From positions 1,129,122 through 1,193,121 of the forward strand of contig MU004233.1 of the NCBI GenBank assembly GCA_010405405.1: a stretch of 64,000 nt of DNA, written 5' to 3'. Positions within the stretch are counted from its first letter, which is position 1, and each line of letters starts with the position of its first letter. This document shows positions 1-64,000 of this stretch, in pieces. The notes beneath the pieces were generated by a model, which saw only the letters and a program-made list of their open reading frames with translations, was not told the DNA's origin and ran no database searches. The position numbers were made by a program, and so were the translations under genes. This stretch comes from Microthyrium microscopicum (Eukaryota).

Positions 1-3000
1 AACAACCACAATTGCCGACAAAACTGTGTCAGTTTCTCTGCCTTCTTGGGCTATCCATGGCTCATGAAAGCTATAAGTAGCGCCAGATAAGCCAGCATAG
101 AACCATGTTCAAGATGCCTGCGATTAAGGAAGTTCCTTCGAATAATCTATGAACCCTTCTGTTCCAAGCATCAGGCATCACAACATAGATTCCTACTAGT
201 ACTTACATGATCTGGAAGCAGGCGCTACTGTTTACGATTACATGAAGAGTCGTAATGGTTGTTCATCGCTATACTGTAAAAACTTGTCCCCATAACTTGG
301 AGGAAAAACTTTCATAATTCGAAGTTCAATCAATTGATCTTGACATCTTGCATCGCGGAGCACGGGTTCAATCTTCCAAACAACAATCGCTTTTTCCCGT
401 TTGAACCTTGCTGATTCGCTGAACCCAGCCTCGCGTGGTTCTTAATACCCTGTCATAACCCGTCGTAAAATGCTTCTTTTCTCCAGACATGTTAGGATCA
501 ACTCCGTGCTAAAAGTTGACAGTGGGGTATGGAATTGGAAGCCAGGATCAACCTGCTTGCAGACGAGAACCCCTGAAAAGTGCTTCACTTTTCATGCACC
601 CTTTCGATCGCGGTCCCACCACTCACGGCAAAGTGACGTTACCAGATATCTGGATATTACGGAAGCAGAATGCTGTGATATGACCGACACAGATTGTAAG
701 ACCTGAAGAAATACACACCAGTGGCCCGATGATAGGTCTGTATGAAATTTCGGCGAATACTTCTTGAAACGAAACGATTGAAGATAGCGAACAGGATCAT
801 GGATTGAAGCCGTCCCAAGACTTCGGCTCGGCCGAGGCGAGTTGGACTGGCCTGTTTAGACTCACTTTGATACACAAATGTCTTGTAACCGGCATCCAAG
901 CGAATTCAGTCCTGATATGAGGTTGTATCGCTGTAGGATCCCACTCGCCGCACGCATTGAGGCTTGTCTGTCACATCATGTCATAATCTTCGCCAAATTG
1001 TACGGACATGGGACTTTGCTTTTCCATTGTAACAACAAGCATGGGCTCTGCAAGCCCTATACTCATTGTTCCTGATGAACGTGCTGAAAGGAGGTACCTA
1101 TCTACGGAATTACAGTATTAGAAAGCCCAAAAGAGCATGGGATATTTGAAAGCAAAGGTCCATGGACGTTGAGCCCTCGCAATGAGCACTCCACACTGGT
1201 CTCGCGTGCGGACCATGAATGTAATCTAGATATATTACCTGTCAAGCCTGTCAGTTGGGATTCTAAAGTTTCTAATACCAACAACGTGGTTTTTGATGGA
1301 TTTTCCTTGAATTGAGAAAATCCTACGGAAGTTTTTGCCGATATTGAAAATGATAGTATCTGATGTATCCAAGATATTGGTCAAATAATGATCATCAGGT
1401 ATTGTAAACCTTATCTAGTGCTAATTCTCTCTTCAACTTCCTTTCAACATGAAATGTTTCAATCTCTGTCTAATATGTGGTACCACCGTTACATCGATAC
1501 AGCACCGCGGCATATCTATATGAAAATGCTCGTTGATAATGCGAAATCGGTGCTTGAGGCTCACCCAGGCGTCAAGGAGAAGAATCATTTAAAGTATGTT
1601 TTCCAGCTTTGTGATGCATACTTTTACGTTCTGGGTCAAGAGATATTTCATTATTTCCATTGGGTATTCTACCAGATATAGCGTTGGTAAGTACTCTAGT
1701 TGCTGAGCATTAGTTTTTATGACAGATAATTCCATGCGATGCTCATCGCAGTATTTATTCTTCAAGTTTTGATGTAAATTTGATGTAGACTCAAGTCTTT
1801 AACCTTGGAAATAGCTCCGGGTACTAGTACTCGATATCTGAGGATTATGCGGATAGGTAGTCTCGCTCATTAAGGTCGGCATGTGGTATATCATAATGAA
1901 AGACAGAACTGTAGCTCAAATCGAACAGACGAACAAAATTTTAAAACTCTAGTTGCGTACGAAGAATATTCCTTTTGATAACAATTCAAGGCCTTCCTTG
2001 AAGGCCAATGCGGCATAGTACTTCTCAATGAGCTTTCTATAGTCTTGATGCTAGATCTGTTGTGAAGAATGCAGTTGCGCATTCTTCGATGGTTCCGTGA
2101 AGTGATATGAAGAGATTGAGGCTATGCTAGAATGCAGATGCTACTCTACGATTTGGAATTCGAAGTTTTCGCAGTGTATAGCAACCGAACTAGAAGCAAT
2201 GTAGTAGCATACTGCGACTGGTCAGAGGTGATAGGTGATACACGATGACACCACTTAGGCTCTCAGCTTGTACGTCAGAGGCCATGTAATCAGCCTCATA
2301 TCCGAGGCTCTGGGCCTAAGTAATAGCCAGATAAACATGCTTCGTGGCTTTAGTTCCACGTCAATCGGATCGCACGCAGGGAGAAACCTTTGCTGACGAT
2401 GATGTAGACTTATGTGATGGAGACCGGACACATCACCGCCTTCTCGGATAGCACCGACCTTCGATATTCTTCTAGAAACCCAAGGTACCAATATGGATGT
2501 AGCTATAGCCTCTAGCATGAAGTACAGGCCCCAAACCTCTGAAAATAGGTTACCGGTACTGTGTTACGTCCCACAAACACTGCCTTGCCTACCTACCTGG
2601 GAGAGTCATCATTAGTCAGTCAGTCGGTAGCTCATGGTATACCTAATGCTATTTCGGTTCCGGTGTCATATCGTAGTCATCCATGGGAAAGCGAGAAGTC
2701 CTAGATTCTACAATATCATGGAATCCGTGAGCCTATATATCGTCGTCACGGTTGTACAAGTGGCAGTGAATTCGCTCAATTGAATCCACGGCCACGATAT
2801 ACACCTGGTCACAGTAAGGCTCAACTTGAGTAACGCTCGGTGTTAACGATGGAAAAGACGCAGAGTATCTTTCGGCCTTAACGACGGAATAGAGGCAGCG
2901 CTGCGTATGTATGAGTCTTGATACTACACAGGTACGATAGCTTCAGCCTTGGGATGAGTATCACGGAGTTCAGATCTTGGTAATCGAGGAGTATAAGAAC

Positions 3001-3103
3001 GGCGCCTGTTGCCAATGGTTATGCTAGTCGGATAACTCTCATCATCTAACTCATCCTTTGGGTATCATACAAGCTCTAACATTATCCTACTTGACCTTTC
3101 ACG

Positions 3104-3976
3104 ATGCATCTCTCGGCGACAATCGTCACTGTACTGCTCTCAGCATTTATCGCCACTGCAGCTCCATTCTCTAAGGCCAACCACGACGACAACCTTTCTC
3201 CAGACAAGTGCACAACGGGCTACAAATGCGACAACAAACTTCAGTCCCGCACCTATACACAATCAGAGCCAAATGCGCTTGGAGCAGACATTCCTAACCC
3301 AGCGAAGGACTCACCACCAGGTCGAGGAGGCCACAACCATTCCAAAGACCAAACCAAGAAGAGAAGCATAGTTACATCCCAAAACACGCATCCAGGACAT
3401 GGTCCCCCTCCACCACCTCCACCACCGCCATCCCTTCAACCACCTGGGCGAGGAGGCTACAACTCACCCAGTAAAGCACGCGCAGTGACTGAAAAGTTTG
3501 ATGCTCTGGGCCCAGTCAAACGACAACACCGCCCTACAGACGGCACAGATGGTCGAGGAGCCTACCAGAGAAGCGCCACAGAAAGCACACTCGATTCTAC
3601 CAGCGCACGCGAAGAACCCAACAGCCGTGCAGTCAAGAACTCACTGTCTAGCCATGGAGGACCCCATGGTGACACAGATGGCCGTGGAGGACATAACAAG
3701 AGAGCTGCAGAGCCAGATACCAGTGACTATGCAGTTCATGGGAACAACAAGAGTGGTAAGCCTGGGCGAAAGGGTAATGGAACGGATGGGCGTGGAGGGT
3801 ATAGCCCCAGCGCTACAAAGAGAAAGGTTGAAGATTCCACAGCTGTGGAAGATGTTGCTCTTGGGAGAGGTGGATACAACCACGAACCTTCCAAGCGAGA
3901 CATTGATGATGCTACAGCTGTGGCTGGAGAAGAGGATGTTGCCCTTGGTCGAGGTGGGTATAATCACGAGCCTTGA
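3104..3976 (+). CDS. Secreted Kex2-processed repeat protein (KEP), a peptide precursor with 7 GRG[GA][YH] cores
   Basis: Intronless 290-aa ORF. Hydrophobic signal peptide MHLSATIVTVLLSAFIATA-AP. Units ending PPGRGGHN, PPGRGGYN, TDGRGAY, TDGRGGHN, TDGRGGY, ALGRGGYN and ALGRGGYN are separated by KR/R sites. TATA-like GTATAAG near 2991. Confidence 0.85.
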   Translation: MHLSATIVTVLLSAFIATAAPFSKANHDDNLSPDKCTTGYKCDNKLQSRTYTQSEPNALGADIPNPAKDSPPGRGGHNHSKDQTKKRSIVTSQNTHPGHGPPPPPPPPPSLQPPGRGGYNSPSKARAVTEKFDALGPVKRQHRPTDGTDGRGAYQRSATESTLDSTSAREEPNSRAVKNSLSSHGGPHGDTDGRGGHNKRAAEPDTSDYAVHGNNKSGKPGRKGNGTDGRGGYSPSATKRKVEDSTAVEDVALGRGGYNHEPSKRDIDDATAVAGEEDVALGRGGYNHEP

Positions 3977-5586
3977 ACGTGATGAATCTGCTTTTGGGAT
4001 TTTTTGCGGGAACTAGTTTGATGTCTGTCAGTGTCATAGATTGTGATTACAAGCGATGTGTGCGACGTTACTTGAGCTGCTATATACCGCCTGATAGACG
4101 ACTCGCACCAAGATTGTGGCTCAGATGGGAGTTTACCGGGATTAGTTACTTCTTTTACTTTTGCTATTTCTGCTGTTTTTAGAAATATAAGCTCTCTGCT
4201 CATCATACTCTCTTGCTTTGTCATGGTGTTCGGTTTCGTCTGCGTCTATATGGACCAGGATAGGAGCATGTTGGCCTAGAATGGTAGCAGTGAAGCGTAC
4301 AAATGGCAGTGCTGGATGCTTGCCAGTGTCCAGACACGCCAATCGAAACCAGGAACTTATCCAAATACTTATTTGAGAAGAATAGTCGAGTTTGTTCTTG
4401 AATCTTGATGGCGCATGGTGGTTGGACAAGAGAACCATAGCTCCAAAACATTGTGATGCGAACGCAAGGCAGAACCTCGAGGACGCGACAGCAACTAAGC
4501 CTAAATCGAGCAGTTCGTCGACGAAGTCCAGTGAAGCTTGTTCTTGAGGATCCTCATCGCCCAGTTTCGTAACGTAATGTTGGAATAGGCAACCATATTA
4601 CCGCCCTCTAATCCTACGAAGAGGAGCAGTTCAGCTAGCATTGCGCATTAAACTGAGGGGTAAAGCCTCCATCTTTCACGATATAGGGCTTGCCTGTCTT
4701 AAGATAGTACGAGGGACTTGATATCGCGAGCGACTAAACCGTTCGTCCGATGGGAGGCGACTGTCAAACCAAGGTCGGAGCGCAGAGAGCTTCAGGTACG
4801 TGACGACTGTCATTCGGGATGATCCAAGACGGAAAGACATTGCCGAACATGGAAAATAGACTCTAGACACGGCAAGAGGACGGGACGACCGTAGCGAGCG
4901 GAAGAATACTGGTGAAACAGGCAATGGTGAAGATCTTGTAGGAAACGGGAGAAATGGATTGGTTCCTGGTTTCTGATTTTTGACATTTAGATGCTCAGCC
5001 ACAATGATCATACTTTTGCCAGCTCGCCTAATATGCATACATAACTCTCTGCAGAGATCTATGTTTTGCCACAACAAATTGAATGCATTGTATGGATCAT
5101 ACTTTTGGGCATGTGGCGCGTATAGAAAGTGAGGTCATTGGAGCAGAAGGATCATCCAAGAAGAACCACGAGCAGCTGAGCTCTGAACCAAAAACCCAAC
5201 GCCTCATATTACTCTCTCCGCTTCACACTTTTTGAGATACTTGCTTTGCCTGCTTTATCATCGCTCACTTATCCGCCTTTTGAGCCTCACAAGTCACTAC
5301 TATTCTTGCCTCATTACCCCCGTTTGACCGCTCCCAATCCTCTGCCCCTCTACCAAACCACTTCAACAGCATCCACGGGTTATTCTCCAAACACCAACGA
5401 GTCATTCACACCTCTTAAACCTTTCTACCTGCCAGGAAGCTCTTACTACGCTCAAACAACTCCTCCTCCCTCTGCTACACACTATCTCGCCGCTTTTCCG
5501 TCGAGCACACTCGGGCATTATAGAACGACCAATACCACCCAGTAACCCAACCAGGCATCGACGCCAGCCTAATCCACCTCTTCCAA

Positions 5587-7585
5587 ATGGCTTCCTCACT
5601 ATCCATAATAGACTCACACGGGGTGCGCCGGAAAGACACCACAAAAGGCCCGCCATTACGAATATTGTCTCTAGGTAAGCGCCAAGCTCAAAATCACCGA
5701 CACCAGGCTAACGAGGAAATATAGATGGCGGCGGCATTAGAGGCTACTCAATGCTCATAATACTCCAAGAAATCATGCACCGAACCTTTGTCGAAATGGA
5801 AGGCCGAGCACCTAAGAGACACGAAATTCCAAAACCATGCGATCACTTCGATCTGATCGTCGGAACCGGCACCGGAGGACTGATCGCGCTGATGCTTGGC
5901 AGAATGCGGCTGACTGTCGAGCAATGTAAGGACGTCTATGTGCGCATGACAAAGAAGGTCTTCGAGACGGATAAAACTATTGCTGGAATTCCCTATCGAT
6001 CTACACTATTTAAGGCTTCGAGGCTGGAAGATGCGATTCGAGAATGCGTACGCGAGCATACCGTTTATGCATCGGAAGGGAATGATGAGGACGATGCTGA
6101 AGAACCCGAATCCCCATCCACTCCAACTTCATCACACCCTGGTAGACCGACAAGGAGTCTGAGTGTTACTAGCCGGTATAGTCAGATTGGAACTGGTCCT
6201 ACTCATACGGATCTGAGAAATTCGTTTCGTTCCTCTAGGTGGGGAAATCCGAATGCTCATCTGTATGACAATAGGGCCAATAGAACTAAGACGTAAGTGT
6301 TTTTAGGAACCTTTAATTGTAGATCGCTAATTTAGACAGTGCTGTGACTGCGGTTTACAAAGGAACAAAACGAGGCGCTCCTCCCGCCCTACTTCGATCC
6401 TACGACTCCCGGAAAGAGACTGCGGCAGAAGAACGGTGCATGATATGGCAAGCCGGCCGCGCAACCTGTGCAACCCAACTCGCTTTCAAACCTATACAAG
6501 TTGGACAATCCGTTTTTCTCGATGAAGGAGTTGGAAAATACAATCCCTCTCCACTAGCCTTAGACGAAGCGGTTTTGAACGAATGGCCTGGCCGAGATGT
6601 TGGTGTTTTTGTCAGTATTGGCACTGGAAAACGACCGGGTGGAACCAGTGCCCAACAACATCTCTGGTGGGAGGGGTTTGTGTCTAGCGGACTCAGCGAC
6701 TTTGCTGAAGCACGCCGTCGGCTGATATCCAAGATCGAAGGGTGCGAAGACACCCATCAGGAAATGATCCACGGCCGATTAGCCGACCGAGGCGTGAATG
6801 TCGAAAATTATTATCGACTAAATGTTGAAGTCGGCGTTGGCGAGTTTGGAATGAACGAGTGGAACCGCCTCGCAGATATCAGCACCAGTACAAGAATGTA
6901 TCTCGCACAGAACCAAATACAGAGCATGAACATATCATCGGCAACGAAACTGGCACGAATCTGGAAACACAACATCCGCTACAACCGCGCTCTGCGTCAA
7001 GGGCAATCTCCCGACCCTAGACTGCCACGCAACTCGTGGGAATACCAGGACTATCAAGAATCCAACGAGCCAGAACCACCGCTCGTAGCCGGCGCTGTCG
7101 AGCTCCCTGCCGAAGACGTCGGCTCCCAAGGATCCAGACCATCATTCGACGAAGATAGAACGCCTACACAAACATATGCCACGCCTCAAATACCGAATCA
7201 AGCACGTCCTCCTCACCGACAAGGATCCGAAGACGACAAATTCATCGTCATGGCACCAACCCCCACAGAGTATGAAGCTCATCACCCATATCCTACCATA
7301 AATGTCACTCCACCACCATCACGGCTAAGCTATGCTGCGCCACCGAGTACGATTGATTTTGCGACGAGGCCGCATCCTCCTGCTGGGCCGCCGCCTATTC
7401 CACCGAAGACTCCTCTCAATGGCCATGTTTCGCTGGCCGGATCTACTCCGTCTCCAGGGAACCGGCCGCCGGGCGTGTCGGGGACTATGAATCGACCGCC
7501 GGCTGGAGCGCTGCCATACCCTGATACTGATGGACCGCCGCCTGTTCCGAATTTGGCGCGGAAACCGGAGTTTGGGAAACGTTGA
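5587..7585 (+). CDS. Patatin-like phospholipase domain protein (iPLA2-gamma-like) with Pro-rich C-terminal tail; 3 exons
   Basis: ATG at 5587; introns ~5675-5724 and ~6293-6338. Spliced LRILSL-DGGGIRG, CDHFDLIVGTGTGG, WQAGRATCA, FLDEG, VSIGTG and YYRLNV are all patatin motifs. Confidence 0.9.
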
Positions 7586-8440
7586 GGTCTCAAATTCTAT
7601 ATTCTCGGTTCTTTGTCGAATATGTTGGAAGATACCTCGTATTTCACGGCCTTCTATTGATGATGCCAGTCGGCACCTTAGAATCACGACACGATTATGT
7701 CAATAATGATAGTACAAAGAAGAGGTCTAGAGTTTGCACAGCAGTATTTCGAGCGAGTTTATTCTGCTGGAGAAGATCTGAAAAGGAATTTACTCCCAGG
7801 ATTGGTGGAAGGATAAGGCGGGAACGAACTGAGTCACGAAGTTTACGACCATTTGATTTTGAAATGATATCCAGTGTGAATTAGTATCAATATAGGGTGT
7901 CTAATGCATTATGTTAATATTCATATTCCGTTTTCAAGACTTGTGATATTGTAGGCTTACAGTGGAAGGCAGGTATGTCGAAGATGTCCTCACAAATTCA
8001 GGCAAGTTTCTCAGTTTCCCACCGCTGTTCATGTCTAACACAGCTGTAATCAAACTCATCCTCTACAGACTCATCATTTGAGGTTCATCACTAGCGGTGG
8101 CTTCCAACAACGTATAGCTCTGCTTCCTCAATAGGTCCCCATCCTTTCGAACCTCACATGAGAATATGATTGCTTAGGAGAGCTTCCTCAGTAGCTCAGT
8201 CAGTTGTATTGTTTCTGCACCTCACTCGGCTTCTGAATATCTTCAACCCCTTTCAACTTTCGTAGCTTCAAGTGACATCCGAAGCTTTTCTTGGGATCGA
8301 TGTCTATAAAGCCTCTCCACTGACTCTTTATCCTCCAAACTTCTTCATCACAATCACTAAGTTTCTCTTTGCACACGAAACATTCTTCAAGGTACCTTTG
8401 ACCAGCTTTCATCTCAGTATTCCCATTAGCTACCATCGTC

Positions 8441-9714
8441 ATGCAACGAGTCTCCTCCGATCAAGTCGATGAAGAAGCGACTCGCCACTTCTGGGACTTT
8501 TTCCGGAGCAAACTGCCCAACTCTCTCAATGACTCCCAGAAAGATGAAGTCATCGATTGCTTCAGCGGTTTTCTTAGCCTTGGCGGCAAAGAAGTCGACC
8601 ACTTCAATGGTATCTTTCGTGCCGGCGAGACCGATGCCGATGGACCAAAGTTCAAGACACTGTCCGACATTCCAAATGATCTAGTTGCCAAGGTGAAGAG
8701 CATGAATCCAGACGTCGCGGGATTGCCTATGGGCTCCAAGCAGATCGGCAACATGGCCCAGGGTGTCAAGTTTGATGAGCAAAAGGCTGCCATCGAACTC
8801 ATGGTACGATGCCCCATCTTAACATTGTCGCCATGCTTTCTAACACACGCGACTAGAATAATCATCCTGAATTTGCACATTTCCGCCGCATCCTTCCAGA
8901 GACAATCTATTCCCTCAGTATCGCTATTCGAGAGATGGGTCACGCCTTGCCATACAAACTGGTCCCACAAGCTCTTTGCTTTTGGGTCTACCACTCATCT
9001 AAAATTGGCTTACTCGGAAATATCGAAAGTCGAAAACTCGCACTACATGGACTATCGAAACTCATTGACAAGCATCCTGATTCCAGATACCTCGCTACTC
9101 AGATTAGTGATATGTTCAAGAAATTGCACGAGACTACTAAGCGAGAACAGCGAATGGCCGAGCGTGGTCTTGCTGCCCAAGTCGCCATGAGAGAGTGCTT
9201 TGATGGTGCTATTGAGCGTATCTTTGCAAAGGATGGGCGGGCTGCTCGCGGTGGTCTAGCCTGGACGGCAGATAGAAAAGCGTCTGAAGCTCGTTTCGTC
9301 AAGTGGGCGAAGAAGAAGGACACGACGCTGTATCTTCAGGCCGAGACTATGAAGCGTCTCTACACCGAGGCCGCCATCACCGCTGCTGAGAAAGTCGCCA
9401 ACGGAATTGCACTTGTTGGTAAACAGGATAGATTTGAACAGACCATGCTCGAAGGTGTTCAGATGATGAAGGACACGCGAGATGAAGCTCACAAGATGGA
9501 CCGAAATGAGCAAACTAAGCAGGCCGATGCTATCGTTGACTTTGTTCGCGAAATTCAAAAGTGCTTGGCCAAGATTGATGAGGGTGGTGACAATGATGAG
9601 GATCAACAGCGCGAGGACAACGAGGAGGAAGGCAGCGAGGGCGGCAGCAATGGTGCTAGCAGCAATAACACTGCTACCGATGGTCGATCTGATGACGAGA
9701 TGATCGATGGCTAA
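8441..9714 (+). CDS. Orphan helical protein (~406 aa); distant member of the family arrayed at 43.8-55.9 kb
   Basis: Exon 8441-8803; intron 8804-8856 (GTACGA...CTAAC...TAG, phase 0); exon 8857-9714 is in frame with ORF 8935..9714. Acidic tail. Junction FDEQKAAIELM|NNHPEF matches the array junction. Confidence 0.75.
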
Positions 9715-10526
9715 GTTGGAGCTTGCGCAATTGGGATAGAAGAGTTGTACAAGGTCAATGAATGGAGAGGGCTCTTTTCTAGGTCATACCGACTTTGATG
9801 GCTATAGAGGCTTTCATATCAAAAACGGTGCACGAGACAGATTTAGGATAGAAAAACGAACATCTCTGAGGTTTTTGATGTTTGCGTAATTGTTTAGCCT
9901 CACGACACAGTCAGTGACCTTTAAGCCAGTGCTATTTTCACGTCTTTAAGTTGACAATATAGAGGAGTACTTTGTTCTTCCTACCATCATCTTGAACGCA
10001 AAGCAGCATGACATATCTGGTGTTCCGTTAACATCATCGTGTTAAGAATAGTTTAAATGGGCCATCCATCAAAGGCATTGCTTATCATTCACCTGTAGGT
10101 AGTATTTTCCTGGTTAAGTCTTTATGTTCAAATCGAATTATACGGCAATATGAACTCGCGATATATCGTATCGATTATCAACAATACCCATTTGCCTAAG
10201 CTGATAGAAAACATCAGAAGTCACTGCATGGAGGAGATGGACACAAAATCAATGCTTTCTATTGCTTTTCAGAGGCTATCTAATTACAAATCCTGCTTAT
10301 CATGAGATCAAAAAACCTTTCTTTCGGGGTGCATTGCGATGTCCAGTTGCAGACACCACATGACGATCCATCTGATCACAGCTCAACAAACTGAGGTAGT
10401 CCATGAGCCAAATCTCAAATTCGCCCACCAGCTGATCTTACAAACGATTTATGTATCGCTCCCAAAGTGTTGTAAGCCGCTCGTTATTCCACCATCGGCA
10501 CTGTGTCGTCTTCCTCGCATTATTTT

Positions 10527-13500
10527 TCAATATCGTTCAATGTCGTTCTCGTCTCCAGCAATACCGAAGTCGTCATCGTCGAAAATGAAGTCGTCTTTCT
10601 TCTTCTTATTGTCTCGAGAGACTTCGAGACCTCCCTGTACGACTGCGAGATCTGGCATTTCGTCGTCATCATCACGACCACCATTGTCATCATCATCTTC
10701 GTCATCACTGTCATCACTATGCTGATCTGAACTTTGGTCGTTCATAGGTATTTGTTGTCCGTCATTAGCGTCTGTATCACTCGGAATCAAGATGAACTCC
10801 TCTGGGTATCGAACTGGAAGCATGAGATCACAGCCAGTATTAGTTTCACCCACGGCATTGGGGCCCACATTCAGGATTGAGGTTTGCTCAAGATATTGAT
10901 GGTGGCGGTCGAGATTGAACTCAAAGTAAGTCTTCTTTCCGTCGACTTCTTCGGAGTGTCGATGAGCCAAGACATCCATGTCTACAGTATCGATTCCGAC
11001 GAGGTGATAGATGTTGACTTGTTGCGCTTGACCGGTTCGCACAACACGTCCGATTGCCTGAACCATCTTCTTTTCGTAGTCATCTCTGCTTGTAGTGAAG
11101 TAGGGCGACCAGAAAATTATATGCCGCGCCATTGTCAGATTGGACCCAGATATAGCCTCGTCCCTGATATCCATGGCTAGTACTCGCACGTCAGGTTTGT
11201 GCATGAAGTTTTCTATAGCCGTTCGACGCTTTGCTGTGTAACTCTTTTGGGTTGGGACTATTTCAACATTGATGCCAGCCGCCTTGAACCATTCTTGAAT
11301 ATAATTCAGGACTTCCTGGCCTTGGACAAATACTAGAGCCTTCTCCTGATTTCTTTTCCCTGGTTTAGGCTCACGGGTTAAGATTCTATGCAGGAAATGC
11401 TCTTTAGAGACCCCGAAAAGGAGTGGCCACTTTGTAGATTGCTGCAACGGTGCCGTATGGGTAGCATCGTCGCCTTTCGGACGCTTCTTGTTTTCTGGAG
11501 AACTATGAGCAGATTTGTAAATGGTGTTACTTTTTCTCTTTTGGCTCTTGCGTGTACCATTAGAGAGATCAAGGCCGGAGATTTCAAGAGCTTCTTTGTC
11601 TCTTGGCTTATTGTTATCGGCGTTAGGAGCGTCCAAGCTCGCAAAAGTGATGTAAGGGTCAAAATCGCTGCTGCGTGTATCGGATCTCTCTTGCGTCAGG
11701 TGTAAGGCCTCCGCTTGCTTGAAGTCATCTAGCTCGACAAGTACATTGCATCCACGAGCTGGACATGTACCGTGATGCTGCGGATTCAGACAGTGCGGGC
11801 AAATAATGTGACCACAGATCAGTGAGATGTAGTAATCCGACGGGTCACATTTATCAATTGCCAGGCAGGATGTGCATTCTATTACGATGGTAGTCTGACC
11901 TCGAGCGAGGTGATAATAGCCAGTGGCGAAGCACAAGCTTGTGAGGCTCTTGACGTACCGCTCAGTCTGTACAGATGTGATGAATCCGCGAGTTATTGAC
12001 TGCAATCGGCTGATTGCTTTCCTAAGGTTGCCCGAACCAGTAGGCTCCTTATGGTCTTGCTTTCGTAAGGACGCAATTACTTGAATAGTAATTGCGTCAT
12101 CATAATCAGTATTTACTTTGGTGTATGGCTTTCGAAAGCAATCATTCAAGCGGGTCGTCCCAATACTAATCGCGTGGCTGGCACGTTGCAGCTTCGCAGG
12201 ATCCGCAGACTGAGTTTCAGAGATCAATTTAGAAGCTGCGACGTTGTGCTTGCCTTCTACCCCCTCGGTCCACATTTTGACATTTGGGTCTTGGAAAGAT
12301 TCGAAAACCTTCCATACCATGTAGAAATCCCCAAATGAATCATTTTCCCTTTCTACTAAAGCATTGGTAAGTTGCTTTGCAAATTCAACGGCTTGAGTAG
12401 TGCGATCGCTTTGGCGAACGAGTAATAGTTCTTGTAGTTCTTGACCATCATGCTGAGATGTTCTTTGATGTTGAAGATCTACTTGATTGGTCTTTGGAAA
12501 AATGCCTGCCTTGATGATAAGAGTTTCCTCGGGAAATTTGTTCTTCTTGAATTCGTTTTTCATTCCAGTGGCTCTCGGGGGCCCACCTGCGTGGGCGTTG
12601 TCGCCGACCCTGAAACCTTTTGCTTTCAGGAACTGTACATACTCCTGACACACAACTTGTTGTACAGGAGGCAAGCACAATGGTACGATGAAGCTTTTGG
12701 GCCTCATATTCGTGACTTTGGGATCTCCTCTATTCTTACGGACAAATGAATGAAGAAAGCTTTGAGCTTGTCGTCGCCGCTCTATATGCCACCCGTGGGA
12801 CCGGTTTTCTTCGTAGAAGTACATAAACTTGTCCATGGGACTGAGTTCCGAAAATATTATCTTACCACTGGTTGACGTGATCGTTCCAGGTGTGATATCC
12901 GGCTTTCCAAGCATTATTCCCCAGAAACTGGCTGTCCTATTGACTTCGTGGAAGTCCTGAAAGGATGGAGTACCAGATAAAAGCCAGCGTTTGTCGGCGA
13001 CCAAACCACAAAGCAGCGACCAACAGTTCTCGATATCATTGGCGTTGTTCTTCGTAGTGGCTAGAAAAGCAAATTCATCCACAATTAATCGATTCCACTG
13101 GAATTTGTGGAAAATGGGAGTATTAAGTCTCGTCAATTGCGTTTCATTCTTCTCTTTGTTGATACCACTTCTATTTTCCAGTTTTTCCATACATGCCCGG
13201 ATGAACATTTGGAAAGGATGACCATGATCGATGACCGTGGACGTTCCGGGTTCTTTGACTTTTTGGTTCTCTTCAGGCTCCGGCTCTTCGGTCCCCAGGA
13301 TTTCAATCTCCACTTCCTCGCTCTCCGACTCTCCGTTTTCTGACTCCATATTCGATGAAGAAGAAGGCTTTGATATTCTGGAAGACTCCGAATTTTGCTT
13401 TCGCGACTTATCTTTACGTTTAGATTTTCTTTCTTTGATTGTCCTACGAGGAATGGAAACATCTCCAGCCCAGGATGAGAACAGTTCAACGTATTTATCA

Positions 13501-16500
13501 TGGAGAAAAATGTCCCAAGAGGCAATCACAACTTTGGCGTTTTGTAAAGCTTCGATCGAGCAGGCCTCAAGTTCATCAACACTATTGATCAGAATGATGT
13601 TATTGTTTCGAGGCTTTGGTGCTTTGCTTTTGGCTCCTTTACCAGCAGGTTGGTAATGAAGTCCAGACCCTACGGACATGAACTTGTTGAACTCGTCTGC
13701 CCATTGACGAGCTAGATGGCCAGGTACAAGAATGAGAGTCGCGGCCGTCTTGAGTAAGTCCGTCTTCTCCGTTGGGAATTGATCGGTGATCCATTTGGCA
13801 GAGTTTAGCCTATTCCGCCTTTCTGCTTCCTCGAAGTCGGAGCTAATCAGTGCAATGCTGACAGCAGTTTTGCCAAAAGAAGGAGGATCCGCTAGAATAC
13901 CACCTTTGACTAGAACATTGTACTGAGCTCTCACATCGAGCTTCAGGCCGATGTCCCTCAGCCAAGCCTCTTCAACTTCCTGGCAGGTGAAATGGCAGCC
14001 GCCAAGGAGTTCGCGTTTCTTCATCCACGAAAGAGCTCGTAATTGGTCTGCACGTAGCTTACAATTTCCACCATTAGTCCAAAGGTTCGGTTCAGACGCC
14101 CTTGCTTCATTGTCGGTGTTTTTGAATACAAACTCATTGAACCTGAATCGAGCAGGCTCGATTACATGACTGAGGCGCCATTGGACTTTGTACGTGCTTG
14201 TATCGGTATCGTGATTAGAAGAACAGTTGGTAATAGCGCGGTGTATCATAGATTGAAGTCCAAAACTCACGCGTAGCTCTTCTGAGTCTTTAGAGATTCG
14301 ATGCAGCTTCGGGCGGTTCCGCATTGCCTTTTCAAGCTCGGTGCCTTTCATATGTAGCTTCATGCCGCCAGTGAAGTGGGCATCTTCACCGATGGGGACG
14401 CACATTCGGCAGACACGAGTTTCATAGTCGCCGAGTTCTATCCACTGCTGAGACGTGGTAAGCGAGAACGAGTTCTTGAGCAAGGCCAATTCTAGTAGCT
14501 TCATCTTTCGCGCATGTTCGAGATTACTGAAAGCCTCTGGGAGCTTCATTATCATCATTTCGTGCATCTCGTGGCAAGATGCCTCTGTAGTCAACAAGTT
14601 GCTGATTTGCTCACCTCCCAAAGTCAAGATTTGGAGACTGCAGCGCTCGAGGATAAGCTCAAACCGCTGTTCAGGCAAGATTGTCCTAGGAAAAACCACG
14701 GAAGAGTCAGACAAGGACTTGGACAACTCTGACGGCTGCCATACCCTCCACTTCGGAGATACTTTGGCTATGATGCGCCGCGGTTCGGACTTTTTCAAAA
14801 TCGTGCACGAAGACGCAAAGACAAAGTGGTCGTTGGACGTGTGGTTGATAGGGTGCTGATCTAGAAACAGGTATACTTTCTGGCAATCTGTTTTGGATTC
14901 TTTGCAAAACAGGCTTTCTGTTGCCGTCCCACAATGTTCCAGATGCCTGTAGGTGCCTGAGATCATTGACATTCGGCTTACCACGTCTGGGGATGGTGGA
15001 TGATCCGGAGGTGCAGATACTTGAATCTTGAGCTTTGGAGGGCCTTGAATACTAACCAATCTAGGTACACCTAGCTTGGAGTGCCACCAAGGTTTGAGGT
15101 CGCCAATTGGCGTCAAAGTGATCGGGATCTCCGTTTCTTCGGAGCTATGAACGTTCCATTCTAACCTGTGCAAATCAAAAGGACAATGAATCAAGCTCGC
15201 TGAAGCGATGGGAACTTGCAAAATTTCTCTGGCCTTATCGCTCACACTCCAATCAGACTTCGGCAATAGTCGGATTTCCCAGGTAAAGGTATCTTTCGTT
15301 ATCGTAAGAGACAGTGTGGCATTACCGGTGTTCGAAAGCCAGGTGACTTTCCAGTGCGGATCTCGCATCACTGAATCAAAGTAGAAGTTCTGCTGCTTGA
15401 AGATTTCTGTTTCTAGCATTGATCGCAGGTCCTTCAAATTGCAACCCTTGTAGCAGTCTTTCAATACGGCGGTGGTGCTTTTGGAGGTCCTCAGCGAAAT
15501 TACTGGTGGTATATGTGGTGCGAGCAAATACAAGAAGGTTGTGGGAAAGCCCCTCTCTACCGGTTGACGACGATCAAACACATGTTCAATATTGCCTTCA
15601 CAGTCTGCACAGATTGTATGATCGCACTCAGCACAGCGATAGATCGGGCTCGGGGCTAGCCCGTTGTAGCCATCGCATAGACACTTCTTGTCAGAAATGT
15701 CGCCGTGTTTCTTGATTCGATCCGATAGATTTGCGGTTGGTCGCGAAGTTTCTACTTCGACTATATGTCCACCACGCATGGGCTTGATCTGATCGTGGAC
15801 CTGCTTTGGTAGATCGGGTGGCCGGCCGTTCCTGATGCTATTGTTTGGAAGACAGGTCTTTAGAGCACTAAGGATAACCGCGCCAACCACTGGACAAGTC
15901 ATGGCATTTCCAGCCATATCGCTCAAGTTTGTGTCAGACAAATTGGTCAAACGGAGTCCATCGGTTGTTATGCCTTGCAATCGAAGAGCCTCGAATCCAG
16001 TGATCATACGTCTCTGGTCAGACGCCCATGGTGTACCTTTAGGAGTAATACAGCCGGTAATCCCTCCAAAGGGTATGGTGGTCCCACCACGCTCCACGCT
16101 TTGGCTAATGTTATACACCAAAGCCTTGTAGGAATCGTCACCTTCCGTGTCCTTGGCCATGGTAAGATGTCTCGCCGACAGCAGATCCTTTTCGCGGGTA
16201 GGCCTTGAGAAAAAGCTTGCTGATGCATATTCAGGCTTGCGTCGTAAAAACGGAGATTTGATCCCGAGTTCATTGATAAGCCGCCAAACAGCGTGGCGTG
16301 ATCTATTTCTCTCCCATCCTTTGGAAGAAACTTTCTTCTCGGCATAATAGGATGCCAGAGCATTGGAGGCTGCCACTATCTCATCTGATGTAGCAAGAAA
16401 ATCAGAGACTGGAGAACTGGCAGGTCGCTGTAAAGCCTTGACTACTGCCGTGAAGGAGCTTCTCCAGTTATCACCCAATTGATCTTGGTCGAACTTCTTC

Positions 16501-17705
16501 ATACACAGAGCCAACATATAGGTTCGTTGTCGAGTCTGCGGTAGACCAAAATCCTTTGAATCCACGTCGATCTTCTGGGTTTCGTAACCAATGCCCCTGA
16601 AGTTGTCTTCGAAATCTCTCCAAACATCTGGATTCCTCACATTCTCCAAAATCACAATTGCAGGTTGCAGTACAAAGCAGTAATTTGTGACAGCATTAAA
16701 CGTCGTTGAAGACTCACCCAATTTTCGCTGGTTCAGGCTCTTGATCGTGCTTTTGTTGAGGCCGGAAAGGTCTTTACAAGAAGATCCGGCAATCAATATG
16801 TCAACATGAGGCCATTCAATCTCCTTCCCAAAACAGGTAGTGCTATACATAACTGTTAGCAAGCTATAAGGGCTAGAATCTGGAATCCCACTCACCCGAA
16901 AATTGTCTCATTTCTGCATTGCTGATCGGTTACATCCCTCATCAGCACCTTTGGTTTGAAGTTTGCTTGTATGTATGCCGCCTTGAAAGGCTCAATTTCA
17001 GCAGAAAACTCATGCACATATCGGATGTTGGATTGGCGGCATATCTCTTTCAAAGCGATAATCGGACTTTCTGTTCCGCTACACATTGTCCCAATTTTGA
17101 GGCAAGTTTCTGCTAAAACATCCTTCTTGAAGGATCCAAACTCTTTCATCTCTATGGCTCTTCCAACCAGGTCCACCAGAATTGACTTCGGGTCTGAGAG
17201 AGGAGGCAAATCTAAACGCAATTTGATTTTGGAAGGATCAGGGGCAGAATCATCAGAGAATCGTTGATCGTCGTTAGTGGGCGAGGTCTAGATCTCTATT
17301 AGCGAATCGGCATCAAAATATATTAAGGTCAAGATAGAGATGAAGTCATTGACGCCAGTACACTCATAGAATGTAGTATGTTGAGGGTACAAATTGGCCA
17401 GGCACAATATCTTTATATGCTTGCGACTGGCAGAGAGGTTTTCAATTTCGAGTGCGAGTGGGAAAGGTTGTACATACAATCTCATGATTCGACATGGAAG
17501 AATTACGGGCGGTAACCGAAGGCTGAGCTTTCTTTCCAGTTGAAGAAGATGCTCGAGTAGCGGTCCCACCACCAGTATGAACAGCTTGGCCTGAACTGTA
17601 GTTGGAACTTGATGGTCGAAACATAGAGTCCAGATCGGCAGTTTGCGAAACTTCGATAGGATATTCTTTCTTTCGTTCCTTTTTCGAACGTTCGCGACCA
17701 GACAT
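10527..17705 (-). CDS. DNMT5: DNMT5-type C5 DNA methyltransferase fused to RING finger and SNF2 ATPase (~2300 aa)
   Basis: MTase motifs TMCSGTESP (I), SAEIEPFK (II), AGSSCKDLS (IV), ILENV (VI), PQTRQR (VIII), AGNAM (X). SNF2 motifs GGILADPPSFGKT, LIVDEF, LLSGTP, GSNLT, QAIGRVVRTGQ. RING CTSC...CGHIICPHC...CPARGC. Intron 16843-16895 plus probable 5' introns; start at 17705 is tentative. Confidence 0.88.
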
Positions 17706-18986
17706 TATGCAAACAGAGAGTGGAAGAGTTCTTGGGCAAACCTGCGACAGATTGTAAGAAGGCACAAAAGATTTTTGTAACAACTATAATCGGCCAATTT
17801 GATGTGCCTGAAAAAGTTGGAAATTTCAGGAAGTTGATGAGAGGAAGAGTTGGAAATATAGGGACCACGAATAAAGTCAAGCTGGAGACCTCCATTTCGA
17901 AGGAATATGTTATAGCAAGCGACATCAATATGAGTGCTTGGTATAGGACAATAATCTGCCTCTTCCAGCATTACCGCATGCTAAGGGACGAAGGGAAACC
18001 GGACGGCAATCATGTTACCGCAGGGAAAGCAGCAAGCAGAAATATAGCACATAGCTTCCAGCCAGTAGCCACAGCGCATTGGTTTTCAACAGTGGAGAGC
18101 TTTAAAGGCTCAAATTCGTAGTCTCGCATGCCAAAACTCAGCCATTGTCTAGTGACAATCTCGATCATCCACAATGCTGTATGTATGTGCCATCATTTAC
18201 CTGTTAAGTCAAGCGACAACTATCGAACGATTTTGCTGGCATCTTTGTATTTCGACTGATAAGCCCAGAAATGCCGAATTTCTCGCATCTCATGAGTGGT
18301 TTGCATGGAAAAATCCGCCGTGAAGCACAGAAACATGAACGAACTAGTCAGCGAGCTCGACAATTGGCATCCGTACACCCTAGTTGTTTGTCAGTCGTCT
18401 TCCAGCTTGTCCTCTTGTTGATTTTTGATCATATAAGCAATAGTGCATCCAATCAACAAATTGCTAGCTACTTGACATTGATTTGTCAAGAGACCACCGT
18501 TACCAAGATTCCCTAGCTCTAGCGGTTCTATCGATATGTCCATAGTGAACATCGTGTCAATTTGGCATACGTTATAGGGACTACTTGCCTGGGTAAGATG
18601 AGGCTATGACCAGTTCTCTAGGTATGTTGTCGCCAGAAGTGTCAGGTACTACAAGAACAGAGAAATAAATCACAAAGTCACAACGCAAGTCAAGCAAAGC
18701 TGAAGCAATGCGAGATGAATATCATTGATCGCGTGGTGTAGTTGGAAGCGGCGATTGCTCATTGGCTACGCGTATCAGGGGGCAGAAAACTGGAGGTCCG
18801 TGCAGTGAGCGGCTTTCTTCCGCTTTCGCGTTTTTGCTCCACGACTCAAATTGAGACTTTCTCAGAGTTGTTTAACGATATCATCTGTGGGCATTTGATT
18901 TTGCACTACTCTTTGACTTCATCGAGTCGCACTTGACCAGCTACCTCGCTATCGCTTTGCCGGACAGTTTAAGCTGCTCCACAGTC

Positions 18987-19989
18987 ATGGCCAACTCCAA
19001 CCCATATGATGATCTCCTAACCTCGACATCAGGCGATATAGTATGAGTTGTCTGCTTACGCACATGATGCACTTGAGCTAAAGTTTCAGAGCGCCATACA
19101 AAGATTCTACCATGCTCATCGCACCAATCGCAACGCCCAGCAGAAGGCCAAGCTGCTGGATCCCGCCTTCTCAGCCTTTGCTATAGACGATATCCTTAGG
19201 AAGCTTACGGATCCAATTGACTTCCCAAACTTCGAGGATCCAAGGTATTGTCTTGTGCTCTGGGCGCGGCCCACATCAGAGGTCAAGCAGCTGGCATCAA
19301 CCATACAACAAAAATTGATTGCAGAGTTTCCAAGTATGCAATTAAAGTTTCCTTTGGTAATGCGATATTGACAATTGCCAGACTTGTGGCTCATGCCATT
19401 AGAAAACATGCATACGACAAGCATGGAAGTCACGCACTCCAGGACGCGAGAGGAAATTGAAGCGATTGTTGACAAATTCAACCATGCTATTCCAGACATC
19501 ACCGACTATACTAGCAATCATAGATCTCGGCTCACTAAACCTTTGCTTGGCTTCGATTCACAGGCAATTGCCTTGAGCTTTTTACCCGCTGCGGGGGAAG
19601 GACTGAAAGATGGCAGAACTGCAGAAGACGACTCGTACTCGTATCATCACCTACGTCGTGACTTGTTTGGCTTGTGTGACAAGGCTGGTGTTGATGTGCA
19701 AAGTCGTTATGTTCTCCCTACGGCCCATTTGACCCTTGGTCGATTCATCAACGGAAACGATTTTCGCGATAGTCCTGAGGGGTCCTTGAATCACGAGAGA
19801 GTTGCGGATCTGGTTGCGACTGTGGAGAGCATCAACAACTGGTTGGAGGCGGAATACTGGCCTAGCGACGACGGAGGCATCAAACCAGGTGGGCAATGGA
19901 TTGTTGGAGAAGGCAAAGGTCTCGATTGTAGAGAAGGTCAGGTATGGTATGGCGGAGGACGATCCATTCACGTAGGCCGTGGTTCTTGA
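18987..19989 (+). CDS. 2H phosphoesterase-fold protein (RNA ligase/cyclic nucleotide phosphodiesterase-like fungal family); 3 exons
   Basis: ATG at 18987; introns ~19041-19089 and ~19334-19381. Two HxT motifs (MHTT, AHLTLGRF). DPRYCLVLWARP and C-terminal WYGGG are typical of this family. Confidence 0.75.
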
Positions 19990-20296
19990 CGAAAGTTCTG
20001 CATGGAAATACAACCACGTCTATCAGACATGATTCCTTCCGTCCGGAGCTGCAGGTAGATTTTATACTTAAGTAGTGACATATGGCGTAAAAATATAAAC
20101 ATACTAAGCTCGTTGCCACTTTTAAGCATAAACTCCCCGAATCGGCTGGATACGGAGCTAACTAATCCTCGCATTCCTCCGCATTTATCTTACCTAAACT
20201 CTTTGCCACTTGAGTCACAATTCGACGACAACGTTCTTTACAGACAAAAATACAGTTTCGCTATGATTAGTGTACCATAAAGTGAATTTTTTGAAC

Positions 20297-21898
20297 ATGG
20301 GTGACATAACTTCTAGTCAATCGCGGCAGGTGCAGGTGGAAGGGACAAAGGACAAAGAAATAAAACCTACGCTCTCAAAACGCATCACTAACATTGCTGC
20401 GAATGGGACTTCGAAAATGGCGACTGGTGTAGACCCTGCTGCAAATAAATCTGGAGATGTATAGTTGAGGCAATATACAAGAATAGAAGTAGATCGACTG
20501 ACTGCCTGCCACAGATACCCTCGCAAAGATTAACAGGCCCAGCGAAATACAACTCGGGATGGAGATATCTCGTACGCAACTTCACCCCATCGTAAGCTCA
20601 ATATCAGACACGTCAGTTCTGGATATACATTCTGACATTTTCTCAAAGATGGTTCGCGGTGACTATGGGCACAGGAGTCGTCTCCGTACTTCTACACCAA
20701 ATCCCCTACGAAAGTCCAGTCCTATACTACGCCTCGATAGTATTCTTCATCCTTAATACCATTCTTTTCACCATAGCACTAACCATATCCATCCTACGCT
20801 ACACTCTCTATCCTGCGATATGGGGAGTAATGGTACGTGACCCAGCAAACTCACTATTCCTCGGCACCATACCAATGGGTTTCGCAACACTCATTCTCTG
20901 CTGGATAAACATCTGCGTACCACTCTGGGGCGACTGGGCCAAGACAGTTGCTTTCGTCGCCTGGATAGTCGACGCTGTGGTTTCCGTGATTGCTACACTT
21001 GGTCTCCCCATGATGCTGTGAGTGGAAACCCCCCAGGCATTTCAACTCATGTATTGACAGTGCTAGGATGTCTCACGACGACATACATAGCCTAGATCGC
21101 ATCAATGCTGCTCAACTACTCCCGATTGCGGCAACGGTCGTAGCATCAGGCATCGGCGCCAAAGTAGCCTCCATTATGATAGACGAACAAGTCGTCCTCG
21201 GTACGGTAATCACTTGCTATATCCTCTGGGGCTTGAGTATACCATTCGCATTCATGATCTTCGTGATATACTACCACCGGCTGGCGCTACATAAGCTGCC
21301 GCCTCGCGAAGTCATTGTGAGCGCCTTCCTCCCACTCGGTCCATGCGGGTATAGCGCAAATATGTAAGTTCCACCGATCTTATATCTGACGACATACTAA
21401 AGATGATAGTCTTATGATGCTCGGACAAGTATGTCGAGTAACACTCCCGAAGACACAGACACTCAACAACTCCCTCGCAGGCGAAGTAGCTCACGCCGGT
21501 GGATTCTTCGTGGGGCTAATCATCTGGTCCTTTGGACTGTTGTGGTTTTTCTTCGCACTGGCGGCTATATACCGCAGTCGACCGATTCCATTCAACATGG
21601 GGTGGTGGGGTTTCACGTTCCCACTGGGAGTATATGCGAATTGCACACTACAAATTGGCCAGCAGCTGCCTTCGAGGTTCTTTCGTGTGTTGGGAACAGT
21701 GAGTTGACTTTTCTGATTTTTCGATAACCAAGCTGACGAGTGAAGATATTTGCAATAGCGGTGTTCTTGCTTTGGATTGTGGTCGCTGCCGGAACGGTGA
21801 AAGGCGCCTTGTCCAAGAAGCTCTTCTTTGCACCTTGTTTAGCAAATTTGAAGAAAGAAGAAGAGTCTGAATCTGATGGCAGTAGTAAGGCGGCCTGA
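20297..21898 (+). CDS. SSU1: TDT/SLAC1-family transporter (sulfite efflux pump Ssu1 / C4-dicarboxylate transporter); multi-exon
   Basis: RNFTPS-WFAVTMGTG, SLFLGTIPMGFAT, LPPREVIVSAFLPLGP, PFNMGWWGFTFPLG and LFFAPC, with many transmembrane segments. Start codon uncertain (20297 or 20417). Confidence 0.85.
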
Positions 21899-22165
21899 AA
21901 GTTCAGCTTGGTTGTAGTAGTTGTATGGAACCTATAAAATCATTAAAGCGATACCCTATTAATAGCATCAAAATGATATCACGATTCAGGAACGCGGGTA
22001 CAGCGTGAGATTGTTTCAGAGTCCTGTTCATTGGTCTCTATTCTTTTTGTTCCAGCATACATGCATAACAAGGAATGCCAGAAGAAAGCAAAGTCCGTAC
22101 CCACGCCAATAAACCGATGGTGCATGAACAAAATCTCTTCACAACTCCCTTCAAGTCTACAACGC

Positions 22166-23061
22166 TTATTTCTCTTCCTCTTCTCCCTCGAGAGCCGAAC
22201 GCTTCTGCTCTTGTCGTTCCTGTCGTCTCTCGCGGGCAGCCTTGGTCTTTGCTCGCTTGGCGTCCATTTCCTCCTTGAGGACACGCTCGCGTGCCTTCTC
22301 GGCCTTGGCCTTGTGAATCTGCAATACTCGTCAGCATCAAACAGAGATATGATTGCATTGTGGCAAACTTACGTGCTCAACGAGGGCACGCTTGTGCTTG
22401 AAGGTGTTACCCTTGGAGAGATGGTAGAGTTCGTGGTAAAGGTGCTTATCGATCTTGCCACTGGCGCGATACTTTACGAGAAGACGTCGGAGAACACGAA
22501 GACGACGCATCCAAAGAACTTGGCTGTAGAAGAGTTCCGTCAGCATTTATCCAATGTATTTCCATCGCCATTGAGCGTCCATTGTGATCCCGATACCGTC
22601 CCACCAATCATAGCGTCATCACATACCTAGGCATTCTTGCGTCCTTTGCACCCTTTCTCTTACCAAAACCTCTATGACGTCCGATCCGTCGGGCTTGGTT
22701 TAGGTCACGGGCACGAGCGCGCGAGTGCATGGTGACTGGCTTCTTGATAATGAGGCCATCTTTGGCGAGCTTGCGGATGGTTTGACGGGAGTTGGCGGAC
22801 GAGATTTCGGTAACTTCATTGGGATCGAGCCAGATCTTGCGCTTGCCGCAGTGGAGGACGGAAGCCGCGAGGCGCTTTTGGGTGGTGAGGTTGACCCTAT
22901 ACAAGAATTGTGGTCAGTGGTTGAATCTTTATCGCATTGAATGGAGTTTGAAGGGGAATGCGAGGGAGGGTGTTGCAGGACTCTGGAGGTCCAACAAACT
23001 ATTTTCGAAGGATTGTATGCATCGTAGGAATGCATTTCTGCATAGAGGGAAATTCTTACAT
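22166..23061 (-). CDS. RPL19: 60S ribosomal protein L19 (eL19); 4 exons
   Basis: [38 protein letters not shown] and [19 protein letters not shown]. The start codon is split AT|G by the first intron. Confidence 0.97.
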
Positions 23062-23414
23062 CTTGGCTTGATGGTCTTGGGATGGTGTTCGTCGTCGGCG
23101 ATGTAGATAGAATTGTGTTTGGTGGCACTGGAAGCTGGTGGGATGGCGGCTCCCGGAAAAACTATTGACCGAAGAGGAAAAGCGATGTCTGGCTGATCCT
23201 TCCTTTTTGGGACACCTCCTAAACCTTGCCAACCTTGAACCTTTTCAACTTTGATGTTCATAAGAGATGCTTTTGTTTTACAATTAATTTTATATGTATA
23301 TTTTACACTATGTACTGATTATGTTTGCGCAACATGCGCTCATTATTCACATTCATGTTGATTACATGGCTCCTCCCAAACGCCTTGCAAAATCTTCGCT
23401 AAAACCAATCCCAA

Positions 23415-25509
23415 TTATCGATTGACCACCCTCAAACTCCTCCTTGGATGCAACAGAACTCCCCAGTAGCTCGGCTCGAACTCGTTTGAATGCTCGGGCT
23501 CATCTCCTCCATCAGTATTTGGCTCCCAAACTCCAGGTGGCGCATATCCGCTGCCTGAATTTGTAGACCGATGCTCTGCTGGTCCTGAATGAGTCGAATC
23601 TCCGCCCCATCGCGAACCTTCCGTACTCGTCTTATTTCTGCCTGCCAACCAGCCGACTCGATGCCATGCGCCAACAATGCCTCGTTCCTCGGAATATGGA
23701 GCTGGCGTTTGCATACTTGGATGATCCCCAATCGCGGCGACATGTGCTTTGTACAAACCGAGCTGCTTTCTATATAGCAAAGCACAGAATGCGAGGTAGC
23801 CTGCTACTATGGCGAGCACTCCAGCGACAGATCCGGCTACTGCTGCTCCAACATTCGTCCCGGAATGACCAGATGATCCAGAAGAGCCAGAAGAAGTCTC
23901 GGTGATGGTAGCGCCATTGGCTCCAGTCACCGTGTACGTATATGGTTTCCCAGTGGCAAAGGGTGCGACCGCTGTCGCAACAGGAGCCGTGATCGTGGCA
24001 CCTCCTGTGGGCGAGCCCCCAATCTGCTTATAGACTACCTCTGGAACTGCATACCCGTAACTTCCATCCAAACCGGACTTCTCAGATGCACCTTTCTGAG
24101 CCGCTTGTTGCGAGAAAGGGTTATCTTTGAGCCCACCTGAGAGTGAATTGAACGAGTTTTGCCATTTGAGCGAGCTCGTGTTGAAAACGTATACGCCCGG
24201 ACTCTCACAAGATATGGACTTGTCGATGTAACCCCCGACGACCACCATTTGGCTGTCCCAGACATCACAAGTATGCCCGGCTCGTCCGTATGGTACTGAC
24301 TGACCACTCATGTCAACCTTGATCCAGGAAAACGAAGGAACACTTAAGATCCACATGTCGTTGTATTGTGTTTGGTTACCAGCAGGAATCAGATTCTGCC
24401 CGCCGAACATGTAAACCTGATAACTCGAACCGCTAATGGATGTTAGTTGTCAATTGCTAATGTCAATGTATAGAATACTTACTCTGCAGCGCCAACGACC
24501 ACAGCACAAGGATTCACTCGGATCTCTGGCGTAGGCCCACTCGTGGACTGGCGATACCACTGGGAATTCGCAATGTCGTAAACATCGACCTCATTCATCT
24601 GAGTAAAAGTGTCGTTGGTGCCGCCAGCCAGACTGAGAATAATTCCATCCTTTCCCCATCCCGGGACCCAGGCTAATAGACCATCTGCTCGTTCAGTAAA
24701 GCCGGCAGTGTCTTGAATTCCAGCGTTTGTTATGTTTCTCCAGGCGCCGTCCGAGCCAGCTGCTGTGCTATGCAAACTGTCCACTCCACTATTCGTATAC
24801 CCTGGAAATGTGAACTCAACGAACGAACGAAGATAAGATCTCGTAACCTGTACTGTCCAGTCAGGTGTTGTAAACGCGTCCAAATGGCCTCCAAAGTACC
24901 ACCCTCTTCCCAATGCCGGCACACTAAACCCTGCTCCCTCTGCCGCCCGTTGTATGGTCTGACCGGCCGCCTCGGAATTTGTCCCAGCGGACGACGTTGG
25001 GTTCGCATGCGAAACCCATGATGATGACTTTATCTTGTATTCCCAGAGCGAAAATGGATCTGGCTTGGCCGCAGGCGTGTCCGAGTACTCCCCGCCGTAG
25101 AGGAACAGAGAATCGTATGAACTCCAAAGGTAGCCATTCGCTACAGCTGGTGGACCAGATGGTTGTGGCAGGCCGACGAAGGGAGGGGATGATATTTGCC
25201 AGCTGCTCTTCAAATTGATGGACAGAAAGTCATTGTCTGCGAAAATGTCAGCCTGGCGGATTATGATTCGAGTCCTGGATACTTACTCCACGTATTGCTA
25301 TTCTGGGTTGATGAAGTGGTCGCTCGACCGCCATATAGGTAAAGCGTTCCGTTGACTATTGAGCTTTGCTGGCTCCATCTTTTGCACACGTCGGTGGGAC
25401 TATTGGCCCTTGCTTGTAATTGCGGCGAGGAACTTGTGCGCCGTTTTATTTGAAGACCTGCTGTAGGAGATATTTGCGCGAGTAGAAGTGCGATGAGTGC
25501 GATTTCCAT
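23415..25509 (-). CDS. Kelch/galactose-oxidase-like beta-propeller type I membrane protein; 3 exons
   Basis: Signal peptide MEIALIALLLAQISPTAG. Kelch-like GG repeats (LYLYGG, LFLYGG, WYFGG, YMFGG, VVVGG). Ser/Thr stalk, transmembrane AVAGSVAGVLAIVAGYLAFCALLY, and C-terminal LHPRRSLRVVNR. Confidence 0.85.
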
Positions 25510-27304
25510 TGCGCTGGAGCAACGAGTGCGCCGCGTATCGATCTCGAACTGCCGCACCTTTCGTATGCTGTATGTACGTTCAGATTGTAGCCCCTCCTCA
25601 ATTTTCGCTATCGGCGACTGGGATCTTCTCCGCGGTCCTCAATAGTGCTGGACTGGTGTGGAAGTGTCGAAGTTTAGGATGATCGCGCAAGCTTCGTCGT
25701 CATAGAGCCCGATTTTGCGGAAGATAGACGACCTTCGTGGCGTTGTCTTGAAATTGTCGCGGGAAATATGTACAATTGAGTTAATCATCAAACATTAAGA
25801 GTAAGTTGGTTTATGATCTCAAAATAATGACAAGACACGCTAGAAGGAGCCAATGGTTTCCTTCATTAACTAAGGCCCCAATGGTTGATGAACTGGTGGC
25901 GACTCGGAACAGCGACTTTCCGACTCATAGGCACTGCAAAGGGTTTGTATGGGGCCTATGGGCAGTGCATATGAAAACGAGAAGTGATTTTCACACGGGT
26001 GGACGGACACCGAAAAGAACAGCTCTCGAGGCAAGACTACGTCTATCAAATTGACCGAGCTGTACGAAAGACAACGCTTCGAATGCAAACAATGGTGGCG
26101 GTGATTAGCTTCCCTCCCAGCCGCATTTAAAGCTCCAATGATACTGATATCAATTGCATACACGTTCTAATCCAGCGAAACCAGTGCGGCGCCAAACGTG
26201 GTCATTGGAATATCCAGCGTATCATGCATGGCAATGGTTGTTGGAACAGGGATATAAATCCGGTTTAGAGGCGAGAACTGCATGTTTTACACACTAACCG
26301 ACCTGTCAAATGTCATTACAGGGCCGAGACTCGTTGTATTTCCTGGGACCCAGAATCCCGGACACAAATAACGGCTTTTCTGTTCTTTTCCATCATGACA
26401 TGATATCCATGGTGCCTGGTTGGTGGTCATGATCCCATACGTCATGTTGATAGTGGATCATCCAACACATGGGTCTGACTGGATGTCATTTCTCCACAAA
26501 CCGTTATTAAACGGGCCGTTGCTGCAACCTTGTAAGTTGTCACTGTGCGGCTGCAGTTTCTAGCGAGAAATATGTTGCGTTGTTCTGGTGTTTACTTGCT
26601 TTTGCTGATCCTGACTGAACATGGTTTTACTGTCGAAAAGGTTTTGGACGTCCAGCGAATGTTACCATTACAAGTCTAGCCAAGATGAGGAAGGGCCAAT
26701 CTACACACAATACTTGAAAGAGTATCCAACAGCGACTTAGCGAGGTTGTAGCGATCGGTATTGCAACAAGGCATTCGATCGATACCAAAAGCCATAGAGA
26801 TTTTCTGATATGAAAAGTTGAAGATAGAGTACGAGTGATAACCTGTAGTTGAAGAATTGGAGAGGCGATGAATCAAGTGTAACATTACACAATCTACAAT
26901 AAGACTTTGAAGACCGTACAGGCAAGCGATAGTTACACGGAAGCCACCTTCTTGCATAATTCAGCTGTTCACTACCTCTTGTTGACAGGTCTTACTCTAT
27001 TGTACTATACTCTGAATAAGTGAGTTTTCCAACGCTGGTATCCATACTTGAACGGGAGATGAATTGAAATAGTGAAGCTCAGGGTAAACGCAAGAGATTT
27101 ATTCTTCAGTGAAATAACCTCAACCCATCAGATTTCATATCACGCAGTTACTAGTTCAGGTACAACTACAATATCTCATCCAACGCTGGAGCACGAGTTT
27201 GAATTTCCCAACTCTCAATACTCTCCAACCTATCTCAAACATCCATTCTATTCCAAAATACTCTGAATAACGCATTGGGGCCGCCGCGCGTGATTGAAAG
27301 CAAG

Positions 27305-27870
27305 ATGGCGCCACGTGCATCTCTCATGGGTAAGTAAGGTTTCCAGTGTACACCCTCGATCGCAGTTTTTGCCCATTCTTACGAAGGAACGCAAGAATTA
27401 AACACTAGCAGTCGATTCGAACATACCACTTCACCAAGACGTAACACTGACCTTTCCCAGGTCTGCCTCTCGAGTTGCAGTACATGATAATCGACGAGCT
27501 CGAATTCCCTGAGAACATCTACCTCAAAATGACATGCCGTCACTTCAACTTCATCGTCAAACCTCTCACCTCGGCGCAACTCATTCAGGCCGAGAACACG
27601 CAGTTCGCCAAGAGTAGACACATCTACGCCTGCCAGCATTGTCTTCGTATGCGATCGGAGCACTACTTCGATGATATTATGCGGATTTGGACGACATCTG
27701 GAATACTCTTACCAATCCAGAATAGGCATTGCGTTGAATGTCATATTGAACCTGGAGCTTGGCAGTACCTTAAGGGTCGACTGGATTGGTGGTGCATCTC
27801 ATGCGGCCAAGGAGGACGATCTTCGGAATCTTCATCCTTGGTGGAAGGGAAAAGTGAACGTTTGGGATAG
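27305..27870 (+). CDS. Small F-box domain protein with Cys-rich C-terminus
   Basis: Exon MAPRASLM|G with intron 27330-27460 joins LPLELQYMIIDELEFPENIYLKMTCRHF (F-box). Followed by CxxC motifs ACQHC, HCVEC and WCISC. Confidence 0.75.
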
Positions 27871-28439
27871 TCCAGGAACAGTAGAGGTTAAAAAGGATTA
27901 GAGAGCTGCAGTTGGGCCCAAGGCAGGACATGCGATGCAGGCCATGACTACCTACTTTCCTCCTACAGACACGAAATACCAATATTTTGAGTCTGATGGT
28001 TTGTAATCCTTAAACCGGGCGCTTGGTGTTGGCAAGAGGTCGACAAAATAAATGGCGCGCTTCCAACGAGTGCGATGGCTCCCATACAAGATGATATGCT
28101 ATGGAGTGCTTTATTTGCCATAGAGCGCGTTCAGACTTCGATTATTTATCGAATGCGATGGGAAATATAGCACGTTTGACTTAACAACGTTCGTGGGAGC
28201 CATCGACGCTGATGGGAGAACGCCAGTTATTTTGTCCATCGGTTGTGTTGGCAAAAGCAATGGTCGTGCGTAGACTTCTGGAAGTGATATCAGGGTCTCG
28301 CTAAGCTGCATCATGACGTTGCAGCTCCATGAATTTCTTCGCTTAACTGTTCCTATGGAATCGCCGGTCTGACCTGAAATGTAATCAAGCGCCACACTAA
28401 CACGCTGCGAGAATGATTTGATGACCTGCAGAATACCAC

Positions 28440-30138
28440 TCACTCTTCCAGTGAGAAGTCGAACTCCTTGAACGCCTCCTTAAACCGCGTGGCATCCCGC
28501 TCTTCATCCTCCAAACTCTGCCCACAATCATGCCAATCAGCACGTCTATCCAGCTCCAGCAACTTGGCCAGTACGCGCCGTCCAAATTGGAGATCAAACC
28601 GGAACGACTCATCAAGTGGTAGTACTAAACTGCTGTCTTTACCTGTAGCTGGATCCCACACCAGCACACGGAAGTAGTCGTCTGGCTCACTCTCATCTAT
28701 CGCCCGATGGCTGTCGAACTTGGGATACTTTTGATTCTCCGCCTCGACTTTGAACGCCGCACTCACAAGCCCACGTTGTAGTAGACTGGCTGGTACGGGT
28801 AGCCATTGCCAATGGATGTGTACGCCGTTTGCGCGGCTGACTTCCCAGGTGACGGAGGCGAGGTCGGGTGATTTAGCTTTGAGCATGCTGTTGAGGGCGG
28901 AGCGGTAGAGATGCATTTCTTTGGCAGTTGTGGTACGAGATCCTTCTTCTTGAATGAGGCCGAGTGTTGGGGTGTGTATGAGAGGAATGATGAGGATGTG
29001 GCCGGGGAATTCTAGCTTGGGGAAGGAAGCTTCTGTAGTGAGTGGACCTTTGGCTGTGGTTAGATAGACGTCAGTGCCGATGGAGGTGATCAGCTGAGTT
29101 GCTATGTCGGGATTTGAGAGACAGAAGAAGCACTCTTCTGGTGCGGGTGGGCCACGTTTGGCATGCTTGTGCCGCTTACGGGGTCTTGAATCCGAATAGC
29201 CTTGATCGTTTGAGTATCTGAACGAGTTCTGATCTGCGGTCGGCGCTCGCTTTTTCGTTGCCAGAGAAAGTGGTGTGGTTGTTGTTCCTGTAGGTATTGT
29301 GAGTGGCGCTGCGGCTGTCGGATCTATCGTAAAGGCGTATATCCATCTCTGTTTGAGCGAATTGCCAAATGCCGCGAGACTGATGAATCGAGTAATGGAG
29401 AAGGTCTCGCTTTCTTCTTCTGAGAGATGGAAGAAGGGTTCTCGCTCGTAGAACAGACTGGGGGATGTGGTAAAGTGATATCGCGGTTTTAATGTCGTGC
29501 ATAGTTCGGCAACTGAAGGTCGGTACTGAAGGTTTTGTCCAGCAGGAAAATCAAGCTTCGAACCTTTGCGAATACCGTCAGGCCATTCGCTTGTGATCAA
29601 AATGTCGGCGTGATTAGCTCCTTTCAATGACTTTGCATCATCTTCAGAATAAGATCCGCTGTATTGGTCCTTGGATACTCCTGATAATTCCAGATCTGAC
29701 GCTCCACCGAGAGCGACTAACTTGATCCCCTCCGAGGTTTTCGTAGTTGTTCTCTTGCCCAAGAAGTACAGATTTGGACATAGTTCTCCTGCTGATTCTT
29801 CTAATTTGAATGCTACTTTTTCTGGAAGTGAATAGTGGCCAAGGGAGAAGTAAGTTGGAAGTGGAATATCGATTTTGCCTGCGACAAGTTTGGTTACAAC
29901 CTCCGCATCGTCATTGGTAGTTTCATCCGGGTTTTTGAAGAGGTTTCCAGCGATTATCGCAAAGGCGAATTTGGTTTTTGCATGAAGCGCACCCAGTTTC
30001 TGGAAAACTGGTTCTATTTGCCCATTCACGTCGCCAACAACGACCCTGAATATATATTAGCTACGAACTCGATAGCGGTTGACATGGCTGGAAGCTTCTG
30101 CACAAAGAAGGAAATACTTACACTTTACTAGGCGCCAT
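28440..30138 (-). CDS. DRN1: CWF19-like protein 1 / Drn1 (metallophosphoesterase-like N-terminus plus CwfJ C-terminal domains)
   Basis: VVVGDVNG, DILITSEWP, LKPRYHF, YEREPF, CFFCLSNP, TTAKGPL, HIHWQWLPVP, FDLQFGRRV and FKEFDFSL. Confidence 0.92.
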
Positions 30139-31037
30139 GTCGATGAGAGGATGGGTATGTTATGTGCAAGAGTGAGGCTCGAATTCACATTAAATCTCCA
30201 TAGAAAAGGCGACTGAGCGCTAGTCCATCTTTGGCGAGGCTATCAAAGCAGCCAATCAGTAGCTAGCTCAGCCTTGTGTTAAGCCTTACACTTCCTTCAG
30301 CACTGCAACTACCAAATGGCCATAACCTCATTCACAAGAGGGGATGGCTGACCCAAACAACCAAAAACCAATATCAAAAACATTCCAAAAAAAGGCAAAA
30401 AGTTCACCACACGTCTAAGTGGGGCTCTTAGACGTGTGGCTATGAAAACCAGGCAACCTGATTTTACGATGCAAACGGGGCTCGAACTGGGGTTGTTCAG
30501 CACACTTTCGTTAGACTTGGGTTGGACTACTCCCTTATTTACGCATCAGGCTAGCGCCACCGGCTCTTTCGAGATTCGAGCGGATGGTTAACCGAATATT
30601 GCGACCATTTATCCTAAAAGGATATCAACAAATCTCCAATCATTTGAATATATATCATAAACTAATGCAGAACATAATAAATTCATTGGCATACCCAGCT
30701 GCTTACTGGCTCTTAAAATCTTTCAAATATCAAAAAGGCCGGTGTCATAGGAGAAAAATATTATAAAAATGTCAAGTGGTTTAAGACCACGTCTTATTGA
30801 CCTGACTTTGTGAAAAGTACGGAGTGGGAGATACTGTACAATCAGTTACTTGTGGGACATACCATTCAATTCCGTTCTCGTTAGACATGTTGGTAGAATT
30901 GAGACCCCAATGAGACCATGATTTAGGAGGTTCTATCATCACGGCAACAACATGAACGGTGAGTGCAAAAGTGGGCCATGCCAAAACATTATCATTCCTC
31001 GTCTAAAGCGTAAACTCATACAAACGCATCACATCTT

Positions 31038-34000
31038 CTATCTAACGTCCTTTTCCTTCGTACACAACCGCTCAAACGCACCCCTCCACCAAACCAACTC
31101 CTCCGAGACCTTTGCACCCGGATGCTCAATCGACCAGTTCATCAGCTCCTCCAACTTCCCTCGTAGCATCTTCAGTGCCACCACCGTCTTCCAGTCCTTA
31201 ACAGCAAACCGCAGGCGATTCGAGTCAATGGTAATGACACCAGCATGTAGCTTGAATTCAGCCTCGCCGGCTAGTAGCACAAGAGGCACTTCGTGCGCAA
31301 TTGTCGTGCTCTGTGCGTTCGTCGCGTTGCTGTATTTACTGCCGCTCTGCATGATACTGTAGTAGCTGAGATACTTGAGTTTGCCATTGTTCTTGTTCAC
31401 GCTCGTTGGGTGCAGCGAGATGGGCTGATTGTTCATAACTGAGCGAAATCCGCGACCATCGCGAAGAAGAAGCTTGGGGTAGAAGGCCCATGAGATTACG
31501 GCTGATGTGATAATGTCGTTGGGCGAGTTACGATCGAGGTCGCGAGGTACATGCACAAAACCGGCAGCACCGCGCTTGATAGCGCCGTGGTGACGATGCT
31601 TGGGCATATCGGAACGATTTAGGGGTACCATGCCGGTGTCGGCTAATGATTGGTAGAGTTGGGCTTTGAGATCCTCGATGTTAGACAAGACCTGAGGTGA
31701 TAAGTAGTTCTTGCGACAGAAGGCGAAGATGTTCTCGTTAGGGTGTTCAGATACTCGGCGCCAGGCACTGTACGCGTTGTAGACCGTCAGGAGGTCAGAA
31801 TCACCGCGAGCAAAAGCGAGGCGCGAAATGTCAGCTTGTTGACGAGAACCAAAGGGCGTGAGGAAAGGAGATTTAGAGCTGAGGATTGCGGCGATGGTGA
31901 GCCCGGCATCAAGACAGCCAAAAGTAGCGGAGAGTATGCAGAGTTTGCCAAGATGAGCGTCGAGTGATAGCTTTGCAAGCTGACGGCCAAGAGGCGTCAA
32001 CTCTTCCGCTTGGGTCAAGGCACCAACTTCGATAAGAGAGTCAATGGCGCGTCGTATGTTCTTGGTAGTTGGCGGATCTAGCGCTTGGCCCAAAGTGTCT
32101 TCAATGTCTCCCAACCCGGACGTCTTGACGCTCATGACAAGATCTTGCAAAGAAAGACGAAGCATTTCCGGGGTCTGCTGAGGCGCCATCAAGTTATCAT
32201 GTCGATGTTTCGTAAATAAATGGTAACAAATCCCTTCTTGGACTCGGCCTGCTCGACCTCGTCGCTGTTTCGCATTGGCTCTAGAGATGAATGCCTGAGT
32301 AAGTCTGGAGAGCTGCCGTCGTTCGTCAAATCGCATCTCTCGATGCTTACCTGTGTCAATGACACAGGTCACATCTGGAATCGTGACACCAGTTTCGGCA
32401 ATGTTTGTTGACAGAACGATCTTCATCTGACCTTCTGGTGGAATGACAAATGCTGCTTGTTGCTCTTCGCTTGAGACAGATGAGTGAAGGGGGTATATTC
32501 GACAGTTGAACGCTGGATGACTTGCGAGCATGTCATTGAGTTCGCGAATTTCGCCAATACCAGGAAGAAAGACGAGGATGGCCTTGCTGAAACGGGCGAA
32601 CTCTGGTTTGGTCACAATGGCCTCCATCAACTTAACAATCAATTGAAAGTCAATCCTATACTCGTCGTAGCTCGCCAGTGCGTTACGAGTCTCGACGCTG
32701 TAGCCTTGGAGTTCACCAGAGATTCCTGATCCTTCTTGGTCGACATCACCGTCTTCTTGTTCCTCTGTCTCTACGGCTTGCTTCTTCCCACCCGCGTAAT
32801 TCGTGGTTTCGATCGCGTCCTCGAGGAAAAAAGTATTGACTGGGAAAGTGCGTCCTGGAACTTCGATGATCGGTGCGCCATCGAAGTAATTTGAGAACCG
32901 TTGAGAATCGACAGTGGCAGACATGAGAATTACTTTGAAATCTGGTCGGCGTGCCAGTAATGTGCGTAGCAATATAAGTAGAAAATCCGTCTGTATGGAT
33001 CGCTCATGAACTTCGTCAACGATAAGATGCGTATATTCATCCAAACCTTTGGATGATTCCAACATTCGAAGAACAACTCCGGTGGTGGCGTATATTAGTC
33101 GGGTCAAAACACCGATACTTGTTTCCAATCGAACTGCATATCCAACAAGTGATTGGGATGTGCCAACTTCATTAGGTTCTTCGCCTAGCTCCTGGCTGAC
33201 TCGGCCGGCTAATGATATGGCAGATATTCGACGTGGCTCGGTACACAGAATCTTGCATTCTTGGTTTGCGAGCAAATATGATTCCAGAATATAGGCTGGA
33301 AGTTGGGTACTCTTGCCACAGCCTGTCTCTCCGCATAGTATGGTGACCTGTGAGGCATGAATTGTAGCCAAGGCAGTGTCTCGAAATGCAAACATTGGCA
33401 GAGTAACTCTAAACTGTAGCATATTTTGATATAAGGGACCCATGATGCGTTGTTGCCAGACTTGTTGGGCATAAAACCATGCCGGGTACTGAAAGCCATC
33501 AGGTCCATTCTTGGTATCCTCACCGCCTCCTCTTAAGTTTCCTTGATCACGGTTGCGCAATGCTGCGGTAAAAACAAGCCCATTCTCTTCTTCAGCTTTA
33601 ATGTGTTCTCGGACAATATTTCGAATATCCTTGACTTCGTCACGGTCGCTAGCATCACGAAGAGACTTTCGGAAAACCAAGAACTCGTCCCACAAGTCTC
33701 GCCAGGGGCCAGCGAGTTTCAATGAAACCTTTTCTCGGGGAGAGTTGGAGAAAATGCAAAACAGAGCTACTGTGGCCACAAATGCCTCGCTTTGTTGCAC
33801 ATCGGTGGCGGCGAGAGTTGTCATAACGAATGTAGACTTTATGACTCTTGACTTGTCTTTAAGAGATGGTTCTTGGGCAAACGCTATTCCTGGTGGGGTC
33901 TCATCCAGAACTTTCTCTTGACTTTTGGACCACGCGACTGATACAGAGTGACGACAGGAATAAGTTGTGGGAGAAACTTGACGGAATGTAATCTTCACGA

Positions 34001-35455
34001 TCGAATCACTATGAAATATTAGTCAATGTTAACGAAAGGATAGTTGGACTATTACCGAGCTCGACAAGCATCCTCAAGAAGCCGGCGAGGACTGACACCA
34101 GTAATTTTACCAAACTCACGTAGCGTGATAGCCTCGTTACCGGCAGCATTTACTGCAGTTTCATCATCACCCTGGGCCCCTGGTTCAGTGAACATGTCCA
34201 TTGGGAGCTCCCCTTCAGACTCATCGGTTTCCTCAGGTGTTCTTCCGGCACTTTTCGAGGGCGACCGTCTTGTGGGCGATCGTTTGGAAGGTGAGCGGCT
34301 CTTCGAAGGTGAAGCGCTTTCATCACCGCTGGATACCACCGACTCTGATCGTGAGGAGCGTTTGATTGGGTTGACGTTCTCCCGAGTCATACGAAGACGC
34401 TCAATATTCCACCGTTGTTTTGCGATTTGGTCGTCAAACAAAGCATCGCCTTCTATCCGTTTGAGTTTGTCTTGCATCTTTCTTACGCTGGGCGAATTCG
34501 AGGTAATGGAAGGGGTTAGAGCCTTTCGCGACTTCTTCTCGAATGCATTGGCTGCCAAATCGGGATGTATCGTGAAGAGGCGAGATTTTGTTGACAGATA
34601 TGTAGAAATGAGATCTTCAGGCTCAGCATCGCTATCTAGATCACTGACTTCAAACTCGTCTTGAATATCCAAAACTTGGACAATTTTGGGAGAAATAGGA
34701 ACGCTCACACTAGTTCGACTAGAGGATTTGAGTGGTGTCACATTTCCAGTTTGAGGCCGTGATGATTCAGAATCATCGAAAGGATCTGGAGCAATCTGGG
34801 GTCTTGAAATATCAAATGCAGGTAGTTCAGATGGTTCGGCATCAAGAGCTAGACGATCTAGACAGTCATGGAGGCCCCAGATATAAGCCCCATTTTCCAC
34901 TTCACCGTCTTTGAGCTGGAGAGATCGTAATAACTTGTAGACACGGTCTTTGGTCACGCCAATACCAAGTAGTGCTCGAGAAAGGGACCAGAATCGTATC
35001 ACCCAGTCTTCCTCTGACACATCTTTGGGCAGAGGCGCGGCAATTATGCTGTCGCGTTCTTTTTTGGCATAGTCAAGTACTTGCTGGAGTAATTCGTCCG
35101 GCAACCAGCTGAAAGTGCTAACAAGATGAGATTGGGGACGAACAACTCGGCAGTCTGTTTGAATCTTGGAAATCTGGCGCTGAGAGTCGCGAATGACCTT
35201 GGAACTGAAGGAGTCAATAAAGGTTTGTAACTCTTCTAACTCTAGGCGTTGTTCGAGCTCCTCAGAAGAAAGCTCATGAATTTCCTTATCCTGCTGTGAT
35301 GCTGCGACATTTTCATCTTTCGCAGCATCTGCAGAGGTCTCTGGTTTTGCGACGAGATTGTCCTTCTCGTCATCGCGTGTTTTGGTAGAGGCGACACTGG
35401 TAGTCGCAAACCCTCTGGCTGGATTGGCAACAACCTTCTTCTTCTTTTTGGCCAT
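31038..35455 (-). CDS. DEAH-box RNA helicase (DHX29/DHX57-like); 2 exons
   Basis: GETGCGKSTQ, DEVHER, MSAT, STNIAETGVT and QRRGRAGR, followed by an HA2-like region. N-terminus MAKKKKK...NPARGFATTS. Intron near 34010-34054. Confidence 0.93.
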
Positions 35456-35721
35456 TTTTGTTATAGGATGGCGGCCTAGTTTTTCCAAGCTCAGGATGAG
35501 CGGATTTGAAGGAATTCAATGGCAAGTATCGGTGTTGAAGTGAATAATTGTTGTCGGGTGAAATTGAAGGAACCCTAGCCCAAGTAAAAAGCGACAGGAC
35601 AGGGGGGTAGTCTAGTGCCAAAATTAGTGGTGCCTGCTCCAGTGTCTTGCTGCCAGATTGAACTTGATTTATACCAGACCAATTCCCTCACCTTCTTCCC
35701 ATCCACGCTCTTTATACCGCC

Positions 35722-36428
35722 ATGGCTCCCAATCTCACCCTCTTCTCCGTAAACGCAATACTGATCCTAAGCACCGATGACTCATCGCGAATCCTAGCCA
35801 AATATTATGCCGCCCCGCATCCTCCACATGGAACTCCTGTGGGATCCACAACATATCCAGGCGCGAACCCATACCCAACAGTAAAGGACCAGAAGGCATT
35901 CGAGAAAGGACTGCTAGAAAAGACCGCGAAACAAACAAGCGATGTCATACTTTACGACAACAGAGTGGTGGTGTTCAAGCAAGAAAGCGACGTGATGCTG
36001 GTCAGTGCCTTTATCAACAATGTTCACAGTTCTATATCGCTAATGTGGTTTACAGTACGTTGTGGGCGGTGCTGAAGAAAACGAAATTCACCTATTTAAT
36101 GTCGTCCTCGCCCTTCGAGATTCCTTAAATATACTCCTCAAGTCGGTCACAACTTTATACATTTTACGTTATACTAATACTCCCCAGAAACTCTGTCGAC
36201 AAGAGAACGGTCATTGAGAACTACGACCTTGTCAGCTTGGCAATAGATGAAATCGTAGACGATGGCATTGTACTCGAGACGGACCCAGTCATAGTCGCCA
36301 CAAGAGTGAGCAGGCCACCAGCGCAAGATGCCAATGTGCGAGGAATTGAGCTCTCGGAACAAGGTGTATTAAACATATGGGAGTTTGGCAAAACCAAAGG
36401 TCTTGAATATCTGCGGCGAGGACTATGA
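35722..36428 (+). CDS. RET3: Coatomer subunit zeta; 3 exons
   Basis: RILAKYY, QKAFEKGLLEKT, YVVGGAEENE and IENYDLVSLAIDEIVDDGIVLETDP. Confidence 0.95.
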
Positions 36429-36881
36429 GAAGGCTGTTCATTTCAGCTTCAAGTCTCTGGATAAAATGATGACGAGCAATGCAACTTCGAGCTTTAGACT
36501 GCTCGTACTTCGTGTTGTCAAGGCCTATAATGAGTTATGATGGTGGTACTGTAGAATGGCCGTATCGAAACGTGATAGCCACTATTGAGTTTGTAAACTC
36601 GCAATGATATGGATCTATGCTCATTATCCAGAAACTACTACAGAGATCTATGTGTTTCACTACTGTACGTAAAAGACAAAACTTCCATGGAGTGAAATAT
36701 AAGGTAGAAAAATATTTGTACTTGTTAATATGCGCGACCTATCTTGCCCGTGTGCTCTACCTTCCTCCATCCATGACATCAAAATGATTCATAATTGGAT
36801 TTTCTTAAAACCCAACCCACCTCCTTTCAACCCCACCACAAAACTTTCCTTTTCCACCATACATAATTGAATAACGCGAAG

Positions 36882-39800
36882 ATGAAGCAGCGGTTCTCGT
36901 CTCTAGATGTCCAGGTAAGTACTAATTCAAATTGATGTTGGAGAACTCATCGCTAACTCCTTAGGTAATGAGCCATGAGCTCTCTCAAAAGCTCCTCGGC
37001 CTCCGCGTCCACAACATCTACGACCTTTCTTCCCGCATCTTCCTCTTCAAGTTTCAGAAACCCGACCACCGCGAACAAGTTATCGTCGACGCAGGCTTTC
37101 GCTGTCATCTTACCTCATTTGTCCGCACTACTGCCGCCGAACCCTCCGTCTTCGTGCGTCGCCTCCGCAAACTCATCGGCTCGCGTCGCGTCACCAAAGT
37201 CTCGCAAGTAGGCACAGATCGGATCATAGAATTCCAATTCTCCGATGGCACATATCGGTTATACCTCGAGTTCTACGCCGCTGGCAACATCGTCGTCACT
37301 GATCAGGAGCTCAAGGTGCTGGCATTGTTTCGTAACGTGGCGGAGGGTGCGGAGCATGAGCAGTTGACGCTGGGATCGACATATAACTTGGAATCGAGGC
37401 AGAATTATGGCGGTGTGCCTGAATTGACGCGCGAGCGGATACAAAGTGGGCTGAAAGCGGCTGTGGAGCGGTCGGCAGGCGAGGAGAAGCCGACAAAAGG
37501 AAGGAAGAAGCAAGCGCATGCACTGCGAAAGGCGTTGGTGCAGTCGCTATCAGAATTTCCTCCTGTTTTGGTCGAGCATGCACTGCGTAGTCATGAATGG
37601 GACCCGGCTGTAACACCCGAAGCTGTTTTGGATAGCTCGGAGCTTCTGGATGGTTTATTGGAAGCTTTGAAGCACGCTCAGAAGATTGTGACCGATATCA
37701 CAGGATCGGAGCAGAACAAGGGATATATCATTGCTAAAAGACGAAGAGCCGCGGCCTCAACTGACTCCAAGCCGACTGAAGAGCAACAGTCTGAGGAAAA
37801 TGAGTCTCTTTTATACGAAGATTTTGCTCCCTTCAAGCCAAAGCAGTTTGAAGATAATTCAGACGTTGTTTGCTTGGAATTTGAAGGCTTCAACAAAACT
37901 GTCGACGAGTTCTTCTCCTCGATTGAAGGACAGAAGCTTGACAGCAAGCTACAAGAGCGAGAACTAACAGCAAAACGGAAGCTGGATGAAACAAGAAAAC
38001 AACATCAGCAACGCCTCGGATCACTAAAACAAACACAAGAGTTGAATATCCGAAAAGCAGAAGCAATACAGGCGAATGTGGAACGAGTGACAGAGGCGAC
38101 CGCTGCTGTGAATGGTCTCATTGCTCAAGGAATGGATTGGGACCACATAGGTCGTTTAATCGAAGCAGAGCAAAAGCGTGGAAATCCAGTGGCTCAGACA
38201 ATTCGCTTACCTTTGAAGCTACATGAGAATACCGTAACTTTGCTTCTGGGAGAGCCGGAAGGTGAAGATGAAGAGCCTTCGTTGACCAATGATTCTTCTT
38301 CCGACTCGGATACTTCTGACAGTGAAGAAGAAGAACCAACTAGAAAGCGACAGCCTACTCAATCTGCAAAAATTGACAAACGACTAGCTATTGATGTAGA
38401 GTTATCTTTATCTCCCTGGGCCAATGCCGAAGAGTATTACGACCAGAAGAAAGCTGCGGCTGGCAAGGAAGAACGGGCGGCCCAAGCATCATCTATGGCA
38501 CTGAAGAATGCTGAGCGCAAGATCACTGCCGACTTGAAAAAGGGGCTGAACAAGGAGAAGGAAATACTTCGACCAGTACGACAGCCATTCTGGTTCGAAA
38601 AGTTTTACTTCTTTATCTCATCGGATGGATACTTGGTCCTTGCCGGCAAAGATGGCCAGCAAACAGAATTCCTCTACAAACGTCACTTACGGAAAGGCGA
38701 TATTTTCGTGCATGCTGATATCAATGGCGCTTCGCCTGTCATTATCAAGAACAATCCAAGTATGCCAGATGCCCCGGTCCCACCTTCAACTTTGTCCCAA
38801 GCTGGCACTCTGTCGGTAGTCACATCAAGTGCATGGGATTCCAAAGCTCTTTTACCATCTTGGTGGGTTCACAGTGACCAGGTATCAAAGATGAGTCCGA
38901 ATGGAGATTATCTACAGCCAGCTTCATTCCATATCAAAGGTAGCAAGAACTTCCTACCACCTGCTCAACTACTAGTTGGCGTTGGTATGATATTTGAAGT
39001 ATCTGAGGAAAGCAAGGCGAATCATAACAAAAATCGATTCCAATATGGTTCCACAGAAGCGCCAGAAGCTATATCTCCAGAAGACGAGCCTGCCAAGGAC
39101 GAAGAGAGCGAAGGAGATTTCCCAGAAGCGAAGGCTGGCGAGGACAATGACGATGACAGTGATGAAGACTTCCCCGATGCTGCCCCAGTAGTCAAAGTGG
39201 ATAGTGATGACGAAGACTTTCCCGAAGCCAAACCAGCAGATGATAGCGATAGTGATGAAGAGACTGAGCAAACCAACAACCCTCTTCAACCAAAAACCAA
39301 CATCAGCGACTCAGACGAAGACTCCGACGCACCCACAACAACCCTTCCTCTCCGATCCGCCCCAGTTCCTTCCAATCCCCAAGTCGAGGACGACTCAACC
39401 TCTATCGCACCAACCGAAACCACTCTCTCCTCCAAGCCTGGCGCCCGTCACCTCTCCGCCAAAGAACGCCGCCTCCTCAAAAAAGGCATCGACCCATCTA
39501 GCGTCCCACGCAACACTTCCAACCTCGACTCAGACGATGACACCCGCTCAATCACCACCTCCGCCTTCCCCGGCAAATCCACGCCCCTTCCACGCGGCAA
39601 ACGCACCAAACTCAAGAAAGCAGCCGCCAAATACGCCCACCAAGACGAAGCCGACCGCGCCGCCGCCCTCGCCCGTCTAGGGTCCGCAGCACCCGCCTCA
39701 AAGACCAAAGAAGATGAAGCAGCGACCAAAAAGACCGCTGAACTCGAAGCCCAAGCGCAAAAACAACGACGTCGCGAACAACATCTCAAAGCTCAAGCAG

Positions 39801-40261
39801 TAGGCCGCGCGGAAGAAGATGCTCGCATGGCAGGCGGCGAAGAAGATGAAGTTGGCGCAGATATGGGCGTGCTAGATCGGCTTGTTGGTCGTCTCCTTCC
39901 AGGCGATGAAATCGTCGCTACATTCCCGGTGTGTGCGCCGTGGAGTGCGCTGTCAACGTTCAAGTACCGCGCCAAAATGCAGCCTGGTGCATTGAAGAAA
40001 GGCAAAGCGGCGCGCGAAGTGCTGGGCAAGTGGCAAGCAGTCATTAAAGTTGCTCGTAATGTTGATCCGAGCGGGATGAAGTCTGAATTTGTGTGGCCGA
40101 ATGAGGCGGCGGGGATAGCGGGTGTTAAGGAGACTGAGGTTATTGCTGTTATGCCGGTGGGCAAGGTTAGAGTTATGATGCCGGGTGGAAATGCTAGTGG
40201 GAAGGACGTCAAGGGCAAGGGAAAGGCTGCTCGGGGTGGCAAAGGCAGCAAGCGACGATGA
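36882..40261 (+). CDS. RQC2: Ribosome quality control complex subunit Rqc2/NEMF (NFACT domains plus DUF3441)
   Basis: MKQRFSSLDV|intron; NIYDLSSRIFLFKF, QVGTDRII, WFEKFYFFISSDGYLVLAGKD, VHADINGA and PVCAPWSAL...KYRAKMQPG. Confidence 0.95.
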
Positions 40262-40409
40262 TGAGAAAAAGAGACGGTCTTTTGATGATATGATGTTGTT
40301 CATTATTATGCATAGCGAGGCCATGGTGCGCCGTATATAGAAATCATTCAATGCTAGTCATCCAACATGCTTAAAACTCCATCGCATGCTCAAAGTCTCA
40401 GGCGCGTAA

Positions 40410-42121
40410 TTAGAATTCCATCGCGTCCTCCTCGCGCTCGCGCTTCACGATCTTCTCTTCCTTGAGAAGACCGGCCACGAAACCACGGAAGTATTCAACG
40501 TATGGCTTGAGCGTTGTCTTCTCCCAGTCTGGCATCTTCTTCTGTGCCTCCGTTTCTCCTTCCGGATGGTCTTTGTGCCACTGGTCAATCTCGGCCAGGA
40601 GATCTAGGACCGTGGGCACTGCGAATGGATCAAAGTCCTCTAGTGCTCGTACGTCAATCGGTACGCAGACTCGTCCTGTGCCAGGATGGACACAGAATGG
40701 GCTCTTGAGCAAATGGTTGAGTTTCTTGGACACTTCGGCATCGAGTCGTGGGTACGTGTACTCCAAGACAATATCTTGCTTCGCTTCCAGAAGAGCTTTT
40801 GTGTCCAAGTTTTTGCTTACGCCGGATGAGGCGAGGCTGTCGATATCTGCCCACTTGTTTGAACTAGATCGTCCTGGCGCGGAGTCCCATTTCTGCCGTA
40901 AGGCGTCGGCGAGTGGCTTGTCTGGAATTAGTTGGAGTAGATCCGCGGCCTTTTCATCTGTTTCCCATGGATCTTGATTGATTAGAACATCGGCTTGAAA
41001 GTGATCTCGCAGAACACGTAAACTTCGGCTGTGCATAAGTTAGTAGCTGATCTCATTGTATACCAGGCAACTCACTCTAGATGTGGATGCAACGGTCTCC
41101 GCGCGTTGACTTTCTTTCCACTCTTATCACCACCCTTGAGCAACTCCAGATATCCCGCAATCGCCCTCCTCCTGTGATCGTCCAGCTCTCGCGCCCGGCG
41201 GTCACATACCCATGCGTGAGCACCTCTTCGTCCAGAGTACACCCATAACACGTGCTTGAATCCGAAATCATCCTTGAGTGCTACATCCACCACCTTCACA
41301 GCCATGGTGATAAACTGCCAGCATTTGGAGCAAATTTTGGCACCAGAACAGCATGTGCGAATTGGATCGTAGTCAGTCATGTCGATATCGAAGACGAGTT
41401 CTTTAGATACGGGCTTGAACATGGTTGATTTGCGGAGGGTTTTGCGATCGCGTGGGTTGGAGGAGTAGACGGGTCCAATCTCGAATCGAGAGGGTACGAG
41501 TTGGACGCATTGTTTCTTGAGGCTGGTGGAGATATTAGCGTATGAAAAGGGCATGAGCGTGATATCTTACAGGTCTGCGGATGGGAAGGATTGGTATCGT
41601 AGGTATGCGTCATTGGGAAGCGTGAATGCAAACTCGCGGAAGCCAAAATCCTTGGTCGGTGTAGGATGATGGCTGAGCCAATGGCAAAGGTACCGGAAAG
41701 GGAAGAGACGTTGGTAGAAGGCACGCATTACTTCAGGATCGGTAGCTTTCGCCTCGTGTATGGATATTTCGTTGATTCCATTGTCGATTGGTAGGCTGGA
41801 TAGCATATCATCGTCGCTGTCTTCATCATCAAACATCTCTTCCAGTTTTGTCTTTGGCTTCTCATCGGTCTTTGTTTCGAGCTTGTGCTGCGCTTTGATT
41901 TCGTCTTTTGCGTGGGGAATGGCTAGGCTAGACATCATTTCGTCGTCACTGTCGTCGTCAAACATGTCTTCCATGTTTGCTTGGTGGTTCTCTTTATCTG
42001 AGCTTTCGGAGGGAACATCGCCAACTGCGAATGCTGGTGGACTTGATGGTTGAGCGGTTGATTGTGTCTCGGTGACATCCTCCATGATTGCATCTTCAGA
42101 CAAAAGAACACCGGGTGCCAT
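40410..42121 (-). CDS. PRI1: DNA primase small (catalytic) subunit; 3 exons
   Basis: FYQRLFPF, REFAFTL, PSRFEIGPVY, KELVFDIDMTDY, YSGRRGAHAW and HLLKSPFCVHPGTGRVCVP. Confidence 0.96.
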
Positions 42122-42212
42122 GTTTGCGGATCAGTCAAATTGTTGCGTTCAAGAAAGTCGATATGTTTCTTGGTGTACAAGTCAAGACTGGAGGTTCGAG
42201 GATGAACTTTAG

Positions 42213-42236
42213 ACGCGTTTTCAACACGCGACGCGT
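42213..42236. promoter_or_regulatory. Clustered MluI cell-cycle boxes (MCB, ACGCGT) upstream of PRI1
   Basis: ACGCGT at 42213-42218 and 42231-42236, plus ACGCGA at 42226-42231, ~90-115 bp upstream of the primase ATG. This arrangement is typical of MBF-regulated replication genes. Confidence 0.7.
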
Positions 42237-42361
42237 AGCCAATTAAGATGGGGCAAGTCTATACCTGGATATGGCCACCGCTTTGTAAGAGAAGTTGATT
42301 TTCGAAATCCAAACTCGTTAAATCAAGCGCTGAGTGCTTGAAGATTCTAGGAAAACATAAA

Positions 42362-42402
42362 ATTCGCGAAAACCACACGGTACGTGTCGTGGTTTCGCGA
42401 AT
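42362..42402. repeat. Imperfect inverted repeat containing CGCGAAA (SCB/MCB-like) elements in the PRI1/DUF1917 divergent promoter
   Basis: ATTCGCGAAAACCAC...GTGGTTTCGCGAAT arms with an inner ACACG-GTA-CGTGT palindrome. Confidence 0.55.
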
Positions 42403-42546
42403 GCTACTTCTGGAGAATATCCCATACAACCCCGATTCGTGTTAGCGCCTTCGGAACTTGCCGACGTCCTCCTTACTTCGAGTCAGGTTACACCCACTTC
42501 GGTACACACCAACCAGGTAGATCCGACGTCTGATGGGGGCAATTCC

Positions 42547-43687
42547 ATGATGCCCAAGTCTCATAGTGGAGACGGCTACATCAGCGACGAGTCTGACTTC
42601 TTCGGTTTGTAGCTCTTCATCAGGCTGGTCCAATGCTGCGACTAACGCAGCCCTATAGGAGACGATAATCAAAAGCACGAGGCTGAAAACATAGCCAATG
42701 CTTTTTCCAAGATCGATTTCCATCAACAATGGTCTTTTCTACAAAGGAGTGTCACCGCAAAGGCCTACACCGCTACCCAGCTACTGGACCCTGTGGTGTC
42801 GCGGCCATCCACTCCAGTGCCCAAAGGACCGCGCATTAATCCCTACGAAGGCCAGGAAGATGCCTGGCAACTCCATGAGACCGCAGATGAATTTCTGGAA
42901 CGTGTTCCTCCCTTGAACAATCAATACCTCGACTGGCTTTGGGTCGCCAATCCTTACGCAAAAAAAGCCGATAAGTTCGGAGACGAAGGAGGGAATCGAG
43001 ACCATCCACAATTCATGAAGCGTGGAATAGAGCTTTTAGAAGACTTCAAGGAACGAAAAGCTCGGAAAGAGAGACCTCGCCCAGACGATCTCAAGAAGGC
43101 GATTCTGGAACTAGCGACGGAGAATGGGATCACGAATGGAAAAGTACCTCGCGCCTGTTGAACCCGCGAGCTCTCACGTTGCTAATCATTTCAGTGGCTG
43201 CTATTTGTCACAACCGACTATGTCAACACTGTCTGGAGAACGGTCGTGAAGGCCACAATTGAAGACCGTCTGGGAAACGGAGCAAAGATTGCTGCACAGG
43301 ATAAAGCAACAGGCGGTCCACGAGTTATCTGCATCTATACCAACGATTTCAACGACCGAGAAGACATCAGACGCGTTGTCAAAGAGCTCAGGGAGCTCAA
43401 ATGCCTGCACAAGGATGAGAAACAATCAGTACGTAGTACCCAATATCCACGCTCTGTCTGCTGAACCGTGACTAATTAATTAGATCTGGTACAAATGCGA
43501 CGCCTATACCTACTTATCGATTATGAGCGGCAATGAGTATGGCTTGAAAGCCAGTCTCTATGGAAGTGCCGACATCCTCACAAATCGGGATCTCGTAGTT
43601 AAACCAGTCGACAAGGGAAAGAGAAAAGCATCACAGGCGTCACTGGGGAAGTTCTTCAGCCCTGAGCGGAAGCGCCGAGCAGCTTAG
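42547..43687 (+). CDS. DUF1917 / BLES03 (C11orf68)-like protein; 4 exons
   Basis: DGYISDESDFFG, AWQLHETADEFLERVPP, WLWVANP, ITNGK|WLLF, ICIYTNDF and IWYKCDAYTYL. Confidence 0.82.
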
Positions 43688-43848
43688 TCTTAAGGCTGAG
43701 TATCATTTTGACAGTCTGGAGGCATTGTGCAGTTTTATATCCAGTATTTCTGTTCTATACCCCATGTAGCCATGTTTTATATGAATTTCTGACTTTATTC
43801 AATTACAGTTCTATCCAGACTCGACCGATCTTGACTTGTCTGTGAGGA

Positions 43849-44193
43849 CTAACTGCTTTCAGTGCCGGTCTGCTGTCCTTTCTTGAGCTCTTGCTCAATA
43901 TTTTTTACCTCCGCCGAGAGAAGTCTCATGTGGTTGGACACAATTTCTGTTAGCTGGGAAGCACAAATCTCATCGGATAGTGTAGGTTTGGCACGCATCA
44001 TCTCCATAAAGGTTTTGCCGTGTTTCATGACCTCCCGATAGGCACTATGAAGTGGCATCGAGGATATCAATTCCTCAAGCAACATCTGCGTCAGTGGAGA
44101 ATCCTCGGGCAGATCCATATCCTTCCAGTCACTTTCCTTCTTAGACAGGTGAGAGAATATGAACTTGCTAAAGAGCTTGTGCACTCGATCGAC
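43849..44193 (-). pseudogene. Array copy a: C-terminal fragment (or short gene) of the orphan family
   Basis: VDRVHKLFSKFIFSHLSKKESDWKDMDLP aligns with VQRVHKRFGDFAAASLSKVEERWNTMNVP of copy b. It is preceded by a splice acceptor (GTTAAC...TTCCAG); no N-terminal family exon is recognisable. Confidence 0.55.
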
Positions 44194-44968
44194 CTGGAAT
44201 TTGTTAACATGAAATCACGATTGGAGCTAACACCACGAAAACACCCATCGGATTCGGTGGAATCCATAGCATTCGATTAAGAACGCATTCTATGGTAGCC
44301 ATTGAGTTGGATCTTTCGCGAAAATTCTTGCGAACTGTTCGACCTGGCGAAGCTTCTCCAACGCAGGAGATGTAGCGACTGTGGACGATATTGTACGACG
44401 CGGTGGAATGGATTCGTTGGTGAGAAAGGACGGTTATGCTAGAGTGAGAGGTGAAACACGGCGGGCTAGGCAGCAGACTGATCAGGTGGGGAATCCAGCT
44501 CAGAAACAATAGTGCAACTGATTTCGGAGATCTGAGGGGCTCAAGAGTGCTCAAAAATATACTGAGCTGGAAGATCGTGTAGATGGGAGTCAACTGAAAG
44601 TACAAAAAGGACGCTTGTCCATCGAGGAACTGCCAGCCACAACCTATTGTTTGAATGTGCTAAGTTGGCTGATTGCATACTATCATGAATCGAAAACATG
44701 GCCCGTGGTAATTAAATCGTCCGATAAAAGCCTTTGTTGAATGGTAATGGCTGCAGTGAACGGGAGCATACCGATTATCATCCGTCGCAACGCAGTGATC
44801 ATTTGCTCCATAGCCCACTAACTGTATAAAGCCTATCTACCGGACTGCCCAGATACCAACGGTCTGCCTTCGAAGCAGATGAGAACGTGTTGAGTGATAT
44901 CCAACAGTCGAGCTCCGTAACTCTCTCATTACTTCGCCTTGAATCCAATACCCAGTGTCTTCCCAGAT

Positions 44969-46180
44969 TCAACACTGCTTGTTCTTGGCCTCAATAGCCT
45001 CCTCCTTGTCTCGCTGTTCCTCAAGTCTTTGGGCTTCTTCCCACAAAAGAATCACGTTATTCTGTGCAAACTTCGGCAGAATCAATGCTAGAGATTGCTC
45101 CTCTATCTCACGATACTTGTGCAGAAGCTCCAGACAGTCGCCGCTGTTAGCCGTATGAGCTTGATAATTCCGTGGTGTCCAGCTCTTCATATATGCAAGT
45201 AGTATTCCCATGTACGGGTGACTCATGGGTACATTCATTGTGTTCCAGCGTTCTTCAACCTTTGACAAAGATGCGGCAGCGAAATCCCCGAAGCGTTTGT
45301 GTACGCGCTGAACTTTGTTCATCATGATTCTGTGCGCAGCGGCCTTCCAGTTGTTTATAGCCTGCTGCTTATGGGCTTCATCTGCTCCTTTCCAAGCACT
45401 TCCCAGGTCATCGAGGGCGGCTTCCTTGGTCAGCTGGTATTCCTGATAATGAGCTATCAATCGGCATATGGAAATGACATGGTTGGTGAGTGTAGCGTTC
45501 AAGAAAATCCGGGTAATCTGAGCCTCTATTGAGTTTCCGGTGACCAAAGAAATGACGTCTGGCATGCGACATAACTTCATGACTGCTACTACCCACTTCC
45601 ACCGTTCAGTATCGGAAGGGAAGTCTCTATCTTGGCGAGATAAGGCGTTGGTATCTACCCATTTCAGAATGAGTATCTTAAAATCCTGCCAGTCGAAGTG
45701 CTCACTTCCAATTCCTCGGGTTCGCAAGAGATATGCCATTGTTTCGATAGAAGTGGAGAGGTCTATTCCCATCGTTTCGAAATCTGGCCATAGCTTCTGG
45801 AAAGATAATCAGCATCAGCATTGTTTTCCGGTATGTTCTATTGGCAAATGGCAGTAAGCTGTGTCTCTCACAGCCTTTAGCAACCTTCATGATCCATGCA
45901 GTATGCGGCTATGCCGTCTATTTTGACGGCTATTGGCCAACAAGCAGCGTCTTACCTTCGTCTCTGCAGTCGCCTCTCGCACGTTGAAACTATCTCCCTC
46001 GAAGATTTTCTTCAGTTCGGTAGATGGTTGCGTTGATTGAGGAATGAGAGCTGAAAACAACGGAAGCCTGAAAAGAATGGAATTGAGCTTGTTCTGGTCA
46101 GGATCATTGGCGCAATACTTCGACAGTCTTTCGAGTTCACGGATTTTGTCTAGTGGAGAGTTGGATTCCTCATCCGACAT
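44969..46180 (-). CDS. Array copy b: orphan family protein, apparently intact
   Basis: Exon 1 MSDEESNSPLDKIRELERL...FNVREATAETK; intron 45797-45955 (GTAAGA...CAG); exon 2 KLWPDFETMGIDLSTSI...ILKWVD. Confidence 0.75.
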
Positions 46181-46854
46181 TGTTCTGAGCAGCAAACGGA
46201 TTCTGGTACGTTCGAGCAGTGCAAATGTTTTGAGTAAATAAGAATCGATGACCGGGGAACGACCAGGTAGATATAGAGCTGGAGTTGACAAGGTAGATTA
46301 CTCTAGTGTTATTGCCTAGCCCAGCATCTGAATTGTTGGAAGGTCAACCTTTTATAGCAATAGGAAAGGCTTCGGAAGGGTAGCATGATCGATTTGAATT
46401 CTGACACAAAGGCACAACACCGGATAGATACTCCTGATTCACTTTATTTGCCCAGCTTGCATACACCAACTACTTCGACGACCTGATCTCATTCCCAAGT
46501 GACAGGGGACGCTTCAGATCGATTTTCGCGGTCTGGTTTCTTACAAATTGAACACACCGCCGACATTCCAGATTCCATACTCAACTATCACCTGCCTTCT
46601 CCTGCAGGTCCTGAGCGTGACATCCACGGCTCGAATGATTACGATGTAATGGAGACTCGTATGTCTTACACAATTTGGCAATGTGCACGAAGGACTGTTT
46701 ATCATTTGCTCATAGTTCCAGCACACAAGGCTGTTAAATATCTTCTACAACAATCAAGATTTGCGAAGAACCAATCATTCCAAGTTGGAAGATGGTGTCT
46801 GGTGCAATATCTCAACGTTTGACTTCACATTGGTATGATGAAATTTCCAGTCCT

Positions 46855-48008
46855 TCAAGTGCCTTTTTTGTATTCGTTTCCGGTAGCGTCATTCGAACCC
46901 GTGTTGCCATGTTGATCTTTCGGTTGCTTCTCAAATCGCTGATTGTTTGCTATCCGTTGCTTTTGTCTCTTCCCATCTTCCCATAGAGCGAACATGTTTT
47001 CCAGGGCGATGTCCGTCAACTTCGACTTATAGATCTTATTCCATTTCTGCTCATAGAGACGCAGAAATTCTGCACAGCTCTTGCCGGCGGTCAACTCATT
47101 TGAAAAGGTTGCCAGCATACTGAGCGCAGCGCTTTCAATCATTGACCCCGATTCTATGGCCATCGCGTTCCAACCTATGCTTAACTGGGTTACACTTTGT
47201 TTTTGATGCAAGGTGAAGCGGTCGTGTATTTCGAAGGTCTTTGTCTGCATCAAGTCAAGTGTAGCCAACTTCCAGTCATCCAAAACCCTTCCTTCGCTCT
47301 TTTCATCCGCTTTTTGCCAAGCAGTCATCAATCTATCAATGGTAGAGTCTTTGTTGTCTTGATATGGCTGCCGATGGGCTAGAGCTCTGCATGAAAAAAC
47401 AATAATCTCGTGGCGGAATACTTGGTAGACCCATCGCTCGGCTTGGACTACCTTTGAGTGACTATCTTCCAGGGGATTGTCCTCAGGAGGTATGGTAGTA
47501 CAATGTGCGATCTCTACTGCGTACTCCCAGCGCCAGCAATCAGAATGAAAGTCGCCTTGAAGGCGAGAGATTAGATCACAGTCGATCCACTTGAGAGTCA
47601 GTACTCTGGCCGATTCCAAGATTAGCTCCCTGCTACCAAACCCTTGCTCGATTGCGAATTTGGCCATCGAAGCAATTGACTTAGACAACTCAGCTCTCGG
47701 TAAACTGAGATCTGGCCAAAGTTTCTAAGGCTAAAATTTAGTTTATCTCATGATCGAACAAGGTCGTTATGATATACTTTGATCTCGTCGGTTGCCTTCT
47801 CCAGGTCAAAGCTATCTTTTTCTAAAGCCTTTCGAAGCTCTGGCCATGACTCTGTTGATTTCAACTCAGGTAGAGATTTGAACTCATAGATGCTGCGAAC
47901 CACGTTACTCAGTCTGTCTGAGCTCAAATCGCTCATGAGCTCCCTGATATAACGCTCTAGCTCATGAAGCTTCTTCAAGGCGGGAGACTCGAGGACAACA
48001 GAAGCCAT
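46855..48008 (-). CDS. Array copy c: orphan family protein, apparently intact
   Basis: Exon 1 MASVVLESPALKKLHELERY...FDLEKATDEIK; intron 47725-47777; exon 2 KLWPDLSLPRAELSKSIASM...TLKWID. Confidence 0.78.
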
Positions 48009-48809
48009 TACAGTGAGCTGCGGTATGTTTTCCAAGCGAGCTTAGTATCCGAGCTGCGGGTTAGGAAGAATGCCGGCTGAAAACGAAAGAGCAGGACAAG
48101 TAGGTAGTTCAAACGGCGTCAAAAAGTTGACTGAGTATTATTCAGACGTAGTGAAAAGATCGACTCCAGCTATGAATACGGAAGATGAGGCATAGCACAA
48201 TAGGTACCTACTTATTTGACACATTTCCATGACCCGGCAGGTATGTTTGTCACGATTTGCCATGAAAGTAATATACAACAGCTGACAATTTCTGTATGAG
48301 AAATTTGACACTCAACAATGAACCTGTTCCGCGGCCAGATCCACCCTTTTTGTCGCTCATTTGATATTGAGATGATCATCAGCTCAAACACGGCTCAAAT
48401 TATCGGCGCGACTCCAATGGGCTGGGAAGTCTAAGTCATGCTTTGCTCTTGGTATAGTTCCGATCTGGCCTCGACTTGTGGAACTCCGCCAGATGTCCAG
48501 ATACAGGAGAGTGAAGAAACACGATCTCCTTCCGAATTACAGTTGGATGATGGCAAACAAAATGCACCGTATTTCATGGGCATTTTCTAGAAAAGGCCAG
48601 AGTGCTGAGTTACTAAACTTGACTGTGCTTATAGCTGAATACCTCGCTGCGAGACACATTCACTGCCTTCTCCGATTCCCTCTTTGATGTTTTTGATCCG
48701 AACGTTTTCTGACACTTTCTAAGGTTGTCATAATAGCTTGCTCCTATCCCGTGCGCACTCCGATTCCATGGAGGGTCACCTGCCGCCAACCGCTAAAAAG
48801 TGTTGCATG

Positions 48810-50207
48810 CTAGTGTTCATCCTTAACATCACTGGTCAAAATCTCATCCTCCTCAAGACCATCCTCTTCGCCTTCATCTTCACTATCGCTAGGATAGTAA
48901 CGAGTGGAATATTCTCCTTCCTCCTCTTTCAATTCCTTCTTCACTTGCCCTTTCGCCTTCTTCGCCGCCTTCTCGAATAGCACGAGGTAGTCGTAGCATT
49001 GATATCGAACTTGTTCATTCCAGTGCTCCTGATTCTCCTTAGTTGCAGAACGGAAATACTCAACGAAGTTCTTGCTATCATCTGAGCCTGATGCTAGCTT
49101 TGTTGGTGAGAAACGCTTTTGGGCAGCAAGCTGATTCTTGAGAACCTCATCTGGAATATTCAACTTCTTCCAGTGGGCTTCAAACTTGCCCTTGAAAAAG
49201 CGATTGAATGACTCGAATCGGTTGTTGATTCAAAGCACTTCATCTTATAGCTTTCTATTCATGCTCGCTGACCTTGTCGAGAAGATATGTTTGCCGTCTG
49301 CGTAACATTTATCTTCCCAAACTTTCAGGAAATTCTGAACAGCCACATCTTTGAGGTCATGGTACACTTTGCGAATTGCAAGGAACCAGCTGATATTCAA
49401 AATCGGCAGGAAGATGGCAGCGAAAGCCTGAAGGCGCGACAATGGTTGGTCTCGACGTGAAGGGACCTGTAACATTGTCATTACAATTCTACCAAGGATT
49501 ATCAATAGAACGGCTGAGGCTAATAAAAACAAATGAAATTTCCTACGCGACATTACATGAATCGTGCTTCGCAGTAGGAGGTAACAGAGAACTGGCGGCC
49601 ACAAGAAGGTATGGTATCGCAAGATATTCTTATACGATTGCAACTTACCTTGTGTCCGTGGCACAATTGGACAATAGCATGGACATATTCCATGCGCTTG
49701 TCCGCCGATGGAAAGTCACCCGCTTCGCGACGCAAGACATCAAGGTCGACCTATTTCAGGATGGCCAGTTTGAAGTTTCGCCAAGTGGACGTGAACTTCA
49801 GGAACTCCTCTTCGTGTAAGGCGCGAACAAGTGAGGCAATGGACGTCGACAATCTAGCACCCAAGACTTTGAGCTCTGGCCAGAGTTTCTACTGGAGATC
49901 AGAAAAAGAATGTAAGGTGCGCAAGATGAACATAACACCATACCTCAGCCTCAGTGCTTGCCTTCTCCAGGTTGAAGTCAGAAGAACGAAGTTACATCTT
50001 GTTCAGTTCTTTAGATGGCACTTTGGCATTGTTGATCAGAGCGTCAATCTTGGGAAGCTTTTCATAGATGACGGTAAGCTTTTCGATGGTTGGACTCACG
50101 CCGGAATCATCCACCAGAATTTCGACCTCGTGGATTCCACCGAGTGCAGTGGACACAACGACAGGATTCGAAGGCTCACCGATCGATACTTCAGAGGGAA
50201 AATTTAT
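48810..50207 (-). pseudogene. Array copy d: disabled orphan family gene
   Basis: ATA at 50205-50207 sits where copy e has ATG. In-frame stops at 49992 (TAA), 49751 (TAG in conserved ILK[W]VD), 49245 (TAA) and 49230 (TGA). Intron 49889-49943, probable extra intron ~49467-49648. Exon 2 begins KLWPELKVLGARLSTSIASL. Confidence 0.8.
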
Positions 50208-50761
50208 CGTAGACGGGGGACGGTAAGCTGTCAGGGAAATTGAAGATTCGGAAAGGTGGAGGATAATTTTGGAGAAGAGCTGGAGGAGCAAACAGCGAAG
50301 ATCCCTAAGCAGATGTATCAAACAGGCAGGAAGTGCTTCAGAATCTGGGGAGCTTACGTTAAATGGAATGATCACTGTATGCCTCTAAAACTGGGAGATG
50401 GAAGAGTCGGGAGCGCAGTCATCGGTGGAACGATAGACCACCAGCATATCCCAATCGTGGGACGAAAGACGTTCGACTTGACCAATTACGGAGACACGTA
50501 CTTAGAGAGCGCAAGAATGCGTGCTAAGACTTAAAGCTACCCAGGTTGAGGGAGATAGAACATCAAATTAAGGAAATGTATTTCATTTGTACATCTCTTT
50601 CTAAGCCACTACACGCCTCTGCAAACTCGTTCAGAACCCTTTTTTTTGTCTACATCTGCACCTTCTCTGTCCCCTCTCATATCTCGCCGATTCACTTCTC
50701 TGCCGGTTGGCCCTTGATACTTCAAGATAACCAGGTCAATATCCAAGAAGAATGATCTCGA

Positions 50762-52155
50762 TCATTCATTCTCTTCTGTGTCACTGCGAACAATCTCGTC
50801 ATCCTCGCCGCCGCGGACGCTCTCATCATCTTCATCTGTCTGATCCTGCTCAGTCTGCGCTCCAGCGTTTCCCGTGTCTTTGCTCGTCGTCATCTGCTCG
50901 TTCGCCAGTTTTGTTTCGAGCTCTTTCATATCTACAATCAAAAGACCCATGTTGCTATCCCGAACCTCTTCGACTTCGTCCACCCAACGCTTTTTGTGGA
51001 ACTTACCCAACTGGCGTACGAAGGTTACCAGGTCCTTGATACTGTTGGGGTCAACTCCCCAGTCGGCTGATGTGTCGGTGAGCTGTTTTCGTTCAATCAG
51101 AATCTCATCGAGAACCTTCTTGGAAACAGCTAAAGCCTTCAAGTCCGCTTCGAACTTTGGAACAGCATAGTTCAGATGAAATTCTTCAAACTTCTTGTTT
51201 AATGCTTTCATGTCTTTGGTCATCATGGTGCCTGTAGCGTATGCCCAAGCACGAAGAACTCCTTGCTTTTGCTTCTTTGCTTTCCAGGCCTGAGTGAAGT
51301 CCGCTCGGCCAAGACGTCTACTCGCATCGTAGACATTGCCAAAAGCAAGATATCTTAGTGCGGCAAGAGCCTCGACTTCAAACTCGTAGTCGTTGAACAG
51401 CTGGCGAACTTGACCTTTCTTGTTGGTGGCTTGAACGGGAGGCACAGGTAGTAACAAGAAAGTGTCAGCACATACGTACTCCATTCGATCGCGATCTGCT
51501 CTCTCACTGCCGCCGATTCCAGAGATGCAGTAGCTGTCCACCCATTTCAAGATGGTCAATTTGAAGCGATACCAGGTGAAAGTGTGCTTGAGGAGGGGTC
51601 GACAGCGAATGGCCTCATCGAGAGCAACAATAGCGTCGAACAGCTTGCCTTTCAAGACCTTAAGTTCAGGCCAGATGGTCTGGATTTCCAATGTCAGTAC
51701 AATAGCGTTCAATCAAGAAACTGAAGACCTACCTCAACTTCCTCGACTGCTTTGTACAAATCAAAGTCGGACCGGCGCAACATTTTGGTCAGTTCCCAAT
51801 CTTTGTCCCATTCCTCGTGATCTTGCAGGTCGTCCACAGCCGAGTCTATCGGTAGGGTGGAATTGATCCAAGCATCGATGCCGCCGTAATCACCTCTCAA
51901 GTGCATCTCAATCACTGCAGCAGGAACACCAGGATCGGAGTCGGGCAGAGCTGGTGAAGTCACGATGAGGTCTGGGCAGGCGTTGATGCAGACATTAAGC
52001 TCTCTAACTTTAAGCAAGATGGCAACGAGCGTCTCGGGAGCGAGGAAGTTGGTGAATTCCTTCGCGAGGTTCTCAATGACGTGAATTTTGTCAAGTGTGG
52101 TAGATGTAACGACAGTATACGGACGATCAACCGATGATTCAGGTAGGGGAGGCAT
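50762..52155 (-). CDS. Array copy e: orphan family protein (~447 aa), apparently intact
   Basis: Exon 1 MPPLPESSVDRP...WDKDWELTKMLRRSDFDLYKAVEEVE; intron 51680-51732; exon 2 TIWPELKVLKGKL...ILKWVDSYCISG. Acidic tail. Confidence 0.8.
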
Positions 52156-52770
52156 TGCTGTAAGCAAATGCTGCTAAGAGAGTGTAATGTCTGTGAAAAT
52201 TGGCTTTGTGGATGACTGAGAGATAAGAGTCAGGGCTGAAGGAAGAGGATTTGGAGAAATGTTTGAAGAGATGAGAGTGGAGAGCAAGTTGAGGGAACGA
52301 GGTTTTTCGGTGATCGAGTGCGCGTGTTGGAGCTAAGTCTAGAAGCTTCTTGAGCGTTCCGAATACATCTTAGAAGAAGCTGCCAAATAAGGTAGGTCTG
52401 TTGCCGGGACACCCTACCTTAAGTACCTACTTAGTTGCTTCTTCTGGTAGGTTGAGATTTGGATGCATTTGAGATCGGTCTCCATCCATACCAAGCTTTA
52501 GGCAGGAGCGACGAGGAATACAGTGGGCCTTTTAAGATTGGTCAAGATTGGATAGAATACGAGTATCAATACTGGGGACATACCGGATTTCATAAAGTGG
52601 CGGAAGCATAGGAGTCCATTCTCACTTCAGCCCTACAGTACCTGTATGGATATACATGTGTAATTGTGTTATTCACCATAACTGTCATAGACAAACAAAG
52701 CCCGCGTTCGATAAGTAGTAATGTTCAGCTATACGATGACTGAAAGTCGAAGTCGCTTCATCATCTCACA

Positions 52771-54004
52771 TCAATGATCGCAAGATCGACCCTCTTTTTC
52801 CGACAGAATGACCTTTGCCCAAACACCTTGTTCCATCTGATCGGTTTCGGAGATATCATTTGTTTCCAATCTCTGATCAATGTCTTGCAAGCGCTTTTTC
52901 TCTAGCGCCTGCTTCTCTGCTAGCATTTGTTCGACTAACTTCATATATCCCACCATGGTCCGTATCTGATCATCCGCAACTTGAGACACGTTATTCGGGA
53001 TCAAGCCTCTTCGGCCAGAATTGTACACATCGACAAACGTTAGCTGATTGCTCAATTCGGCCTTGGACAGTGAGCACTTCTCGAGATTGGTTTTGAAGTT
53101 CTGGGCAAAAGCATTTTCAACTGCGTTACACTTCTAGTGCAGTGCCTCCAGCTTTTTGGTGGTTTTCTGGCGCATAATCTTCTCCCAGACATGTCGATAG
53201 GACTTCTGGTCTGTCGCCTTCCTCCATTCATTTGCGAAGGTGTCGGCACCAGCAATCAGGTTGTCGTAGAATACGTCCCAGGAGGCGAGTTCTCTCCAGC
53301 ATTGGAGGATCCACTGTCCAAGTAGGTGATTATAGATCAACATCGCAACGTAGTTGCTGTTGTCTATCCGTACCTCGCCGACTGGCGCGTCCGCTAACAT
53401 CAACTGGCACACGCTGCGCACATATTTTAGTCGCTGGCTGGCAGCTTGCCACTTGTTGCCGACCCGAGAGCCATAGCAGATGTCCATCCATTTCAGTATA
53501 ACTAGTGATAGCTCGCGCCATGTGAGGTCCTCGGGTTCTTTTTTGATCGCGAAGCCCAGGGACTTGATAGCCTTGGGCAAGGCCTTTCCCAGGACTTTCA
53601 ATTCCGGCCACATCGTCTACAGACCAGGAGTCATTAAAAAGCTAGGATAAATCATAGCATCAGACACATACCTCCACTTCACCGGCTGCGTTCTCTGGGT
53701 CGAATTCGACCCGGTTTAGCATGTTGCTGAGCTCCGGGGTCCATTCATCGGTCTCTTTGCTAGGATCATACTGAGGAGAATCCTTTATAAATTTGCGTTC
53801 TTTCTCTGGATACAATCGAATTGAGCTACGGTGAAGACTGCGTATCTTACTAATGATGCCGATGACCAGTTCGACACTCGGATTGCGATATAGTTCTGCG
53901 ACGAGACGTTCGATTTCCTAAATCAATTTGAGGGTCGGAGACTCAAGGCGAGGCTTTGGCTTTGGCTTTGGCTTGTCAGCCAGTGTAGGGGGAGTCGGAG
54001 CCAT
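52771..54004 (-). pseudogene. Array copy f: orphan family gene with two in-frame TAG stops
   Basis: MAPTPP...LESPTLKLI*EIERL (TAG 53918-53920); FDPENAAGEVE, intron 53617-53671, then TMWPELKVLGKAL...ILKWMD; LEALH*KCNAV (TAG 53134-53136). The frame is otherwise open to 52771. Confidence 0.78.
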
Positions 54005-54612
54005 TAAGTAGCTTGATGAACTGATTTGGCAAAAGGCTTGGGGACTCCAGGGCTGTAGAAGATAAAGAGTATACCAACAAAAAGTCGGCAGGCACCTGGG
54101 TAGCGACTGACTGCCAACTGAGACGCTTCCACCACAGACGATGGCTCCCATCAGCGCTACCAAAGAAAGCTGCTATGTTTCCCGGCGCATTGAATAAAAG
54201 AGTGGCAATTCAAGACAGGCTTTGGGGAATAAAACACTCGATGATAAAACGTAGCCTACGGGAGGGAGCGAGTGTGATGGCAGCGGTCCATATGTTTTGC
54301 CAGTCCGTTGGGTCGCCAAATGGCTGCTCTTGGACTCTGTAATCATTCTCTCTGGGATGCTCCAAGATGTGCTATTTTAATGTGAAAGTGACTGACCAAT
54401 TCCCGTCGTTGGTGTTGGCTGCCAAAGAAGCAACACAGCAAAAGACGGCATGATTTTCATTGGATTCGATGCAGATTGCAAATCAGAACGCCGTTCACAT
54501 TGATGTTCCAAGACTAGGTGGTCCTATTATTCTTGATGACCATCCAGAATGATGATGATGATCCGATCAACAGCCACCTACTATCTCATTATGCTCGAGC
54601 TCTGCTACCACC

Positions 54613-55932
54613 CTAACTCTGATTTTCTTGCTCCTTTGCCTTTTCCTCAGCTGCCGATAGTTTAGAGTCAGCCTGTTCGACACACTGTGACACAATCCAG
54701 GTGGAAGTGTCACCAATACCCTTGAAGGATTCCTCTTCATCCTTTGCCATTTGTTGATCAAATCGACGCACAAAGATCACCCAATCTTTGACCATTGCAA
54801 GCGCGTCTCCCCATTCTGGTGTAGCTGATGCGTTGCTCTTCTGCATAGCCAGAACATCGCCCAAAACATTCTTGGAAATTGCCAAATGCTTGAGGTTTTC
54901 CGCGAACTATTTGATGAATGAGTCGTGAACCAGGTGCCATTTCTCGTAGTTTTTCTTGGTATCATCCTTGGGGCTCTCAGTTGCAGCAGATATGGTGAGC
55001 GCTTTGGCAGATGATTTGTGTTCTTTTGTTTGCCACAGATCGACAAACTGTTTCATGGCAGTCAGCTTGTGGCCATCGCAGAAATCGAGGTAATGCAGGG
55101 CTTGCACCGCCTTGAGGATCTGCGTATCGAACAAGTAGATATTGAAGAGATACAGTAGCTGGCCCATCTCATCGTTGCCTTCCTTGAGTGGTAGAGGAAG
55201 TAGCAAGTTGTGCAAGATCTCCACGTATTGAAGACGGCACGCGGGCTGTCCCAACGGACTTTCGATACCAGATATGCAAAAGCTATCAACCCACAACAAG
55301 AGGATGAGCTTACATCCCCGCCAGGTGAAATCATGGCGATCTGCGGAGGTATCTCGCAGAGCGCTAGACAAGGCAGCGATGGACTTGGTTAGATCTCCTT
55401 GCAGGACTTGAGTTCTGGCCAAATGATCTATACTCAGCAATTAGCACAGTGTACCCTGTGTTATAATGACTAGAAAACATACCTCGACTTCCACAACCGC
55501 CTGTTCCAAATCAAAGTTAGATTTGCGTACCATCTTAGTCAATTCCCAGTCCTTGTCCCAACCAAAGCGCTCCAGGTTGTCCTGAGAACCAGGCAGGACT
55601 GTCAAACCTGTTTGACCATTCTTAGCCCATGCATCCGCTCCCTCAAGATCCATATTGCGAAACATCTTGATCACTTCTGGTGTCATGTCTGGATCCTCAT
55701 TTAAGTTCGGGGTCTCTGTGGCGGAACGTAACGACTTGTTGGTAAGGTCTGGCAGATTTTTGATCAAGCTATTGAGTTCTGTGACCTTGGCCACTATGCC
55801 TTCGATATGTTTCGGGTCAGGCGCAACCTCGGAATTTTTCACAAGCTGGCCAATGTCGTGAATTATGTTTAACGCATTAGATGCAACGACAGGCTTTCGT
55901 GTCTCGGGCGACACCCGAGGAACGAGAGACAT
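54613..55932 (-). pseudogene. Array copy g: orphan family gene with a 1-nt deletion and an in-frame TAG
   Basis: Exon 1 ends WDKDWELTKMVRKSNFDLEQAVVEVE; intron 55428-55482. IIWPELK then shifts frame (~55407) to VLQGDLTKSIAAL...LWVDSFCISG. FIK*FAENLKHLAISK (TAG 54907-54909). Confidence 0.78.
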
Positions 55933-56749
55933 TGTTGAGGAACTAATGATCAGTCTGAGCTTTTGCGCACAGCTATGGTATTTTGGGAAGCGTTAACGCA
56001 GCAATTTGTAAAACAATAGAGCTTGGAAGCGACAGAGCAGTGCAGCGAGAGGGCCAAGTGGTGTGGCGCAGTGTGGTGGAAGAAGTAGAGTGATTTGAGA
56101 CTGGAAAGTTTTGGGGCAAAAGAATAGGTTGTCAGAGATGTCTGTGCTAAAAATGCGCGTAAGCGACTTGTTAGCGCGTAGTCGGATTGGAACTGGTCAG
56201 CACGTGCCTTACTTGATAATCTCGAGGTAGTAGGTGGTCGCTTGAGAGACTCAACGGCAGATCCAGGTAAAGCTCAGGTCGTCTTGCTCAAAATGACTAT
56301 GAACACTAGCGATAAATTACATCAAATTGAGCGATGTACCTCCTAGATTGCCTCACGTTAAGCTCCGCATACTCTGTCGACTATCATTAGGTGCGTTGAA
56401 CAGTTCCAGAGGTATTTACTCATTGTTCAGCGCTTGTCGCCTCATAACTGTGACTCTAGAATGTTGTTTCCATCGAAATCTACTCGCTGTTTTGTTCCTG
56501 GCCGCAACTTAATTGAAGCGGGAGCGATGATAAATCCAAATAATTGTCCTCAGCCTGATAGTGAATGGGATGGAGTTAGAGCAAGGCTGAAGAAGCGCGC
56601 GGCTAAACACACCCAGCTTCCGCGTCGTAATACCCAATCAGAGGCGTGGAGATCTATGTGAACTTTTTGAAGGAATTGATCAATTTCAACACCGCAGAAC
56701 TTCAATCTGCATATGCTTCGCCGCGCCGTGCGGTCTGTCTCAGTGCAAT

Positions 56750-57329
56750 ATGGCGAAAAAGGCTTTGACCTCCAATGTAATCGTCAAACTCATTGTTGGC
56801 GCCGGCCAGGCCTCACCTTCACCACCTGTTGGACCCGCGCTAGGAAGTAAAGGAGTAAAGAGCATGCTCTTTGTCAAAGTATGGCGATCAGCGAGCTTCC
56901 ACCTAGCAATACTGACGACCTGAGTAGGAGTTTAATGCGAGAACTGACAACTACATTACTGGAACTCCAATACCCGCTCGCATAACCGTTTACCCCGATC
57001 GCTCTTTTACCTTTGACATTCGAACACCACCAACCGCACATTTTCTCATGACACTAGCCGGGGCGAAAGAAGTTCGCGGTCGGATAAGGGGTGCAGGAAA
57101 TACTCGAGGACCGAAACAAGCAGAGGAGAAGAGAGCTCGATCGAACGTGAAAGCAGCGGCGAGTGGGAACTCAGCATTAACGGAGCTGGGAACGATCAGC
57201 TTGAAGCATGTGTATGAGATCGCAAAGATCAAGCAGAGCGAGTGGCGACTGAGCGCATTGAGTCTCAAAGGCCTCGTCAAGAGCATTGTATGGCAGGCTG
57301 GTAGCATGGGCATTACGGTTGTACCCTGA
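56750..57329 (+). CDS. MRPL19: Mitochondrial ribosomal protein uL11m; 2 exons
   Basis: [35 protein letters not shown]...[13 protein letters not shown]...[13 protein letters not shown]...AGSMGI. Confidence 0.93.
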
Positions 57330-57953
57330 TGAAATGGTGGGCATCTGGATCAGAGAGATAAAAGCATTATAAGGATACCCCGAAAGAGTTATCATCATGA
57401 CTCGGCGTTTGCCAGCATGGAGGCATGCCAATCTTGCAAAAGCATGACAAGGAGATATCCAACGGTCTATAAGCCGTATTCTGTATTATATCACAGTGTA
57501 TATAGGCGAATGACCGCCATTTGTAAACGTAAACAACCGGAGAACACAATCCAGTTCTCATTGTAGACTTCAGGCTCATGTTACCTCTCATTCAATGATA
57601 GAGTGCCATGCAGCCGTCTGATGATCGAGTATCAACATGATCATACCAGTATGCTTTGCCAACATTAACAATGTGACCACTACGATTTCTTTCTTTGACT
57701 CATTCAAACAGCCTAAATCGAAGGAATAGGCAATTTGCAAAACTTATATATTCTTGTTCAAGTCAAGGTATTCAATGTTGAGGCTCTGCAGTCGATTTCA
57801 AGAGGTGGCTTACATAATCCATCAGTCGGCAAATTCTCGGCAGCCAATGAGATGCGAGCACCACAATATTCACCCACAAAGAACCCTCTGCAACAACGTC
57901 GACTCCTTCAACCAAAATTTCCAAATCGCATCCCTCCACCAGTCGACACCAAA

Positions 57954-58666
57954 ATGACGAAATGTACGTTCTCGAATTGCGCACTCTTGCTGCATAGGCT
58001 ACGAGTTCTGGAAACTAACCTCCTGGGTAGTCATGAAGGTCGGCCGTGTGGCCATTGTCACGAGAGGACGTCAAGCCGGCAAGAAGGTACACTCGAATTC
58101 CCCTCCTCCAATTTCGCGATATACACAACGGGTTTTTGGTAGATGGATTGCATAGGTTGGCAATGGAAAGAAAGAGCAGACTGGCATGCTATAAGATGGC
58201 GAAGAGGAGGACTGTCGCACAGTTATGGACAACCGCACGATTCTTGCAAGCTAACATTACCACTACAGGTCGTTCTTATCCAGCCAAATGACCAAGGAGC
58301 AAAGGGCCATAACTTCCCCCACGCAATCGTAGCCGGGTACGCCGCCTCCTCAAATTTCCCATTCCAACATGCTAATATATTATTCGCAGTATCCAACGCT
58401 ACCCACAGAAGATCACCAAGCGCATGGGTGCCAAGAAGGTTCAAAAGCGCAGCAAAGTCAAGCCATTCGTCAAAGTCGTCAACTACAACCATCTCATGCC
58501 AACCCGCTACACACTCGAACTCGAAGGCCTCAAAGGCATCGTTGGCGCCGACACACTCAAGGAGCCCGAACAGCGCAAGGAGGCGCGCAAGAACGTCAAG
58601 AAAGTGCTCGAGGAGCGTTTCTCTGCTGGCAAAAACCGGTGGTTCTTTACACCACTCCGGTTTTGA
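57954..58666 (+). CDS. RPL27: 60S ribosomal protein L27 (eL27); 4 exons
   Basis: [20 protein letters not shown]...HAIVAG|IQRYP...[21 protein letters not shown]...[12 protein letters not shown]. Confidence 0.96.
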
Positions 58667-59124
58667 AAGGTTCGTCGGTTTCTACGGAGTTGCTTCTGCA
58701 TGGGATTTTTCTCACGGACACTGGGGCTGGAAATTCGGCTTGCATTGAATTGCTATAAAGACTTCGACGAGTTGAGGGTGGATTAGAAAAATGTTCGCCT
58801 AGCTCGGTGGAAATCAAACTCATTAGCGATTTGATATGATGCTGCTTTTGGTACAAATTGTGATTTGTGTTCTATGTGAAAAGTGCTTGTTGGTATTTAC
58901 CGTATGGCATGGCCAAGCTCTGGTTGAAGAAGAGAATACTGCTGCAGCTCTTGCTATACAAAGGCAACTTCTATATCTATATCTCGCGCCCTCTGGACAT
59001 TTTTGGTTGTTTTCCTCATACAACGCCTTCTAACGACACCTCATTACCCTTTTGCCAAACCATGCGCTATTACGCACCTCTATTGACTGTATCCAGCGCA
59101 AAAACCTGTACAAACCACCACCCT

Positions 59125-60953
<1,829 letters not shown>

Positions 60954-63030
60954 GGTCGAAAGATTTTTTTGAGGATGTTGTGGGGTACCTTTTACGAAGA
61001 CTGGAGAGCTAGAGGAGCTTGAACAAAGCTGAAAGAGCCTGCGATCTTGCAAAGGTCTTTCGAAGGTTCCAAGGTTGAATGAGTATTGAGTAATAAGGCA
61101 GGGTATGAGTGTCTGTTGCAGAATTTGATCAATGCTTGGGTGATCAGGGAAAGGAGCGTGCCGTGCTGGTATTACTGGCTGTTGGATGATATGCTTCTTT
61201 TTAGTAGCTCACAAGCTTGTGGTCAATCAATGCTCTTTTCCCAACCATGTAACCCTTTCAAGATTTCAAGGTATCTTTTCAGGGTGTCTCGTAGATTTTG
61301 ACAGAGCTTAAATCATGGGAAAAGAAATTTAGATTGTTGTAGTGATAAAGTGGTAGATTATCTATGACGTCTCTTACTACAATTTGGCTAGGACGAAGTG
61401 CTGTACAGGCAAGACAGGATCTTTGATACTAGCAGGAAATAGTATATATTGGTCGCAGCTTCGCCGCCTAAGCCGAGGATTTTTCGGGTACCGTCAAATA
61501 TCAATATCCCTTTCTGTTCCTGGTTAAATCCTGAATGCTTGAAGGACAGATCATGAAGGGATCACAGCAGGGTCCAATGCTGATTTTATCCATACGTTTG
61601 AGATTAAAAGTTTTGACACCAATATCAGATACATCTAGGACCCTGCCGATCTCATTGAGTTCTCATGTGAATGTCATGAAAGGCTGGAGGCTGATACCGG
61701 TACAGAAACATTCAAACACCAAGACACGATTCTTCCTCCTCTAAGCTCTTCTCCGCAAGTTGCAACAATGCAACAATGCGACCACTGTCGGCAACGGATT
61801 TAGTTACCTCATATCACAAGCCACGTTGTCACCATGCACGAGCTTGATGCAAGTGTCTATGCAACCTTTTGCGCGGCCTGGAGCTTTGTTGACCGCTGCT
61901 CCACCACGCGTCAAGAGTTAAACTTCGCTCTCAACCGACCGACAAAATAAATGGTATGCCCCATTCAAGTGTAATGTCTACGGGCTACTACGCTCCAGAA
62001 CTACATTTTTCCTTGTCATTGACTGAGTGAGCGTCGCGACTTGACATCCAATGCGCTAGGAACCAAACTATCTTTCCATCATCAAGTGCGATGGGAGTCA
62101 TCGTAGTCGACAGGAGCGTACCATTGATCTGTTTTCGACCGGTTGACTGTGATAATCGGTTTGAGATATGAGACTGACAAGGTAGAGATGTCAATTGATG
62201 ACGGATACATAGCATTGCAAAGAATGTGTCTGTTTACCTAACCATTCGCCATTGCGTCGAGGTTTCAAGTCAACTCACCTCAGATAGCAGTTTTCTTTTC
62301 ATGGCGACATACCCGGATCTATCATAACATTCTCCATGCCAACTCAAACCTCAAATGCTTGTTTCCGTGTTGTCAGGCTTTCGGATATTGTGGCGATAGG
62401 TGATGAAAGGCCAGGTGCCAGGAGTAAGAGCAGAGAGTTGAAGTACTATGCCATTTGGGAGATTAAAAGTGTCTTGAGGTGTTCAAGAGCCTAAGGCAAA
62501 TCTCGAGGCTCTTGTTTATGTATCTCTCAATCGAGCATTGAGGTTGTCGCCGTTAGACTCTGACACCGTGATCAGGACGGAAGAAGATACCATCGCCACT
62601 TTGACATTTCGAGCGCCTTCCTTTGTTCCAATACCACCTATACAAAGGAACGGAACTACGTAATAAGCTCTTTGTTGAGGTTGCTCTTGTATAAATCGAG
62701 TCCACATCTGATGGAGATGAGCTCGAGAGGTACAAGTCTTTGTCTACTTTCGCTTCGATATTGTCATGTGCACCTATTGCATTCACCTTACGATTTACTC
62801 AGGCTACTTGGGAAAAGGCTCTTGCCTATGTAGGTTGCTGTCGTTGCCTTCACTGACCTTGAATCCGACAGAATACAGTCACCGGCTCAACAATTAACTG
62901 GTTGCTATTACGACATCTCCTTATTTTGGCAAGAACGATTTATTAAGGCAAGAGCGACCTCATTTTCAACAGTATATAAACAAAGCTGCCTCAGGTTTTC
63001 TCTCCATGTTTCTTTCATAACAAACAGCTA

Positions 63031-64000
63031 ATGGCCGCAGACAACAATCCAAGCAGCGTCCACGGCCCAGGTCGTGGACCACCACCACCCAACATCAATA
63101 CCAAGGGCAATATCAACAACAACATCAACAACAATCGTCACACCAGCAATTCACCTAAGACTTCTGTCACCATCAAGATCGAATCTACAGATGACTCTCC
63201 AACTCCGACCTCAATGCGTTTCTACGACAACGACGACGACGACTACGGCGTGAAGCCGAACAATATCAAGACAGAGAACATCAACCCAAATTCTGCTAAT
63301 CAAGCAGTAATCTCACCCGAAACCTCTCCTCGACGCCTCTCGAAGAGTGATGCATTTCTTCTCTTACAAGAACAAAATGCTGCAGAGGTGCGGGCTACAC
63401 AGTTGGTCAATCAAGATGCTTGGGGCGTGCTCACTCCAGTGAACTCTACTCTGAAGGCACGTCACTATGGATGTGCACGCTGCAACAATCAGTTCAAGAC
63501 GTACGATGCGATGCTCTCACATGTGATCAAGAAACACTTTCAAGATCGCGAGATCTTGGAACTTATCATTGGCGAGGTTGAAATGCCAGCCGTTTACGAG
63601 GTAAGTGATTCCTTGTCAACTATTCCTTTTGATCCCAGCTTGCACAATTCCATTCTCTGTTTACTTTAGGTGGCATATATGGAAGCTGACAATCAATTGA
63701 TCGAATAGATGCCAGGTATCTCATAGCAGCATATTCTTATACTAATCTACCTCAGCATCCACAGCACCGAGGTGATGGACAGTACGTCTGTGCTGCATGC
63801 GGTCGATTCAAGTCCCATTCACCAGGCAAAGTCTTCCAGCATGTGAACAGCGAGCGACGAGACCTCAAGATCATGGTTGAGCTCACAGGTGGAATCGGCG
63901 AGGCAGCAGCATCGTTTGGCATCCAAGATCGGATCCCACTCCGCTTACAGCAACGTCTTTGGGATCGTGCCTATCATGACTTGATGGCGAAGCGTCGTTA
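63031..64000 (+). CDS. C2H2-like zinc-finger protein, 3'-truncated by the window edge
   Basis: TATAAA near 62975; Asn/Pro-rich N-terminus; CARCNNQFKTYDAMLSHVIKKH. Donor GTAAGT at 63601. Splicing to 63756 gives a second related unit YVCAACGRFKSHSPGKVFQHV. Confidence 0.6.

Follow-up and report, generated by a model that had tools for sequence, protein, structure and literature searches.

What kind of gene family lies between two housekeeping genes as a tandem array of divergent and partly broken copies is the question raised by positions 43849-55932 of a 64,000-nucleotide stretch of Microthyrium microscopicum DNA (the window). The minus strand of this interval carries one protein family, with six copies that have two exons and a seventh that is internally deleted, between a Bles03 (formerly DUF1917) gene on the left and the gene for mitochondrial ribosomal protein L11 (yeast MRPL19 type) on the right; Pfam assigns both flanks as an earlier sequence-only reading had named them. 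The features are given below.

42646..43687, plus strand: left flank, Bles03 (formerly DUF1917), PF08939 (E 8e-17 and 3.5e-27)
43849..44214, minus strand: copy a, C-terminal remnant, a 121-codon open reading frame plus a stop at 43849-43851, matching residues 236-339 of copy b
44293..44433, minus strand: copy a, N-terminal remnant (first helix of exon 1), HMM positions 12-40, E 0.002
44972..46180, minus strand: copy b, intact, 350 aa; exon 1 46180-45956, intron 45955-45797 (159 nt, phase 0), exon 2 45796-44972, stop 44971-44969
46858..48008, minus strand: copy c, intact, 366 aa; exon 1 48008-47778, intron 47777-47725 (53 nt), exon 2 47724-46858
48810..50228, minus strand: copy d, heavily decayed pseudogene without ATG, with at least one frameshift; intron 49943-49889
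50765..52155, minus strand: copy e, intact, 446 aa; exon 1 52155-51733, intron 51732-51680 (53 nt), exon 2 51679-50765
52774..54004, minus strand: copy f, lightly damaged pseudogene; intron 53671-53617
54616..55932, minus strand: copy g, transcribed pseudogene; exon 1 55932-55483 intact, intron 55482-55428
56147..56207, minus strand: probable GC..AG intron in the 5' untranslated region of copy g (joint 56146->56208, ends CT..GC on the plus strand, one contig)
56591..57329, plus strand: right flank, mitochondrial ribosomal protein L11 (yeast MRPL19 type), PF03946 and PF00298

On the minus strand of 43000-57000 the pattern ..WP[ED] occurs seven times: six of these are the starts of exon 2 (45796, 47724, 49888, 51679, 53616 and 55427), and the seventh (47852) falls within exon 1 of copy c. 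The same codon is interrupted by a phase-0 GT..AG intron in all six full copies (159, 53, 55, 53, 55 and 55 nt), which bears out the proposed head-to-tail family with a common intron. Both tblastn and the family HMM, the latter applied to every six-frame piece of the window, placed members at 43852-55992 only, on the minus strand. The seven collinear copies form two physically contiguous subfamilies, one with a short N-terminus (a, b and c) and one with a long N-terminus (d, e, f and g). A DNA contig of run X4 covers 44269-55452 at one depth (876), so the array is not dispersed repeat DNA. Within 43500-56500 there were no inverted repeats of 25 nt or longer, and no promoter motif common to the copies was found.

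Three copies (b, c and e) are intact and four (a, d, f and g) are decayed, in agreement with the birth-and-death pattern and with the division into intact and disabled genes read from the letters (d, f and g being disabled by stops or frameshifts). Copy a had been described as a fragment; it is indeed partial, but it is more than a C-terminal piece, as an N-terminal remnant is also kept. Its C-terminal part is 27% identical to copy b (E 8e-7), its N-terminal part is 37% identical to residues 1-29 of b (BLASTP, E 7e-5) with no significant match to copy c (E 1.2), and the middle of the gene between the two remnants, including the intron, has been deleted. Four in-frame stops occur in copy d (TAA at 49994-49992, TAG at 49753-49751, and stops at 49247-49245 and 49232-49230), the TAG taking the place of W in the LKW motif. 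Copy f is free of frameshifts and has two TAG stops (53920-53918 and 53136-53134); in copy g, a frameshift (near 55405) follows directly on the WPELK codons, and a TAG stop is found at 54909-54907. With only two lesions each, f and g appear to have been disabled recently relative to the age of the duplications. The expectation that automated annotation would miss the family proved wrong, since public gene models exist for four of the seven, all listed as "hypothetical proteins": P0003, P0001 and P0002 are identical to copies b, c and e, respectively, and P0004 is a truncated 177-aa model of copy f that spans between its two stops and uses the same intron.

Expression of part of the array is shown by RNA-like contigs, which also confirm the introns of Bles03 (43144-43194 and 43429-43483) and of the L11 gene (56879-56927). 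For copy e, a spliced contig extending over 50604-52254 omits exactly 51680-51732. For copy g, the contig (54584-55427 joined to 55483-56146) matches the window with 0 differences, and the RNA thus carries the lesions as well; it then runs on for 166 nt past 56208 toward the divergently oriented L11 gene. That it ends within a few hundred bases of this highly expressed, oppositely oriented gene is probably the reason why copy g is still transcribed. Contig depths were 23 (e) and 29 (g), versus 284 for Bles03 and 966 for L11, and the Bles03 transcript contig overlaps the C-terminal remnant of copy a in antisense, up to 44297. Copies b and c have no listed RNA-like contig piece (summed depth 0-0.93), which is no evidence of silence.

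The spliced proteins align significantly in spite of their divergence. Copies b and c share 30% identity over 333 aa (E 1e-41 in a protein comparison with the database size set to 1e6), and further pairs gave, at the same database size, E 8e-15 (b-e), 2e-13 (e-f) and 2e-18 (e against exon 1 of g), the overall range of paralogue identity being 22-36%. At the DNA level, similarity between copies is limited to a single stretch of 88 nt that is 75% identical. For third codon positions, identity was 0.30-0.41, versus 0.51-0.60 for second positions, and NG86 estimates gave dN of 0.62-0.92 and dS from 1.9 up to not computable, i.e., synonymous sites are saturated. The tree separates (b,c) from (d,e,f,g) with support of 99/99 and terminal branches of 0.9-1.9 changes per site, and the two clades agree with position along the array. 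Judged from these sequence comparisons, the duplications are ancient and were accompanied by constraint at the protein level. The local amplification proposed earlier is therefore wrong in its recent sense, because almost no DNA similarity is shared and synonymous sites are saturated. The label 'fast-evolving' given by the sequence-only reading is a tentative one, as there is no orthologue from which a rate could be taken. Young or near-identical copies were not found among the array members, and no signature of RIP (fungal repeat-induced point mutation) was found at the array.

The orphan status suggested by the sequence-only reading held in profile, PDB sequence and pattern searches. When 1.84 billion representatives were searched exhaustively with HMMER, six matches were returned at E<=0.001, of which four were the locus's own proteins; the other two, tandem-repeat proteins hit in 10 and 5 stretches, were judged spurious on reading, which leaves the locus's own proteins only. 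Two of 6181 candidates from a homology search were confirmed, both from the locus, and one of 438 from a further search, which was the query itself. The PDB sequence search gave 0 matches, none of 125 pattern matches was confirmed as a relative, and a metagenome scan yielded no relative. All annotated family members in protein libraries come from this locus. When 13 family pieces were compared with Pfam by hmmscan at E<=10, seven families appeared, each in one member only, with the proviso that HMMER filters discard most matches above E ~0.1 even at this setting. HET, HeLo, HeLo-like, NACHT/NB-ARC and kinase domains were absent at E up to 1 and up to 10. A transposon-encoded open reading frame was considered and rejected, no transposase, reverse transcriptase or integrase being found in the Pfam scans; neither these scans nor the HMMER search matched the family to a known conserved family. 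It is possible that the orphan status could stem from a lack of sequenced relatives instead of real restriction; the 101-genome Dothideomycetes paper (PMC7082219) names, in the part of its text available, the order Microthyriales and the genus Microthyrium without a count of the genomes taken from that order. Killer or allorecognition families, too, look like this, with orphan status and a pseudogene share such as the four in seven seen here.

The predicted structures agree with the claim that the proteins are helical and soluble. AlphaFold2 models of copy c (pLDDT 81.5, pTM 0.80, 13 helices) and copy e (pLDDT 77.4, pTM 0.73) are both all-helical. The N-terminal half is helical and is followed by a proline-containing loop; a long three-helix bundle then makes up the C-terminal part, and the tail is charged and disordered. 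The interdomain loop reads IPPED in c and PVPPV in e (both with PP) and has single prolines in b, f and g. Foldseek gave no match at E<=0.001 for either model, and the N-terminal half was barely covered by the fold searches; fold matches were generic helical bundles only, the closest fold type being long three-helix bundles (spectrin repeats, ribosome recycling factor domain I and designed bundles), an uninformative match. No membrane segment or signal peptide was predicted and the N-termini are hydrophilic; for b, c and e the highest 19-residue Kyte-Doolittle mean is 1.09-1.36, GRAVY is -0.39 to -0.58 and pI is 4.8-6.0. Among the six exon-2 sequences, the invariant columns are L13, I17 and L44, and the conserved positions are of the hydrophobic or aromatic core type only (WP[DE], L..SI..L, ILKW.D and R..Y), the remainder varying freely. 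No catalytic-type conservation was seen in these sequences, the conservation statistics being thin (three intact plus three or four damaged sequences).

The explanation that we consider probable is that of an old protein family, soluble and all-alpha, which has so far been seen only in Microthyrium microscopicum, grew by tandem duplication in place and is now in birth and death. Its proteins may act as non-enzymatic binding or scaffold proteins, a role suggested by the lack of catalytic motifs and by the generic helical fold in sequences and models. The function would be dispensable copy by copy, and redundant copies would be lost as they acquire ordinary nonsense and frameshift mutations. Copies b, c and e have retained open frames of 350-446 codons despite saturated synonymous sites, which makes it hardly credible that the whole array is a dying relic whose three open frames are functionless and open by chance. 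Such a relic would fit the four copies already broken and the lack of listed RNA-like pieces on b and c; however, splice sites are kept in all six full copies, copy e is transcribed and correctly spliced, and a confident AlphaFold2 fold could be built from the paralogue alignment, which points to coherent constraint across copies. It is conceivable, though unlikely, that the family is a highly diverged branch of a widespread known helical family with an ordinary cellular role, its homology having eroded past detection by HMMER and fold searches. Paralogues are themselves down to 22-30% identity, which would make any more distant relative very difficult to recognise; yet the exhaustive profile search yielded the locus only, no Pfam family matched more than one of the 13 pieces even at E<=10, and Foldseek found nothing at its threshold for the c and e models.

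An improbable reading, drawn from the genomic pattern, is that of a genetic-conflict family, either a single-gene killer/antidote like tdk or an allorecognition or cell-death determinant, in which new copies would diverge until they are incompatible with one another and would decay after fixation or suppression. It would be consistent with multiple divergent paralogues, four of seven of them decayed, with the lack of homologues beyond the lineage, with soluble products that are 350-446 aa long and have no known domain, and with a proline-containing loop that parts the N-terminal half from the C-terminal bundle, weakly recalling the tdk linker. On the other hand, PF08593, the domain that defines tdk, was unmatched in the 13 pieces at E<=10, no HET, HeLo, NACHT or kinase domain was found, the proteins have no membrane segment and are hence unlike wtf, and there are no young copies and no trace of recent amplification. 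In addition, the family occupies a single internal locus amid housekeeping genes, neither subtelomeric nor transposon-associated, and the e and g contigs come from an RNA-like run of unstated growth stage, with no tie to the sexual stage. Quite improbable is the boldest version of this reading, that the array would be the first tdk-like selfish family in Pezizomycotina, composed of soluble killer/antidote or incompatibility genes and long-lived through repeated mutually incompatible paralogues, with a, d, f and g as defeated or fixed drivers, b, c and e as current or recently active ones, and the helical fold as a new toxin-antidote scaffold.

Lineage-restricted birth-and-death tandem families are common in fungal genomes and mostly unexplained. 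This array is a clear example: all parts of its anatomy are resolved, intact copies stand next to freshly broken ones, and the broken copy g is still transcribed and spliced. If the probable reading as a binding or scaffold family is right, it adds an undescribed protein family. At present the array is a well-documented candidate rather than a demonstrated system.

Several known systems resemble it in part. Allorecognition and cell-death genes of the HET, HeLo and NLR types are likewise lineage-specific, polymorphic and prone to pseudogenisation, and often have helical N-terminal domains, whereas the array proteins are without the matching Pfam families, a NACHT/NB-ARC domain, a repeat domain or a prion motif. 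The wtf genes of S. pombe are poison-antidote drivers that encode multi-pass membrane proteins from two overlapping transcripts; they are also a multi-copy, fast-diverging and lineage-restricted family with many pseudogenes. In contrast, copies b, c and e have no hydrophobic segment, and the contigs used here are unable to reveal alternative transcript starts.

The tdk genes of Schizosaccharomyces (the Mug135-type family) are killer meiotic drivers, soluble single-protein toxin-antidotes that kill noncarrier progeny (PMC12930445, here and below as far as its available text goes). They resemble the array proteins in solubility, similar size, lack of an enzymatic domain and several deeply divergent paralogues per genome (about 28-51% identity among active ones), and around half are pseudogenes (49 of 93 loci). 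The tdk proteins are bipartite with a PP motif in the linker, to which the proline-containing loop of the array models may correspond, a weak resemblance. The tdk family is defined by a C-terminal IPR013902/PF08593 domain, reported in that text for none of 832 Pezizomycotina species, and its loci lie scattered, with enrichment toward chromosome ends; the Microthyrium family, by contrast, is a single internal tandem array with PF08593 unmatched. The conflict idea keeps its small probability because, as the tdk case demonstrates, a soluble family that is old, divergent and half pseudogenised can consist of drivers (PMC12930445); if the array were a driver or incompatibility system, soluble single-gene killers would be extended to filamentous ascomycetes.

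Searching the minus strand between 43000 and 57000 for the ..WP[ED] pattern returned seven matches, six of which are exon-2 starts of the full copies (b to g) of this two-exon orphan gene family, and one of which falls within the first exon of copy c. The six starts and the genes flanking the array are as follows:

42646-43687, plus strand, Bles03 (formerly DUF1917) gene, left flank of the array
45796, minus strand, exon-2 start, intron 159 nt
47724, minus strand, exon-2 start, intron 53 nt
49888, minus strand, exon-2 start, intron 55 nt
51679, minus strand, exon-2 start, intron 53 nt
53616, minus strand, exon-2 start, intron 55 nt
55427, minus strand, exon-2 start, intron 55 nt
56591-57329, plus strand, mitochondrial ribosomal L11 gene, right flank of the array

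All six junctions (6/6) are in phase 0, with E or K before a GT...AG intron and xxWP[DE] after it, which bears out the six full copies with a common intron proposed in the sequence-only reading. The spliced models of b (350 aa), c (366 aa) and e (446 aa) are identical to the public "hypothetical protein" models P0003, P0001 and P0002, respectively, and a fourth, P0004 (177 aa), spans the part of copy f from one stop to the other and uses the common intron; the expectation that automated annotation would miss the family was therefore wrong. The spliced proteins, described by eye as very divergent, do align significantly, as the pairs b-c and b-e illustrate. Outside the array, neither tblastn across the whole window (no match below E 0.28) nor the family HMM against all six-frame pieces of at least 15 residues (none below E 0.2) found a further member.

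Pairwise BLASTP comparisons of the copies (database size 1e6)
b-c: 30% identity, E 1e-41
b-e: 24% identity, E 8e-15
c-e: 23% identity, E 2e-10
e-f: 26% identity, E 2e-13
e vs exon 1 of g: 39% identity, E 2e-18
a-b: 27% identity, E 8e-7

The disabled copies differ in their lesions. Copy d is without a start codon and carries stops at 49994 (TAA), 49753 (TAG, where the LKW motif has its W), 49247 and 49232, together with at least one frameshift. Copy f is interrupted by two TAG codons, at 53920 and 53136, and has no frameshift. In copy g, the reading frame shifts just past the WPELK codons (near 55405) and a TAG stop lies at 54909; a 162-codon open frame is left. Copy a had been described as a fragment, and it is indeed incomplete, but more than its C-terminal part survives: 47 codons at 44293-44433 match helix 1 of the family (HMM positions 12-40, E 0.002) and residues 1-29 of b (37% identity, E 7e-5), the match to copy c being not significant. 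Since this N-terminal piece is kept beside the C-terminal fragment, a is an internally deleted copy. A repeat of ~65 bp (44238-44307), dispersed in the genome, sits exactly where copy a is deleted; its bin in the DNA run X4 has ~3x the summed depth of the bins next to it, and it is a breakpoint for several contigs. Several other contigs of this run carry matches to the repeat (6-8 mismatches) and are broken on either side of it. The repeat can fold into a hairpin; it had no Rfam or tRNA match and no second copy in the window. Another stretch of ~39 bp (54210-54248), upstream of copy f, is also present elsewhere, with matching contigs from three runs having loose ends on both sides.

Transcripts were examined in the sequencing run X5, which was labelled 'RNA?' only as a guess, no run being on record as RNA, and which was read as RNA on the grounds that the GT..AG introns of the two flanking genes are missing from its contigs. 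For copy e, an X5 contig joins 50604-51679 to 51733-52254, removing exactly the predicted intron. For copy g, a contig joining 54584-55427 to 55483-56146 has zero differing letters relative to the window, indicating that g is transcribed and spliced and that neither its frameshift nor its stop is an assembly error. This contig also contains an extra joint (56146 to 56208, GC..AG on the minus strand), followed by 166 nt more toward the divergent L11 gene, and 56147-56207 on the minus strand is probably a GC..AG intron in the 5' untranslated region of g. The g contig, reaching ~56373, ends a few hundred bases short of the highly covered L11 gene. In the upstream regions of the copies, no 7-9-mer was found in common beyond the level of shuffled sequence. 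A promoter region common to g and L11 could explain the continued transcription of the broken copy. On the other side of the array, at 43484-44297 on the plus strand, the Bles03 transcript contig overruns its reading frame by ~600 nt, covering what is left of the C-terminus of copy a in antisense orientation and ending, at 44297, on reaching the dispersed repeat. X5 gave no listed piece on b, c and d (summed depth 0-0.93, uninformative on silence), except for a ~35-nt piece with loose ends on both sides in d, and its contigs give no expression ranking. Runs X6 and X7, which carry the label of another organism, contain scattered pieces over 43000-57500 at ~3x depth; 15 of the 16 listed pieces are without differing letters and the remaining one has a single difference. 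These pieces are uninformative on polymorphism and seem to be traces of this very strain, not of a relative.

Homologue searches bore out the orphan status of the family. Exhaustive HMMER over 1.84 billion representatives returned six proteins at E<=0.001, four of which are b, c, e and f of this locus; the remaining pair, long tandem-repeat proteins with matches over 10 and 5 short stretches, were judged spurious on reading. A word-indexed search of 5.8 billion proteins found only c and e themselves (2 of 6181 candidates), and with exon 1 of e as query the sole return was the query itself (1 of 438). For copies elsewhere in the genome, protein libraries were the sole basis of judgement. Pfam gave only isolated chance-level matches at E<=1 and no family with matches in two or more of the 13 pieces at E<=10, and a profile search of PDB sequences had no match. 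As the six-sequence alignment was too divergent to yield any pattern for metagenomes, a narrower alignment was used, and its 125 pattern matches in metagenome contigs contained no relative; an ESM Atlas feature search with e or c gave no usable match. Among the papers listed for the species, judged by titles and abstract starts, none deals with the locus, and the listings of orphan, tandem and conflict literature include no fungal report of such a family.

AlphaFold2 with a paralogue-only alignment predicted confident, all-helical models for c (pLDDT 81.5, pTM 0.80, 13 helices) and e (pLDDT 77.4, pTM 0.73), whereas single-sequence ESM Atlas models were poor (pLDDT 0.39 and 0.33, respectively), so there is real signal in the paralogue alignment. 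A Foldseek search of PDB found no match at E<=0.001; the best had E 0.089 (TM 0.18) and E 0.34, with the N-terminal halves barely covered. A homodimer prediction for c, which did not use the alignment, gave an uninformative score of 0.00. The proteins are hydrophilic (pI 4.8-6.0), with neither membrane segment nor signal-like N-terminus; their conserved positions are hydrophobic or aromatic, and no conserved set of polar residues suggestive of catalysis was seen in the family alignment. The first description of the proteins as helical is supported.

At the DNA level, similarity among the copies is confined to one 88-nt stretch with 75% identity between e and g. In protein-guided codon alignments, third positions have identities of 0.30-0.41 and second positions of 0.51-0.60, and NG86 distances between paralogues give dN of 0.62-0.92 and dS from 1.9 up to not computable, which implies ancient duplications and a long-term pattern of coding sequence under constraint; paralogue dN/dS is not estimable because dS is saturated. 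The tree separates (b,c) from (d,e,f,g) with support 99/99, the branching inside the second group being unsettled, and has terminal branches of 0.9-1.9 changes per site. Both clades form contiguous blocks along the array and differ in exon 1 length (75-77 codons in b and c; 141-150 in e and g). Copies f and g appear to have been disabled late, as each has only two lesions despite the depth of divergence.

Repeat-induced point mutation (RIP) was rejected as the source of divergence and stops, since the array shows no RIP signature (TpA/ApT 0.61, (CpA+TpG)/(ApC+GpT) 1.37) and resembles the remaining window (0.67 and 1.27). GC content is 0.469 in the array versus 0.477 in the remaining window, and tRNA and Rfam scans of 43000-57500 had no match. 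Housekeeping genes fill the rest of the window (DNA primase small subunit, an NFACT/Rqc2-type protein, DEAH helicase, CwfJ, a Kelch protein and a large SNF2 and C5-methylase protein). The last is a single 2126-codon open frame (10530-16907, minus strand) in which SNF2 and helicase-C domains are found together with a C-5 cytosine DNA methylase domain, the architecture of DNMT5-type maintenance methyltransferases. Directly upstream of the primase domain, on the same strand, a strongly acidic open frame (41567-42130, minus strand) contains a duplicated motif, MFDD..SDD.M.SSL, and has no Pfam match.

The best-supported interpretation is that the array represents an old family of soluble helical proteins, restricted to one lineage, whose role is probably non-enzymatic and protein-binding. 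Such a family would have been built by tandem duplication, with each copy dispensable singly, and would turn over through birth and death. The genetic-conflict family suggested by the sequence-only reading is a minority possibility: the age and divergence of the copies are compatible with a driver, but no known killer, antidote or cell-death domain was matched, young copies are absent, there is no transposon or RIP context, and the neighbourhood consists of housekeeping genes.

Among known drivers, membership in tdk, the killer meiotic driver family of Schizosaccharomyces, was rejected on its defining domain, PF08593, which was not matched in the Pfam scan of the 13 pieces at E<=10. The paper on this family reports PF08593 in 0 of 832 Pezizomycotina species (PMC12930445).
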